Part shown: positions 1 to 63,100 of the stretch, one piece after another | Numbering within the stretch: position 1 is the stretch's first letter | Layout: the number at the start of each line of letters is the position of its first letter | DNA from: Thermodesulfobacteriota bacterium | GTDB taxonomy: Bacteria > Desulfobacterota > Desulfobacteria > Desulfobacterales > C00003060 | Assembly: GCA_034189385.1 (NCBI GenBank) | Contig: JAXHVD010000025.1 | Span: 1-63,100 of the forward strand | DNA: 63,100 bases | Reading direction: 5' to 3' | Made by a program: the position numbers and the translations under genes | Notes under the pieces: generated by a model | Told to the model about the DNA's origin: nothing | Databases searched by the model: none | Seen by the model: the letters and a program-made list of their open reading frames with translations, nothing else

Positions 1-120
1 AAGAAAGCCGTTTCGCATTTGCGTATGCTTCAAAAAAAACCAACAAGAGTGAAAAAGTACTTCAAACATCCAACCATAGCCTATGCAGCCTAGCTCGACT
101 ATTTTGTTGCCGGGTTAATA
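1..120 (+). mobile_element. Right end of an IS630-family insertion sequence (3' end of transposase at 1-93 plus terminal sequence ending in TA)
   Basis: Frame +1, 1-93, reads KKAVSHLRMLQKKPTRVKKYFKHPTIAYAA*, a typical IS630 transposase C-terminus. The segment ends ...CGGGTTAATA (IS630 targets TA) and is the exact reverse complement of 62981-63100. Confidence 0.8.
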
Positions 121-219
121 AATAAGCTGGTGAGCTGGTAAGCTGGTAAGCTGTTAAGCTGATAAGCTGATGAGCTGATAAGCTGTTAAGCTGGTAAGCT
201 GTTGAGCTGATAAGCTGAT
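121..219 (+). repeat. Degenerate 8-bp tandem repeat (AGCTGNT[A/G]), about 12 units
   Basis: agctggtg agctggta agctggta agctgtta agctgata agctgatg ... read directly from the sequence. Confidence 0.9.
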
Positions 220-1071
220 TTAGAAGGAATGGAATTTTTGCCGCGCGAAGACCTGGTACTTGAATGAGGCCAAACGTATTAAGTGTTTTAGGTATTTTAT
301 ACGTTCTCCGAAAGTGAGTTTGCTTCGACCTGACTGGCGATCGGCAAAGTGTATTGGGATTTCAACGATCTTTCTCCATTTGCACTTTACCATCAATTCC
401 AGTCCAATCTTGTAACCTACTGGATTAAGAAGGCTGCTGGCCTTTGAGAATACATCTCGCCGAATGGCAAAAAACCCTGACATGGGGTCTTTCACCGGTG
501 TAAAAGGCAGGGCCAACAGCGTTGCTACTTTGCTGTTGAGCCAGCGGAAAAAGCCCCAGTCTTCATCGGTGGTGCTGCCAGAAACGTATCTGCTGCCAAG
601 GGCAAGGTCAACTTCTGGATCTGCAAAGCAGTCCAATAATTGAGAAATGGCCTCTGGTTGGTGGCTTAGATCCCCGTCCATGCAGACCAAGAACTCTCCC
701 CTTGACGCTTCAAAACCACGGATAACAGCAGAACTCAACCCACGCTCATCTATTCTGGTAATGAGTCGGACTGGAGAGTCTAAGCTAACGAGATGATCAA
801 TGACTTCATCTGTTCCGTCCCTACTGTTGTCATCGACAACAATAATTTCGTAGCCGATGCTCCGTGACGACATGGCTTTATTGATTCGGCATATAAGGGG
901 ACCAAGGTTGGACGCCTCTTGATAGGTGGGCACAACCACCGAAATAGAGGCGGGCGGAGGATTCTCACTGCCTATGTTCTGATCTGCATACAAGCGTTCC
1001 GCCACCCTTTCTTGTATAAGTGATATACCAGCAAACCAAGATAAATCAAGCTCGAACAGATGCTTGTCCAT
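220..1071 (-). CDS. Polyprenol-phosphate mannose synthase (GT2, DPM1-like)
   Basis: Motifs SVVVPTYQE, IIVVDDNSRDGT, RGLSSAVIRGF, MDGDLSH, DPMSGFF and EIPIHFADR. Confidence 0.9.
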   Translation of the reverse strand: MDKHLFELDLSWFAGISLIQERVAERLYADQNIGSENPPPASISVVVPTYQEASNLGPLICRINKAMSSRSIGYEIIVVDDNSRDGTDEVIDHLVSLDSPVRLITRIDERGLSSAVIRGFEASRGEFLVCMDGDLSHQPEAISQLLDCFADPEVDLALGSRYVSGSTTDEDWGFFRWLNSKVATLLALPFTPVKDPMSGFFAIRRDVFSKASSLLNPVGYKIGLELMVKCKWRKIVEIPIHFADRQSGRSKLTFGERIKYLKHLIRLASFKYQVFARQKFHSF

Positions 1072-1118
1072 TTTCCGATTTCAAATGCGGAGGGCAAATA
1101 CTCGACACAGATCTGATG

Positions 1119-1448
1119 TTATCCACTGGGGAGTGGAATAGCCCTTGCGAGGGGAAGGACCAAATACAACAAGTTTAAAGGATAGAGCAGTGCGGACTGA
1201 AAGCCGCCTAAAAAAGGGGTTCCTGAAAAAATGTGGGGATTCCAGAGAGCCACATTTGCCTGTCGCATTTGAGAAAAGCCAAAATCCCTCCAAAACACCA
1301 ACTGCATAAAAAGGTCTGTGTGTTGATTTGAGAGCACTGTCTGCTTTGAGGTAAAGAGCACATGGCCAAAGAGAGCTACGGGTAATAGCAATAGGCCGCC
1401 CATAGAAATAAAGGTTCTTCTCCAATTTAGTTGGAGAAGAGGGTCCAA
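1119..1448 (-). pseudogene. Truncated N-terminal fragment of a YfhO-like (GT-C) membrane protein
   Basis: TM segment followed by DLFMQLVFWRDF...LWNPHIFSGTPFLGGFQSALLYPLNLLY, the N-terminal signature of YfhO-like proteins. It stops after about 100 aa, whereas family members are several hundred aa. Confidence 0.6.
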
Positions 1449-1623
1449 GGGGTCCAGGGGCCGAGGGTGTGTATAAGTCGAACAGGATCGGTATAATCTT
1501 CACGCCAATGTCCTTCCGCGTTCACCGATTCTCCGGATCGTTTTGCCAAATCAAAAGATCTCTAAACACAGGGCAAAGAGCGTGGGTTCAATCTTAAAGC
1601 AGATGAAAATATTCAGCATTTCA

Positions 1624-1660
1624 CTTGACCCCTCGAACCCTTGACCCCTTGAACCCTCTG
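1624..1660. repeat. Short degenerate 8-bp tandem repeat (TTGACCCC/TCGAACCC type)
   Basis: cttgacccctcgaacccttgaccccttgaaccct; related runs occur near 1440-1470 and 5645-5705. Confidence 0.6.
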
Positions 1661-1846
1661 GGACCACACCTATTTACCTGAAGATTATTCATTTGACTTG
1701 CCTTCATTAGCTACAACTAAATCGGAGAAGAGCCGAAATAAAAAACGAGGCTCTGGGGGTGATGTGAGCTTTCATTTGGCTACATTGAAGGTTTGCAGAT
1801 AGTCTCGTCTTTTTGTTAGGGGTTGCTGCCAGGTTTAGTGCTTCCT

Positions 1847-3925
1847 TCAGTTTGTTTTCTGGCCCTCTTTTCTATTGATCTCCTCCAAAAGCTGTGCGGC
1901 TAATCCCGGATTGATGACTGCCAGTGATTGATACTGCTTCAAGGCCAAGTCTTGCCTGGCAATTCTTGAATAGGCCAAAGCGAGAAAATAATGAGCCTGG
2001 CCAAAACCGGGATGAAGACGGAGGGCCTCATGATAATGGGAGATGGCCTCGTCGATCCTGTGCTGACGTACCAGCGCAATGCCCAGGTTGACGTGTGCTT
2101 TTGCATAATCGGGCTTGAGCCGAAGGGCTTCTCTATATTGAGAAATAGCCTCATCGATTTTGCCTTGACGCACCAATGCCAGGCCCAAGTTGTTTCTTGC
2201 TTCCACATAGGCAGGATCCGTTCTGAGAGCTTCTGTGTAATGGGAAACAGCCTCATCGACCTTGCCCTGCCCGCATAGAGCAAGTCCCAGCGCCACGCGA
2301 GCGTTTACGAAGTCCGGCTTAATGCGGATTGCCTCGCGATAATGGGATATGGCGCTGTCGATTCTCTGTTGCATGTATAGGGCGAGTCCCAGGTTGTAAT
2401 GGGCCCTAACGTAGTCAGACTTGATCTCAAGGGCTTTTCCATAGTGAGTAATAGCCTCATCTATTCTGCCCTGAGAAAAAAGTGTATTGCCCAGATTGTA
2501 GTTGGCCTCTACGTAATCGGGCTTGATTCCAATAGCTTGCCTATATTGTAAAATGGCCTCTTCCACCCTGCCCTGCCTGACTAGGGTGTCTGCCATACTC
2601 TTTCGGGCCAACCAGTTGTCCTCCGTTACTGCCAGGGCATGTCCAAAAAGAGAAGCAGTGCTCCGCCAGGTCTTCACCTGGAACCATGAACACACCATAA
2701 GGATGGGGATCACAACTCCGGCCAATCCGGTCAAGATGACTCTTTGGAATCGCCAGCAAGCCGACACATCAGCAACACCCCAGGCAATCATGATAAACAG
2801 GCCGATCAACGACACGTAACTGTAGCGATCTGCGGCAAGCCATGGCAAGCCAAACCCTACCAAACCAGAGACAGGAACGAGGGTTACGAGAAACCATAGC
2901 CAACCTACGAGGAGATATGAACGTGTTCGCATGTTGACAACGGCCCAAACCGATATCCCTGTTAACAAGACTGCGGCCCCGGCGATTTGCCAAACTGGGA
3001 AGACGCCTGGACTTGGATAGAAAGCAGCCAGATTGTGGGGCCAAAGCATCTTTCCGATATAGAAGGGGTAGGCCACGAGAGCTTTAGCGACCCGGTCTGT
3101 CAGGGATAACGATGTTGGGAAAACCTCAGATCCTATTAACTGTCCCATGGCAAGGGAAGTCACGATTGAAACAGCTGCGCTAAGGACAAAAAGAGGCGTT
3201 TTTTCCAAAATCAAAGCAAAAAGCCGGGTGCTTTGGCCCCCGAGCCTTTGTGGGTGAACCGTATTGATCGTCCGCTCTGTTTGTAACCGACCAAGGGGCC
3301 AGTAATCAAGCAAGATGAGTACAAATGGCAGGGTTACGATCATTGGCTTGGCCATAAGGCCCAAGCAAAAACATAGGACAACCGCCGTATATCGCTTGAC
3401 CCCGGGCCGGTCCACGTAATGGGCGTAGGACCACGTCGTCAACATCCAGAAGAATGTGGCCAGGACATCTTTACGCTGCGCTACCCAGGCAACTGACTCC
3501 ACGTGGAGGGGGTGCAAGGCGAACATGGCTGCAACAAACCCACTTTTCCATTTTTCTCCTGTGATCTTATTGAAAAGCAAAAAGAGTAAGACCGTGCTTG
3601 CTATATGCAAAAGCAAGTTGTTGAAATGATATCCCCAGGCATCTAACTCATACAATGAGTAATCCAGCATCAGGGAAAGCCAGGTTATGGGATGCCAAAG
3701 GCCTCCGTGCGTGGTCGTAAAAGCCCAGGCAAGGCTCTTTGGATTCAGGCCAGCCTTAAGGTGAGCATTTTGTGTGACGTAGATATTATCATCGAAGTGC
3801 AAAAAATCGTGGCTTGTCACTTGGCAAAAGACAGCCAGGATGGCAACCATCAATAATATGCTGAGCAACAAGGGTGTGAAGGAAAAATGCGGTCCATGGC
3901 GCTGCATAGCACGTCGCCCCTCCAA
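1847..3925 (-). CDS. TMTC-like GT-C membrane glycosyltransferase with C-terminal TPR repeats (putative protein O-mannosyltransferase)
   Basis: FDDNIYV, WHPITWLS, FALHPLHVESVAWVAQRKDVL, LMAKP and ADRYSY motifs, followed by multiple TPR repeats. Confidence 0.85.
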   Translation of the reverse strand: MEGRRAMQRHGPHFSFTPLLLSILLMVAILAVFCQVTSHDFLHFDDNIYVTQNAHLKAGLNPKSLAWAFTTTHGGLWHPITWLSLMLDYSLYELDAWGYHFNNLLLHIASTVLLFLLFNKITGEKWKSGFVAAMFALHPLHVESVAWVAQRKDVLATFFWMLTTWSYAHYVDRPGVKRYTAVVLCFCLGLMAKPMIVTLPFVLILLDYWPLGRLQTERTINTVHPQRLGGQSTRLFALILEKTPLFVLSAAVSIVTSLAMGQLIGSEVFPTSLSLTDRVAKALVAYPFYIGKMLWPHNLAAFYPSPGVFPVWQIAGAAVLLTGISVWAVVNMRTRSYLLVGWLWFLVTLVPVSGLVGFGLPWLAADRYSYVSLIGLFIMIAWGVADVSACWRFQRVILTGLAGVVIPILMVCSWFQVKTWRSTASLFGHALAVTEDNWLARKSMADTLVRQGRVEEAILQYRQAIGIKPDYVEANYNLGNTLFSQGRIDEAITHYGKALEIKSDYVRAHYNLGLALYMQQRIDSAISHYREAIRIKPDFVNARVALGLALCGQGKVDEAVSHYTEALRTDPAYVEARNNLGLALVRQGKIDEAISQYREALRLKPDYAKAHVNLGIALVRQHRIDEAISHYHEALRLHPGFGQAHYFLALAYSRIARQDLALKQYQSLAVINPGLAAQLLEEINRKEGQKTN

Positions 3926-4088
3926 GGCGCTTGATCTGAAAACTGTATGACTTCTTTTCTATAAGGCTTTTGAAAATGTTGCTGACGTCCTCACTGTGTT
4001 ACTGGCTCTTAAAGAGCCCAAAGATCCGCCAGCCGGCAGACCAAAACGGCCCTGGCTTCGCCCCAAGGCATGGGACAGGTGTGAGAGC

Positions 4089-5150
4089 TTACGTATAAAT
4101 GATGCTGTAAGGCAATGGGGGCTTGTTCCACACACCGGCCTTGGGGACAATGCTTTGATCGGCCACGGTCAGCCAGGAATACTCGGTGTTGAGTTTTCTC
4201 AACTTGCCGTCTTCGGGGGGCCTGGCGTGGCTGGTGCGTTCGTAGGTGGTTTGAAAGACCACAATCCCGCCGCCGCCTTGTTTTGCAATGAAGTAGTTCT
4301 TTTCAAAGGAGCCAGCCTCCAGGTTGTGTCTCTCCGCAATTTGTTGTACGTCCCTATCTGTGAGCTCCAGCAATATGTATTTTGAGACGCCCCTTTCCGA
4401 AATAGTATAAAGCCCTCTCGATTCACAACTCGCCACATAGACCGTAGATATACACGGCACCCGCCTTAAGAACTGCGCAGCCAGAACAGCTGCTGTGCGG
4501 CGCCCACCTGGAGCAGAAGGCAATCCATAGTATTCAAAAAATTTCTTCTGGAATTCTTCGGCGTAATTTTCCCCATTTTCATAGAGACTTTTTGACACAT
4601 ACCGAAGCTCACGAGCCAGGTCTTCTGCCGCCTCTGCAATGGACCAATCAATGCGGACCCGGAAGTGAGACAACCCGTATCTGGTCCTGGTCTTGACACT
4701 ATGATCCCGTTGAATGAGGAGAGCATAGTCAGCAGGGAGCAACCCTTTTAGAAAGTCAGGGAAATGGACCGACTCGAAGAGCTTTATGTTCGTGAAGTAT
4801 TTCTTTGACAGGCGTACAACCTTGGAGCGCAGTAGGTTCTCTTTGGTTACTTTGTTGTCATCAAAAAAACGTATGTATTTCTTATAGGCATTGGGGATAA
4901 ATTCCTCCACAAAGATGACAAGGAACCCACTGTGACACTCATATTCAACGTCAGGGATGCGAGCCCTTGGTTTGAGTTCCCTTTTTTCCACAAAGGGGTA
5001 TGGAATGCCATGTCGCAGAAATCGAGAATACGAATCCACCAGGCCGTACTCAATGAGATACTGGTTCAGTTCGTCTCGTAGGATTTCATAAATGGACCGC
5101 CGAAGTTTGTCTTGGCGGCTCAACTGCTCGCGGAAATGCCAGTAAGTCAC
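4089..5150 (-). CDS. Hypothetical protein (353 aa), no family recognised
   Basis: Long ORF with an AAGGA RBS, protein-like composition, same strand as its neighbours. Confidence 0.7.
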   Translation of the reverse strand: MTYWHFREQLSRQDKLRRSIYEILRDELNQYLIEYGLVDSYSRFLRHGIPYPFVEKRELKPRARIPDVEYECHSGFLVIFVEEFIPNAYKKYIRFFDDNKVTKENLLRSKVVRLSKKYFTNIKLFESVHFPDFLKGLLPADYALLIQRDHSVKTRTRYGLSHFRVRIDWSIAEAAEDLARELRYVSKSLYENGENYAEEFQKKFFEYYGLPSAPGGRRTAAVLAAQFLRRVPCISTVYVASCESRGLYTISERGVSKYILLELTDRDVQQIAERHNLEAGSFEKNYFIAKQGGGGIVVFQTTYERTSHARPPEDGKLRKLNTEYSWLTVADQSIVPKAGVWNKPPLPYSIIYT

Positions 5151-5188
5151 GGGGGATTCCTTTGGCAGTCAGTCGGCTATACCTCAAG

Positions 5189-5596
5189 TACTAATGCGGC
5201 AAAAAGTAGACATAGTCTCTTGGTTGTAGAAACAAATATTCACCGCAAAGGCGCCAAGAGCGCAGAGTCTATTTTACTTTATGTTTTCCGCTGAGACGCC
5301 GGAAAACATAAAAAAGCTATCGCCTATGGCGAAGAGAAACGGATCCAGAGTAGGGCTTTTAGCTGTATTTGCATATGGTTAGATTGAAAGATCGCTGACG
5401 TTCATTTTCTCCTTGTTGTGAAGATAAATATTCACCGCAAAGGCGCGAAGAGCGCAGAGTCTGTTTTACTTTATGTTTTCCACCGGTAACAGGCTATTAA
5501 GCTAGTGAGCTAATGAGCTAATCAGCTTTGCGCCCTCTGCGTCTCTAGCGCAGCGGGCGGTGACCTTATATCTAAATCTCAATGATTTCATTAGTA
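5189..5596 (+). mobile_element. TA-flanked MITE-like repeat family A, long copy with internal duplication
   Basis: Ends TACTAATG...CATTAGTA. The CACCGCAAAGGCGC.AAGAGCGCAGAG block occurs twice. Homologous in reverse orientation to 11382-11599 and 37491-37710. Confidence 0.75.
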
Positions 5597-5851
5597 AGCG
5601 TAAAAAACAAAAGAGCCGGGGTTCTTCTCCAACCCAGTTGAAGAAAAGGGTTCAAGGATTGCGGCTTTCGCCTTAAAAAGATGCGAGGAGTCCAGGGGTC
5701 CAGGCTTGTCTGCCTCAGGCATGGTGTAGAGCGCCTTCTTCCCAGCGACTGCATGAGCCCCTGTAGCATCCAGTATCCAGTCATCCCTCAGTTCTTCAGC
5801 ACTTCAGTCGACCCCTCGGATTCTTTATTCTAGGCTATTTCAAGGGAATAG

Positions 5852-6580
5852 TCAACAGTGCCCGCTACCCTTGCCATTGGTGGCATCGTTTGAGCGATCG
5901 AGCCAGTCATAGATTCTCTCTTTGAAGCAATAGGCTGGGATGACAAAGGCAAGGGAGAGGACGATGAGAAATATCAGTGTGGTGTAGTCTTTCTGAAACA
6001 CTTGGGCACCTTGAAGGCTGAGCATGAGGGTGCCGGGCATGCGGCCGATGGCAGCCATGAGCACAAAGGCCTTAAAAGACAGATTCGTTAACCCAATAAA
6101 GAGGCAAAGGTAGTCTTTGGGAAATCCTGGTATGACAAAGAACAAAAAGAATACGAGTAGTCCCTGACGCTTTGCCACGGCGTCAAACCGTTCCAAATAG
6201 GACGACCGTATCCATTTCCTCACATATCGCCTTCCGAAAACTCGGGCCAGAGAGAAGTTGATCAGAGATCCTGCAGTGAGTCCAATGGACGAGTAAAGAA
6301 ACCCCGGCAGGGTGCCGAAGAGATACCCTCCCACAAATCCGCTTACCTCTCCTGGTATGGGCGCAAGGACTACTTGCAGGACTTGCAGTCCCATAAAGGC
6401 CACGGGCCCCCACAGAGGACCCCAACGGCGGAGAAAGGCCGTTGCCCTTTCAGGGTCTTCGGCCAGGGTCCACCACCAGGTGGTCGTCTTTGCAGCCAAC
6501 GATGTCCAGTCAAACCACACGAGGACAAAAAGCAGGCACATGCCGCCAAGGAGTATGACGATCTTAGTGGGGCGGGTCAT
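5852..6580 (-). CDS. TVP38/TMEM64 (VTT/DedA superfamily) membrane protein
   Basis: LQVVLAPIPGEV, GGYLFG, IPGFPKDYLC and IGRMPG motifs; hydrophobic profile. Confidence 0.9.
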   Translation of the reverse strand: MTRPTKIVILLGGMCLLFVLVWFDWTSLAAKTTTWWWTLAEDPERATAFLRRWGPLWGPVAFMGLQVLQVVLAPIPGEVSGFVGGYLFGTLPGFLYSSIGLTAGSLINFSLARVFGRRYVRKWIRSSYLERFDAVAKRQGLLVFFLFFVIPGFPKDYLCLFIGLTNLSFKAFVLMAAIGRMPGTLMLSLQGAQVFQKDYTTLIFLIVLSLAFVIPAYCFKERIYDWLDRSNDATNGKGSGHC

Positions 6581-8177
6581 AACGCAAGGCTTCAGGGAGA
6601 TCTTTCTGGGGGACGGTCAATGCCAGCCGATAACGGGATTTGAGACTGTATTTAGCGGGCAGTCCTGACCTGAGGGGCCTTTCGTAGAAAAAATTCCAGT
6701 GGGTGTTGAGTTGAAGCATGGGCCAGGCGATGCGGTTTCCTTCCAAGACATGGACAAAGGCCCCCCCTGCATCGCTTAGGCGAGAAAACAATGCCTCTTC
6801 ATAAAACCCCAGCTTTTTCGCAATCTCCGTGCTGTCTCCTCCAGAAGAAATGGTGTAGGCCCCCTGCTTTTTGGCTTTCATGATGGCCTCAAGGGTCCTC
6901 CGCTCCGGTCCCTCAAAGCCGGGCTCTTCAGACTTGCCCACGGGGCCTTTCTTGTAGATGGTCTTTGCTTTCAGGATGCGGGTGACGAAGTTCTTGGTCG
7001 TCTTTTCCCCGATACTCCAAAGCTGGAATCCATCCTTTTTCGGATGGTGGTGTATCTCGTCAGGGGTCAAGTTGAGGATACGGGAATCATCCTTTACCAG
7101 GAAGTCTACGGGCAAAACGAGTTTCTTTCGTCCCTCGGGCAACGCAAACATCTCTCGGAAGAACCTGTCAAGGGCCTTGCTCACGTTTTTTTCCAAGTAC
7201 CTTTCCGTGGCCTTGCCAAAATGGTAGCGGCCGCCTGCCTTGATCTCCTTGTTCAAGCGGGCGATAATGCCTGGGATACCTCCAAGCAACACATAGGGGA
7301 CCTTTTCTGAAAGGGCTGAGTTTCTGATCAGGCCGATGTAATCACCCACTTTCACGCCACCAAAGATCGGTACGAAAGGGTATTCGATAGTATGAAGGAC
7401 CTGCTTGTTTTCCACCATTTCTTTTTCGGTATGTCGGCCTACCAAGTTCAATACGTTGGTGAACCCGATCATGGAGGCATGCTTTCGGTGCGAGGTGTTA
7501 AAGGCGTCGTTGATGTAGAAGTCAACCAGAGGCTCCAGGATAGAGACAAAACGGGACCCCTGGTTCAGCTCGTGGGGTCTGAGACCGGGCTTGTCTCGGA
7601 CAAAGACCTCGTCTACCAAGAAACGGATATTGTTCAAGACCAGGATCTCCCCGTCCTTCAGAGAACGGATCTTGTTAGAGACGACCTTGCCTTGCGACAG
7701 GTTCCCTAGGTATTTTACGGTTTTCTTCGGTTTGGAAGATTGGTTGATGAGTCTTCTGAGGGCACGGGTATGCTGCTCAAGCTCGATAAAACTGTGTTTT
7801 CCTGCACGTCCCTGATGTCCCAGCACCACCACCCGTGCGCCGTATTCAGAGAGCTCTTCCAGGGTGGGAATGGCCCGGCGAATCCTCTCAGTGCCGGCGA
7901 GGCGCCCCCTACTGTCAACGGGGGAGTCTATGCCGGCGCGCACCAGTACTGTCTTGCCACCAAAGGCCTTTTTGCCGTAGACCCCCTTGTAGCGGCTATG
8001 ATACTCCTGGGCCGTGGTGTCCCTTAGCCCGTCATTCCACATGACGCGGTAGATCACATCGTCGATGGTCAAGAAGTTGAGTTCGGCATTGACATTGTCT
8101 GAGGGAGGGAGGCCTTTTTCTGCCTTCAGATTCTTCGTGGAATTGAAATGATGGAGTATGATCTCTTCAATAACCAT
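6564..8177 (-). CDS. pgk: Phosphoglycerate kinase family protein, divergent, with N- and C-terminal extensions
   Basis: GKTVLVR, GHQGR, LNNIRF, INDAFNTSHRKHASM, GGVKV, GPVG and GGDS motifs in PGK order. Confidence 0.75.
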   Translation of the reverse strand: MVIEEIILHHFNSTKNLKAEKGLPPSDNVNAELNFLTIDDVIYRVMWNDGLRDTTAQEYHSRYKGVYGKKAFGGKTVLVRAGIDSPVDSRGRLAGTERIRRAIPTLEELSEYGARVVVLGHQGRAGKHSFIELEQHTRALRRLINQSSKPKKTVKYLGNLSQGKVVSNKIRSLKDGEILVLNNIRFLVDEVFVRDKPGLRPHELNQGSRFVSILEPLVDFYINDAFNTSHRKHASMIGFTNVLNLVGRHTEKEMVENKQVLHTIEYPFVPIFGGVKVGDYIGLIRNSALSEKVPYVLLGGIPGIIARLNKEIKAGGRYHFGKATERYLEKNVSKALDRFFREMFALPEGRKKLVLPVDFLVKDDSRILNLTPDEIHHHPKKDGFQLWSIGEKTTKNFVTRILKAKTIYKKGPVGKSEEPGFEGPERRTLEAIMKAKKQGAYTISSGGDSTEIAKKLGFYEEALFSRLSDAGGAFVHVLEGNRIAWPMLQLNTHWNFFYERPLRSGLPAKYSLKSRYRLALTVPQKDLPEALRYDPPH

Positions 8178-8364
8178 AAAAGTGTCCTTTCAAAGCTCTT
8201 CCAGCATTGCACAGACTCCGAAGCCAGGTACTTTCCAACCAAGGACCGCGCCTACTCCTAGTACACTTGCGAGGGAAAATCAACCTTGAAGTCCTAAGGG
8301 AGAATGAGGAATTGAGAATGGAGAAGGGGAGAACTGCATGCTGACCAGACTCCCGGGACGGACA

Positions 8365-8799
8365 CTAGGTAGTGTCTTTGGAAGAATCGACAGTGTCTTC
8401 GCAAGAGATGCGTATACTGTCTAAAATACCATTGATAAAGGCAGAGGAGTGCTCCGTGCCAAACTTTTTTCCTATATCTATGGCTTCGTTGATGGATACT
8501 CTCGGGGGGATATCTTCGCAGTAAAGCAATTCGTAGACAGCCAACCTCAACAGGTTGCGGTCCACGCCAGACATGCGGGTGATCTTCCAATTGTCTGAAT
8601 AACGTTCGATAAGACGATCGATCTCGTCTTGGCGGACCTTGACACCCTCTACCAGTCGCAAAAAGAAGGGCTTTGCCTTCTTGGAGACTTGGAAATGATC
8701 GCAGAACGACTCAATGGTTTCCCTTGAGTCGTCACCGCTTGCTTCCATCTGAAAAAGAACCTGCATGGCAAGCTCTCGCGAGCGCCGCCGATTGCCCAT
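8365..8799 (-). CDS. nusB: Transcription antitermination factor NusB
   Basis: RRRSRELAMQVLFQ, VDRNLLRLAVYEL, SINEAIDIGKKF and FINGILD motifs; follows ribH. Confidence 0.97.
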   Translation of the reverse strand: MGNRRRSRELAMQVLFQMEASGDDSRETIESFCDHFQVSKKAKPFFLRLVEGVKVRQDEIDRLIERYSDNWKITRMSGVDRNLLRLAVYELLYCEDIPPRVSINEAIDIGKKFGTEHSSAFINGILDSIRISCEDTVDSSKDTT

Positions 8800-8812
8800 C
8801 TCTAATTACCAT

Positions 8813-9286
8813 CTACGCCTTGTCCACGGAATCCATGAGATCGGCCATCTCCAGGGCCGCTACAGCGGCAGACCATCCCTTATTGCCGGATTTTGAGCCT
8901 GCCCGCTCAATGGCCTGTTCCAGGGTGTCTGTCGTGACGACGCCAAAGATCACCGGAATTCCGGACTCCAAGGAGACCAAGGCGATCCCTTTTGAAACCT
9001 CGGCACTGACATACTCAAAATGAGGGGTAGAACCCCGGATCACTGCACCGAGACATATGAGGGCGTCATATTTTCCCTTGCCGGCCATCTTCTTGGCTGC
9101 CAGAGGGATCTCAAAGGAACCGGGCACCTTCACGATGTCGATGTCTTTGTCTGCCGTGCCATGACGAGCCAAGGCGTCCAAGGCCCCGCTCAGGAGTCGG
9201 TCGCTGATGAAATCATTAAAGCGCGCGACGATGACACCGAACTTTTTCCCCTTGCCAGATATCTTCCCTTCGTACACAGTTGCCAT
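8813..9286 (-). CDS. ribH: 6,7-dimethyl-8-ribityllumazine synthase
   Basis: [29 protein letters not shown] and [14 protein letters not shown] motifs. Confidence 0.97.
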
Positions 9287-9303
9287 GCTGGTTCCTCCTC
9301 AAC

Positions 9304-9436
9304 GAGACCCCTTTAGAACTCCCTCTCACTTGATTCTGTGGGCTTTTTGATTCGCCAGGGCGAACCGCTCACTGCAGCCGGAGGGGTACCCCAAAAAGCC
9401 CACAATGAACGTTCGAGGAAGTTCTGCAAAGCCCTT
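9304..9436 (+). repeat. Palindromic intergenic repeat family B (GAGACC...TGCAAAG), short copy
   Basis: Shares CTCTCACTTGATTCTGTG...CCCCAAAAAGC.CACAATGA..GTTCGA with copies at 16863, 19365 and 34563. Confidence 0.7.
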
Positions 9437-10651
9437 TCAACGTTTGGCATCGAGGGTTAGAAGATGCCCCATCTTTGATTTCTTGCAGCTCAGGTAGCGG
9501 CGGTTATATTGATTCGGTTTCATTTCAATCGGCACCTGTTCTTCCACCGTAATACCGTAGCCTTCAAGCCCAACGATCTTCTTGGGGTTGTTCGTTATCA
9601 AGCGCATCTTGCGTACCCCCAGATGCACCAAAATTTGTGCGCCAATGCCGTAATTTCTCAAGTCCGGCTTGAAGCCAAGCAATTCATTGGCCTCCACCGT
9701 GTCGTGTCCCTGATCTTGCAGGGCATAGGCCTTCATCTTGTTGAGAAGCCCAATGCCCCTTCCTTCCTGACGGATGTAGAGAACGACCCCAGTGCCCTCT
9801 TGTTCAATCAGCTTCATGGCCAGATGGAGTTGTTCTCCACAATCGCAGCGCATGGAACCAAAGACATCTCCTGTGAGACATTCTGAGTGAACGCGCACCA
9901 GCAAGGGTTTGGCGGAATCGATTTCCCCTTTTATCAGCGCAATATGGAGCAGGTCGTCCACGTCGTTTTCGTAAACCGTTGTCTTGAACTCCCCGGCGAA
10001 AGAAGTGGGAATGACGGTGGTGGCCACGGGATGGACAAAGGACTCCGTCCGGAGTCGATATTCGATCAGATCTGCAATGGTGCAAATCCCGATGTTGTGT
10101 TCTTCTGAAAACTTTTCCAGCTCAGGCCTTCGTGCCATGGTCCCGTCTTCATTCATGACCTCGCATATCATTCCTGCCGGCCGCAACCCTGCAAGCCTGG
10201 CCAGGTCCACGGAGCCTTCTGTCTGCCCACTTCGTACAATGACCCCGCCCTTTCTGGCCCGAAGCGGGAAGATGTGTCCCGGACGCACAAGGTCGTATGG
10301 TTTGGCCTCGTCGTCCACGGCGGTCAAGATGGTGGTGGCCCGGTCTGCAGCAGAAATGCCTGTGGTCACTCCGCATCGAGCCTCTACAGAAACGGTAAAG
10401 GCCGTCTCGAAACGAGACGTGTTTTCCGTTACCATAGGAGACAATTCCAGGGCATCGGCCTTTTCCGGGGTCAATGACAGACAGATAAGGCCTCTGCCGT
10501 ATTTGGCCATGAAATTTACGGCCTCTGGGGTGACCTTTTCTGCCGCCATGGTCAGGTCGCCCTCATTTTCACGGTCCTCGTCATCGACGAGAATGACCAT
10601 CTTTCCTTGCCTGATGTGCTCAATAGCTTCTTCTACAGATATTTTTCCCAT
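9437..10651 (-). CDS. ribBA: Bifunctional DHBP synthase / GTP cyclohydrolase II
   Basis: [33 protein letters not shown] and QEGRGIGL motifs. Confidence 0.97.
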
Positions 10652-10672
10652 TTGATCTTCCTCACATTGGCT

Positions 10673-11344
10673 CTATTCAAACATGAATCCTGTTTTCTTG
10701 AGCAAGGTCTCATCCACTGATGCGCCCGGCTCTTTGCTCTTTGCAGGCGCTGTAACAACATGCTGCGTGAACCGCTCTACATATTTTCCCACCATATCGG
10801 TTTCTATATTCACCAAGTCGCCCGCCCGCCTGAGGCCCATGGTAGTGATGCTGGCTGTATGGGGAATGATGCTGACCTCAAAGCCCCTTTGGTCGCAAGT
10901 ATTGACCGTCAGGCTGATGCCGTCAATGGCAACGGAGCCCTTTTCAACGATGTAGCGGCTTAGTGCTTCTGGCACGGTAAAGGCAAAGAGGATGGCGTTT
11001 GCCAATGGTTGTCTCGTCTTGACTCTGCCTATGCCATCAATGTGTCCAGTGACCAGATGGCCGCTAAGGCGATCGCCCAGACACAGGGCCCGTTCCAGGT
11101 TTACCCTGTGGCCAACCTTGATGTGGCCCAAGGTCGTCCTGGAGAGGGTCTCTGGGGCCACATCGACAGTGAAGGCCTTTTCATCGACCTTTACAGCAGT
11201 AAGGCAGGCGCCATTGACGGCAATGCTGTCACCGACACGGATCCCTTCCAAGGGGAAGTCCCCCTGGATATGCATGCGCATGCCCCCGCCTGTGCCGATG
11301 GCTGACTTGACTGTGCCGAGCCCCTCTATGATCCCTGTAAACAT
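10673..11344 (-). CDS. ribE: Riboflavin synthase
   Basis: MFTGIIE N-terminus, GDSIAVNGACLT, VNLERAL and KGSVAIDGISLTVN motifs. Confidence 0.97.
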   Translation of the reverse strand: MFTGIIEGLGTVKSAIGTGGGMRMHIQGDFPLEGIRVGDSIAVNGACLTAVKVDEKAFTVDVAPETLSRTTLGHIKVGHRVNLERALCLGDRLSGHLVTGHIDGIGRVKTRQPLANAILFAFTVPEALSRYIVEKGSVAIDGISLTVNTCDQRGFEVSIIPHTASITTMGLRRAGDLVNIETDMVGKYVERFTQHVVTAPAKSKEPGASVDETLLKKTGFMFE

Positions 11345-11381
11345 AAACCAGATCCTTGTTTCAACGAAGCGGGGTTTGAGT

Positions 11382-11599
11382 TACTAATGAGATCATTGAC
11401 GTTTAGATATAAGGTCACCGCCCGCTGCGCTAGAGACGCAGAGGGCGCAAAGCTGATTAGCTCATTAGCTCACTAGCTTAATAGCCTGTTACCGGTGGAA
11501 AACATAAAGAAAAATAGACTCTGCGCTCTTGGCGCCTTTGCGGTGCATATTTGCTTCTACAACTAAGAGACTGTCTAAATACTTTTTGCCGTATGAGTA
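11382..11599 (-). mobile_element. TA-flanked MITE-like repeat family A, copy between ribD and ribE
   Basis: Starts TACTAATGAGATCATTGAC; near-identical to 37491-37710. Confidence 0.75.
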
Positions 11600-11605
11600 A
11601 CTCAT

Positions 11606-12694
11606 TCAGAAATAGCCTTGGATCATCACATCGTCTCCAAACCGACGCACGGAGATATCTTTCAATGTCATGCTCTTTTCCATGAAGGCTGGCCCCGGTC
11701 CAGTGCAAATAGGGACACCGTCATGGCCACCACAGATTTTGGGCGCGAAAAACATACAGCATTTGTCTACAATTCCGGCCCTCATGGCCGCCCCGTTGAC
11801 GTGGCTTCCGCCCTCGATGAGGAGACTGGTAATGCCCATCTCCCCCAGCGCTTTCATCAGGGCCTTAAGATCGATCTGACCTTCATGACAGTCCACAGCC
11901 AGGAGCCTGACGCCAGGCCTTTCAAAGAGGCTCTTTTTTTGTGGCAGAATAGAGGGGCTGGTTACAAGAACGCTATCAGAGTCTGAAGAAAGATGCAACA
12001 GCTTGGCCTCTGGCGGAATGGAAAGTCGGCTGTCGAGCACGATTCTGATGGGGTCTGACCCTTTCCGGCCTTCCAGGCGGGTTGTCAGTTGAGGGTTGTC
12101 TTTGACGACGGTGCCTATGCCCACCATGATGGCGTCCACGGCATGACGGAGCCCATGGACAAATTGTCGTGATAGCTGGTTCGTGATCCACTTAGAATCG
12201 CCTGTGCGGGTAGCAATGCAACCGTCAAGGGTAGAGGCACATTTCAAGATCACAAAGGGGAGCCCCGTGGTGACGTATTTGATGAAGATCTCATTGAGGC
12301 GTCGACAGTCGTCTTCGCAGGTCCCCACAGACACATCGAGCCCTTTGCTGCTCAGAAAATCGAGCCCTTTACCGGGGACCTGGGGGTTGGGATCTCTCAT
12401 GCCAGCCACCACCCGCTGAATGCCACTATCCAGTATGGCCTCTGTGCACGGCGGCGTGCGTCCTGTGTGGTTGCAAGGCTCCAAGGTGACATAGAGCGTG
12501 GCCCCCCTGGCCTTTTCGCCCGCTTCTTTGAGGGCATAGATTTCAGCGTGGGGTCCTCCGGCTGCCCGATGAAATCCCCTGCCCACTACTCGGCCCTGTT
12601 TTACCACAACGGCACCCACCATGGGGTTGGGCGATGTCCAACCACGCCCCCCTTCGGCCAAGGAAAGGGCCATCCTCATATAAGCTTCGTCCAT
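11606..12694 (-). CDS. ribD: Riboflavin biosynthesis deaminase/reductase RibD
   Basis: TSPNPMVGAV, PHAE, VTLEPCNHTGRTPPC and LLIEGG motifs. Confidence 0.97.
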   Translation of the reverse strand: MDEAYMRMALSLAEGGRGWTSPNPMVGAVVVKQGRVVGRGFHRAAGGPHAEIYALKEAGEKARGATLYVTLEPCNHTGRTPPCTEAILDSGIQRVVAGMRDPNPQVPGKGLDFLSSKGLDVSVGTCEDDCRRLNEIFIKYVTTGLPFVILKCASTLDGCIATRTGDSKWITNQLSRQFVHGLRHAVDAIMVGIGTVVKDNPQLTTRLEGRKGSDPIRIVLDSRLSIPPEAKLLHLSSDSDSVLVTSPSILPQKKSLFERPGVRLLAVDCHEGQIDLKALMKALGEMGITSLLIEGGSHVNGAAMRAGIVDKCCMFFAPKICGGHDGVPICTGPGPAFMEKSMTLKDISVRRFGDDVMIQGYF

Positions 12695-12762
12695 GCTTGT
12701 CGAAAACCCTCTAGATGATGAGGCCTGTGCAAAGAGACCTCTTTAAGGGCCCATTGTGGGTC

Positions 12763-13239
12763 TCATGACCTTTCAGGGGTCGTGCTGCGGGTTTCAAAGA
12801 GCTCTTTCAGCTGGGACATGAAATCGTTGATGTCCTTGAATTCTCGATACACAGAGGCGAACCGCACATAGGCCACATCGTCCAATGCGTGGAGCTTGGT
12901 CATGATCCATTCACCCACGACGGAGGCGGGAATCTCGTTTTCACCCATCTCCTGAAGCTCCCTCTCCAGTTCATCTACAAACTGCTCTAGGGTGTTGATG
13001 CTGATGTTGCGCTTTTCACAGGCCTTTTTCAGGCCAGCCAGGACCTTGGCGCGGTCAAAGGTTTCCCGCCTGCCGTCCTTTTTGACAAGGACCAGGGGCA
13101 ACTGCTCCACCCTTTCATAGGTCGTGAATCGCCGGTGGCAGCCCAGACATTCGCGGCGCCGCCTCACCGTGTTACCCTCCTTGGTCATCCTCGAATCAAC
13201 AACCTTGTTGTCCAACTCGCTGCAATAGGGGCATTTCAT
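12763..13239 (-). CDS. nrdR: Transcriptional repressor NrdR
   Basis: MKCPYC...RRRREC..C..RFTTYE zinc ribbon, ATP cone, [13 protein letters not shown]. Confidence 0.97.
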
Positions 13240-13385
13240 TTTGTCGCCTCACTTGTCTTTGTGGTTTCCGAAGAAGTCATGTTGCGCACCATGAACGTTC
13301 GAAAGAATGATACGAAGGTCTCAAAGAGATGGTTTCTCAGAGGACGTTTCACGAGTTCATCAAAAGAAACTTGGGGAAAGGGCTC

Positions 13386-13865
13386 CTAGTCAGAATGGGT
13401 TTTGGTCACCTTGACGCCGGCAGCCTTTAGCATCTCTTCTGCCATGGGATCTGCGTAACCTTCCTTGTACTTTATTTCATGAATACCGGCATTAATCAAC
13501 ATCTTGGAACAGATAGCGCACGGGAGGTTCGTACAATAGAGGGTGCCGCCGGCGATACAAACACCATGGTAGGCAGCTTGAATAATGACATTTTGTTCGG
13601 CGTGAAGCCCGCGGCACAACTCATGACGTTCACCAGAAGGGATGTGAAGCTCCTCGCGCAGGCAGCCTATGTCAAGGCAATGAGGCAGTCCTGTCGGTGC
13701 CCCGTTGTAACCGGTTGCCAATATCCGTTTATCCCTGACCACGATAGCCCCTACCTGCCGACGGAGACAGGTAGATCTCCGTGCCACCAGGCAGGCAATG
13801 TCCATGAAATAGTCTTCCCACGACGGACGGCTCATCTGGGTGATCTCATCCTTTCTCTTCCCCAT
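13386..13865 (-). CDS. dCMP deaminase (ComEB-like)
   Basis: [32 protein letters not shown] and PCAIC motifs. Confidence 0.93.
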
Positions 13866-15123
13866 AGAGCGGGAATCTGGTGCACAGATCTCTCACCGAT
13901 TCCCGGCAGCGGTCCAGGGCGCCTTCGTCTTGGGGATGGTTCAAGACCTCCACAATCATGGCGGCAATCACGGCCATCTCTTGCTCTTTCATGCCTCGGG
14001 TAGTGACAGCAGGCGTGCCGATGCGGATGCCGCTGGTGACGAAGGGACTGCGCGTCTCAAAAGGGATGGTGTTCTTGTTGACTGTTATACCTGCCTTTTC
14101 CAAGGCTTCTTCAGCGTCCCTTCCTGTCATGCCGGATTCCCTAAGATCCACTATCATGAGATGGTTATCTGTCCCGCCAGAGACCAGATGGAGACCTGCC
14201 TTGATCAACTCTTGGGCCAGGGCCTTGGCATTTGCCACTGTCTGACGCTGGTAGCTCTTAAAGGCTTCTGACATGGCCAGCTTAAAGGCCACTGCCTTGG
14301 CCCCTATCACGTGCATGAGGGGCCCCCCCTGGATACCGGGAAATATCTGGCTGTCCAGCTTTTTCCCGTAGTCCTTTTGTGCCAAGATAAGCCCCCCACG
14401 GGGCCCCCGCAGGGTCTTGTGCGTCGTAGACGTGACCACATCTGCATGGGCAATGGGAGACGGGTGCACGCCTGCTGCTATCAGACCGGCTATGTGGGCC
14501 ATGTCGGCCATAAGGTAGGCGTCGATGGAGTGAGCTATGCGCCCAAAGGCCTCGAAATCGACAACCCTTGGATAGGCGCTTGCCCCAGCCACCACCATCT
14601 TCGGGCGGTGTTTCTGGGCAAGCCTTTCTACCTCTTCATAATCGATGGTCCCGGTCTTCTCATTGACCCCATAAGAGACGAATTTGAAAAGCCGGCCAGA
14701 AAAATTGGCAGGGCTTCCGTGGGAAAGGTGGCCCCCATGGGCAAGGTCCATCCCCAGGACCTTGTCTCCGGGCTTTAACAAGGCAAAGTAGACTGCCATG
14801 TTTGCCTGGGTCCCCGAATGGGGCTGCACATTGGCATAGGGGGCGTGGAAGAGCTTTTTCGCCCGTTCGATGGCGAGGTCCTCTGCCATGTCAACATATT
14901 GACAGCCACCGTAAAAACGGCGGTTTGGATAGCCTTCCGCGTACTTGTTGGTGAGGACACTTCCCTGGATGGCCATGACAAGAGGACTGGTGATATTTTC
15001 AGAGGCGATGAGTTCCAGTTCAAAGGTCTGTCTGTCGAGTTCCAACTCGACGGCGTGGGCAATTTCAGGATCGACTTTCTTGATGATGTCCCAAGAAGGG
15101 TGGAGGGTGTCTTTTCTAGTCAC
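13846..15123 (-). CDS. glyA: Serine hydroxymethyltransferase (likely GTG start at 15123, overlapping the rpiB stop)
   Basis: [35 protein letters not shown] and SGIRIGTPA motifs. Confidence 0.97.
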
Positions 15124-15547
15124 TGTCCATCTTCTCCAGACGGCGCTGGTGTCGTCCTCCATCAAAGGGCGTTTCAAGCCATGTTTTTACCAGCTGAAGG
15201 GCCAGGGTGTCACCGATCAGTCGGCCGCCCATCACAAGGATATTAGAATCGTTATGCCGTCTGCTCATGATGGCTGAAAAGAGGTCGTTGGCAAGAGCTG
15301 CCCGCACCCCCCGAAAACGGTTGGCCACCATGGACATCCCGAGACCGGTTCCGCAAATGAGGATTCCCCGTTGAAAGGTGCTGTCGGAAACACTACGAGC
15401 CACCTTTTTCCCAAAGTCCGTATAATCTACAGACTCCTCACCGTAGGTGCCCATATCTTCAAAGGCTACACCCAGATCCTCAAGAAAGGTCTTCACCTTC
15501 TCCTTCATGTGATACCCGGCATGATCAGAGCCGAGAACAACCTTCAT
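15116..15547 (-). CDS. rpiB: Ribose-5-phosphate isomerase B (start [11 protein letters not shown])
   Basis: [26 protein letters not shown] and FDGGRHQRR motifs. Confidence 0.96.
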
Positions 15548-15799
15548 GATTCCACCCCTTGCGCGCCCAATGCTGATGTGCCTGGCCTCAACACCGTGGC
15601 TCTTGTTTTTGGGCAATAGATTGACAACCAGAAGTACGTACCGACAGAAGCTTCTCTTGACGGCCCCCCCATCTAACTGCCTATCTGTTCGCGCGACGGC
15701 CTGTCAAGAGAAAATCACTTCTGCGATTGAGCGGTAAAAACGGGTTGGTTTGCGGGGGGCCATTCTTGCCTCCCACGCTGGACAGGGCCCATGCCCCTG

Positions 15800-16030
15800 T
15801 TAGGAATGGGCTTTTGCATAATTTATGGCGTCTTGAACCGTTTGCAGCTTTTCTGCCTCCTCATCAGGTACTTCTATATCAAAGGCCTCTTCCATGGCCA
15901 TGATCAATTCTACCAGGTCAAGCGAGTCAGCACCCAGGTCATCCACAAAAGATGCCTCTGGGACTACCTCTTCCACTTCCACGCTCAGCTTCTCGGCAAC
16001 CATTTGTTTTACCTTTTCTTCAACAGCCAC
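15800..16030 (-). CDS. acpP: Acyl carrier protein
   Basis: [20 protein letters not shown] phosphopantetheine motif. Confidence 0.97.
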
Positions 16031-16069
16031 TTCCTATCACCTCCTTGTCCTCATCTAAGCCCTGCTCCA

Positions 16070-16825
16070 TCACATATACATGCCTCCATTGACATGAATA
16101 ACCTGTCCGGTAATGTAGGCAGCCTTCTCCGAAGCCAGAAAGGCTACCGCCTCTGCAATCTCTTCGGGTTGGCCCATGCGCCCCAATGGCACTTGTGCAA
16201 GCATGGCTTCTTTGGCTTTTTCGGGTAAGCCCACGGTCATGGCCGTGTCAATGAAACCTGGAGCTACAGCATTGACCGTAATCCCCCTAGGGGCCAGCTC
16301 TCTTGCTGCTGACTTGGTCAATGCGATGAGGCCTCCCTTTGAAGCCGTGTAATTGGCTTGGCCGGCGTTTCCCATGACACCTACCACCGACGAGATATTC
16401 ACGATATGGCCAGACCGCTGCTTCATCATGACCTTGGCAACGGCCTGCATGCAGTTAAAGGCCCCCTTAAGATTGACGGCCAGCACCCGATCCCAGTCTG
16501 CTTCCTTCATACGCACCAACAGACCGTCGGCCGTGATGCCGGCATTGTTGACCAAGACGTCTACTCCGCCCCATTTTTCGACAATCTGGCTGAAGAACTG
16601 CCGGACCTCTTCGGCCGAGGCCACATTCACGCGGGCGCTGTGGGCGACGGCCCCCGACTTTTCAATGAGCCCTGTGGCCTCATCGGCATCTGTGGTGTCC
16701 TTACCAGAATAGTTAAAACATATCTTGGTCTCCGGGCCAGCCATGCGCAAGGCAATGGCGCGTCCAATGCCCCTTGATCCACCGGTAATAACCACTACCT
16801 GTGTTGCCACTTTTTCGCTCATCAT
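16070..16825 (-). CDS. fabG: 3-oxoacyl-ACP reductase
   Basis: TGGSRGIG, NNAGIT, GNAGQANYTASK and VNGGMYM motifs; adjacent to acpP. Confidence 0.95.
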   Translation of the reverse strand: MMSEKVATQVVVITGGSRGIGRAIALRMAGPETKICFNYSGKDTTDADEATGLIEKSGAVAHSARVNVASAEEVRQFFSQIVEKWGGVDVLVNNAGITADGLLVRMKEADWDRVLAVNLKGAFNCMQAVAKVMMKQRSGHIVNISSVVGVMGNAGQANYTASKGGLIALTKSAARELAPRGITVNAVAPGFIDTAMTVGLPEKAKEAMLAQVPLGRMGQPEEIAEAVAFLASEKAAYITGQVIHVNGGMYM

Positions 16826-16862
16826 GGTCGTTCAAAGCAGTTGTGAAGAGGTCTCAAGGCCC

Positions 16863-17084
16863 GAGACCTTTGCAGAACCCCTTCTCACTTGATTCTGTGA
16901 TCTATTTGACCCTTTTTCGGCCTTGTTCGCCAAATCGCGACACGAAGTGAAGCTTGCGCTCAAACTCGGCCTAACGGCCTCAAACAGTTCACGATTTACC
17001 CACTAGCGTGGGCCGCTCACAGCAGCCGAATGGGTGCCCCAAATAGCTCACAACGACCGTTCGAAAGAGTTATGCAAAGCTCTC
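16863..17084 (+). repeat. Palindromic intergenic repeat family B, long copy
   Basis: GAGACCTTTGCAGAAC...TATGCAAAGCTCTC terminal inverted repeat; homologous to 19365-19568. Confidence 0.75.
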
Positions 17085-17110
17085 GTCCCCTTGCCCATGA
17101 AGGGCCGCTG

Positions 17111-18784
17111 CTATGTCCTGTCAAAGAGAATGTCAGCAGCGGCGTCCATATCCCCGATCAGGTTGCTGTAACTTGCAGCCAGCCGGTCTAACTCCATCTT
17201 CTTTGCTACCTCGGACACGGTCTGTTCGTCGAACTGGCCAAGCCCCTTGACGATCTTCATGGCGTTTCTGGCAACGAGCTCGGCAACCTCACTGGCAAAG
17301 ATTCTGGACATGATCACCATCTTGGTTGCTTCCGGTGCCCTTTCCTGGGCCAGACGGCTTGCCTTTCTAGCCATGGCCACGCCCACTTCCACATGGGTCA
17401 TCATGTCTGCCAAGGAAAACATGATGAACTGATTCTTCGTCAGTTTATGGCTGTGGGCAAACATGATCGTCTCGTTTAGGGCCCTTGCTGCCCGCCCATA
17501 GGTTCCCGCGCCGATTTCGGGCTGGGATCCGTCCAGGGCCTCCATCTCTGCTGCCATCTCCCCATAGTACTTTCCCTTGGATTTGACCGTGGTCTTCCAT
17601 CTGAACATGGCGATGATGCTCTGCTGTATCTCGCTAGTACCCTCGTAAATACAGGTGATCTTCACATCCCTTTTGATTTTTTCGACCTCGTATTCAGCGA
17701 TATATCCATATCCGCCAAGGCCTTGGATGGCATCGTCAGCCGCACGATTTGCCGCCTCGCTGCCGAAGTACTTTGCAATAGAACCCTCTACCTGAAGGTC
17801 TTCTTCGCCGGCATCGAGTCTCGTGGCCTGTTCCTCTGCGTAGGCGACGGCGGCTTCGAGACGAACGGCATTTGGAACGACCAGTTTATGGGTATAACCC
17901 TGCTTTTCCGAAAGGGGGGTGCCAAACTGTATGCGCTCTTTAGCGTATCCGAGCATGATTCCAAGGGCGGCCTCTCCTGCTCCAATGCCAAGGGCAGCCA
18001 CCATGAGTCTGGTGTGGCCAAAAACCATGTTGGCCTGTTTTAATCCCCGTCCAGGCTCGGTACCCAAAAGGTTCTCAGCGGGGACAAAGACATCGTTGAA
18101 GGTCAGGGGAGAGGTGTTTGATGCCCGTATGCCGTGCTTCTCCTCGCTCTTTCCCTGATGAAAACCTTCCATGCCCTTTTCTACCACAAAAAAAGTAGGG
18201 CCTTCGGGAGCCCTGGCCAAAACGGTGAGGAAATCAGCGTATCCACCATTGGAAATAAACTGCTTTGTCCCATTGATGATGTAACCCTTGATGCCCCCGT
18301 CGTCGTCTTTTACGGGCTCGGCCTTGGTCTTTAAGGACGCCAAGTTGCTCCCAGCCTCTGCTTCGGTGACGGCATAGGCGACGAGAGAATGGCCCTCGGA
18401 GATTCTGCCGAGCCATTTTTGCTTCTGCTCTTCCGTGCCGTCAAACATGATGGGATCTGCACCAAGCTGAATGGCAAAAAAGGCTGTGGCCACGCCCAGA
18501 CAGATCTTGGCCATCTCCCGAGTCAAGGCGCAGCAATCTCTTGCTCCGCCACCCATGCCACCGTACTGCTCGGGAATGAACAAGAGCTGGAGGCCTATGT
18601 CAGGCCCTAACATCTCCCTGATGATCTCCTCGGGAAAGGTTTCATGCTTGTCAAGTTCAAGGATCTTTTCTTTAGGCAGGAGCCGCTTTCTCACCATTTG
18701 AAGGGTGTCAAGGACCATCTGTCTTGATTCAAGGTCAAGCCCTGCGAGGTGGTGTTGCATTTCCGCCGTGGCATGTAATGGCAT
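17111..18784 (-). CDS. Acyl-CoA dehydrogenase with C-terminal extension
   Basis: AYAVTEAEAGS, INGTKQFISNG, ERIQFG, IQGLGGYGY and CIYEGTSEIQ motifs. Confidence 0.93.
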   Translation of the reverse strand: MPLHATAEMQHHLAGLDLESRQMVLDTLQMVRKRLLPKEKILELDKHETFPEEIIREMLGPDIGLQLLFIPEQYGGMGGGARDCCALTREMAKICLGVATAFFAIQLGADPIMFDGTEEQKQKWLGRISEGHSLVAYAVTEAEAGSNLASLKTKAEPVKDDDGGIKGYIINGTKQFISNGGYADFLTVLARAPEGPTFFVVEKGMEGFHQGKSEEKHGIRASNTSPLTFNDVFVPAENLLGTEPGRGLKQANMVFGHTRLMVAALGIGAGEAALGIMLGYAKERIQFGTPLSEKQGYTHKLVVPNAVRLEAAVAYAEEQATRLDAGEEDLQVEGSIAKYFGSEAANRAADDAIQGLGGYGYIAEYEVEKIKRDVKITCIYEGTSEIQQSIIAMFRWKTTVKSKGKYYGEMAAEMEALDGSQPEIGAGTYGRAARALNETIMFAHSHKLTKNQFIMFSLADMMTHVEVGVAMARKASRLAQERAPEATKMVIMSRIFASEVAELVARNAMKIVKGLGQFDEQTVSEVAKKMELDRLAASYSNLIGDMDAAADILFDRT

Positions 18785-18860
18785 GGAAGCTGAATTCCTC
18801 TCTTAAGCGAATGATTCTAAATAACGGACTGCCCGCTCAGGTGCGCTGGTGGCAGGACCG

Positions 18861-19043
18861 CTATATTTCTTCTGTTTCAATGGCAGTGCGACCCTTATAA
18901 TGCCCGCAGTTGGGACAGACATGGTGTGGAAGCCTGGGTTCGTTGCACTCTGGACAGATTGCTAGGCTGGGGACTTTCACCTTTTGGTGCGTTCGTCGCT
19001 TACGGCCTCTTGACTTGGAAATCTTCCCTTTGGGTAATGCCAT
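18861..19043 (-). CDS. rpmF: 50S ribosomal protein L32
   Basis: MALPKGKISKSR...CPEC..PHHVCPNCGHYKG. Confidence 0.97.
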   Translation of the reverse strand: MALPKGKISKSRGRKRRTHQKVKVPSLAICPECNEPRLPHHVCPNCGHYKGRTAIETEEI

Positions 19044-19364
19044 CAGTCCTCTCCTTTATATGGGTACCTGATAACGGCTGAAATTGACTTCACCTGTTAA
19101 AAAACGCCAGAAAAATGTAGTCATTAAGCATTTTTTAACTTGCTGGTTTTCTTGATAATTTTACTTGGGATGACTACAATGGGGCAAATCAAAACTGTGT
19201 AAATATAGTCAAAAAGGGGTTTTGTCAAGGACTTTCATCCACGGGCCACTGTGAAGAGGCCAATGCAGGGGGCTTGTTCAAAGCATTTCATCGTGTTATG
19301 CTGACCCATAACCTGGCCGAGAGCTGGGCTGAAGAAGTAGGGCGTTGCCGCAAACACAGACAAG

Positions 19365-19568
19365 GAGACCTTTGCAGAACCCTTCTCGCTTGTTCGTATG
19401 AGCTTTTTGACCCATCCTATGGGCTTGCTCACTAAATCCTAAAAACTCTCCGCCTCAGGCGGATCAAACAGTTTAGGATTTACCCACTAACGTGGGCCGT
19501 TCGCTTCGCCCCGGTGGGTACCCCAAAAAGCTCATAGTGGTCGCTCTAAGGAGTGATGCAAAGGTCTC
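19365..19568 (+). repeat. Palindromic intergenic repeat family B, long copy
   Basis: Perfect terminal inverted repeat GAGACCTTTGCA...TGCAAAGGTCTC with nested hairpins. Confidence 0.78.
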
Positions 19569-19589
19569 ACTAGGAAAGGGAGGGCTGTC

Positions 19590-20399
19590 ATGGTACGCAA
19601 GCCGGCTGTAGCGGATATGTTCTATCCTGGCGACAGAAATAGCCTGACGGCGCAGCTAGAATCCTTTCTGAGGCCGGTGCCGGAGCCCAAAAGGGTCCTT
19701 GCTGCCATTTCTCCCCATGCGGGCTATATCTATTCCGGCGCCGTGGCTGGCGCCGTCTTCTCGCAGATTCGTGTCCCCCAGACAGTGGTCATCCTTGGTC
19801 CCAATCATAGGGGAATCGGCGCGGCTGTGGCTATCAATGCCTCCGGTGTCTGGGACACGCCATTGGGATCGGTCTCGATTAACGAGGGGCTTTCCAAGTC
19901 CATTCTCGAGGCCGGGCCTCACTGCAAGATCGACGATGATCCTCGGGCCCATGCCTTAGAACATTCCCTTGAAGTGCAGGTCCCCTTTCTTCAAATGGTG
20001 AGGCCTGACGTGACCATCGTCCCCATTGCCCTGTCCCACGTGCGTTACGAGGGGTGCCAGGAGATTGGCCTGGCCCTGGCAAAAGGGATCAAGGATTACG
20101 CAGACGATGTCCTTGTGGTGGCCAGCACAGACATGACGCACTACGAGTCAGAAAAGGTGGCCAGGGCCAATGACCAGGCGGCCATTGAGAGGATTCTGGA
20201 TTTGGACCCAAAGGGGCTCTACGACACGGTGGCCAAGAAGAAGATCTCCATGTGTGGGGTCATTCCCACAACGATTGCCCTCGTGGCGTGCAAGGCACTG
20301 GAGGCGACCAAGGCTGATTTGGTCCAGTATGCCACATCAGGAGACGTGACAGGCGACTATGCTCAGGTTGTGGGCTACGCTGGATTCATCGTCTATTAA
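19590..20399 (+). CDS. AmmeMemoRadiSam system protein B (MEMO1 family)
   Basis: RKPAVADMFYP, PHAGYIYSG, LGPNH, EHSLEVQVPFLQ, ASTDMTHY, ISMCG and VVGYAG motifs. Confidence 0.93.
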   Translation: MVRKPAVADMFYPGDRNSLTAQLESFLRPVPEPKRVLAAISPHAGYIYSGAVAGAVFSQIRVPQTVVILGPNHRGIGAAVAINASGVWDTPLGSVSINEGLSKSILEAGPHCKIDDDPRAHALEHSLEVQVPFLQMVRPDVTIVPIALSHVRYEGCQEIGLALAKGIKDYADDVLVVASTDMTHYESEKVARANDQAAIERILDLDPKGLYDTVAKKKISMCGVIPTTIALVACKALEATKADLVQYATSGDVTGDYAQVVGYAGFIVY

Positions 20400-20553
20400 T
20401 AAGGTTCAGAAGACACGGCAAGGGGGGCACCCCCTTTGTTCTTCTCCTTGACAGGGTCTCTTGCCTGTACTACTACTGTGGCAACTTGAAGCTTTATATG
20501 TTTTAAGATGTAACCATAGAGCTTGGCCGAGGGCCTTTCGGCTACCCACTTCT

Positions 20554-20627
20554 TGGGGGATCGTCTAGTGGTAGGACAGTGGACTCTGGATCCATTAGCG
20601 GGGGTTCGAATCCTCCTCCCCCAGCCA
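20554..20627 (+). tRNA. tRNA-Gln (anticodon CTG)
   Basis: Acceptor stem TGGGGGA/TCCCCCA, anticodon arm GTGGA-CT-CTG-GA-TCCAT, GGTTCGAATCC T-arm, encoded CCA. Confidence 0.95.
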
Positions 20628-20855
20628 AGCAATACCCCGTGCAGGCTTTTTCCCCTTGCCCTACCTGTGGGACCTTTTGTTGCAGATCCTTGCACAGCCC
20701 CTTGAAACGCCCTTTGTGATGTTTTGAGGGCACCCTGCCCGACGACGCAAACGCTATGCGGGTGTTTTCTTGTTGACATAGATCGTGTTTGATGCATTGC
20801 TTTGTGACCGTGCGTCCCCGTCGTGCCTGTCATGGCACAAGAGGGCTAACTTTTT

Positions 20856-21058
20856 AGTAACGTTTAAAAGTGTTGACGTAGTGGATTCCTGGACAACCAA
20901 CCTCAAGATAGGGATAATCGCTTCTCTTCGGCATCCAATGCCTTTAGGTAGCCTATGCCATTTGTGTAGATAGCAATGGCTGTATGCCGGCGTTCAGCGA
21001 TCATCCCTGTCTCTCTAACTGCTTGCTAAGGCCTTTACCTCAACTTTTGAACGTTACC
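20856..21058 (+). mobile_element. ~200-bp IS1-like MITE (family C), copy 1
   Basis: Terminal inverted repeats AGTAACGTTTAAAAG...CTTTTGAACGTTACC, flanked by the 8-bp direct repeat AACTTTTT; inverted homologue at 33130-33332. Confidence 0.75.
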
Positions 21059-21179
21059 AACTTTTTGGAGTACGTGGCTGTTGTGAGCAGTCCGCCCCGG
21101 CGGATGAAAAAGCGTATCATGGTCGCTTGAAGTTTATGCAAAGCGCTCGCGGGAAAATTAGGAAAGGAGAAAGAGGCTT

Positions 21180-22244
21180 TTGACAAGACATATGCTCAAG
21201 CTGGCAGGGCTGATCTACCTTTTGACGGCTGTGGGGTGTGTTGCCACCCGCACCCAGGTGCAAATGCCTCCCCAGAGAGCCGAGGACATAGAATTTGAGG
21301 TCATGAAAGAACTGGAACAGTTCAGGGGCAAGGTCAGGAGGGATTTGCGGGTCACTGCCGGCGGCTTTCGTGACAAGACCGGGCAGCACAAGGATTCGGT
21401 GAGAGCCCGCTATTCCAAGGCCGTGACCCAGGGTGGCGAAGAGTTGCTGTACCATATGCTTTACAGGGCCTTGGGACCAAGGGCAGTGGTGGACCGCCAA
21501 GTCGATACGTGGAACCGCTTGACGACGGAGTATCAATACAGCTGGGTGTCGCCGGCGGCAAAAAAACGGCACGCTGGTATCATCAAGCACGGCGGTCCCA
21601 GTGGCTGGCTCGTAGGGGCCAACTACTTGGTCACCGGGGCTGTGGTCTATTTTAATGAAGACCGTTATAGCGGCGGCGGCGGCATCAATGTGGACGGGGC
21701 CGGAGCACACTTTAGAAAGGTCTTTTCCCGCGTAGCCATTGAATTGCGGTTAGTGGATATGAACACGTCGGAAATTTGTTGGAGTGCCATGGTAGAGAGC
21801 TGGGTTTCTGGAACGGAGATCGGCATGGATCTGTTCCGTTTCATCACCGCCTGGGGGGATGAATACCTTGTGAGCGCAGAGGCGGGAAGGGCCCAGTATT
21901 TGCCGACGGACCACGCCCTTCAGGTCTGCATGGCAACTGCAGTGGTTGACATGATCAAGGAGAACCAAGCCCTCTTTATCGCCGGATATGGGGCTGGCAA
22001 AGAAAAGAGAATACCATCGACAAACCAGCCAAAGGAGCTCCACCAAAAGGAAAAGGGCGTGGAGGAAGCACGCCCCCTCCCACCGAACCCCGAAACGGCG
22101 GAGGGGCAGAGACCAAGAGGCAAAAACCAAGAGCCCAGCAACCCACAGAAGGCCGTTGAGGAGAGCGGGGCCAAAGAGCCTGAACAGAGGCAGACCCAGA
22201 AGCCCCATTGGCTCAAGCGGCCTGGGGCAGTGGGGGGGTGGTGA
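21180..22244 (+). CDS. CsgG/HfaB-family outer-membrane secretion lipoprotein with a low-complexity C-terminal tail
   Basis: Lipobox LTAVGC; FRDKTGQHK...YSKAVTQGG, ANYLVTGAVVYF...SGGGG and IELRLVDMNTSEI match CsgG family motifs. Confidence 0.8.
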   Translation: MTRHMLKLAGLIYLLTAVGCVATRTQVQMPPQRAEDIEFEVMKELEQFRGKVRRDLRVTAGGFRDKTGQHKDSVRARYSKAVTQGGEELLYHMLYRALGPRAVVDRQVDTWNRLTTEYQYSWVSPAAKKRHAGIIKHGGPSGWLVGANYLVTGAVVYFNEDRYSGGGGINVDGAGAHFRKVFSRVAIELRLVDMNTSEICWSAMVESWVSGTEIGMDLFRFITAWGDEYLVSAEAGRAQYLPTDHALQVCMATAVVDMIKENQALFIAGYGAGKEKRIPSTNQPKELHQKEKGVEEARPLPPNPETAEGQRPRGKNQEPSNPQKAVEESGAKEPEQRQTQKPHWLKRPGAVGGW

Positions 22245-22412
22245 ACAAGGGGCCAGCGGACATCAACCCCTCAAAAACCCTTTATCTCCAGCATCTTCTG
22301 CCTATTCTAAGGACACCCTCAAGGCTTTGGGCCATATGCGGTGTCCATGACCAGCCCAAAGCACAACATTTGCTAATTTAACGTAAATTATATTTAATTT
22401 AACATTATTTCG

Positions 22413-22440
22413 TTGACAAGTTCCCATTTAGTGGTATCTT
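22413..22440 (+). promoter_or_regulatory. Putative sigma70 promoter for 22588-23322
   Basis: TTGACA-16 nt-TATCTT with an extended -10 TG, preceded by an AT-rich tract. Confidence 0.55.
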
Positions 22441-22587
22441 AACGGTAACTGGGCTCAACCTGTGCACTGGGGTCGTCAGCAAGAGGGCGGCCCTAGGGGC
22501 GCTGTCGCGCCTTTGTGGCGACGGCAAAAAGAGCAGACAAAGGAGATGGATAGAGGCGTGAACTTTCTACTTCGCTGGGAGGATAAG

Positions 22588-23322
22588 ATGAAACAGGTGC
22601 GCGTGATGTGCTTTCTGTTTATGCTGATCTCTGCGTTTTTCTTATTGGTCCCTCATGGCACGTATGCCTTTGATGTGAATACCACCGTGACCAATGAAGG
22701 AAATCTGTCTGTTGACATGAGCGTCAAGGGGGCAAGTGCCCCAGATGGGGCTATTTCCCGGTTGGATCGCTACCGCTTTGAGCTTGACGGCCGCGACGGG
22801 ACAACGGCTCTCACCAACACCTATACACCGGAAACAGGACAAACCGGTGCCAGTATCGGTTATGTGGCAGACCCAGACTATGTATTGATGAGCGGAAAGC
22901 TTTCTGCGGACGAAGAGATAGGGGTCAACCATTCTAATTCAGATGTCTGTTGTGCCGGAGCAGCCAGCAGTTCTTTTGAAGTGGAAGAGCTGGTCTCTGA
23001 TTCTACGGGCAATTTCAATAACAGCAGCTATACCATCGAGGCCTCAGGTCGAACGGCAGATCTGGGAGGGTCATTCGGCGTTGGTGTGGCCGAAAACATG
23101 ACTACCCCGAACCCGGCTGTCTATGAACGGAACATCTACCAACTCAAGGGAGAAGGCGTGTTCAGCATCTCCGGCCAGTATGGTTTTGGCTGCGGAGATG
23201 TCGGTGCTGTTGCGCCCAACCCGTTTGCCGGCGTGGGCAGCACGATCAATGCCCACGGGCAGGGCACGGGGGGCGTGGATAGCGACATCGGCATTCACGG
23301 CCTCTGCTTTGATCAATTCTAG
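22588..23322 (+). CDS. Exported beta-rich protein, paralogue 1 of the putative sheath-like subunit
   Basis: GGAGG RBS before ATG 22588; signal peptide MKQVRVMCFLFMLISAFFLLVPHGTYA; acidic and G/S/T-rich; shares motif order with 23954-24835. Confidence 0.75.
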   Translation: MKQVRVMCFLFMLISAFFLLVPHGTYAFDVNTTVTNEGNLSVDMSVKGASAPDGAISRLDRYRFELDGRDGTTALTNTYTPETGQTGASIGYVADPDYVLMSGKLSADEEIGVNHSNSDVCCAGAASSSFEVEELVSDSTGNFNNSSYTIEASGRTADLGGSFGVGVAENMTTPNPAVYERNIYQLKGEGVFSISGQYGFGCGDVGAVAPNPFAGVGSTINAHGQGTGGVDSDIGIHGLCFDQF

Positions 23323-23542
23323 GCAGCTTGAAATTTGGTTGGGGGGTGCAGGGCGGCAGGCCCGTTGATGGACGTGAAGGAACCCAAGGGGCCGGTGCAA
23401 ATACTTATGGGGCTTGCGCTGAGATTCACAAAAGGCGACCCCATTTGTTAGTACTTTAATATTATTAGATAATTTGGGCTATGTCTGAGTCAAGAGCCAA
23501 AGGTTCTCAGAGGAGACTTTCCAGGCGGAGGCCAAAAAAGGG

Positions 23543-23768
23543 TTGACGGAATTTTTGGCCTATGATACGTGAAAACGCTAACTTACAAGGACGCAGAGGA
23601 GCCTTGTTTTTTGAAAAAAATAGTTGACAAGGTCTCTTCGCCTATGTATTAGCCTTTCTATTCTAAAGAAAATGCTTGACAAGGTTTCGGGGGCTGATTA
23701 TTTATCCCGATCTAACAGGACCTGTCGGGCAAAAAATCGTTGACAAAGCATCTGTGTATATGTATTAG
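23543..23768 (+). promoter_or_regulatory. Four tandem sigma70-like promoter motifs upstream of 23954
   Basis: TTGACG at 23543 and TTGACA at 23624, 23676 and 23740, each preceded by an A-tract. Two are followed at 17 nt by TG-TATTAG and one by TATTTA. Confidence 0.65.
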
Positions 23769-23953
23769 CGCATTGGTCGTGTAGAAAATTTGGGTAGAGA
23801 ATTTGGTTTTAAAATTTTTGACGAAAAGGGGGTGGTGAGCGGAGATCCAGCAAAGAGACCTTAGATTTGGGTCAGGTAAGTGTCTTAGGTAGTATGTAAC
23901 TTTTAACTAAATTTGGGTTAGACTTTTAAAAACGAAAAAGTGGAGGTAAGATC

Positions 23954-24835
23954 ATGCTTTCAAAGATGCGGATTGCGGCTATTGCAGCCATAGTAGTGAT
24001 GGGTTTTGTCGGATATGCCTTGGCAAGTCCCCCCGTTCCGCCCCCGGTAGAGGGTTTTGGAATCAGCACGAATGTGGACGTGGAGATGTCGTCAGGCGAT
24101 TTTACAGAAGTTGAGTCTTTTCAGTGGACATGGATGAACGATCCCGACGCCGTGGCAGGTAACGATGCTGACAGCAATTTGCACGGGCAAATGGTGCTTG
24201 GTCCCCAGGGCCGTGCGGCTGAGATCCGTTACACCGAGGAGATGCAGACCACAGATACGTCCTTTTTTCAGTTCAACAAGGACTTTGGCGCTGCTTCCGC
24301 TGGTGCTGACACAGCAGGTAACAACCTGAACGTATCAAAGAATTACGGGTATGTGGCTTCAGAAGCCAGCCTGATCGCCAATGCCTCAAACAAGGAAACA
24401 GTGGGCCTGAGCATCGTGGCTAACGGCGACAGCAGGGGCCTGAATGACATGCCGTCTCTGTGCCCCTGGGTGGCTGACTCGACTATCCCTGCAACGAATG
24501 AGTTTATCGCCATGGGAAGCGAGACCTCTACGACGAGCGTGATGGTCTCTGACACCGACACAGAGGCGCGGGCAACTGTAGCGCCTGAGCTGAACCACAG
24601 CATCCTAGCCCAAGGTATCGGTGTGGCCAAGGGCCTCATGAGACTCTCCTTGATGGAAGGTGACGCAGCCTACGATCCAGAAAATGACGAGGATCCACCT
24701 AACCTGATCAGCAAGACCAGGTACAGCGAGACGACCGTTGCTGCCGGTACCATCGACAAGTTCAGCAAGGGTATGAAGTATACTTCAACTCTGCCTGCAT
24801 GGCAGATGCCAGAGCCCTGGTACCAGCTTCAGTAA
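23954..24835 (+). CDS. Exported beta-rich protein, putative major subunit resembling the Methanospirillum-type sheath (amyloid-like) protein
   Basis: GGAGG RBS; signal peptide ending ALA; PPVPPPVEGFGIST N-terminus, central LCPW, C-terminal RYSETTVAAGTIDKFSKGMKYTS. The family resemblance is from recalled motifs, not from a search. Confidence 0.65.
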   Translation: MLSKMRIAAIAAIVVMGFVGYALASPPVPPPVEGFGISTNVDVEMSSGDFTEVESFQWTWMNDPDAVAGNDADSNLHGQMVLGPQGRAAEIRYTEEMQTTDTSFFQFNKDFGAASAGADTAGNNLNVSKNYGYVASEASLIANASNKETVGLSIVANGDSRGLNDMPSLCPWVADSTIPATNEFIAMGSETSTTSVMVSDTDTEARATVAPELNHSILAQGIGVAKGLMRLSLMEGDAAYDPENDEDPPNLISKTRYSETTVAAGTIDKFSKGMKYTSTLPAWQMPEPWYQLQ

Positions 24836-24866
24836 GAGGCTGACAGGCTCTATTTGATGTCCATCT

Positions 24867-24902
24867 AAAAGGGGGCGGAAATTATTTCCGCCCCCTTTTT
24901 TT
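24867..24902 (+). terminator. Intrinsic terminator after the putative major subunit
   Basis: AAAAGGGGGCGGAAA-TTA-TTTCCGCCCCC-TTTTTTT: perfect GC-rich stem followed by a U-tract. Confidence 0.9.
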
Positions 24903-24920
24903 CCCTGTAAGGAACAAATC

Positions 24921-25619
24921 ATGGCAACATTAAAGTCCATTGTTGCGCTTTGTGTGGTGGCCTTTTTGTGTTTTTCCGGCGGCTCTGCCCTTGCACAGGA
25001 TGAGGCCATGTGGCCCAGGCCGGCCCAGGACCTGTGGGAGACAGTGAACGCGGAATTTGTGGGCCCTTTTAATCTGGACCGCGACTATACGTACGAGTAC
25101 ACGGTGCCCGAGTCACTGGTAGAAACGTACACCCATTCCCTTGACGCCTCGGCCACAGACGGAAAGACCAGGATATTTGACGTCATGAGTGTGGTTGGTT
25201 CGTCGCAGGGGAGCCATTTTTGGACCTCTACGAATATGGGACATGACGATTTGGACACGGCAGCCCCCCTTAGTGCCAGCGAAAGGACGGCGGCCGGCAG
25301 ATGCCAGGTCTTTGACTATGACACCAGGGCGGGCTGCGGCGCCATCATGAACTCCGGTTTTGACGCAGACATCATGCGCGGGGCCGTTCATTCCAATACC
25401 TCCATGGAGCCAGGGTCCATGGGCTATCGTTTTTCGGCCAATGGAGAGGCCCAGGTCTCAGCCACGGCTGCCGCGGCCACGGCTTGTGGCGATAATGAAG
25501 GGATCTACAGCGAACAAGACTATCGCCAGAACATAACGGTGGCCGGCGACATCCAAAAGTTTGACTACATGGTGGATTTCTACGGCCAGCCCAACATGTT
25601 GTGCGGCACCTGGGATTAG
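24921..25619 (+). CDS. Exported beta-rich protein, paralogue 3 of the putative sheath-like subunit
   Basis: Signal peptide ending ALA; C-terminal QDYRQNITVAGDIQKFDYMVDF aligns by eye with TRYSETTVAAGTIDKFSKGMKY of 23954-24835. Confidence 0.75.
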   Translation: MATLKSIVALCVVAFLCFSGGSALAQDEAMWPRPAQDLWETVNAEFVGPFNLDRDYTYEYTVPESLVETYTHSLDASATDGKTRIFDVMSVVGSSQGSHFWTSTNMGHDDLDTAAPLSASERTAAGRCQVFDYDTRAGCGAIMNSGFDADIMRGAVHSNTSMEPGSMGYRFSANGEAQVSATAAAATACGDNEGIYSEQDYRQNITVAGDIQKFDYMVDFYGQPNMLCGTWD

Positions 25620-26198
25620 AAAGGGGTGCGCCAAACCTTCCATTGATGACGGGGCTTCCATGGAGGGTTGTCTCAGTTTTTCGTCTGGTTCCATGGTAGG
25701 CCTTTCTTTATTCCTTCTGTAGGTCCAGAGACTTTCCTCTCGTCTGAGAAACCTGTTCCCTCTGATTTTGGAAAAGGTGCTTAGGCGATCCTTGCCACAG
25801 GGTGACCATCACAGGCTATCACAGTCAACATCCTCATTCCCCTTGTAAGGGGTGTTCTTGTCTACTTTCTGGCCCTTATCCTGTTCAGGCAGCTTTCTGA
25901 ATAGTCCCATGAGGGAAGGGGTTACATCCCCCGATGGGTCAGCGCCTCCATCAGACAGATGTCCTTTCTTGCAGCCCTCCTGTTCATGGTTCATCCATTG
26001 CAGACACAGTCGTTGACGTAGATTATCCAGAGGATGAACAGCTTGGTTCTCTTTTCAAGCCCTTTGGGATCAAATCTGATTTGCCGACGGGCGCGCGGTT
26101 CTCACAGGGCCGTTGCCAAATCAAGCTCTTTATCCCCTTGACAGTCCCATGGAGCTGTTATTATGATACGGTCCTCAAATCAACTACTACCGGTGGCT

Positions 26199-26633
26199 AT
26201 GATGATGAAAGGGTCGATTCTATCATTTGCATTTTGGGTTCTATGTGCTTTCTTTGTTTGCACTGCTGGAGCCTCCGAATACGTGGAGCCGGACATGGAT
26301 TCAGAGCCCCAGGAGTTGACCGAGGAAGGTGCTGAAGCAGAAGATGACGACGATGAAGAGGCAGAGCCTGAACCAAGGCGAACCAGTCCCGGGCCGGTTG
26401 TTCCCCTTGATGTAAAATATGAGCTGGATAGGCAGCTCGAGGACACAGGGCTGGTGTTTTCGCCCTATGATCCAGGAGAAGTCCGGCCGTCGGACGGCCA
26501 GTACAGCACCTTTCCTCGGCCGGGGACCCCTTTTTTCTTTGTGGAAGATGAAGGAGGGGAAGACAAAGGAGATGACGAAGAAGATGACGGAGAAGATGAC
26601 GGAGAAAAGGAAGATGCACAAAGCGTTGATTAG
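26199..26633 (+). CDS. Exported, highly acidic low-complexity protein
   Basis: Signal-peptide-like MKGSILSFAFWVLCAFFVCTAGA followed by D/E-rich tracts flanking a short core; putative TTGACA promoter at 26138. Confidence 0.7.
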   Translation: MMMKGSILSFAFWVLCAFFVCTAGASEYVEPDMDSEPQELTEEGAEAEDDDDEEAEPEPRRTSPGPVVPLDVKYELDRQLEDTGLVFSPYDPGEVRPSDGQYSTFPRPGTPFFFVEDEGGEDKGDDEEDDGEDDGEKEDAQSVD

Positions 26634-26991
26634 CCTCATGGGCCTCTTTTTGCTCCTTTTAGGGCTGTGCCTGCCTGTTGGGGCGGAAGACTTAGTCTGG
26701 CAGCCCCGCACGCCTGCCGGCGGCGCTGGTATCGGAGACCCGGACTTCTACTTTCGCATGGCCGATGCCGCCAAGGAAGGCTCCGGAGGTCAGCAGATGA
26801 CCCAGACCTTTGACGGCCGTCTGTTGGGACGTGGTTTTTATGAAGTAAGCGATGATGGACAGGTGATCTATTATGATATGATGGGAAACAAGATGGACGT
26901 GGATCGTGTGGGGGCCATCCAGGATGACCCGGACAACCCCCCAAATGGAGTGGTCTATTATTCTGCGCCCATCCAGGTGATCACATATTAA
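26614..26991 (+). CDS. CsgF-like exported protein (start MHKALIS)
   Basis: Signal peptide followed by EDLVWQPRTPAGGAGIGDPDFYFRMADAAKE, matching the spacing of the CsgF mature N-terminus (L-V-aromatic-x-P-x-x-P-x-GG...A-x-A); 125 aa. Confidence 0.55.
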   Translation: MHKALISLMGLFLLLLGLCLPVGAEDLVWQPRTPAGGAGIGDPDFYFRMADAAKEGSGGQQMTQTFDGRLLGRGFYEVSDDGQVIYYDMMGNKMDVDRVGAIQDDPDNPPNGVVYYSAPIQVITY

Positions 26992-27082
26992 CAGCAAAAC
27001 AGCAGCATCGGTCGAAAATGGCCTCTCTTAGATAAGGGCCAGGAGAAAAAGGAAAGACCTCGCAAGAAAGGAAGGCTTTGTT

Positions 27083-27655
27083 TTGAAAAGATACCTGCCG
27101 TGGCCTATCTTGGTTTTTCTCTTAGTGGCGGCAACATCGTCATCCTATGGACAGGATGGTGCTTTCAACTTTTCTGGTCCCTGGGGCAATAGCGCCACGG
27201 GCTCAGGTGAGATCTTCTCCGATTTTGGCATGGACTATGGGGTGGACACCCTGTCTCGTCTCATGGACTTTGACGCAAGCCTGAGCCATTCTCTAGATCC
27301 TAATGATTTCTTTGACCGCTTTTTGCAGCCGACCGTCACGGAAGACCAGGAAGAAAAAGGCCTGCTATCCCCCTTTCATATCCTTGAAACGGAAAAAGAG
27401 ATGTCCTTCAAGGCGGAGCTGCTTTCAGGGACGGGACTCGGTGAGGTGGCTATTTCCTCCGACGGTGAGGTCTTGACCATCCAAGCGGAGAAGACGGAGA
27501 TGAAGGAAGCATCAGGGGACGATTACAGCCAAGGGGAGTGGACCCGTGAATCCTTTACCAGGATCACACCGCTGCCAGGAGAGGTGCAGGACAAGGAGCT
27601 GGTCACCACCTATGAGGACGGTGTTCTAACGGTGACCTTTCCAAAAAGCCAGTAA
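27083..27655 (+). CDS. Hsp20/alpha-crystallin domain protein with an N-terminal signal peptide
   Basis: C-terminal ILETEKEMSFKAEL...GEVLTIQAEK...SFTRITPLP...YEDGVLTVTFPK is an alpha-crystallin domain; N-terminus MKRYLPWPILVFLLVAATSSSYG resembles a Sec signal. Confidence 0.8.
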   Translation: MKRYLPWPILVFLLVAATSSSYGQDGAFNFSGPWGNSATGSGEIFSDFGMDYGVDTLSRLMDFDASLSHSLDPNDFFDRFLQPTVTEDQEEKGLLSPFHILETEKEMSFKAELLSGTGLGEVAISSDGEVLTIQAEKTEMKEASGDDYSQGEWTRESFTRITPLPGEVQDKELVTTYEDGVLTVTFPKSQ

Positions 27656-27690
27656 CAAGATTATAAGTCCCAGGAGATAGGAGAGCGCAA

Positions 27691-28218
27691 ATGGAGCAGG
27701 TGCTCCTATTGAATGCCACCTTTGAGCCGTTGAAGGTGATCGACTGGAAGAGGGCCATAAGACTGCTCACATTGGGAAAGGTGGAGGTGCTGGAGGAATA
27801 CGACCGGGAAATCCGGTCCGTAACCTTTGCCGTCAAACTCCCGTCTGTGCTTCGCCTCCTCAGGTTCGTTCGGTACCGGAAAAGGGATATCAAGTTTTCT
27901 AGACTCAATATCTATGCTCGAGATGGGTTTCGGTGCCAGTACTGTGGGCAGAAGTTTGAATCTCAGGACCTGACCTTTGACCACGTCGTACCAAAGAGAT
28001 ACGGCGGCAAAACGGAATGGACCAACATCGTGACGTCCTGCTACAGATGTAACAGGACCAAGGGTGGGGGCTCGCTGAAAGAGGCCGGTTTCAAGCTCCT
28101 GAGAAAGCCTAAGAAGCCGGACTGGGTGCCTTTCATCATGATTACCATCGGTGTCAGGAGTGTCCCTGATTCTTGGCGCGATTACCTGTACTGGAATGTG
28201 GAGTTGGAAGAGACGTAG
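27691..28218 (+). CDS. HNH endonuclease (McrA-like family)
   Basis: VLLLNATFEPL, RDGFRCQYCG, LTFDHVVP..YGG, WTNIVTSCYRCN..KG. Confidence 0.92.
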   Translation: MEQVLLLNATFEPLKVIDWKRAIRLLTLGKVEVLEEYDREIRSVTFAVKLPSVLRLLRFVRYRKRDIKFSRLNIYARDGFRCQYCGQKFESQDLTFDHVVPKRYGGKTEWTNIVTSCYRCNRTKGGGSLKEAGFKLLRKPKKPDWVPFIMITIGVRSVPDSWRDYLYWNVELEET

Positions 28219-29773
28219 TGAGACGGCCCCAACCGCCCCCGCCAGGCGTGTGAATCACAATCCCTTCGCCTTTTTTGGCACGAAAAGTACAACGTCCCGG
28301 CAGTGTTGTTTCCGTGCCGTCTACACCTTTGAGTGTATTTAACCCCCTCCTTCCATTATCCCCGCCGCCGGCCCCTTTTGGGGGAAAACGCCTTCTCTCC
28401 GACTGAATAGAGACCACTGCATCTTCAAGGAGCAGGAACTCCCGGGTAATGCCCATGCCCCCGGAATGGGCGCCTGCGCCACCGGAACCGTCTCTAAGGG
28501 CTGTCTTCACGACCCGAATGGGATAGGCAGTCTCCAGGGCCTCAGTCGGGGTGTTGGCCGTGTTGGTCATATGTGTCTGCACGGCACTGGCCCCGTCTGA
28601 TTGAGGGGTTGCGCCCATGCCTCCTGCAATGGTTTCGTAATAGGTTTTTCCCTGCCAGCCGATGGCAAGGTTGTTCATCGTGCCCTGCCCTTGGGCCGGG
28701 ATCTGGTCGGGCAGGAGATCTGTCAGTGCCAGCAGGAGCGCATCAACGATCCGCTGGGAGGTTTCCACGTTACCAGAACTGACCGCTGCTGGCGGGTGGG
28801 GGTTGAGAAGAGAGCCTTCAGGGGCGATGACGCCGACACTCTCATAACACCCGTGGTTTGGTGGGATGTCAGGCGGTAGAAGGCATCTGAGGACGTAGTA
28901 GACGGCGGAGCGTGTCACACTAAGGGGGGTGTTGGCATTTCCCTTACTTTGGGGCGCCGTGCCTGTAAAATCTGCTACAAACCGTGATCCCCTGATCTCT
29001 ACCCGCACGGTAATGGCCAGGGGGGTGTCGTCTCCGTCCAGATAGTCCGTGGCTTCTGCCGCGCCTTCAGGCAGGGCTGAAAGGTGGGCAGACACCCTTT
29101 TGCCGGAGTATTGGATGATGGCCTCTACAAACCCGTCAAATGCCGCTTCGCCATAACGACCTATAAAGTCCATGCACCTAGAGACCCCCAGGCGGTTGGC
29201 CCCCACTTGGGCATTTAGGTCGCCGATCCGTTCAACGGGGTTTCTTGTTTCATCTTCAAAGCGCTTAAGGACGTCTCTTTGCAGGATGTCATGGTGCACA
29301 AAGAGGGTGGGAGGAATGACGATGCCTTCCTCGAAAAGGGTGCTACTCATCCCTGGCATGGAGCCGGGCGTGGTGCCACCCACGTCTGCATGATGGGCAC
29401 GGTTGACCGCATAACCCTTGAGCTTCTCTTTCCAGAAAAAGGGTGCAATGACAGTGATGTCCGGCAGATGGGATCCGCCCCGGTAGGGGTCATTCACGAT
29501 GACCTGATCTCCAGGCTCCAGTCTTGGGAAATCACTTGCCACGGCCTTTACAGCAGACGGCATGGCCCCTAGGTGCACGGGAATGTGCTCGGCCTGAGCA
29601 ATGAGTCGCCCGCTTTCGTCAAATAAGGCGCAGCTTTCGTCCAGACGCTCCTTAATATTAGGAGAAAAGGCTGTCCGCCTCAGATTTCCACCCATCTCCT
29701 CTGGGATGGCCAAGACGAGGTGCTTGAACACCTCAAGGGTCACGGGATCAATGATGGTCACTGTGAACCTCAA
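28154..29773 (-). CDS. Hydantoinase B / 5-oxoprolinase family subunit
   Basis: RTAFSPNIKERLD, HIPVHLG, NDPYRGGSHLPD, QGTMNN and TPGGGGWG motifs. Confidence 0.93.
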   Translation of the reverse strand: MRFTVTIIDPVTLEVFKHLVLAIPEEMGGNLRRTAFSPNIKERLDESCALFDESGRLIAQAEHIPVHLGAMPSAVKAVASDFPRLEPGDQVIVNDPYRGGSHLPDITVIAPFFWKEKLKGYAVNRAHHADVGGTTPGSMPGMSSTLFEEGIVIPPTLFVHHDILQRDVLKRFEDETRNPVERIGDLNAQVGANRLGVSRCMDFIGRYGEAAFDGFVEAIIQYSGKRVSAHLSALPEGAAEATDYLDGDDTPLAITVRVEIRGSRFVADFTGTAPQSKGNANTPLSVTRSAVYYVLRCLLPPDIPPNHGCYESVGVIAPEGSLLNPHPPAAVSSGNVETSQRIVDALLLALTDLLPDQIPAQGQGTMNNLAIGWQGKTYYETIAGGMGATPQSDGASAVQTHMTNTANTPTEALETAYPIRVVKTALRDGSGGAGAHSGGMGITREFLLLEDAVVSIQSERRRFPPKGAGGGDNGRRGLNTLKGVDGTETTLPGRCTFRAKKGEGIVIHTPGGGGWGRLTTSLPTPHSSTGNRAKNQGHS

Positions 29774-31730
29774 TGCTCAGACAACTGCTTTTTGCCATAG
29801 AGACCTCACAGTCTGGAGACACAAACACGGTGCATCCCTCGTCTTCAATGATCGCCGGCCCCTGTGCATGAAAAGAGGCGCCCAACTGTCTTCGCTGGTA
29901 CACTGGTGTCCCTTGCCAGCCCGAAGAAAGCAAGACCCTTCTTGTCGTCACAAGAGCCGAAGAAGTGGTCTCGCCTGGTTCCGGCAGGGGGATCTGTTGT
30001 CTTGAGGCAAGGGCGGAAAGGCGCACTGCCACCACCTCCACACCATGCCCTTTGTCCAGGGCGTATCCATAGCGCGCGCTGAAGGCCTGGTGAAATCTTT
30101 CCTTCATGTCAGCGTCCTTGCTGTAGGCCACTGGAAGATGAAAACTCTGCCCCTCGTAGCGCAGATCCAGGGCTGGCCTGAGGTGCCTATCCCTATGGTG
30201 GAAACCTTGGCGGGCCAGAGATTTCAGGGCCCTGTCCTTAAACCGATCCAAGATTCCGTCCACCATCCTTTGGGTTTCAGCGTTCCATCTGGCAAGGAGG
30301 CTCTCTCCAAAGTCAAGCCTTACGTCTGAGAGGAGAATCCCCAAAGCGGAAAACATCCCCGCCATAGGAGGAACAAGGACCTCTCTCACGCCAAGTTCTC
30401 TGGCAAGGTCTGTGGCATGGAGAGGACCAGCGCCACCAAAGGCAAGAAGGGTACAATCTCTCACATCGATCCCTTTTTCCACCGTAGCCCTGCGAATCCC
30501 CCTGAGCATATTGGCATTGACCACGGAACGAATGCCCAGGATGGCCTCTTCCAAGGTGATGCCAGCCGATGCTGCAAGAGACGAAAGGGCTTGCCTGGCC
30601 CTGTTCCGATGGAGGGTAATGGTGGTGCCAGAGAAAGTGTCCCCGTCTAAGAGCCCTGATAGAAGGTTCGCGTCCGTCACGGTTGGTAAGGTCCCGCCCC
30701 GACCGTAGCAAGCTGGGCCAGGATCTGCGCCCGCGCTTTGGGGCCCCACGCGCAACGCGCCGCCTTTGTCCGTCCAGGCAATGGAGCCGCCGCCGGCCCC
30801 AATGGTCGTAATGTCGAGAATGGGGAGTCGTATGGGCAGGCCGTCTATGTCTCCTTCATCGGTCCACAGGGGGGTGTCGTTGACAATTGCCGAGAAGTCG
30901 GCACTCGTACCGCCCATGTCAAAAGTTGCCAAGTTCCGTCGTTCCAGACGACTTCCGAGCAGAACGCCTCCAGAGACCCCTCCGGCTGGACCTGATAGGA
31001 CCAGCTCTACAGGTTGGACCTCACCAGATGCCGCCACCCCGCCTCCTGACTTCATGATGTAGTAATCAGGAGGTCCTTCTGACGCCCTGATAGCCTTGCC
31101 TATTTTCTCTGTGTAGGAACGGACAATAGGATGGAGAAAGGCATTGATGGTCGTAGTGGAGGCCCTTTCAAACTCCCTGAATTCGGGAATGACCTGAGAC
31201 GACCTCGAGACAGAAAGCCCCTTTTTCTTGAATGCCTTTTCTAAAAGGATTTCGTGGGAAGAATTCTTGTAGGAAAAGAGCAGACAGATGGCTGCACTTA
31301 CTGCCCCGGTCTTTACGATGTCATCGGCCACGGCGTCAGCATGGGTTCTGGTCAAGGGCGTGATGACCGAACCATCCGGGGCAAGGCGCTCGTCTACCTC
31401 AAAACACAAGGTGCGACTCACCAGCGGGTGTGGTCGCGTGCAGTCAAAGTCATAGAGCCTCGGTCTTTTTTGCCTGGCGATGTAAAGCAGGTCCTTGAAG
31501 CCCTTGGTCGTCACGAGGGCCACTTTGGCCCCCTTTCTTTCAAGGAGCGCATTGGTGGCCACAGTTGTTCCGTGAGAAAAGGATGAAATGCCTGAAAGGG
31601 CTCTTATGGTTTCTGTGACGGCGCGCTCAGGGCACTGGGGTGTAGAAAGGACCTTCCAGCCGCAAATGCCTTGCTGATCAACGGTTACGACATCCGTGAA
31701 GGTTCCGCCAATGTCAGTAGCTACTCTCAT
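29748..31730 (-). CDS. Hydantoinase A / 5-oxoprolinase family subunit
   Basis: DIGGTFTD, HGTTVATNALLE, SGPAGGV, DMGGTS, GAGGGS and AFGGAGPLH motifs. Confidence 0.93.
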   Translation of the reverse strand: MRVATDIGGTFTDVVTVDQQGICGWKVLSTPQCPERAVTETIRALSGISSFSHGTTVATNALLERKGAKVALVTTKGFKDLLYIARQKRPRLYDFDCTRPHPLVSRTLCFEVDERLAPDGSVITPLTRTHADAVADDIVKTGAVSAAICLLFSYKNSSHEILLEKAFKKKGLSVSRSSQVIPEFREFERASTTTINAFLHPIVRSYTEKIGKAIRASEGPPDYYIMKSGGGVAASGEVQPVELVLSGPAGGVSGGVLLGSRLERRNLATFDMGGTSADFSAIVNDTPLWTDEGDIDGLPIRLPILDITTIGAGGGSIAWTDKGGALRVGPQSAGADPGPACYGRGGTLPTVTDANLLSGLLDGDTFSGTTITLHRNRARQALSSLAASAGITLEEAILGIRSVVNANMLRGIRRATVEKGIDVRDCTLLAFGGAGPLHATDLARELGVREVLVPPMAGMFSALGILLSDVRLDFGESLLARWNAETQRMVDGILDRFKDRALKSLARQGFHHRDRHLRPALDLRYEGQSFHLPVAYSKDADMKERFHQAFSARYGYALDKGHGVEVVAVRLSALASRQQIPLPEPGETTSSALVTTRRVLLSSGWQGTPVYQRRQLGASFHAQGPAIIEDEGCTVFVSPDCEVSMAKSSCLSIEVHSDHH

Positions 31731-31770
31731 GTTCTAAGGCGCGAGGCTTCAAGCAGAAAGGGTATCATGC

Positions 31771-32592
31771 CTAGAGATTCGCAACAATCTGGCAGAAGGG
31801 CTCTGAGCCCGACAAGGCCTCGAGACTCTGCCAAATCCATTTTTCTTTGTGGGCCTCAAGGGTAATAATCGGCCTCAGACGATTCTCTCCCACGTACCGG
31901 AAAAGGGTGTCAAAATCGATGTTGCCGGCCCCAATGGCCAGGTGATCATCCCGGATACCGTGGTTGTCATGGATGTGCAATTCTTTCACAAAAGGCCCCA
32001 GGTCGTCCAGCCAACCCTTGAGGTTGGTCTCAGAAAAGGCATTCATGTGGCCCGCATCAAAACAAAACCCCACCTTTTTTGTATTCAACCCTTTGATGAG
32101 CCTGAGAAGCATGGCAGGGGTTCTTTCATAGACATTCTCGAGCATCAGAGTCGTTTTCGTGCCTTGAAGGCCCTTCACGAGGGGCGCCCATGTCTCCAGG
32201 GCTGTCTCAAGCCACAGGTCTTTGTTATCATTGTATCTCTTCCTGTCATAGCCTGTATGACAGACCATAGAGGCGGGCTCAAAGAGGGGGATGAGGTCAA
32301 AGGCTTGTCTAAGACGTTCTCGGGTTGCTTTCAGTATCTTCTTATCCATGGCACCTGGTGCCAGGTCATAGAAAGGGCCATGGAGGGTGATAGAAAGGCC
32401 CTCGTGATGCAAGAGAGAGGCCATTTCTGAAAGCGCCTTCCTTGTATGTGTGTCTATGACCTTTCCGTTGATACCGATTTCAGGATTGATTCTTTTATCC
32501 AGTACCAAGGGCAGGTACTTTTCTTTCAGGAGTCTGAAGGGGATACAAATCTGGACCCTTCTTAGGATGGCGGGATCAAAGAGGGCCTTCAT
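31771..32592 (-). CDS. Sugar phosphate isomerase/epimerase (AP-endonuclease-2-type TIM barrel)
   Basis: LHGPF.DL, LENVYE, CFDAGH, HIHDNHG..DDHL..G.GNIDF and TLE motifs. Confidence 0.88.
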   Translation of the reverse strand: MKALFDPAILRRVQICIPFRLLKEKYLPLVLDKRINPEIGINGKVIDTHTRKALSEMASLLHHEGLSITLHGPFYDLAPGAMDKKILKATRERLRQAFDLIPLFEPASMVCHTGYDRKRYNDNKDLWLETALETWAPLVKGLQGTKTTLMLENVYERTPAMLLRLIKGLNTKKVGFCFDAGHMNAFSETNLKGWLDDLGPFVKELHIHDNHGIRDDHLAIGAGNIDFDTLFRYVGENRLRPIITLEAHKEKWIWQSLEALSGSEPFCQIVANL

Positions 32593-33098
32593 CGTTTGTT
32601 CCTGTTCTTTCTCAATTCCCGACGCCTTTGTGCCCTTGTTCTTCCTTCTTCAAAGCGCCGTTTTTCCTCCTGGGCCTCAGGCACGACCCTTGGAACCTCC
32701 ATGGGTCTCCGGTTTTCGTCCAGGGCCACCATGGTGAGGTAGGCAGAGTTTGTGTGACGCACCTCTCCTGTCATGAGATTTTCGGCCTCCACCCGCACCC
32801 CAACCTCCATGGAGGTCTCTCCCACATAGTTAATGGAGGCACGCAAGATGACCAATTCTCCGATGAACACGGGTTCGTGAAAGTCCAGCCTGTCCATAGA
32901 GGCGGTGACGACATTGCTACGGCAATGGCGCAGCGCCACAATGCCTGCTGCCGTGTCTATAAGCTTCATGATGCTGCCCCCGTGCACATTGCCAGCCTGA
33001 TTTGCATCTACGGGCAGCATGACCTGGGCCATCTCGACCCTGGATCCAGAGACCGATTTTTCCTTTGTCATCACGTTGTCCCTCTGTTGCTTCTTCAC
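32589..33098 (-). CDS. Acyl-CoA thioesterase (hotdog fold, YciA-like)
   Basis: DANQAGNVHGG, VVTASMD, VGETSMEVGV and AYLTMVALD motifs. Confidence 0.92.
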   Translation of the reverse strand: MKKQQRDNVMTKEKSVSGSRVEMAQVMLPVDANQAGNVHGGSIMKLIDTAAGIVALRHCRSNVVTASMDRLDFHEPVFIGELVILRASINYVGETSMEVGVRVEAENLMTGEVRHTNSAYLTMVALDENRRPMEVPRVVPEAQEEKRRFEEGRTRAQRRRELRKNRNKR

Positions 33099-33129
33099 AC
33101 TAGCCCTGCCAAAGACCCTCTCATCTCTT

Positions 33130-33332
33130 GGTAACGTCCGAGAGTTGAGGCAAAGGCCTTAGCAGGCAGTTAGAGGGATAGGGATGATCGCTGAACGCAG
33201 GCATACAGCCATTGCCATCTACACAAATGGCATAGGCTACCTAACGGCATTGGATGCCGAAGAGAAGCGGTTGTCCCTATCTCGACATTGGTTGTCCAGA
33301 AATCCACTAAGTCAACACTTTTGAACGTTACT
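33130..33332 (-). mobile_element. ~200-bp IS1-like MITE (family C), copy 2
   Basis: GGTAACG...CGTTACT ends; flanks CATCTCTT/AATCTCTT (7 of 8 identical); reverse-complement homologue of 20856-21058. Confidence 0.75.
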
Positions 33333-34467
33333 AATCTCTTTGACGCTTTTTTCCTTTTGTCTTGGCCCGCCTTTCCATCACACAATAGACACCTTTAGAA
33401 CTCATGGCCGCGCCAAAACACTTGTTGCAGGATATGCATGCCGCCTTCTTTCTGTCTCCTTGCCTCCATCGCTTGATAAGGTTCGGCTCCCGGATAAAGG
33501 GCCGGGACATGGAAACCAAGTCTGCTGCATCGGTCTTCAGGATATGACTTGCTACTTTGAAGGAGCGGATGCCGCCGACCAAGATGATGGGAGTCGAGAC
33601 CTGCTTCTTGATCTTTTTTGCTATAGACAAGAAATAAGCCTCGTCGTCTGCTTTGCGTATCCTGGGCCGCGCCGGCCCCAAGGCCCCTGCCGCCGGCACC
33701 CCGCCACTGAGTTCAATGGCATTGATGCCCAAGGCATCCAGTTTTTTGGCCACAAAGAGGGCGTCTTTTTCGCTCATGCCGCCGCGAACAAAGTCCTTGG
33801 TGTTTAGCTTGATGAACACGGGAAAGTCTTTGCCCACTGTTTTCCGGACCCTCCGGTACACCTGAAAGAGAAACCTGGCCCGATTCTCTATGGGGCCACC
33901 GTACTTGTCCTTGCGTCTGTTTGTCGCTGGCGAAAGGAACTGCGCGATGAGGTACCCATGGGCGCCATGAAGCTGCACTGCATCAAACCCGGCCTTTTTA
34001 ACTCTGCCTGCTGCCTTTGCAAAGGCTTGAACCGCTTCTTTGATCTCGCCCTGAGTCATGGCCTTGGGCGTCTTTTTGTGGACCTTGTCATGGACGGCAG
34101 AGGGCCCCCAAAAGGGCTGGTCTTTGCTTCCCCTCATCACCGTCTGGGCGCCGGCATGGACAATCTGCATGGCAATCTTTCCCCGGGCTCTGTGGACACG
34201 TCTTGTGAGTTCCTTGAGGTTTTTCAGTACGGCGTCATCATGGATGGCAAGCTGCCGCGGAAGGGCCTGGCCGTTTGGCAAGACATAGGCAAAGCCGGTG
34301 ATGATGAGGCCCACCTCGCCGCGGGCCAGTTCTTCTGTAAGGGCCATGAGCTTCTTGCTGCACAGGCCCCCGGGCTCTGCCAAACCAGCCCATGTGGCTG
34401 AGCGCACAGCCCTGTTCTTTAAGACCATCCCATTGATCACTGTCTCTTCGAATAGTTCTGCCATCAT
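33331..34467 (-). CDS. NADH:flavin oxidoreductase (old yellow enzyme family)
   Basis: LKNRAVRSAT, QIVHAG, GFDAVQLHGAHGYL, NRRKDKYGG and CISCNKC motifs. Confidence 0.92.
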   Translation of the reverse strand: MMAELFEETVINGMVLKNRAVRSATWAGLAEPGGLCSKKLMALTEELARGEVGLIITGFAYVLPNGQALPRQLAIHDDAVLKNLKELTRRVHRARGKIAMQIVHAGAQTVMRGSKDQPFWGPSAVHDKVHKKTPKAMTQGEIKEAVQAFAKAAGRVKKAGFDAVQLHGAHGYLIAQFLSPATNRRKDKYGGPIENRARFLFQVYRRVRKTVGKDFPVFIKLNTKDFVRGGMSEKDALFVAKKLDALGINAIELSGGVPAAGALGPARPRIRKADDEAYFLSIAKKIKKQVSTPIILVGGIRSFKVASHILKTDAADLVSMSRPFIREPNLIKRWRQGDRKKAACISCNKCFGAAMSSKGVYCVMERRAKTKGKKRQRD

Positions 34468-34562
34468 CCACCTCCAAAGTTTGATGAGGTCCCCAAGGGT
34501 CCTTTGTCACCATCCTGCCTTCCAGCCCGACCATGATTTGCCCGGCCATGATGGTAACCAAT

Positions 34563-34702
34563 GAGACCCCTTTACAAGCCCTTCTCACTCGGTTCTGTGA
34601 GCTTTTTGATGGGCCAGGGCGGGCCGCTCATCCCGACGGAGTCGGGAGTGGGTGCCCCAAAAAGCTCACAATGAGCCCTCGAAGGAGTGATGCAAAGGTC
34701 TC
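34563..34702 (+). repeat. Palindromic intergenic repeat family B, short copy
   Basis: GAGACC...TGCAAAGGTCTC ends with an internal TGTGAGCTTTTTG...CAAAAAGCTCACA stem. Confidence 0.72.
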
Positions 34703-34784
34703 CCAATAAGGGGGAGACCTTGCGTAATCTTGCCCAATGGCCTATGTTCAGGTCAGTATGGGCCATGAAAGACTAGGCAACTGA

Positions 34785-35825
34785 TTGTATGGAGTCAATG
34801 AAAAAGTCCCCATGCAGACACGGATGATCCTGTATACATCAGTATTTCTCTTCCTGGCTGCTTTCAGTATATGGGCCTATAAGGTCATGATAAGCATCCG
34901 TCCAAAGGTCGGCCGCCCGAGGCTGGATGCCGGGGCCCTGGAGGTCATTAAGGATCTGGAAGTCAGACTCAAAAGGCACGTCTTCATCCTTGCCCACGAG
35001 ATTGGACCCAGGAGCGTTTTCTTGCCGGAGAGCCTGAAGGCTGCTTCGGACTATGTTCGAGCCTTCTGGGAAGACATGGAATATGAAGTGAGAGTCCAAA
35101 CCTATAGGGTCAAAAACATCGCTTGTCACAATCTGGCCGTGGAAATTCCAGGAGTAATGAAACCGGACGAGATCTTGCTCATCGGGGCCCACTACGACAC
35201 GGTTTCCCACTCTCCTGGGGCAAACGACAACGGCTCTGCCGTGGCAGCCCTTCTGGAGTTGAGTCGGCTTTTCAGGTCAAAGGCCCCGAAAAGAACGGTC
35301 CGCTTCGTGGCTTTTGCCAACGAAGAGCCGCCCTTTTTCAAGACCGGCCAAATGGGAAGCTTGGTCTACGCCAAAGGCTGTCGAGAAAGAAAGGAGAATA
35401 TCGTGGCCATGGTCTGTCTTGAGACCATAGGCTACTACCGGCAGGAACGCGGAACGCAGAAGTATCCTTTCCCCCTCAGCGTCTTCTACCCGGACAGGGG
35501 GAACTTCATAGCCGTTGTGGGCAACCTTCGTTCAAAGGCCTTGGTGACGTCCTTTGCGCGACGTTTTATGCAACAAAGTGATTTCCCGGTTGAATGTGCG
35601 GCGGTTTTCGGTTTTATCACAGGCATTGATTGGTCCGATCACTGGTCCTTCTGGACGTGTGACTATCGTGCCATCATGATCACAGACACCGCCTTGTTTC
35701 GTTACCCCTACTACCACTCCCATGAGGATACAGCCGACAAACTCGATTACCATAGCCTGGCCAGGGTCTCCCATGGCATTCATCAGGCGTTGAACCGCAT
35801 GGTTGAGACGGCCGACAATCTGTGA
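34785..35825 (+). CDS. M28 family metallopeptidase
   Basis: IGAHYD, PGANDNGS, FANEEPP, SDHWSF and YYH motifs; N-terminal TM segment. Confidence 0.9.
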   Translation: MYGVNEKVPMQTRMILYTSVFLFLAAFSIWAYKVMISIRPKVGRPRLDAGALEVIKDLEVRLKRHVFILAHEIGPRSVFLPESLKAASDYVRAFWEDMEYEVRVQTYRVKNIACHNLAVEIPGVMKPDEILLIGAHYDTVSHSPGANDNGSAVAALLELSRLFRSKAPKRTVRFVAFANEEPPFFKTGQMGSLVYAKGCRERKENIVAMVCLETIGYYRQERGTQKYPFPLSVFYPDRGNFIAVVGNLRSKALVTSFARRFMQQSDFPVECAAVFGFITGIDWSDHWSFWTCDYRAIMITDTALFRYPYYHSHEDTADKLDYHSLARVSHGIHQALNRMVETADNL

Positions 35826-35849
35826 TAGGGACATGTACAGGCAGGAGTA

Positions 35850-36194
35850 ATGAAAAAGGTTTTCTTCATAGCCCTCATCTTCTTGGGTGCTGTTTCCGGC
35901 TGGTGGTTGGCCCAGGGGAACAAGGAGCTCTTTGAGGCACTAGGGGTCATACGGCGCAGCCAAGAGGAAAGGTTCAAGTGGCCGTCCATTGATGAGAGTA
36001 CAATAATCCTCGGACTGGAAACATGGCAAGTAAAAGATGATTTTGGACCTCCTGACGAGAGGACTGTGGAGACAGCCGTTCAAGGCACGAGAAAGGAGCA
36101 GTGGAGGTACGGTGACAAATGGCTTTACTTCACCGATGGTGTGTTAACCTCCTGGCAAGACGGTCCAGACGATAGAGAGATTCGAAAACCCTAG
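35850..36194 (+). CDS. Small membrane-anchored hypothetical protein
   Basis: AGGAG RBS, N-terminal hydrophobic segment, FGPPD...EQWRY...LYF.DGVL.SWQ beta-rich domain. Confidence 0.7.
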   Translation: MKKVFFIALIFLGAVSGWWLAQGNKELFEALGVIRRSQEERFKWPSIDESTIILGLETWQVKDDFGPPDERTVETAVQGTRKEQWRYGDKWLYFTDGVLTSWQDGPDDREIRKP

Positions 36195-36207
36195 GCGATG
36201 GTTTACA

Positions 36208-36534
36208 ATGCAGACAGCAACAGGAGAAGGTGTCGTGTTTCATGAAAAGACGCAACTGACCAACAAGGAGGCCGACGGCTACGTCATGCCGCTGGGACCG
36301 GTGAACCTAGTTTACGTCATCACCGACACAGGCATGGTTGGCTGTGGTGCCTTTGACGTAGCCGCTCTGGACAACTTCGGCTTCCCTGCAGCTCGGGTAA
36401 GGCCGACAAGAGGCGCTTCTATCGCTACGATTGAAGACCTCCTTGTCGGGGAAGTTAAAGATGCAAACGAGGCAGCCGCAAGCCTTGGTGTCAAGGTCGG
36501 TATGGCGGGCAGAGAGGCGCTTGACTACATGTAG
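36208..36534 (+). CDS. YunC/DUF1805 family protein
   Basis: GMVGCGAFDV, TIEDLL and LGVKVGMAGREAL motifs. Confidence 0.85.
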   Translation: MQTATGEGVVFHEKTQLTNKEADGYVMPLGPVNLVYVITDTGMVGCGAFDVAALDNFGFPAARVRPTRGASIATIEDLLVGEVKDANEAAASLGVKVGMAGREALDYM

Positions 36535-36616
36535 GGCCTACCAGCGGTGCCCTTGAACTTGGTAGCAATGACACGTGGCGTGCCATGGCTAAAAGGTCCC
36601 TGAGTCGGAGGCTGGG

Positions 36617-37321
36617 TCAGCTCGCAGGGCGTTGCCTTACGCCCAGTAAGATTTCGCGGCTTTTGGGTCCACAATTGAAAAGGAGGTCAAAGGCAGATAG
36701 CTGGTGAATGAAATCTCCCCAGAGCTGAGGGTAGACAGGGGAGGGGGGAGTAAAGAAAGATAACGCCAGCCCTGCTTGGACGAAGAGGTCCATATCCAGG
36801 TGTTTCTTACCAGCTACCTGGACAAGGTAGTGAGAGGCCCGCAATTTCCGGCAGATCTCTATCAGAAGCCTGTCCCCCTTGGCCTGAATGCCCAGGTCCG
36901 ATTGTCGTACCAAGGGGGTTTCGATTTCCAGATGCTTTTTTAGGTATTGGATTGTCATGAGGTTGAGGTCAACAAGTTTTTCAATCCCTCCCAAAAAGAT
37001 TTCCTCCACTACATCACCATGCTCCTTGAAGTAGGGAGCGTTGGCATAGCAAGTCTTCAGACTGGCGAGGCGCTTTTTTCGCCAGTTGCCCTCATGGCAT
37101 ATTCGCACGTCTCTTATCCTTTGCAGCCCCAGCCTTTTTTTCCAAACAGGGATGGTAATCCAAAGCGTGCCCTGGTCATTCTTGAAGCGGTTCCTGCTGA
37201 CCCAGGAGGTCCGGAGTGGAAACTGCACGTCGTCCAGAATGACCATGACATCTGAAAGATGCGCCTTGTAGAAAAAGCCTGGAAAAGGGGAAAAAAACGG
37301 CTGATAAGTCGATACGATCAT
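36617..37321 (-). CDS. WbqC family protein
   Basis: YQP.FSP.PGFF.K, DDVQF, RNR, W.TIPV and YPQLWG.F...LS.FDLLFN.G motifs. Confidence 0.88.
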   Translation of the reverse strand: MIVSTYQPFFSPFPGFFYKAHLSDVMVILDDVQFPLRTSWVSRNRFKNDQGTLWITIPVWKKRLGLQRIRDVRICHEGNWRKKRLASLKTCYANAPYFKEHGDVVEEIFLGGIEKLVDLNLMTIQYLKKHLEIETPLVRQSDLGIQAKGDRLLIEICRKLRASHYLVQVAGKKHLDMDLFVQAGLALSFFTPPSPVYPQLWGDFIHQLSAFDLLFNCGPKSREILLGVRQRPAS

Positions 37322-37490
37322 TGCCTTTTATACTAACAGGAGTGGCCCTTTCATGTCAATGTCTCCCAGAAGGACATGGGAATAGAGTAAAGGCTTTGCC
37401 AAAGAGAGGGTGTTGGCTCTGCATCCCATGGGAGCCTTATGGCGGCCCAGGGCCTAGGCATTCGGCGCTGAATATGATATAATTATAAGT

Positions 37491-37710
37491 TACTAATGAG
37501 ATCATTGACATTTAGATATAAGGTCACCGCCCGCTGCGCTAGAGACGCAGAGGGCGCAAAGCTGATTAGCTCATTAGCTCACTAGCTTAATAGCCTGTTA
37601 CCGGTGGAAAACATAAAGCAAAATAGACTCTGCGCTCTTCGCGGCTTTGCGGTGAATATTTGTTTCTACCACTAAGAGACTATGTCTAAATACTTTTTGT
37701 CGCATTGGTA
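37491..37710 (-). mobile_element. TA-flanked MITE-like repeat family A, third copy
   Basis: TACTAATG...CATTGGTA ends; near-identical to 11382-11599. Confidence 0.75.
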
Positions 37711-37872
37711 AGTTGTGAAAAATCAATCGGCTCCAAAAGAGTTGGCGTGATACTAAGGGTTCACGTGCAAGACCCCTGAGCCCTTTGCTCCAACTAAACT
37801 GGAGAAGAACCTGAGAAATGGACAAGGCCCTGTGAGGCGAGCCAAGGGGGCGCAGGAAGGGGACTGTTCTGT

Positions 37873-39114
37873 ATGAGACGGGTGGGATTTGTATCTACGC
37901 GCATTGCGGGCACAGACGGGGTGTCGCTGGAGACCTACAAGTGGTATCAGGTGCTGGAGCGAAACGGCCATGAATGCTTCTTCTTTGCTGGAGAACTGGA
38001 CACCCCAAAAGAGGCCTCATTCTTGGAGCCTAAAGCCCACTTTGAAGACCCCGACATTGCCCAGATTAACACCCGGTGTTTTGGCAAGACCACTCGGGCG
38101 ACGTCGCTTTCTGGCAAGATTGAAGAGCTAAAGAATCACCTCAAGTCAAGGCTCTATGAGTTTTGCCGGCAGTTCGATATTGGCCTCCTGATTCCGGAAA
38201 ATGCCTTGGCCATCCCCATGAATATCCCACTGGCCCTGGCCCTTACGGAATTGATCGCTGAAACAGGAATGCCCACAGTGGCCCATCACCACGATTTCAG
38301 CTGGGAACGGAAACGCTTTCTCATCAACGCCGTTCAAGATTATCTTCAAGGGGCCTTTCCTCCCAACCTTGGCCCCGTTCGTCATGTGGTCATCAACTCG
38401 GCGGCCTCGCGGCAATTAAGCTACCGTGCAGGCATCAGCAATATGGTGATTCCTAATGTCTTTGATTTTGCGAGCCCTCCACCACTGTCTCCCAACGGCA
38501 AATTGCTCCGGCAGGAGCTGGGCTTTGAAGATGATGAGCTATTCGTTCTTCAACCTACCAGGGTTGTCCCCCGCAAGTGGATTGAACGGGCCGTTGAGCT
38601 CGTAAGTCTCATGAAGTTGGAACGGCGCAGGCTTGTCGTTTCTCATGAATCGGGTGACGAGGGAGACCTTTATGGGCAAAGGGTCATAGAGTATGCTGAC
38701 CGTCTGGGTGTAGAGGTTGTATACGTTGGTGAGAAGATAGGCTCGTCTCGCTGTTTCAAAGCCAAATGTGATAGGCAGTATACTATTGACGATGCTTATC
38801 AAAACGCTGACCTAATAACCTACCCCTCCAGTTATGAAGGGTTTGGAAACGCCTTTTTGGAGGCCATCTACTTTAAGAAGCCGATTGTGGTCAATCGGTA
38901 CGCGATCTTCGTGGAAGACATTGAACCTTGCGGCTTTGAGGTCATTACATTTGAGTCATTTGTCACGCCTGAACTCATAGAAAGAATCAGAGAATATTTG
39001 GATCCGGCCAACCTGAAACGGATCGTAGAGAGAAACTACGAGTTGGGCAAGAGGTATTTCTCATACGAGGTGTTGGAGAGGAAACTCCTGCCCTTGGTGG
39101 AGTCTTTTCAATGA
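37873..39114 (+). CDS. GT4 glycosyltransferase
   Basis: STRIAGTDGVSLE, HHHDF.WER, LQPTRVVPRK and YPS.YEGFGNAFLEA motifs. Confidence 0.88.
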   Translation: MRRVGFVSTRIAGTDGVSLETYKWYQVLERNGHECFFFAGELDTPKEASFLEPKAHFEDPDIAQINTRCFGKTTRATSLSGKIEELKNHLKSRLYEFCRQFDIGLLIPENALAIPMNIPLALALTELIAETGMPTVAHHHDFSWERKRFLINAVQDYLQGAFPPNLGPVRHVVINSAASRQLSYRAGISNMVIPNVFDFASPPPLSPNGKLLRQELGFEDDELFVLQPTRVVPRKWIERAVELVSLMKLERRRLVVSHESGDEGDLYGQRVIEYADRLGVEVVYVGEKIGSSRCFKAKCDRQYTIDDAYQNADLITYPSSYEGFGNAFLEAIYFKKPIVVNRYAIFVEDIEPCGFEVITFESFVTPELIERIREYLDPANLKRIVERNYELGKRYFSYEVLERKLLPLVESFQ

Positions 39115-39124
39115 TGGACAGATA

Positions 39125-40459
39125 ATGGAAAGATTGCCTAGGAAGGCTGCTGCAAAAGGCTCCGGAGAGGGGCCAAAGGCGAGCACCAAAAAGCATGGAT
39201 CTGGGGCCGCACCTCTTGGGATAGGGATCTTGCACTACTCGTGCCCCCCTGTTGTGGGAGGTGTGGAAGAGATCGTCAGCCAGCAAGCCCATCATTTTGA
39301 CCGCCTGGGCCATTCCGTTTCTGTCTTGGCAGGCATGGGAGAGGTCTTTTCTGAGACTTTTCCCGTCCGCATCGAACCGATGTTGGGTTCCAAGGATAGT
39401 CAAATCCTTCAGACCATGGAAGAATGTAAAAGGGGGCGTCAGGGGGCCCTAGATGGACTCACAGGGACAATCTACGATATCCTTAAAGACTGGTCTGGCG
39501 ACCTTGATGTTGTCCTTGCCCACAACGTGTTGCATATGCCATTCAACCTTCCCCTCACCCTGGCCTTGCGGCGTCTGGCAGACTCAGCACAGGGCCCTGT
39601 GGTAGTCAGTTGGGCACACGATTCGCCCCATTTCCAATCGTCCTCCCCCAGGTATCTGGAGAACCCGCCGTGGCTGGTCCTTCAGCACCCCCATCGGAAC
39701 ATCCATTATGTGACTATTTCAGAATCTCGGATGAAGCTATTCAGCCAACATTGCGGGGATGTCCCTTGGAAGGTCATCCACAACGGCATTGATCCTGCGC
39801 GATTTTTCTATCTCGAGCCAAAAACGGTGAAATTGTGTCAGGAGCTTGACCTTTTTAGCCGTGATATGGTGGTGGTACAACCATCCAGGATCACGCCCCG
39901 GAAGAACCTTGAGCTCTCCATCCACATCATCCGCGGTATCAAGCTCTTGGGGTACAACGTCCTTTTTCTGTTAACAGGGGCCTACGACCCTCATGAGGAA
40001 CGGGCTTTGGCCTATTACCGAAGGCTCAGGTATTGGATAAATGAGCTTGAACTCCAGGATAACATTGCTATTCTGGCAGAATACAGATTTCGCGACAGAA
40101 AGAGACTCATTCCGGATCGGGTGTTCATTCGGGATCTCTACCTCACGGCTGATTTGCTTCTTATGACGAGCAAAGATGAGGGTTTTGGGTTGCCCCTGTT
40201 GGAAGCAGGGATGATCAAATTGCCCATTGCTTGCACAAAGATACCTCCTTTCACAGAGCTCGGGCGCGGTGTCTGCCTTTTTGGCCTTGATGAGCCGCCT
40301 CTGTGCATTGCCGGTCGCATCATGGAGTACCTTGGGCGCACCAGTACCCACAAGATGTTTCGCAATGTGATGCGTCATTATGTGTGGGATGTCATTTGCA
40401 GGGAAGAGGTCATGCCCTTCCTGCGCCATGTTGTGAGAAAGGGCAAAGAAGAGGGGTAG
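39125..40459 (+). CDS. GT4 glycosyltransferase
   Basis: LHYSCPPVVGGVE, WAHD, NGID, PSRITPRKNLE and EGFGLPLLEAG motifs. Confidence 0.88.
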   Translation: MERLPRKAAAKGSGEGPKASTKKHGSGAAPLGIGILHYSCPPVVGGVEEIVSQQAHHFDRLGHSVSVLAGMGEVFSETFPVRIEPMLGSKDSQILQTMEECKRGRQGALDGLTGTIYDILKDWSGDLDVVLAHNVLHMPFNLPLTLALRRLADSAQGPVVVSWAHDSPHFQSSSPRYLENPPWLVLQHPHRNIHYVTISESRMKLFSQHCGDVPWKVIHNGIDPARFFYLEPKTVKLCQELDLFSRDMVVVQPSRITPRKNLELSIHIIRGIKLLGYNVLFLLTGAYDPHEERALAYYRRLRYWINELELQDNIAILAEYRFRDRKRLIPDRVFIRDLYLTADLLLMTSKDEGFGLPLLEAGMIKLPIACTKIPPFTELGRGVCLFGLDEPPLCIAGRIMEYLGRTSTHKMFRNVMRHYVWDVICREEVMPFLRHVVRKGKEEG

Positions 40460-40471
40460 TGCCGGTCAAAT

Positions 40472-41236
40472 ATGAAAAGACCAAGAGATGAAGTCGTGTA
40501 TCCGAAAAGGGGGAAAGACGATCCCACCATGGGGCCCATGGCTATCATGGTTGCCATGGAGGAAGACCTGGCAGCTATTCGTCGGTTCTTGGGAATTGAC
40601 GGAAGACGAGCCTGGAAGACGCTGAGCAGCAGGGTGTACATGGGGGTGGGCGCCCATCAAGATATGGCGCTGGTGGGGCCCATGTGTGGCGCCCCATACG
40701 CGGTCATGGTTTTGGAGAAGCTGATAGCCCTGGGGGTAAAGAGGATGCTCTTTTTCGGATGGTGCGGATCGATCCAGCAGGACCTGCCCGTTGGGAGGGT
40801 TCTGGTCCCTGATCGTGCCATCAGTGAAGAGGGGACATCGGCCCATTATCCTGTTAGCAGCCCCCAGCCGAGACCCTCGGATCGCGTGCTGAGGGCGATT
40901 GAAGAAAGCCTTGTGGAATCCTCCGTCCCTTTCCAAAGAGGTGCTGTCTGGACAACCGATGCCCCCTACAGGGAAACAAGGGAGAAAGTGGTTTTGTTTC
41001 AGGGGCAAGGCGTGTTAGGGGTGGAGATGGAGGTGTCGGCACTTTTTACGGTAGCAGCTTTCCGGCAGATAGATATGGGGGCCCTTCTTATGGTCTCAGA
41101 TGATCTTAGCTCACTGCGATGGAAGCCCGGGTTTTCGAGCAGTGCCTTTAAGGAGGCACGCAGCACGGCGATACCCGTCCTCCCCGCCATATGTGGAAAG
41201 ATGACGGATTTCAAAGCCCGAAGAATGGGTCTCTAG
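40472..41236 (+). CDS. Nucleoside phosphorylase (PNP/UDP family)
   Basis: GAPYA..LEKL, GWCGS, EEGTSAHY, VWTTDAPYRET, VEME and VSDDL motifs. Confidence 0.88.
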   Translation: MKRPRDEVVYPKRGKDDPTMGPMAIMVAMEEDLAAIRRFLGIDGRRAWKTLSSRVYMGVGAHQDMALVGPMCGAPYAVMVLEKLIALGVKRMLFFGWCGSIQQDLPVGRVLVPDRAISEEGTSAHYPVSSPQPRPSDRVLRAIEESLVESSVPFQRGAVWTTDAPYRETREKVVLFQGQGVLGVEMEVSALFTVAAFRQIDMGALLMVSDDLSSLRWKPGFSSSAFKEARSTAIPVLPAICGKMTDFKARRMGL

Positions 41237-41264
41237 ATTCCCTTTGGCATGAACGCCTTGGTAA

Positions 41265-43280
<2,016 letters not shown>

Positions 43281-43287
43281 GAGAAAG

Positions 43288-43572
43288 GTGATGAAAAAGG
43301 TCAGAGCCCATGTCTGCATAGACGGACGCGTGCAGGGGGTGTGTTTCAGAATGGACACACGGCGCGCGGCCATAGAAAGAAACGTGACGGGATGGGTGAG
43401 GAATCTGCCCGATGGACGGGTAGAAGCGGTGTTTGAAGGAGATGATGCTGACGTAAGGTCTGCCGTACGGTGGTGCGAGACGGGCCCGCCCATTGCCCAC
43501 GTCACAACAGTAGATGTAGAATGGGAGTCTTACACCGGCGAGTTTGACAGCTTTCAGATTACCTTTGGCTAA
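43288..43572 (+). CDS. acyP: Acylphosphatase
   Basis: GRVQGVCFR and GWVRNLPDGRVE motifs. Confidence 0.93.
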   Translation: MMKKVRAHVCIDGRVQGVCFRMDTRRAAIERNVTGWVRNLPDGRVEAVFEGDDADVRSAVRWCETGPPIAHVTTVDVEWESYTGEFDSFQITFG

Positions 43573-43646
43573 AGCCAAACTGGTCCCCATCTGAAAAAGC
43601 TCTCTCCAGACGGGAACCAGTCAAAACCGAAACGGTCAGCCCATAC

Positions 43647-43919
43647 CTAGATGGCGTCCTTTAAGGCCTTACCCGGCTTGAATCTTACCGTGTTGGAAGC
43701 CTTGATCTTGATCGTTTCACCTGTCTGAGGATTTCTTCCCTTGCGGGCCTTGCGCCGTACTTTCGAGAAGGTCCCAAAGCCCACCAAGGTCACCTTGCCG
43801 TCCTTCTTTTTCAAAGCCTTCGTGGTGGTTTCAATGAAAGAGTTGAGTGCTGTTCCAGCAGCGGCCTTGGAAATGCCGGCATCCTTTGCCATTTTCTCCA
43901 CGATCTCTCCCTTTGTCAT
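43647..43919 (-). CDS. HU family DNA-binding protein
   Basis: VTLVGFGTF...RKARKGRNPQTGE...FKPGKALKD. Confidence 0.96.
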   Translation of the reverse strand: MTKGEIVEKMAKDAGISKAAAGTALNSFIETTTKALKKKDGKVTLVGFGTFSKVRRKARKGRNPQTGETIKIKASNTVRFKPGKALKDAI

Positions 43920-44116
43920 GCGAGCTTTCCCCCCTTAGTCTTAGGTTTGCGCCAATCTGTACATGGTACCACTTTGATGGTTCTCCCCCTTATATGGTTA
44001 TTTTTGAGATGTCAAGGCCATAATCTCATTTTTCTTCACAAACTCACGGCCCGCCCAGGTTTCCCGTCGCTGCTGGTCTTCGTCCCTTGTCATATAGGCT
44101 TTCCCGGACCTCCCTT

Positions 44117-45475
44117 TTACAAAATGCCACAGGTTTTCATCTTGGAAAGAAGTGTGGGATGAGTAATTCCAAGGAGTTTGGCTGCATGGGTGCGATTGTT
44201 GCTAGTCTCCCTCAGGGCCTTCTCGATCAGGGCTTTCTCCAGTGCCATGATATTGGGCTTTAGCTTGATCCCTTTTGTCGGCCAAATGGAGGCTGCAGAC
44301 CCGTTCTGACCCTTTATTTCGTCTGGCAGTTCACTCCTACCGATCTCCTGTTGTTCCGTTAGCACCATGGTCTTTTCGATCACATTCTCAAGTTCCCTTA
44401 CGTTTCCCGGCCAAGGGTAGTCCATGAGGGCCTGAAGGGCGTCAGGGCGAAATCCTTTTATCTCTCTATGTAAGCGCTTGTTAAACTTTTCGATGAAATG
44501 ACTGACCAGCAATGGAATGTCTTCCTTCCGGTCGCGCAACGCCGGCACCTCGATGAGCAGTACATTGATACGGTAAAAAAGGTCATCGCGAAAGGTACCC
44601 TCTTTGACCGATTCGGCCAAGTTCGCTGCTGTGGCTGCAATGATTCGTACATCCACCTTCACCGATTCCGTGCTTCCCAGGGGGCGCACCAGTTCGTCCT
44701 GCAGGACCCTGAGGAGCTTCACCTGCAGGGACAAGGGCAGTTCCCCAATCTCATCAAGAAAGAGCGTGCCGGCACTAGCCTCCTGAAAGAGGCCTCTCTT
44801 GTCTCTCACGGCATCGGTGAATGCCCCCTTTACATAGCCGAAGAGTTCGCTTTCCAGAAGATTTTCGGGTAAGCCACCACAATTGACAGCCACCATGGGA
44901 TTGTCTTTTCGCAGTCCATTGTAGTGAATGGCTTTTGCAATGAGCTCCTTACCTGTCCCGCTTTCGCCAGTGATCAGGACCGTTGTCTTGTAATCAGCGA
45001 CCTTACGTATCGCCTCGAAGATCTTGCCCATGGCCTGGCTCTTGGCTACCATGTTTTGAAACGAAAAGGTTTCTTGAACGGCACTCCGAAGCCGCAAGTT
45101 CTCCTCTCGCAATTGGTTACGTTCTTCAATCTGAGCCAGCTTTAGCAGGATTTCATCGGGCTTAAAGGGCTTAGACACATAATCGGCTGCACCCAGCTTC
45201 ATGGCTTCTACGGCCGTGTCGATGGAGCCATAGGCCGACATGACAATCGTAGTAATGTCGATGCCTCGGTCAGCTATGTGCCTTAAAAAGGCGAGCCCAT
45301 CCATCTCTGGCATGCGCACATCACAGAGAATGAGATCAAAGACGCTGTCCGCAAGCAGCGACAGGCCCTCTGCGCCGTTGGCCGCATCGGCAACTTCATA
45401 GCCGGCCCTCTTCAGGACCACGGTGAGCATGTGGCGCATATTCGGTTCATCATCGATGACGAGGATTCTTCTCAT
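44117..45475 (-). CDS. Sigma54-dependent response regulator (REC-AAA+-HTH)
   Basis: Receiver domain, GESGTGKE, ESELFG, GAFTDA, FLDEIGE, WPGNVRELEN, Fis-type HTH. Confidence 0.95.
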   Translation of the reverse strand: MRRILVIDDEPNMRHMLTVVLKRAGYEVADAANGAEGLSLLADSVFDLILCDVRMPEMDGLAFLRHIADRGIDITTIVMSAYGSIDTAVEAMKLGAADYVSKPFKPDEILLKLAQIEERNQLREENLRLRSAVQETFSFQNMVAKSQAMGKIFEAIRKVADYKTTVLITGESGTGKELIAKAIHYNGLRKDNPMVAVNCGGLPENLLESELFGYVKGAFTDAVRDKRGLFQEASAGTLFLDEIGELPLSLQVKLLRVLQDELVRPLGSTESVKVDVRIIAATAANLAESVKEGTFRDDLFYRINVLLIEVPALRDRKEDIPLLVSHFIEKFNKRLHREIKGFRPDALQALMDYPWPGNVRELENVIEKTMVLTEQQEIGRSELPDEIKGQNGSAASIWPTKGIKLKPNIMALEKALIEKALRETSNNRTHAAKLLGITHPTLLSKMKTCGIL

Positions 45476-45490
45476 GGCAACGCTTCAGGT

Positions 45491-46798
45491 TCAATGTCCC
45501 TCTTTGAAGAGGGCCTTCACAAAGGCATGGGCATCAAACTCTTGCAGGTCGTCAACCTGCTCGCCCAAACCGATATACTTCAGTGGGAGGGCCAGGGTGT
45601 CGGAGATACCCACCACAATTCCACCCTTTGCCGTGCCATCCAATTTGACGAGGGCGATGCCCGTGATTTCAATGGCTTCATGGAAGAGTTGGGCTTGGGA
45701 GATGGCGTTTTGCCCAGTCGTGGCGTCAAGGACAAGGAGGGTCTCGTGGGGAGCTTCAGGGAGTTGGCGTGCCACGGTCCGGCGAATCTTCTTGAGCTCT
45801 TCCATCAGATTCACTTTGGTATGAAGACGCCCTGCTGTGTCGATGAGAACAATATCCACGCCCCTTGACACGGCTGCCTGCATACCATCGTAGACGACAG
45901 CCGAGGGGTCTGCCTTTCCCTTGTGCCGGACCACGTCAGCGCCGACACGTTCTGCCCAGATCTCCAGTTGTTCAACAGCGGCAGCCCGGAAGGTGTCGGC
46001 TGCAATCAACAGGACCCGCTTCCCCTCTTTGACATAACGAGCGGCCAGCTTGCCGATAGTGGTTGTCTTACCTGTCCCGTTGACTCCTACCACCATGATG
46101 ACGTGAGGATTTCCGTGGGCTATAGGGTCTGGCCCTGGCACGACGTCCAAAATAGTGTGTATCTCGTTTTGAAGCGCCTGTTTTAGTTCCTCAGGCTTGC
46201 TCAGGTCTTTTCTTTCTACCTTCTTCCGGACCCTTTCGATCAAGGCCATCGTGGCCTGCACCCCAATATCTGACGTGATAAGTATCTCTTCAAGCTCTTC
46301 CAGAAGCTCGTCGTCGATTTCCTTTTTGCCCAGCAAGAGTTGATCCACACGGTTTACAAATCCCTTCCGCGTCTTGGAGAGACGGTGGGTGAGTCTTCGG
46401 AAAAACCCTTGTTTTTCTCCTTCGGCTTCAGGCTCTTCCTTGTCAGGGGCAAGGGCTTGTGGAGACTCCTCGGTTTCTTGCCTTGCCTCAGATGGCACAT
46501 CCTGCTCGGGAGCGGTCTCCTCGAGGTCCTTTCGCAGGGGCTCCTCGGTCTTTTCTCTTCTGAGCCTGGCGAAAAAGCTGCGTTTTGGTGTTTCCGTCCC
46601 TTCTTCTTCCGGGACAGAGACGTTTTCAATAGTGGTCCTCCCTTGGTCTTCCTCTTGAGGCACCTCTTGCGGCTTCTCCTGGGCCTCTGCGGCTCCTGGC
46701 CCTTCTTTACGCGAAAGATCCGAGTCCGAAGGACGGGGGATCTGCTCTTGCCCCTCCTCTTGTGTCTTCTTTTTTCTCTTAAACCATTTCAAAGCCAC
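45491..46798 (-). CDS. ftsY: SRP receptor FtsY
   Basis: Acidic N-terminal domain; GVNGTGKTTTIGK, DTFRAAA, DTAGRL and KLDGTAKGG motifs. Confidence 0.97.
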   Translation of the reverse strand: MALKWFKRKKKTQEEGQEQIPRPSDSDLSRKEGPGAAEAQEKPQEVPQEEDQGRTTIENVSVPEEEGTETPKRSFFARLRREKTEEPLRKDLEETAPEQDVPSEARQETEESPQALAPDKEEPEAEGEKQGFFRRLTHRLSKTRKGFVNRVDQLLLGKKEIDDELLEELEEILITSDIGVQATMALIERVRKKVERKDLSKPEELKQALQNEIHTILDVVPGPDPIAHGNPHVIMVVGVNGTGKTTTIGKLAARYVKEGKRVLLIAADTFRAAAVEQLEIWAERVGADVVRHKGKADPSAVVYDGMQAAVSRGVDIVLIDTAGRLHTKVNLMEELKKIRRTVARQLPEAPHETLLVLDATTGQNAISQAQLFHEAIEITGIALVKLDGTAKGGIVVGISDTLALPLKYIGLGEQVDDLQEFDAHAFVKALFKEGH

Positions 46799-47029
46799 GG
46801 CCCTATCCTATGCAAAGAACGTCCGGTATAGAACATGATTTGAACCGATTAAGCGAGCGCATTCTCCAAAGGAGAGCTACCGCAGCCCCCGTAGGTTCGG
46901 CCTGACGGCAGTGGTTCTGCCGTTGGCAGTGCTGGCGCGGCGCGGGCTGCGGGGTCTCCAAAAACCCTTAGCTGATTTCAGGTGGGAAACTTGACACGTC
47001 GCCCTTTCCCTTGAGCCAAAGCCGCCTTC

Positions 47030-50000
47030 CTACGACGCCTGAGCCACCTTTTCCTGAGAACGCTGGCACCCAGTTTCATCTCTGGCAAGGTTGAGGGAGA
47101 CAAGCTTGGAAACCCCTTTTTCCTCCATGGTGATTCCGAGGAGTTCGTCCGCCATTTCCATGGATTGTCTATTGTGCGTCACCATGATGACCTGCGATTC
47201 TTTTCCGATCTCTTGGAGAAGGTAGTTGAAGCGAGTGACATTTATTTCATCAAGGGGGGCATCAATCTCGTCGAGCACACAGAACGCCGTGGGCTTGATC
47301 AAGAAAAGAGAGAAGATGAGGGTGATGGCCGATAGGGCCTTTTCGCCACCGGAAAGAAGACTCATGCGTGTGAGCTTCTTGCCTGGAGGACGGACGAGGA
47401 AAGAGACACCTGACTCCAAAGGCCGTCTAGGATTGGTCAGAACCAGGTTTGCTGTTCCTCCTTCGAAGAGCCTGGGGAAAACCCCTTGCACTTTTTCATT
47501 AACGGCCTTAAAGGTTCTCATGAACTGTTTCAAGGAGACTCGGTTGATCCTTCTAATAACCCGATGAAGGGTCTCTATGGCACCTTCCAGATCGTCGCAC
47601 TGTTCGGTGAGGAGGCGATACCGTTCGCTGAGTGTCTCATATTCCTGAATGGCTGTCAGGTTCACGTCTCCTATCTTGGCAATTCGTTGCCTATATGCCG
47701 CCAAGGCATTTTCTGTTTCCTCTTCTGAAAAATCCTCGGCCCTGTGTTCCTCGGCCAACCCTTGGATGTTCTGATGATATCTTTCCTGAATCCAAGTAAC
47801 CAAATGATCCCTTCGCATGCGCCTTTCGGACTGCTTCAGTTCGACCTGCTGCATCTTCTGAAGGCTCTCTTGTCTTCTCGTTCTCACCTCGCAGAGGGCT
47901 TGATCGTTTTGTTGTAGCTTTCCTTCGATGGTCTGATATTCCCCCTCGCGTTGAGCCAGTTTCTCTTCCATCGCCTTGAGCTCAGCATACAAATCAGCCA
48001 TCTTCGCCCTATCTCTCACCAGGCGCTGCTCCGTGGCCCCCTTATCTTCTTCTGTTTCATAGAGACCTCGTTTCAGCTGGGCGAGTCTCTCCTGGCGGTC
48101 CCGTTGGAATTCGGTCAAACGCCGTAACGTATTCTCCGAGCTGTCGTATTCCGCCTGCAAAGAGGTCCCTTGAAGCTTGAGTTCCACCACCTTCTGATTG
48201 GCCGCTTCTGCCTTTTCCAAGACTTCTCTGATGTTGACATTCAACTGTTCTATGGTCGACTCATGGGCTTGAATCTCCCGTACAAGCTCGGCCAAGACAT
48301 CCTGATGCTTACTTAACTCCTGTTCTACATCTGTCTGCTCTCCCGCTATCTGCTGTGCCTCCAGGTGAAGGACTTCCAGGTGCCGACGTGCGTGTCTCAC
48401 GCTTTCCTGAAGACGGTAAAGCTCCTTTTCCAACTCAAGTTGCTGTCTGGTCTTTTCGGCTTGGGCCTGTCGTGCCTTCTGAACCTCTGTCTCCAGCGCC
48501 ACTGCTTCTTTTTCCAATTCCCTTTGCCTGTCTTCGGCGACCTCAACAGCCTTATCTAGTTTGGCGATCTGGGCGGCAAGCTCTTTCACTTCTTTCTTCT
48601 TGGCCAGGATGCCAGAGTCCCCGTTGCCACCACTTCCTCCCGTGAGTATGCCCTGAAGGCATACCCTGTCTCCTTGCCGCGTTACAATGGCCTGACGGGA
48701 GCCGTTTTTGTTCCACAACTGCAAGGCTGCTTCAAGGTTATCGGCAACGATCACATGGCCAATAAGGGATTGAGCCAAGTGCTCATATCCTTTCTGTATC
48801 TTGATGTGATCAACAAGAAGGTCGTGGCCCCCGGGCTGGGCATCGGGGGCTGAGTCTGCCAATGGCCTGATGGCCCCCATGGGAATAAACCCTGCGCGGC
48901 CTCCTGAGCCGCCCCGAAGGAAGTCGATGGCCGTCATGCCGCCCTCTTGGTCCTCTACAATAATGTATTGCAGGGTCTCACCGAGGGCTGCTTCTGCCGC
49001 TTCTTCATAGGAAGGCTCCGGTTCGATGACGTCGGCAACAAGGCCACGGATTCCACTCTCCTCGAGCTTTTGGGACTTCCATTGCCTCATGACAACACGG
49101 ACCCCTTTTCTGAACCATTCATAGCTCTCATCCATCTTCCTGAGGGCTCCGTAATGTGACCGAGCCTTTTGCCGTTCCACTTCCGCCATTTGAACCTTCC
49201 GTACCTGTTCGCTGAGAGCCTTCCGGTTTTCCTGCAAGCTTTTTTCGGAAGATGCAAGGGCCGCCCCTATGTCGTCTAGACCCTTTTTCAAGGCACCATG
49301 ATGATTCTGGGTCTTGCCCACCTCTGTGTTCAGTCTGATGAGTTCTTTTTCAGTCTCAGCCCTTTCCATCTTAAGTTGGTCCAACCGCCTGGACAGGTTC
49401 GACCTCTGCTTGGATGCATTACTTAAGGCATTTTCGTAGGTGGCCTTGCGGCTTGCCAGATTGACGAGCTCCCCTTTCTTGGTCTCAAGGTCTTTGTTCA
49501 GCCCCTCCAAGCGCTGTCTCATGGCCTCTTCGACGCCCACTTCTTGCCCCAAGGTTTCCTTGATCTTTTGGATGTCTAGCAGGAGACGGCCTTTTCGTTC
49601 CTCCAGACTGCTCGATTCTTCAACTATTTCGCGGTTTTTTTGCTCGATTTCTTCTGCCTCGGTCTTGAAGGCGTCAATGTCCCCGTCGAGCCGTTCCAAA
49701 TCCTTTGTGCTGTACTGGATATCGCCTTCCAGTCTGTCGATCACACGTTGCAGGTCATGGCTCTGGGCCTTTTCCTCAGAGATACGCCGGTATTTGGCTG
49801 TCCGTTCCTGTTTGACCTGTTCGATGGCAGCATCCAGCTTTGCCAATTCAGATTCATGCTTGAAATCCGTGTCCCGCAGAGATTCCAGGAGCGTCTCGGT
49901 TTCTACCATCTCGGCACTGATTGTCCTGAATTGGTGTGTTGCAAGGGAGATTTCCAGTTCTTCAATTCTGGCCTGATACGTTTTGTAACGCTCTGCCTTT

Positions 50001-50638
50001 TTGGCTTGGCGTTTCAGACTATTCATCTGGCGTTTCACTTCGGTGATCACATCATTGATGCGCAACAGATTGTGTTGGGTCCGCTGAATCTTGAGGAGGG
50101 CCTCTTTTTTCCGGCTCTTGTACCTTGTAATGCCTGCAGCTTCTTCGATGAAAAAGCGAAGTTCATCTGGACCGGCGTCAATGATGCTCGCGATCTTTCC
50201 CTGTTCAACCACTGCATAGGTCCTGGACCCCACGCCGGTTCCCATCAATAGATTCTGGATGTCCTTTAGCCTGCATGGCTGCTTGTTGATGAAATAGCCA
50301 CTTTCGCCAGAACGGAATAGCCTTCGGCTGACCATTATTTCAGAAAAGTGTCGATACTCTTCCGGTGCGTTGCCGTTGTCGTTTATGAGCGTGACAGCCA
50401 CCTCTGCCAGATTCACAGGACCCTTCCCTTCACTGCCTGAAAAGATAATATCCTCCATGGACTTGCCGCGGAGCTGTTTGACGCTTTGTTCTCCCATGAC
50501 CCAGCGAAGGGCATCGACGATATTGCTCTTGCCACAGCCGTTGGGGCCAACCACTGCGCAGATTCCTTCAGGAAACTGCACTTTCAGGCTATCTGGGAAA
50601 GATTTGAACCCGACAATCTCTAATTGTTTGATTTTCAT
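47030..50638 (-). CDS. smc: Chromosome segregation protein SMC
   Basis: GFKSF, GPNGCGKSN, coiled coils, hinge, LSGGEK and LDEIDAPLD motifs. Confidence 0.98.
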   Translation of the reverse strand: MKIKQLEIVGFKSFPDSLKVQFPEGICAVVGPNGCGKSNIVDALRWVMGEQSVKQLRGKSMEDIIFSGSEGKGPVNLAEVAVTLINDNGNAPEEYRHFSEIMVSRRLFRSGESGYFINKQPCRLKDIQNLLMGTGVGSRTYAVVEQGKIASIIDAGPDELRFFIEEAAGITRYKSRKKEALLKIQRTQHNLLRINDVITEVKRQMNSLKRQAKKAERYKTYQARIEELEISLATHQFRTISAEMVETETLLESLRDTDFKHESELAKLDAAIEQVKQERTAKYRRISEEKAQSHDLQRVIDRLEGDIQYSTKDLERLDGDIDAFKTEAEEIEQKNREIVEESSSLEERKGRLLLDIQKIKETLGQEVGVEEAMRQRLEGLNKDLETKKGELVNLASRKATYENALSNASKQRSNLSRRLDQLKMERAETEKELIRLNTEVGKTQNHHGALKKGLDDIGAALASSEKSLQENRKALSEQVRKVQMAEVERQKARSHYGALRKMDESYEWFRKGVRVVMRQWKSQKLEESGIRGLVADVIEPEPSYEEAAEAALGETLQYIIVEDQEGGMTAIDFLRGGSGGRAGFIPMGAIRPLADSAPDAQPGGHDLLVDHIKIQKGYEHLAQSLIGHVIVADNLEAALQLWNKNGSRQAIVTRQGDRVCLQGILTGGSGGNGDSGILAKKKEVKELAAQIAKLDKAVEVAEDRQRELEKEAVALETEVQKARQAQAEKTRQQLELEKELYRLQESVRHARRHLEVLHLEAQQIAGEQTDVEQELSKHQDVLAELVREIQAHESTIEQLNVNIREVLEKAEAANQKVVELKLQGTSLQAEYDSSENTLRRLTEFQRDRQERLAQLKRGLYETEEDKGATEQRLVRDRAKMADLYAELKAMEEKLAQREGEYQTIEGKLQQNDQALCEVRTRRQESLQKMQQVELKQSERRMRRDHLVTWIQERYHQNIQGLAEEHRAEDFSEEETENALAAYRQRIAKIGDVNLTAIQEYETLSERYRLLTEQCDDLEGAIETLHRVIRRINRVSLKQFMRTFKAVNEKVQGVFPRLFEGGTANLVLTNPRRPLESGVSFLVRPPGKKLTRMSLLSGGEKALSAITLIFSLFLIKPTAFCVLDEIDAPLDEINVTRFNYLLQEIGKESQVIMVTHNRQSMEMADELLGITMEEKGVSKLVSLNLARDETGCQRSQEKVAQAS

Positions 50639-51007
50639 AATGAAACACCTCTGCGCCGCAGTCTACACGAAGGTCTTCTCTCTCAGGCAGCGGAAGACTA
50701 ACAAAGAGAGATGGACTTGTAAAGGGAAAAATACCATAAAATGTATATCTTAGCCCGATAGGTACAACATATGGGGGTTTTTGCCTCTATGCCACGGGCT
50801 TGTTGCTGGTCTGAGAGGCCCCTGCGTCTCTGATGAACTGTACACAAACTTCGAAGATTCAGGAAACATTTTTCACCGGCCCGATGAATCATGGTCTTGG
50901 CCTGGCCAAATCAAGGCGGCTGCCAATGAGACCATAAAGCCCTTGTCATTTCACCATAATTGGACTATTTATTGAAGAGAAAGTAACCCTATCATGGGGG
51001 AGGAAAC

Positions 51008-51943
51008 GTGTTCAACTTTCGTTTTGGAAGGCGCCTTGCCATGGCTGAAGAGACCTACGACTTTCCCCCTTTTAGGCCTCCCAGCGAGGCAGACAGTCTC
51101 CTTCTAAGGGTCACCCACGGGTGTCCTTGGAATCGGTGTGCCTTTTGTCCCATGTATAAGGACGTGAAATTCAAGAAGCGTCCCGTGGAGGAGGTGAAGG
51201 CCGACATTGATACGGCCAAGGCATTTACTGGTGGAGATGTGAGCAGTGTCTTTATCGGAGATTCAGACAGCCTCGTTGTCAAGACCGCTGAACTGTGTGA
51301 AATTTTGCGCTATCTTCATCGTGTCTTTCGCCGGATCGACCGGGTGACAAGCTACGCAAGGGCCCAGACCCTGAGGCGCAAGTCCGCTGAGAGCCTAAGG
51401 GCAATAAGGATGGCTGGACTGACTCGACTGCACATCGGTCTTGAGACGGGCAGTGCTTTGCTCCTGGATCAGATCCAAAAAGGTGCAACCCCGGCTACGA
51501 TGGTCAAGGCTTGCGCAAAAGCAAAAGAGGCTGGATTCGAGGTTTCCCTGTATGTGCTATTGGGAATAGGAGGGGAGAAGCACTGGCAGGAGCACGCCTC
51601 AGAAACAGCCAGAGTGCTGAACCGGATAGACCCTGATTTTGTGAGGGTTAGAACGCTGGTGCCCCAACCTGGCACCCTGGTATATCAATGGTGGCGGGAA
51701 GGGCATTTTGAAATGCCCAGTCCGGAGACGGTATTGCGAGAACAGAGGGCCCTTATTCAAGACCTCTCTATCCGGTCTCAATACCTTTCAGATCATGTCT
51801 CCAACTATGCGGCGATCAACGGGAATCTACCGGATGACAAGGCCAAGATGCTGGCCATGATAGACGAGGCCTTGGAGTTGCTGTCCAGGGATAATGACTT
51901 CAGGGCTGAACTTGAGAATATGCATCACCTGCGAAGATTGTGA
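51008..51943 (+). CDS. Radical SAM protein
   Basis: RPPSEA.S.LLRVT.GCPWNRCAFC (CX4CX2C-type cluster motif), IGLETG, SDHVSNY. Confidence 0.88.
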   Translation: MFNFRFGRRLAMAEETYDFPPFRPPSEADSLLLRVTHGCPWNRCAFCPMYKDVKFKKRPVEEVKADIDTAKAFTGGDVSSVFIGDSDSLVVKTAELCEILRYLHRVFRRIDRVTSYARAQTLRRKSAESLRAIRMAGLTRLHIGLETGSALLLDQIQKGATPATMVKACAKAKEAGFEVSLYVLLGIGGEKHWQEHASETARVLNRIDPDFVRVRTLVPQPGTLVYQWWREGHFEMPSPETVLREQRALIQDLSIRSQYLSDHVSNYAAINGNLPDDKAKMLAMIDEALELLSRDNDFRAELENMHHLRRL

Positions 51944-51964
51944 GAGGAGCTATCTGAGAGTCCT

Positions 51965-52270
51965 ATGCCGATTTACGAATATGAATGCGCCAGGTGCGGG
52001 AAGGTGTTTGAAATGCTCATGCCCAGCGGCGAGAACCTGCCACCCTGCGTGAGTTGTGGGAGTAGCGAAACAAGGAAGATCATGGCCGTATCTGCCATTC
52101 GCATCAAGGAAGATGGCGCCACAGCCCGGATTGGCAAGAGGGTCAAAGACTACCTGAAAGATGGCAAGGTCTCTGATGCTGTGCGCTTTGCCGACAAGGC
52201 CGCATCCATGGTCAAGTCCGATAAGGTTCAGCGTATTGCGGAGAAACTTCATCAAAAGACTGGCAAATGA
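51965..52270 (+). CDS. FmdB-family zinc ribbon protein
   Basis: MPIYEYECARCG..FE...CVSCGS. Confidence 0.9.
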   Translation: MPIYEYECARCGKVFEMLMPSGENLPPCVSCGSSETRKIMAVSAIRIKEDGATARIGKRVKDYLKDGKVSDAVRFADKAASMVKSDKVQRIAEKLHQKTGK

Positions 52271-52512
52271 GCGTCTGGAAGACGTTGCTTGTGGCGGGCC
52301 GACTGCCATGGCACCACGGCATCGTCGGGGGGGCACAGGATCCTTGTTGGGCAGGGCCAAGCCTGGTCACACCGTGGCCAGCGGCCAGAGCGTTTGACAC
52401 CGCTCCTAAGGCCATGTTATTGGACCAAAAGAAATCCCAGAAAGCGCTCCTGGGATGTTCACGGTGTTAAAAAGGGTCTTTTGTCCGTCTCGTTTCAAGA
52501 GGGTTTCGTGAG

Positions 52513-53745
52513 ATGATTTGCCCCAAGTGCGGATTTGAACAGCCAGATGACATCTATTGTGCCTTTTGTGGGGTTAATATTGAAAAATACGCCGATCAAA
52601 GGAAGAAGAGACGATATAAGGGCGGCATGCTGGGTGCCCTGGTCATCATTGCAGCCATTTCAGTTGCAGCCTATGTTGTCTCGTTTCGAAAGGCTGGGCC
52701 CCCAGAGAGGATAGGTGAAGATGAATACGAGGGGGGCTTAGCGCAACTGGGCCAAGAGACAAGTTCGGAATTGAACGCTGGCCAACCAGGAGCCGGCCGA
52801 CGTCACAGCCAGGAAGAAACGGCTCGTGGGCCTAGTAACAAATCGCCAAGGGGACGCGAGAAGGCTAATAAGCCCATGGGGCAGTATGAGGGGAACAATG
52901 ACAGTTCCCTTTCTTCTTCTGCGGCAAGGGAGGGGACAGAGGGCCCTGTCGGTGAGGAGCCAGAGGAAGGCGAAAGCACAGCAGAGCAATGGCTTGAAAA
53001 GGGTCGGGCCTTGGATGACGATTCGGACGCAGAAGTGAAGTGTTACGAGATGGCCATCAGCCTGAACCCTGAGTTTGCCCCTGCCTACTATCGTCTGGGA
53101 GCCATTCACTATCGTCACGCCAACCATGAGTTGGCGGATCAGCACTTCGCCAAGTTTGTTAAGTATGCGACGGAGGCCGACTGGGAAGCCTATGACATTT
53201 ACGTGTATTATTCGCTTGCTGATGTAGATAGAATATCTGGAGAAGCAGAGACAGCTCTTGAAAAGGCCGAAGAGGTGACACCTGGGGAAACTGGGCCGGA
53301 GGCCGAGAAAACAGGCATTGAAAAGGCAAGTGAGGAAACGAGTGACGAAGTCATGACCATTGTCAAATTCTCGCCTGTGGACGGACATGTCATGGTGCCC
53401 GTGGTCTTAAATGATTTTTTGCAGGCCACAGTTATGGTTGACACAGGGGCCGGCATCACGATTTTTTCGAGAGAACTGGCACGGGACCTGGGTTTAACAG
53501 GGCAAACGGCGCATCCCATTACGCTGAAAACCATAGCTAAGGATGTGGATGGGCAACTGGTCACTTTGGATTCCATTCAGATTGGAGATTTGAGGAAAGA
53601 CCACTTTCCAGTGGCCATCACGGATCTGCCTCTTGGAGAGAAAGGAGAGTTTCATGGCATCCTGGGCATGGATTTCATGAAACACTACATCATCCAGATC
53701 GACAATGAGAGGCGGAGTATTGCACTAACTCCTAAGGCCCAGTAA
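52513..53745 (+). CDS. Membrane-anchored zinc-ribbon/TPR/retropepsin-like aspartic protease
   Basis: CPKCG..CAFCG, TM helix, TPR repeats, VMVDTGAGIT and GILGMDFM motifs. Confidence 0.82.
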   Translation: MICPKCGFEQPDDIYCAFCGVNIEKYADQRKKRRYKGGMLGALVIIAAISVAAYVVSFRKAGPPERIGEDEYEGGLAQLGQETSSELNAGQPGAGRRHSQEETARGPSNKSPRGREKANKPMGQYEGNNDSSLSSSAAREGTEGPVGEEPEEGESTAEQWLEKGRALDDDSDAEVKCYEMAISLNPEFAPAYYRLGAIHYRHANHELADQHFAKFVKYATEADWEAYDIYVYYSLADVDRISGEAETALEKAEEVTPGETGPEAEKTGIEKASEETSDEVMTIVKFSPVDGHVMVPVVLNDFLQATVMVDTGAGITIFSRELARDLGLTGQTAHPITLKTIAKDVDGQLVTLDSIQIGDLRKDHFPVAITDLPLGEKGEFHGILGMDFMKHYIIQIDNERRSIALTPKAQ

Positions 53746-53812
53746 ATCAGACAAGAGAGAGACGAGGACCTCTGCGGCCAAGGCCCAAAAAATCGATGGC
53801 TCAATTCTGTGC

Positions 53813-55390
53813 ATGACCCCCGTAGGAACAAAGGACATCACCGGGCCAAAGCCTTCCGCAGGTCTTGACAACAGGCACAGCCGCCGCGTGACCCAAGAAC
53901 TGCTTCCGCCGAAACATCACTTTGAGGCCGTGTTGGAAAATATGTCAGAGGGGATTCTGGAGGTCTTTTCTGAAAGGGTGACTTATGCCAACTCGGCGGC
54001 CCTATCGCTGTTTGAGTTGTCTTTGGAAAGGCTCCTGGGCTCGTCTCTCCAAGACATTTTTGACGAATCTGTGAGGGCTCAAGTGGCAGCCCTATGGACA
54101 TCGGGAAGTGACAAGGTTTCGGAAATAGGACTTGATCGGCCGTTGGAGCTTAACGGCAGGCAGGTTACAATCAAGGGCATTCCGGTGCAGGAAGAAACAT
54201 CGGCCGCTATCATCATGATAAGGGATGTAACGGAAAAAGAACGAATCCAAGCACAACGGTGGCAGTCTCAGAAGATGGAGACTATTGGCACGCTTGCTGA
54301 GGGCATTGCCCATGATGTGAACAATATGCTCATGGGCATCCAAGGCAATGTCTGTTTGATGCTCATGGACACTGAGCCGACAGACCCGCATTATGAGCCC
54401 CTGAAAAGTGTTGAGAAAGTGGTCGAGAGCGGGGCGAGACTCACCTCATATTTGCTGGGTTATGCCAGGAAGGGCAAACAGGACGTGGAACCGATCGACC
54501 TGAACCGGTTGGTGGAAGAGACGTCTGAGACATTTGCCAAAACGAGGAAGCATATCAACGTATCTAGAGACCTTGATGAGGACTTGTTGCTAATAGAGGG
54601 CGACCGGAATCAGATGGAGCAGGTCTTGTTGAATCTCTTGGTGAATACGGAAGACGCGATGCCCCAAGGGGGGAATCTGATCTTAAGAACCGTCAATACA
54701 ACACATAAGGAGATGCAGGGGAAGCTGTATGACCCACTGCCGGGCACCTACGTCTTGTTGACGGTGACCGACACCGGTGTGGGCATGGACGAAGAGACTG
54801 CGGAGCGGGTTTTTGACCCTTTCTTCACCACCAAGGATATGGGAAGGGGGATCGGTCTTGGCTTGGCTGCTGCCTACGGTATTATCAAGGGCCATGGAGG
54901 ATATGTTGACGTTGAATCTGTGAAGGGACGAGGGACCAGTTTCAGTGTCTATTTGCCCGCAGCAGAAAGAAAGGTGCAAAGAACGGTGTCACGTGCTGAA
55001 GGCATGATGGAAGGAACTGGGACGGTCCTGCTGGTAGACGACGAAGAGGTCATCTTGGAAGTGGGCCAGGAGCTGTTGGAAGCTCTGGGCTACCGGGTAT
55101 TAACCGCCAGGGACGGAAAAGAGGCCTTAGGGGTCTTAACAGAACATTCCGATGTAATAGAGCTTGTTCTCTTGGACATGGTGATGCCCAATATGGGCGG
55201 TGGCGAAACCTACGACCGCATGAGGGAGCTGAAGCCAGACGTGAGAGTGTTGCTTTCCAGCGGTTTCAGTATTGATGGTGATGCCACAGAGATATTGGAA
55301 CGTGGGTGCAATGGCTTCATTCAAAAGCCCTTTACCATGAGACAACTGTCCCAAAAAATAGGCGAGGTCCTGAACCAGGAAAGGATCTAA
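53813..55390 (+). CDS. Hybrid sensor histidine kinase (PAS-HisKA-HATPase-REC)
   Basis: [35 protein letters not shown] and a C-terminal receiver domain. Confidence 0.95.
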
Positions 55391-55549
55391 GGCTTCCAAA
55401 GGGCGAGCAACCAAGAGGACTGCAGGCCCAGCGGTACGAACAAAAAAGGGATGGCAACACCGTGGCAGGACCCCAGTAGGAGTGCCCACAGTATGTTGTA
55501 AAGGGTCTGCCACGGGGTCCTAAGCCTCAAGGGACGAGAGGCTTGGCCT

Positions 55550-55771
55550 TTAATCAGCCCCACCCGTTGGAGGAGACATCAGCCCAAGCCAGTATGCTCC
55601 GCGCCACCAATCGTGTCCCAGCGTAAGCCTGAGCCTGATGGCATGAAAAAGGCCGATAGGATTTGGGAGGCCAAGTGGGCTGGGATAGAAGCAGCCGCCT
55701 AACACTCCTGCCATTGCCTTTCGGTCCAATTCTTCGTCCAATTCCAGATCCTTGATCTCAATGCTTGCCAT
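55550..55771 (-). CDS. Small peptide with a double-glycine-type leader (73 aa)
   Basis: AGGAG RBS; MASIEIKDLELDEELDRKAMAGVLGG leader followed by a hydrophobic/aromatic core. Confidence 0.7.
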   Translation of the reverse strand: MASIEIKDLELDEELDRKAMAGVLGGCFYPSPLGLPNPIGLFHAIRLRLTLGHDWWRGAYWLGLMSPPTGGAD

Positions 55772-55833
55772 GGTCTTTCTCCTTTCGTGAATGCCATTTT
55801 TGCTATTTCCACCTTTCTGCACTATTCTTGACC

Positions 55834-55850
55834 TGCACTGCCTGTGCCAA
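55834..55850 (-). promoter_or_regulatory. Putative sigma54 (-24/-12) promoter for 55550-55771
   Basis: Minus strand TTGGCACAGGCAGTGCA with GG-N10-GC spacing; AT-rich IHF-like tract upstream at about 55878-55908. Confidence 0.6.
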
Positions 55851-56163
55851 CGCCTATCCTGAGGCGTGCCTATCATCATAACATTTTATAATTTATAGAT
55901 ATTATTTATGTGGCCACTGCTCTCAGGCTGCTTTCCAGTCTCTGATGGTCAGAGAATTGTTGTTTTTTGCCCAACAAATGAGGCCATGATTGTTGTCTGT
56001 GCTGTGTCCGTTGCCACTCGCCACTGATGTCACGAGGATCTGGCAGGGGCCAGAAGGAGTCTCAGTGCCATCATAGAGGTTTGATTTTTTTCAAGGCAAT
56101 GTGTATGTAACACACTAGAAGGGTGACTGATCCTCACCGACCCAACAGAGAAAGGAATGGTTT

Positions 56164-57198
56164 ATGAGACTCCGATCCAGCTTTTCGATTTGCATCATCT
56201 TTTTGGCCCTTTTGGTTCCCTCCACGGCTCAAAACGCCCAGGACCCATCCAAGTTTGGAGATGGCCTTTATGCTATCTTTGACACCACCAAGGGGGAGAT
56301 CGTTGTGCAGCTTTTTTCTGACAAAGCCCCTCTCACCGTGACGAATTTCGTCGGTCTGGTTGAGGGGACAAAGAGTTCCAACAAACCAAAGGGCACCCCC
56401 TTTTATGATGGATTGAAATTTCACCGCGTTATCAAAGATTTTATGATTCAGGGAGGAGATCCTGAAGGGACGGGAAGAGGCGGCCCTGGATATCGGTTTT
56501 CCGACGAATTTGATCCCACTTTGAGACATGACGGTCCGGGTATTCTTTCCATGGCAAATGCCGGCCCTAACACCAATGGCAGCCAGTTTTTCATTACCCA
56601 CAAGGCCACCCCCTGGCTGGACAACAAGCACACTGTTTTTGGGAGGGTTGTTTCCGGTCAGGACGTGGTACACGCGATCGAGAAGAACGACGTGATGAAG
56701 ACCGTCCGAATCCTGAGGATCGGTAAAGAGGCAGAGAAGTTCCAGGCAGATCAGAAGGCCTTTGAAGCACTCGAGTCTGCACTGAAAGAGAAGACTCAAA
56801 AAGAAGAAAGACAGGAGGCTGAAAAGCAGGCTGCCCTCATCAAGGAGAAATGGCCCAAGGCCCAGAAGACAGCGTCGGGACTCCTGTACGTGGTCACGGC
56901 AGAAGGGGCCGGCCCTAAACCCCAAAAGGGCCAAAAGGTGACGGCCCATTACACGGGAACCCTGTTAGACGGCAAGAAGTTTGACAGTTCCCGTGACAGG
57001 GGCAAGCCTTTTGAATTCCCTGTTGGAATGCGGCGGGTTATCCCTGGTTGGGATGAAGCCTTTCTGGATATGAAAAAGGGCGAGAAGAGGATCCTTATCG
57101 TCCCCCACGCTCTGGCCTACGGAGAAAACGGTCGGCCCCCTGTGATTCCTCCGAGGGCCACCCTGGTGTTTGATGTAGAACTCATTGATTTTAAATAG
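56164..57198 (+). CDS. Exported cyclophilin-FKBP fusion peptidyl-prolyl isomerase
   Basis: Signal peptide; [15 protein letters not shown] and [16 protein letters not shown] (cyclophilin); [15 protein letters not shown] and VIPGWDE (FKBP). Confidence 0.95.
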
Positions 57199-57283
57199 AG
57201 TTTTTTCGATTCAATCCAGTCGGTTGCCTTTCTTTTCTAAAGGGATGGGGGGAAGGGCGTTTGGAGAAAAGGAGACTATCAGG

Positions 57284-57320
57284 GTCATCACCAGGCGGGG
57301 AAATCCCACCTGGTGATGAC
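57284..57320. terminator. Hairpin between convergent genes (likely terminator)
   Basis: GTCATCACCAGG...CCTGGTGATGAC inverted repeat. Confidence 0.5.
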
Positions 57321-57396
57321 ATGAAAAGTACTAGGGGTATGCAAGGGGCCCGAACTTGTGAGTCTGCCGCCTGCCTGCCTCAGTTGAGGCAAGAGG

Positions 57397-57765
57397 CTAG
57401 GGATGGAATGGGGGGAAGCAAGGAAAACAGGAAGGACCTCTGACCCGGGATTTGTCATAGGTAAATGGTCCACTAAAGGTGGACACATTGCCGATTCTGT
57501 CACAGAGGGTGGGGCTATTGAACGGACACTCTCCCGGCGGCCTGGCCGATGGCCTGGCATTAGGGCCGCAGAGGCCGGGAGTATCAAATTGGCACCCATC
57601 TTGAGCCCCTTTGAGTCGACTGATCTTGTCAAACACGTTCGAGCCATTGAATCTGGATGCCACCGGATTGGTTGAGGCGTCAGCCAGGCAATCATCCGGT
57701 TGGGAAACGACTTCCCATGATAGGAGAACGAACAGCGCAAGCATAGCAACAACGAATTTGTTCAT
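57397..57765 (-). CDS. Small exported Cys/Pro-rich hypothetical protein
   Basis: GAGGAGG RBS, hydrophobic N-terminus, repeated CxFxxPxLC motif. Confidence 0.65.
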   Translation of the reverse strand: MNKFVVAMLALFVLLSWEVVSQPDDCLADASTNPVASRFNGSNVFDKISRLKGAQDGCQFDTPGLCGPNARPSARPPGECPFNSPTLCDRIGNVSTFSGPFTYDKSRVRGPSCFPCFPPFHP

Positions 57766-58103
57766 GAATGTACCTCCTCGTACTGCCTTAGATTTTCATT
57801 TAATAACAGATGGGCAATGCCCATCGTCAAAAGGTCCTTTAGACTGGCAACACCTCCTTTCCAAAAGACCACAAGTGAGCCATAGGATTCAAAACGGCCC
57901 GCCCAAGCATTCCTATCTTGATAGTCAGAAATAGCCAGTAAGATGTCAAGCACTTTTTTCACGTTCCTCTCAGCACCGTTAGAGTCTTGCCCGGAATCGT
58001 CCGAACGGAAGGCCATAGGATTGCAGCAATCCTGGTTGTTGCCACTCCAGGCAACAGTAGAGGACCAATGGACGGCGTGGTATGGGAAAATGACTTCTTT
58101 TTC

Positions 58104-58619
58104 TCATTGCTTGGCACGTTTTCCCAGATGGTGAGCCTTTATCTCTTCGGTGACGGTGTTCCCGGGACAATCAAAGTGGATACATCGACCACATTCATTT
58201 CTTCTTATAGTTGCCACGAGTACGACAATGGAAACCAGATAGACGGCCAGCAACCCGGGATGAAGATAGAGCCAGAATAGGGGAAAGGCAACCCAGAGGA
58301 GTATAGATGAAAGGGTAATGGTCAGTTCAAGATAGGAATAAGGCCCGGGCTGAGGCTTGAAATACTTGGGTAATCCCCACAGAAAAATACACTTCGTCGT
58401 GTTGTCACCTTCAATGTAATGGGGACAATGGGTGCAGAAAAATTTGTACACGACGACGAAGAAAACGCCTGCAGACAAGAGCAAATATACCAAAACCCCC
58501 AGAGGTGAGCTTCGGGCGATGGCCACGGAGCCGATAATAAGTGGTATCAAAAAGAATAAGTTCCAGTAAAGGCAGTCCGAAAATCTGTGTCGCACCTTGA
58601 GTCCATCTTCAGTGTTCAA
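58104..58619 (-). CDS. Hypothetical membrane protein with CxxC motifs
   Basis: Four TM segments; FCTHCPHY and ECGRCIHFDCP motifs. Confidence 0.75.
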   Translation of the reverse strand: MNTEDGLKVRHRFSDCLYWNLFFLIPLIIGSVAIARSSPLGVLVYLLLSAGVFFVVVYKFFCTHCPHYIEGDNTTKCIFLWGLPKYFKPQPGPYSYLELTITLSSILLWVAFPLFWLYLHPGLLAVYLVSIVVLVATIRRNECGRCIHFDCPGNTVTEEIKAHHLGKRAKQ

Positions 58620-59280
58620 TGTCTTCCTCCTTTCTCATTTTCGGCCCTAGGAACCTGTACGGAACGAACATGGGAACCCTTTTTTGATAGGTGCAATACT
58701 CTTCGCCGTACTCCATGACAAGCTTTCGCTCCTCCAGGTAGGTCCCTACGATTAGATACAAGGTTAGGATCATATTGGTCACCAATGTGGCGGCTGTGAG
58801 GTCCCTCGTCCAGACCAGGATAAGGCCTCCAGTATACCAGGGGTGGCGTATGATTCCCAAAATGCCCGTTGTGTCGAGCTCATGGCTTCCAGTCAGACTC
58901 TTCGTCCATATGCCTCCTCTGATTTGACGAATGCCCAAAAACTGCCACAAATCATAATGTCTTGCTCCAGAAAAAAAGAGCCAAAAGGCAACCCCCGCAA
59001 GACCGGTGCGAATCACTTCCCCCATGCCTTGCCAGCAGAACTCCCATCCCCCTTCAATGGACTTTTCATAGGCGACGATGGGTGTCATGGTCGCCAGGGC
59101 CACCACGTTAAAGAGCAGACGATAGAAACGAGACCCCCTTTTGAAGCGCTCATTCACATAAGCCGTTACGGACGGGCAAATCATGGCGCTGTGAAGGACA
59201 CACCAGGCGATCCACAACACAGCGAGGACGACGTAGGACATGATTTCCTTTTCGAACCATGGGGCCTTTTTGTTCTTCAC
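58609..59280 (-). CDS. Isoprenylcysteine carboxyl methyltransferase / NnrU-like membrane protein
   Basis: LHS, IRHPWY, LEERKL..YG..Y..Y...VPM motifs. Confidence 0.82.
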   Translation of the reverse strand: MKNKKAPWFEKEIMSYVVLAVLWIAWCVLHSAMICPSVTAYVNERFKRGSRFYRLLFNVVALATMTPIVAYEKSIEGGWEFCWQGMGEVIRTGLAGVAFWLFFSGARHYDLWQFLGIRQIRGGIWTKSLTGSHELDTTGILGIIRHPWYTGGLILVWTRDLTAATLVTNMILTLYLIVGTYLEERKLVMEYGEEYCTYQKRVPMFVPYRFLGPKMRKEEDIEH

Positions 59281-59523
59281 TTCCCCCGCAATCTTTCCAC
59301 CTGGACAGGCAGCCAGGGGGGATGTCTTCCTTTAGGGTCGTTTTGCTGGGGAAGAATAATCTCCTAAGGGTAACCAGTAATACGGTTGCTATTTCCTTGT
59401 CAACTTCGGATGTTTTCCCTTTGGTAAACACTTTCATTTGAAAACTCGTGGCGGAAAAGAGGATAAAGGCCTTGTCACCTCCTCAAAAAGGGTTATCATG
59501 GTTATGCAACAAGAGTGAGGTGA

Positions 59524-61626
59524 ATGACCCTGAAGACACTAGGAAGAAATGTGCTCGTTCTTTTTGTGACAGTCCTTGGCCTGGCACAGGCTCACGCTGG
59601 GGCGTCTTTTCTGTACGCGTCTGTCCATCACGATCTTTCCATTCAACTGTACCCTTCCGAACAGCGCCTTGTGGGCCGTGACGTCATCGCGTGGGACCTG
59701 AAGCAGGCTCATGCTTTTCCCCTCTTTTTGAATCCACAGGCCAAAATAACCCGCATCACAAGCAAGGGAAAAGATGTCCCCCACACCTTTGACGGCGGCC
59801 GATTGGTTCTGCAGATGGGCCGCCTTGAGGATCTTGCCGACGGAGAGGTAACCATTTCCTATGAGGCCAGGTTCTCAGACGAAGTGCCCGAAGACCCCGT
59901 TTACACAGAAGACCCAACATACGGCGTCGCCGCGGTCATTTTGGAGCAAGGATCGTTACTGCTTTCCGGTGCAGCCTGGTATCCTCAAGTTGCCGAAGGG
60001 AAATCCAGCTTCTTGATTCGCGTGGACGGGCCTGCTGGGTATGAGGCGATCACAGATGGCAAGCGTTTGATGCGGCGTAACGAAGGGGGGAAGTCCATAT
60101 CCACCTGGCAGATCGGACCCACCTTAAGAGGGGTTTCTTTGTCAGCCGGGCCCTATGTGGTAAGAGAATCCTCAGTACTCGGCATTCCCATTTACAGTTA
60201 TTTTTTTCCTGAAGACGACCATCTGGCCCAAAGGTATCTTGATGCTGTGGCTGAATACCTTCGTCTATATAGCGGCCTGTTCGGGCCCTATCCTTTTGAG
60301 AAATATGCTGTGGTGGAGAACTTCTTCCCCACCGGATACGGCTTTCCGTCCTATACTCTTCTGGGAAGACGTGTCATCCGGTTGGGTTTTATTGTGGAAA
60401 CGAGCTTGGGGCACGAGGTGGCCCACGCTTGGTGGGGAAATGGGGTGCTTGCGGACTACGAACAGGGCAACTGGTCTGAGGCCATCACCGCATATGTGGC
60501 AGATCATTTTTTTAAGGAAAGGGCGTCTTCTGAGCAGGGGCGGCTGCACCGTCTGAAGCTCCTAAGAGATTTTGCCACCCTTGTTCCTCGGGAAGAAGAC
60601 TTCCCTCTCAGGGCCTTTACAAGCCGTTATAACCCTGCAACCCGTGCCGTGGGATACGGAAAGGGTGCCATGGTCTTTCACATGGCCCGCCGCCTGGTGG
60701 GGGAGGAGGCCTTCTGGGGCGGGCTTAAGGACGTGTTTGCCCAGAAGTGTTTTGAGCGGGCCTCATGGGATGACTTTGCTGAAGCATGGGAAAGACGGAC
60801 AAAGCAGGACATGAAATCCTTTTTCACTCAGTGGGTCTCCCGAACAGGGGGCCCCTCCCTTTCCTTTGAACAGATCGAGTCAGATAAACAGGGCCAAGCC
60901 TGGATCGTCACAGGCCTCCTGGTGCAGGAAAAACCCTATTTCCAGATCCAGATGCCCCTGAGACTGGAGACGGAGGGACCGCCGGTGGAAACATATGTGC
61001 CCATTGACGGCAAGGCGTCGCCTTTTACCATCCGGTCCCTCTCCCGTCCGAGGCGACTGGTGGGGGATCCGGACGTGGATCTTTTTCGCATACTCCACCC
61101 TTCTGAGCTCCCTCCCACCGTAAACGGGATCAAGGCCTCCACCTCCCTTGTGGCTGTCACGGCCCACACCTTGCCGGAGACCAGTCAAAAAGCCCTTCGC
61201 ACCCTGCTCATGAGCCTCGGGCAGGAAAGGGCGCCTGTCCTGGCTGAGGACCAAAAGGAGGGGATAGACCTGGGCAAAACCGATATCCTTTACGCGGGCC
61301 TTCCCGCCAACCCGGCCTTCTTGCCACCCTTGTCTGAGGAACTCTCTTTCTCGTCCAAGGGATTTACGCTGAAGGGCCGCACCTTTGACCAACGAGGGGA
61401 TGTCCTCTTTGCCGTTATTCGCCATGGGCACAGAAGTGACAAAGTGGTTGCCCTCCTTCTATTCCTGTCTCAGGAAGGCCTTTCAGCGGCTGTACGTAAG
61501 ATTCCCCACTACGGCAACTACAGCTATCTTGCATTCCGCGAAGGCGTGAATCAGGACAAGGGGACATGGTCCGTTACAGCATCGCCTCTGATCTTTGCCT
61601 TTCCTTTGAAGGAGGTGTCTCCATGA
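59524..61626 (+). CDS. Exported M1-family aminopeptidase-like protein
   Basis: Signal peptide; GPYPF, HEVAHAWW...WSEAITAY (HExxH+E) and YGKGAMVFH motifs. Confidence 0.88.
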   Translation: MTLKTLGRNVLVLFVTVLGLAQAHAGASFLYASVHHDLSIQLYPSEQRLVGRDVIAWDLKQAHAFPLFLNPQAKITRITSKGKDVPHTFDGGRLVLQMGRLEDLADGEVTISYEARFSDEVPEDPVYTEDPTYGVAAVILEQGSLLLSGAAWYPQVAEGKSSFLIRVDGPAGYEAITDGKRLMRRNEGGKSISTWQIGPTLRGVSLSAGPYVVRESSVLGIPIYSYFFPEDDHLAQRYLDAVAEYLRLYSGLFGPYPFEKYAVVENFFPTGYGFPSYTLLGRRVIRLGFIVETSLGHEVAHAWWGNGVLADYEQGNWSEAITAYVADHFFKERASSEQGRLHRLKLLRDFATLVPREEDFPLRAFTSRYNPATRAVGYGKGAMVFHMARRLVGEEAFWGGLKDVFAQKCFERASWDDFAEAWERRTKQDMKSFFTQWVSRTGGPSLSFEQIESDKQGQAWIVTGLLVQEKPYFQIQMPLRLETEGPPVETYVPIDGKASPFTIRSLSRPRRLVGDPDVDLFRILHPSELPPTVNGIKASTSLVAVTAHTLPETSQKALRTLLMSLGQERAPVLAEDQKEGIDLGKTDILYAGLPANPAFLPPLSEELSFSSKGFTLKGRTFDQRGDVLFAVIRHGHRSDKVVALLLFLSQEGLSAAVRKIPHYGNYSYLAFREGVNQDKGTWSVTASPLIFAFPLKEVSP

Positions 61627-62471
61627 AAGCACTTGTCTCCTTATTCGCCATGGCCAGCCTCTTGCTCCATAGTCTGCCCGGTTGTAGCTATGACCCTGGA
61701 GACGGGGCTATGATGCGGCTCAAAGACGGACAGCAACTCACCCTTTCTGAAATAGTGGAAGACTTAAAAGGGGTTCAGATGGTCTTTGTGGGAGAACTGC
61801 ACACCAGCGGCGAGCATCATGAAATGCAACTGGCAGTCATCCAGGCCCTTACACGGGCAGGGGCTCCTGTGGCCGTGGGCCTGGAGATGTTTCGACGTGA
61901 CAGCCAGAAGGGTCTGGACCAATGGGTCTTGGGGCAATTATCGGAAGAGGATTTTGAGAAGGTTTACAAAGAGAACTGGAACTACCATTGGCACCTCTAC
62001 AGGGACATCTTTGTCTATGCCCGCAAGCACCAGCTTCCCATGCTTGGGCTGAACGTCTCACCAGACATTACGCGTCAGGTGGCCAGTCACGGGTTTGCCT
62101 CTCTGAGTCCCGAACAGACAGGCCAACTGGAAGGCGTCACCTGCCAGGTGGACAAGGCTTACATGGACTTCATCGGGCGGGCTTTCTCTATGCACGGCCA
62201 TGGAGGCAAAGACTTCGTATACTTCTGTGAGGCCCAGATGGTCTGGGACACAGCCATGGCCCTCAATCTGGTTGCCTTCTTGTCCAGCCGCCCGGAATTC
62301 ACTGTGGTCGTCTTGGCCGGCAGTGGCCATGCCTGGAAGCACGGCATCCCTGCCCAGGTGAGAAAAAGGGCGGACCTGTCTTACAGGATCATCTTGCCCG
62401 AGATAGAGGGCAGGACAGAGGAGGGCAAGGTGTCATACAAAGATGCCGACTACCTCTGGTTGACGAAGTAG
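61623..62471 (+). CDS. ChaN-family (haem-uptake/Tiki-like) lipoprotein
   Basis: Lipobox LPGC; VGELH...HH.MQL, GLEMF, AQMVWD.AMA and LAGSGH motifs; overlaps the M1 stop. Confidence 0.85.
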   Translation: MKALVSLFAMASLLLHSLPGCSYDPGDGAMMRLKDGQQLTLSEIVEDLKGVQMVFVGELHTSGEHHEMQLAVIQALTRAGAPVAVGLEMFRRDSQKGLDQWVLGQLSEEDFEKVYKENWNYHWHLYRDIFVYARKHQLPMLGLNVSPDITRQVASHGFASLSPEQTGQLEGVTCQVDKAYMDFIGRAFSMHGHGGKDFVYFCEAQMVWDTAMALNLVAFLSSRPEFTVVVLAGSGHAWKHGIPAQVRKRADLSYRIILPEIEGRTEEGKVSYKDADYLWLTK

Positions 62472-62517
62472 CCTGTGAAACAGGTGACATGGCGGCAGGG
62501 GCGCTGACAGAGACCCC

Positions 62518-62787
62518 TTACCAACGATTGACAATGTCCTGTTCGTACTCAGGGAAGTAATGGCCGATGACGGGAAGATCAAAACGGCTGAGGATCATGG
62601 TATTGCTCTCCCGTTCAAGGAGGAATTCAAAGGATCTTTGGATAAGTGTTTCGGCCGGGATGGCACCGCCCGTCAATTTGTCGTAATAGCCTTTGGTGAG
62701 CGTGACGGTGTGCGTGGTGATAGTGGACCCGCCCACAGTAACCTCAAAGGTTTCCTCGCCCTTTTTCATGACGTCAATGTCTGTCAT
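62518..62787 (-). CDS. Small hypothetical protein
   Basis: AGGAGG RBS; SFEFLLERE...IL..FDL.VI..YFPEYE. Confidence 0.75.
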   Translation of the reverse strand: MTDIDVMKKGEETFEVTVGGSTITTHTVTLTKGYYDKLTGGAIPAETLIQRSFEFLLERESNTMILSRFDLPVIGHYFPEYEQDIVNRW

Positions 62788-62860
62788 CTTCTTATCCTCC
62801 TAAGACGTTACTCCAACTATCCATACTGAAGGCCACATCTTGCTGTTTCCTGTTGAGTCC

Positions 62861-62980
62861 TCAGCTGTTTCTCTTTGTCCCCCTATATGTAAAGGCCTTT
62901 GCTCTCATCTTGATGTAGCTTCCTCTATCGATCCCGATATCTTTGCCGCACAAACACCGTATTCGGTTTTCCTCTTGTAC
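62861..62980 (-). pseudogene. 3' remnant of a small gene cut off by the IS630 insertion
   Basis: Open frame VQEENRIRCLCGKDIGIDRGSYIKMRAKAFTYRGTKRNS* with no start codon, beginning exactly at the IS boundary. Confidence 0.55.
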
Positions 62981-63100
62981 TATTAACCCGGCAACAAAAT
63001 AGTCGAGCTAGGCTGCATAGGCTATGGTTGGATGTTTGAAGTACTTTTTCACTCTTGTTGGTTTTTTTTGAAGCATACGCAAATGCGAAACGGCTTTCTT
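62981..63100 (-). mobile_element. Right end of an IS630-family insertion sequence (inverted copy)
   Basis: Exact reverse complement of 1-120; transposase C-terminus at 63008-63100 on the minus strand. Confidence 0.8.

Follow-up and report, generated by a model that had tools for sequence, protein, structure and literature searches.

A bacterial homologue of the archaeal sheath protein SH/MspA, encoded beside a CsgG-like gene in a Thermodesulfobacteriota genome

Organization of the locus

The stretch analysed here, a 63,100-nucleotide contig of a Thermodesulfobacteriota genome (the window), carries a gene whose product resembles the archaeal sheath protein SH/MspA and is called SH-like below. 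This gene belongs to a seven-gene block bounded by a tRNA-Gln gene and an HNH endonuclease gene (Table 1). The HNH gene occurs in all five genus-mates searched, at 83-85% identity, and in one genus-mate, G399, a 90% identical tRNA-Gln also lies left of the block. The 12 kb upstream of the HNH gene in G387, G436 and G395 contain neither block parts nor the tRNA-Gln. Among the nine ORFs scanned against Pfam between 19590 and 28218, no integrase family appears.

Table 1. Features of the SH-like gene block and its borders in the window
Feature	Position	Strand	Basis or remark
tRNA-Gln (CTG), left border	20554..20627	+	ARAGORN; Rfam RF00005, 62.5 bits
CsgG-like outer-membrane lipoprotein, 354 aa, proposed export channel	21180..22244	+	Pfam PF03783
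p286, secreted 244-aa protein	22588..23322	+	ORF listed from 22462; start 22588 likely
Three tandem 39-nt promoter-like repeats	23615..23769	+	In the 630-nt gap 5' of the SH-like gene
SH-like subunit gene	23954..24835	+	ATG start, 293 aa, sole ORF there
p232, secreted 232-aa partner protein	24921..25619	+	Kept in four bacterial block copies
p156, small acidic protein, N-terminal hydrophobic segment	26163..26633	+	G399, L157, L158 at 38-82% identity
p190a, small protein, hydrophobic N-terminal segment	26419..26991	+	G399, L157, L158 at 31-79% identity
Hsp20/alpha-crystallin protein, proposed periplasmic holdase	27083..27655	+	PF00011, E 4.7e-10, residues 101-189
HNH endonuclease gene, right border, core gene outside the block	27691..28218	+	PF01844, E 2.4e-15

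The first gene of the block encodes a CsgG-like protein that matches its Pfam family at E 7e-20 (71.7 bits; cut-off 20.8). A phmmer search aligns its residues 51-260 with the E. coli CsgG structures 3x2r and 4uv3 (E 2e-10), and the N-terminal LTAVGC reads by eye as a lipobox. The gene is present once in the window's genome. With 41.7 bits against the NCBIfam CsgG equivalog, whose cut-off is 505, the protein does not qualify as an E. coli CsgG equivalog.

The remaining members are less familiar. p286 is kept in all four block copies (54-88% identity in G399 and in the metagenome contigs L157 and L158) and matches no Pfam family; the window's genome holds one paralog, on contig C14. p156 reaches no Pfam family at its cut-off, and p190a has no Pfam match either; its frame overlaps p156, and its true start is probably near 26587. 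The Hsp20-like protein is kept in the four block copies and begins with MKRYLPWPILVFLLVAATSSSYG, by eye a signal peptide, which suggests a periplasmic chaperone.

The SH-like gene and its product

The ATG of the SH-like gene follows a GGAGG ribosome-binding site at a distance of 8 nt. The three promoter-like repeats farther upstream follow the pattern AAAAAAT..TTGACAAGG...TATGTATTAGC at spacings of 52 and 64 nt. The 293-aa translation contains every motif that had been quoted from the DNA by an earlier, sequence-only reading, and in the order given there: ASPPVPPPVEGFGISTNVDV, TEVESFQWT, YTEEMQT...FNKDF, NNLNVSKNYGYV, SLCPW...IPATNEFIAMGS, LNHSILAQG and RYSETTVAAGTIDKFSKGMKYTS. The same reading proposed a signal peptide and an alternating beta-strand pattern, and both agree with what we find. 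By eye, the hydrophobic N-terminus MLSKMRIAAIAAIVVMGFVGYALA, which ends in ALA just before SPP, looks like a Sec signal peptide cleaved at A-L-A, and it is kept in 58 of 58 aligned relatives. The AlphaFold2 model (pLDDT 76) places a helix at residues 2-20 and then ten long strands. The subunit is laid out as a signal peptide, an ASPPVPPP segment, a ten-strand beta core with Cys170, which is invariant in all 58 aligned sequences, and a C-terminal IP....PEPWY tail.

Database searches return 130 proteins at E <= 0.001, with identities of 40-98% among the best 120 of the 130, and an alignment of 58 relatives has 34 invariant columns. The matches and these columns together show that the ORF is a conserved gene rather than a chance frame. 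Pfam and NCBIfam hold no family for it, the best row being DUF2544 at E 0.11, under its cut-off. Searched against the PDB by sequence, the single protein yields a chance row (E 0.34) and the profile nothing at E <= 10. ESM Atlas was set aside as a source of leads: the best feature score, 0.83, falls under the 0.9 lead level, and its neighbours, porin clusters, reach a TM of at most 0.44 against a poor Atlas model (pLDDT 0.26).

Distribution and copy number

Within the genus, 37 genomes were compared, and only the window's own and G399 carry SH-like genes (2 of 37, or 1 of 36 genus-mates); among 300 other genomes of the phylum, one carries the family. A strong CsgG-like match is found in the same two of the 37 genomes, and the G399 ortholog is 59% identical and shares one contig with an SH-like gene. 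The entire block is kept in G399 and in L157 and L158, two of the 27 metagenome loci that span 3 kb or more; the block partners are absent from the other 25.

Copy number is high where the family occurs. The window's genome has six full-length SH-like copies plus a half copy and two short remnants, and G399 has three copies. Only one of the six full-length copies lies beside the CsgG-like gene; the other five are solo and scattered over the genome, in housekeeping neighbourhoods that are kept across related contigs. Near these five, tblastn finds no CsgG-like, p286, p232, p156, p190a or Hsp20-like gene.

Homology to the archaeal sheath protein SH/MspA

The sequence-only reading proposed, ahead of any computation, a likeness to the sheath proteins of Methanomicrobiales. 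Profile methods now supply the computation. Three alignments were compared: the bacterial SH-like family (A1), SH of Methanoregulaceae (A2) and the Methanospirillum MspA family headed by Mhun_2271 (A3), a protein that the available text of PMC6242892 and PMC11641113 names as the sheath protein of M. hungatei. In hhalign, A1 matches A2 at 99.2% (E 2e-19, 286 columns) and A3 at 97.9% (E 3.5e-13, 249 columns), and A2 matches A3 at 99.9% (E 3.8e-32). Controls made from reversed columns and 15 column shuffles each of A2 and A3 give at most 3.6% (E 0.012). It is very improbable that the ten-strand product is an outer-membrane beta-barrel, a porin or similar, whose sheath likeness comes only from long amphipathic strands.

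HMM searches point the same way. The A1 HMM finds the Methanoregulaceae protein HTY14158.1 at E 2.1e-9 among 1.84 billion representatives and, in four genomes of Methanomicrobiales, gives 29, 51, 30 and 14 matching places. In the reverse direction, the A2 HMM hits eight places in the window's genome, all within the six SH-like genes (best E 2.6e-6), and the A3 HMM finds no match there at E <= 1. BLASTP between the SH-like protein and Mhun_2271 is weak, with 24% identity over 183 aa and E 0.038 for a single comparison. The link to MspA itself therefore runs through the profile-profile comparison and the Methanoregulaceae bridge.

The motifs that the earlier reading listed for the archaeal proteins (E-x-x-G-I-x-T, LCPF, LNY-x-I and YSE...ASG.I..F.K.M.Y.S) are near-literal in the Methanoregulaceae consensus (PEIQGLxTxT, ILCPFA, VLNYNINA, YSETSTASGLIxxFSKSMSYQS) and less literal in Mhun_2271, whose counterparts are PENQIFTIDT, IRCVFA, LNYQIAV and WKDTASVTGGIKNFQKTFNYES. 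When 22 sequences are aligned with L-INS-i, they stay collinear from the signal peptide through the C-terminal motif. By sequence comparison, then, the product is a true homologue of SH/MspA, and this homology implies transfer or shared ancestry between the domains, as the earlier reading had anticipated.

Both the SH-like protein and SH/MspA (Mhun_2271, WP_011449234.1, of M. hungatei JF-1, and Methanomicrobiales paralogs) have a signal peptide, which excerpts of PMC11576556 describe as a key SH feature for export, and share motif order and predicted strand order. The AlphaFold2 strands of the bacterial model and of Mhun_2271 (pLDDT 81) correspond one to one in order through the hhalign alignment; the data availability statement of the cryoET paper PMC10593813, as excerpted, gives EMDB maps only. 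Each model also carries a Cys in a corresponding low-confidence loop (164-174 in the bacterial protein, 247-257 in Mhun_2271). Cys170 lies opposite MspA C257, the first archaeal Cys, in the 22-sequence alignment and via A2, and opposite C271 in the direct A1-A3 hhalign, a pairing that varies with the alignment. Many paralogs per genome are a further shared trait.

The differences are equally clear. The SH-like protein is bacterial and cap-less, has 293 aa against 377, and is only about 24% identical to MspA; it has one conserved Cys where SH/MspA has two, the second being absent. The cap (about 74-168), which makes ring-to-ring contacts in M. hungatei, is the sole extra part of the MspA model, and its bacterial counterpart, residues 63-86, is a short loop with no insert. 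Unlike MspA, the bacterial protein has the SPPVPPP N-terminus and the additional IP....PEPWY C-terminal tail, and its gene is part of an operon-like block that includes a CsgG-like gene; the available report text places Mhun_2271 outside any operon. Cap-less relatives of about 266-276 aa are present in Methanolinea and Methanoregulaceae, and the published SH family includes a cap-less form too, the Thermoprotei SH without additional domains in excerpts of PMC11576556.

Two neighbours were compared with the same alignments. p286 can be set aside as an SH relative (at most 1.1% against A1-A3). p232 aligns with A1 at 19.6% (E 0.0012), with its C-terminal Y......AG.I.KF motif in register, but their kinship is a lead only because this value is little above the best shuffled control.

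ANME-1-type relatives and probable transfer between domains

The earlier reading likened the protein to the Methanospirillum-type sheath protein. This kinship stands, with two qualifications: among the archaeal relatives found, ANME-1-type proteins come nearest, and the MspA cap insert of roughly 100 residues is missing. The A1 HMM matches the ANME-1-type proteins at E 1e-44 to 1e-58, and tblastn of the window protein against their genes reaches E 2e-38 with 35% identity over 292 aa, in an identity range of 27-36%. Two of the archaeal genomes (G514, G570) were assigned to ANME-1 by McrA against PDB 3SQG, and four (G456, G612, G676, G693) by sequence likeness only.

These proteins form the subtype closest to the bacterial one. 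They share the ASPPVPxP N-terminus, a CPW/CVW motif and an IP....P..YP.F C-terminal tail, and they are likewise cap-less (284-342 aa), although richer in Cys. A p232 homolog lies directly 3' of the SH-like gene in four of the six ANME-1-type loci (tblastn E 7e-29 to 1e-22), as in the bacterium, and hhalign relates p232 to its archaeal homologs at 99.9% (E 3e-33). Judged from these comparisons, p232 was inherited together with the SH-like gene. Otherwise the loci differ: the archaeal ones adjoin proteasome, exosome and TFE genes and lack the CsgG-like, p286, p156, p190a and Hsp20-like genes.

In the tree, the named bacterial sequences form their own clade, separate from the ANME-1-type sequences at 99; the bacterial-side clade has 43 rows, 31 of them without organism assignment. 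Because the tree has no root, the direction can be judged from distribution only. On that basis, the SH-like and p232 genes most likely came by interdomain transfer from archaea to bacteria. The supplement of PMC11576556, which uses its own identifiers, does not list the accessions of four archaeal relatives or WP_011449234, and its 'Alkanophagales_sheath' HMM shows no obvious common motif by eye over consensus states 11-35.

ANME-1 archaea form tight consortia with sulfate reducers, and both partners take part in anaerobic methane oxidation. Such closeness raises the question of whether archaeal DNA was misbinned or misassembled into a bacterial genome, so that no bacterial homologue would exist. 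The assembly consists of 64 contigs at 90% completeness and 4% contamination, and the restriction of the family to two genomes of the genus would fit such an error as well. We nevertheless regard it as extremely improbable. The gene lies mid-contig, amid bacterial genes and next to a lipoprotein gene of a diderm family, inside a tRNA-HNH frame of bacterial type, with 83-90% conservation in genus-mates. The block recurs with the same flanks in G399 and in two independent metagenome contigs, and the solo copies have conserved housekeeping surroundings. Block GC is 0.50-0.54, like that of the window, against 0.44-0.47 in the archaeal loci. The named bacterial sequences also keep apart from the ANME-1-type clade, and 13 NCBI records from two Thermodesulfobacteriota MAGs are family members.

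Predicted self-assembly

The sequence-only reading suggested predicting a homo-oligomer. Three copies of residues 25-293 join head to tail in ESMFold2 with a score of 0.73, against 0.00 for the best control; at least 90% of contacts agree between runs, and partner pLDDT is 76. In calibration, 20 of 30 proteins whose solved structure is a pair of one chain came up to the 0.73 mark, as did 1 of 23 whose structure is a single chain; these counts are only rough because the calibration used two copies and its own alignments. The SH-like subunits are thus predicted to self-associate head to tail.

The modelled interface pairs residues 251-281 with 30-63, including K269 with E44. Excerpts of PMC10593813 propose an inter-subunit salt bridge K363-D43 in MspA, and K269 and E44 align at or beside these two residues in the A1-A3 hhalign. 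In SH/MspA, the C-terminal G.I..F.K...Y.S strand is proposed to contact the N-terminal hairpin of the neighbouring subunit, and the same is predicted for the bacterial protein. The parts best conserved between the domains, the N-terminal hairpin and the C-terminal strand, are those of the predicted interface.

Conservation of this surface could also serve a protein that is a true SH homologue yet makes no polymer of its own, one that docks on or mimics the sheath of an archaeal partner through strand contact, or has an adhesin-like, non-structural role. The nearest relatives belong to ANME-1, a group known to partner with sulfate-reducing bacteria; only a few species have the family, as an accessory trait; and bacteria have been observed inside ANME-1 sheaths (PMC11576556, in excerpt). 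We hold this to be improbable all the same. Identity to the ANME-1 proteins is only 27-36%, and the DNA runs that contain this stretch are marine, marine-sediment and wetland metagenomes. Six paralogs, a dedicated export block and the strong homo-oligomer prediction fit a self-made polymer more simply than docking.

Proposed export and assembly pathway

The CsgG family belongs to diderm bacteria, and in curli its channel exports CsgA. As in type VIII curli of E. coli, the block links a CsgG-family lipoprotein gene to the gene of a secreted beta-rich subunit, here with predicted self-association, and the logic may be shared as well, with the subunit unfolded in the periplasm and the polymer outside. 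The SH-like subunit, however, lacks curlin repeats and is no relative of CsgA, and the CsgG-like protein carries a 90-residue charged tail. Curli has its own chaperones; the block has a secreted Hsp20-like protein in that place. The CsgA, CsgB, CsgC, CsgE and CsgF families are missing from the block, and a curlin/CsgE/CsgF Pfam scan of the nine ORFs in 19590-28218 finds none at E <= 1. With neither curlin nor Csg accessory families, the block is no curli operon, although it may work like one. CsgG-dependent export of the SH-like subunit is suggested by association, from a linkage present in only four related loci.

We consider it probable that the product is a Sec-exported, cap-less SH/MspA member of the ANME-1 subtype, transferred together with p232, that acts as a CsgG-exported, self-polymerising surface subunit. 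The host lineage is a sulfate-reducer-type branch of Thermodesulfobacteriota, and the block would add what a two-membrane cell needs, a CsgG-like channel and a secreted Hsp20-like protein. Cleavage after ALA would expose the conserved SPPVPPP end. In the periplasm, the subunit would be kept unpolymerised, possibly by the Hsp20-like protein, and it may then cross the outer membrane through the CsgG-like channel in the manner of CsgA, as linkage and co-occurrence suggest. Outside, the C-terminal strand 251-281 is predicted to extend the sheet of the next subunit's N-terminal hairpin 30-63, head to tail, a contact that has likewise been proposed for the sheath rings of M. hungatei. The invariant Cys170 may cross-link rows. 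A tough surface polymer of beta-sheets would result, in the form of a fibre, ribbon, layer or closed sheath. The sheath of M. hungatei is disassembled by DTT/NaOH (PMC6242892).

Implications

To our knowledge, the proteinaceous SH/MspA sheath has so far been treated as an archaeal invention. In the literature that we searched, no paper reports a bacterial SH member or a CsgG link, and the excerpted text of a 2024 survey (PMC11576556) says that a structural homologue of SH was not found in Bacteria. A diversified bacterial SH branch would extend this polymer's range to diderm cells and would be a specific example of genes for a surface structure passing as a pair between ANME-1-like archaea and sulfate-reducer-type bacteria. 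It would also suggest that CsgG channels export non-curlin subunits too. A short, cap-less, single-Cys subunit should be easier than MspA to express and study, and the assembly mechanism of sheath proteins becomes directly testable in bacterial hosts.

A bolder version would have the bacterium take the sheath subunit and its partner gene from ANME-1-like archaea, reroute them through CsgG and the Hsp20-like protein, and build an archaeal-style hoop or sheath outside its outer membrane, where bacterial and archaeal subunits might even join. This remains speculative and on balance unlikely. If true, mixed joining of subunits would physically couple syntrophic partners.

Possible transcription and environmental occurrence

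The region 23830-25066 is covered by contigs of two metatranscriptome libraries, drawn from two studies; their likeness is at least 90%, and several show 0-2 differences. They are weakly suggestive of transcription of this region, as DNA can be present in such libraries. The rest of 21100-27700 is represented by only four short RNA-library contigs (149-151 nt; in p286 and p156/p190a), and contigs of this kind cannot rank expression, nor do the gaps between them prove anything. Among the metagenomes, the wetland runs have word shares of 0.05-0.15 and cover parts of the stretch at 90-99% likeness, a level that points to relatives other than this strain.

A bacterial family related to the archaeal sheath protein

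The SH-like gene in the window, named after the archaeal sheath protein (SH; MspA in Methanospirillum hungatei), is a conserved gene. Its 293-aa reading frame opens with ATG, preceded by a GGAGG ribosome-binding site. Among 3483 candidate proteins, 130 are related to it at E ≤ 0.001, the best 120 of these sharing 40-98% identity, and 34 columns are invariant in the 58-sequence family alignment (A1). An organism is named for 13 of the 120 listed relatives; all belong to two MAGs labelled 'Thermodesulfobacteriota bacterium', both of them rich in paralogs. No family in Pfam or NCBIfam was matched by the protein.

Seven strings quoted in an earlier sequence-only reading all occur in the translation in the order described, and the signal peptide it proposed is recognizable by eye as a Sec-like N-terminus ending ALA/SPPVPPP. 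Its alternating strands reappear in an AlphaFold2 model built from the 58 sequences (mean pLDDT 76.1, pTM 0.72) as a helix at residues 2-20 followed by ten long strands. The ESM Atlas holds the exact sequence with a very poor model (pTM 0.17, pLDDT 0.26), and structural surveys using such precomputed models would overlook the family.

In the 630-nt gap upstream, a 39-nt repeat occurs three times in tandem at spacings of 52 and 64 nt; every copy includes a TTGACA box and a TATGTATTAGC-like end. No such array precedes the genome's other five SH-like copies, each of which has no more than one TTGACA box in its 450 upstream nt. Metatranscriptome contigs from two libraries of two studies cover the gene at ≥ 90% likeness, which fits an expressed gene, although such contigs say nothing about level, ends or strand, and RNA libraries may contain DNA.

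The resemblance to Methanomicrobiales sheath proteins proposed in that reading is borne out by profile comparison. Searching 1.84 billion representatives with the A1 profile returned 235 proteins at E ≤ 0.001, including P0235 (E 2.1e-9), a 377-aa protein of a Methanoregulaceae archaeon whose relatives form a large, multi-copy archaeal family. In hhalign, A1 matches a 29-sequence alignment of these relatives (A2) at 99.2% (E 2e-19, 286 columns), nearly end to end in both proteins. MspA itself, the experimentally proven protein, was reached from related genomes through a Methanospirillum genome, whose 370-aa relative, used as query, led to P0485, a 377-aa protein titled 'Mhun_2271 [Methanospirillum hungatei JF-1]'. 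PMC6242892 and PMC11641113 identify Mhun_2271 as the sheath protein of M. hungatei. A second 29-sequence alignment headed by Mhun_2271 (A3) matches A1 at 97.9% (E 3.5e-13, 249 columns) and A2 at 99.9% (E 3.8e-32), while controls with the columns of A2 and A3 reversed or shuffled 15 times reached at most 3.6% and E 0.012. Four Methanomicrobiales genomes contain 29, 51, 30, and 14 places matched by the A1 HMM (best E 1.8e-14), and the reverse search of the window's genome with the A2 HMM finds eight, all within the six SH-like genes (best E 2.6e-6). The A3 HMM alone has no match in the window's genome at E ≤ 1, which counts against the link. A single pairwise BLASTP with Mhun_2271 (24% identity over 183 aa, E 0.038) also counts against the link. 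On the profile evidence, the window protein is related to the ring-polymerising archaeal sheath protein.

A published survey (PMC11576556) applied Foldseek to UniProt50 and HMMs to archaeal genomes, and stated that there was 'no structural homologue of SH-proteins in Bacteria'. The negative A3 search and the weak BLASTP match are the probable reason why it did not pick up this family. Our literature search, with subscription literature and bioRxiv supplements outside its scope, found no published report of a bacterial SH homologue or of a link to CsgG. The protein would be a bacterial, cap-less variant within the known SH family, apparently coupled to a type VIII-like export channel.

Aligned with L-INS-i, 22 sequences from the bacterial, intermediate, and archaeal groups are collinear from end to end. 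They share, in order, a signal peptide; A[SD]..VP..E.G..T with the first hairpin and a W at its end; a Y[TS]E strand; an N[LF].V.K strand; a Cys loop; IPA..N...GS; LN[HY].I; an EG/EA strand; and the C-terminal Y.E...A.G.I..F.K...Y.S strand. Cys170 of the bacterial protein is invariant in all 58 sequences of A1. Its counterpart depends on the alignment: L-INS-i places Cys170 on the first archaeal cysteine, MspA C257, and the direct A1-A3 hhalign places it on C271. By strand order, the AlphaFold2 model of Mhun_2271 (pLDDT 80.8) has the same succession as the bacterial model, with a low-confidence Cys loop at 247-257 corresponding to 164-174. Unlike the bacterial protein, MspA carries an extra helical cap at about 74-168. 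An outer-membrane barrel is a very improbable reading of these strands; the protein's matches to barrels are weak, and it is collinear with homologs from organisms that have no outer membrane.

A gene block shared with few relatives

Seven genes form a block between tRNA-Gln and an HNH gene, with the SH-like gene in third place. The whole block, tRNA included, recurs in the genus-mate G399, and the block recurs on metagenome contigs L157 and L158, two of 27 compared loci of at least 3 kb. SH-like genes occur in two of 37 genomes of the genus, and the same two carry a strong CsgG-like ortholog; in two further genomes, other CsgG-family genes match weakly and in part. The window's genome has one copy of the CsgG-like gene; its five other full-length SH-like genes (contigs C64, C6, C49, C34, and C20) stand alone in housekeeping neighbourhoods conserved on related contigs.

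Features of the block, its surroundings, and related loci (positions in the window unless a contig or locus is named; G000, the window's genome)
Feature	Position	Strand	Description
tRNA-Gln	20554-20627		block border
Block gene 1			CsgG-like lipoprotein; PF03783 E 7e-20; PDB CsgG E 2e-10 over 51-260
Block gene 2, p286			secreted 244-aa protein of unknown family
Tandem repeats	23615-23769		upstream of SH-like gene
Metatranscriptome cover	23830-25066		
Block gene 3, SH-like gene	23954-24835	+	
Block gene 4, p232			secreted, 232 aa
Block genes 5 and 6, p156 and p190a			small proteins
Block gene 7			Hsp20 protein, signal-like N-terminus; PF00011 E 4.7e-10
HNH gene	27691-28218		right border; core to genus
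Two large ORFs	28154-31730	-	539 and 660 aa, right of HNH gene
Start of shared region	28227/28374		~71% identity counterpart right of HNH gene in genus-mates G387 and G436
Region with G399 homolog	31783-32568		homolog directly follows HNH gene in G399, which thus has neither large ORF
Partial SH-like copy	G000 C2:104607-105002	-	C-terminal half, profile positions 167-297, 214-aa open frame
SH-like remnant	G000 C20:48143-48214	+	24-35 residues
SH-like remnant	G000 C2:7375-7479	-	24-35 residues
PilZ-domain gene	C64:112248-112694 (L001:2960-3406)	-	149 aa; PF07238 E 4e-15
SH-like match in G291	G291:C186:2850-3200		136-aa open frame with a C-terminal piece (profile positions 168-295); E 2.6e-10
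ANME-1-type gene set	L207 (G514:C4) 6481-13613		likewise L208, L209, L211

In four of six archaeal loci, the SH-like gene is immediately followed by a p232 homolog (tblastn E 7e-29 to 1e-22; hhalign 99.9%, E 3e-33), and none of the other five block proteins matches the six loci at E ≤ 0.01. The SH-p232 pair therefore looks like a transferred unit, to which the CsgG-like channel and the Hsp20-like protein would be bacterial additions. In addition, p232 may be a remote, shorter SH relative, a kinship not established by its hhalign match to A1 (19.6%, E 0.0012, C-terminal motif in register).

Separately, a PilZ-domain gene lies convergently about 540 nt downstream of the C64 copy and recurs at L165, L172, L175, and L185, for a total of five of 27 compared loci. 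A c-di-GMP link is possible, and the five may be one orthologous locus in related genomes.

ANME-1-type relatives and the direction of transfer

The A1 profile matches 12 of 301 genomes of the archaeal phylum that includes Methanomicrobiales at E ≤ 1e-12. Seven of the 12 give full-length matches at 1e-44 to 1e-58, whereas Methanomicrobiales are far weaker (1e-14 to 1e-17). In two such genomes, McrA scores 1141 and 1250 bits against PDB 3SQG, given as the ANME-1 enzyme in PMC11411713, and every other MCR scores ≤ 691 bits; the other genomes with such full-length matches are labelled ANME-1-type from sequence likeness only. The loci are archaeal; their contigs also carry proteasome alpha, SBDS, RNase PH (exosome), and TFIIE-alpha genes, and their GC is 0.44-0.47. 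Even plain tblastn with the window protein reaches the SH-like proteins there at up to E 2e-38, and these are the closest archaeal relatives found. The ANME-1-type and bacterial proteins share an ASPPVP.P start, a CPW/CVW motif, and an IP....P..[YW]P C-terminal tail that Methanomicrobiales SH proteins lack.

The ANME-1-type loci have a conserved gene set that adjoins a proteasome-exosome gene group and looks like a dedicated sheath locus. It comprises genes for a 505-aa protein and, on the opposite strand, a secreted 226-aa protein, then the SH-like gene (with a second one in two genomes), a p232-like gene, and a gene for a 451-aa CARDB/DUF11 protein anchored in the membrane at its C-terminus.

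Two trees were computed with IQ-TREE in 'quick' mode from rows chosen among 584 proteins, with SH-aLRT as the only support. In the 109-row tree, the 16 named bacterial rows and the 22 named Methanomicrobiales rows lie without exception on opposite sides of one split (99). With ANME-1-type rows added, the unrooted 82-row tree splits (98) into 28 rows, 14 of them named Methanomicrobiales including Mhun_2271 and 14 unnamed, and 54 rows, in which eight ANME-1-type rows branch first and a clade of 43 (99) unites all 12 named bacterial rows with 31 of no known organism. Being unrooted, the tree does not give the direction of transfer that the sequence-only reading suggested seeking in a phylogeny. 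Transfer from archaea to bacteria is favoured, though not proven, by distribution: the survey names four archaeal orders with SH proteins (PMC11576556), against a match in one of 300 other genomes of the bacterial phylum and one of 36 others of the genus. That archaeal DNA was mis-binned into a bacterial genome is very unlikely: the flanking genes are bacterial, a CsgG-family gene is a neighbour, the block exists in four independent copies, the GC matches, and the bacterial sequences form a separate clade.

The sole match in the 300 phylum genomes, in G291, belongs to a different family of the phylum. Certain 'intermediate' groups from the A1 search (proteins P0171, P0176, P0180, P0191, P0198, P0208, P0214, and P0226) branch between the Methanomicrobiales and ANME-1/bacterial sides; they have an A[SG].P..P..ET start and two cysteines (CPF...C) without the C-terminal tail, and P0198 has a Cys-rich insert.

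Proposed export and assembly

ANME-1 archaea live with sulfate reducers, which makes a non-structural or partner-docking role the most interesting alternative, albeit an unlikely one. As a structural subunit, the preferred reading, the protein would be exported by Sec, held in the periplasm, perhaps by the Hsp20-like protein, and passed through the outer membrane by the CsgG-like channel, as in curli. Assembly outside the cell would then proceed by sheet extension, possibly with cross-linking through Cys170.

The homo-oligomer prediction proposed earlier gives head-to-tail docking of three copies of residues 25-293 with a score of 0.73, against 0.00 for the best control. In calibration, 20 of 30 proteins solved as one-chain pairs attained this mark, as did one of 23 solved as single chains; since that calibration was run on two copies with different alignments, the counts apply here only roughly. 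The runs share at least 90% of contacts, and the partner's pLDDT is 76. In the predicted interface, the C-terminal strand (251-281) meets the N-terminal hairpin (30-63), and K269-E44 is among its best-defined contacts. In the A1-A3 hhalign, E44 corresponds to MspA D43 and K269 is adjacent to the position of MspA K363, the pair proposed to bridge adjacent ring subunits (PMC10593813).
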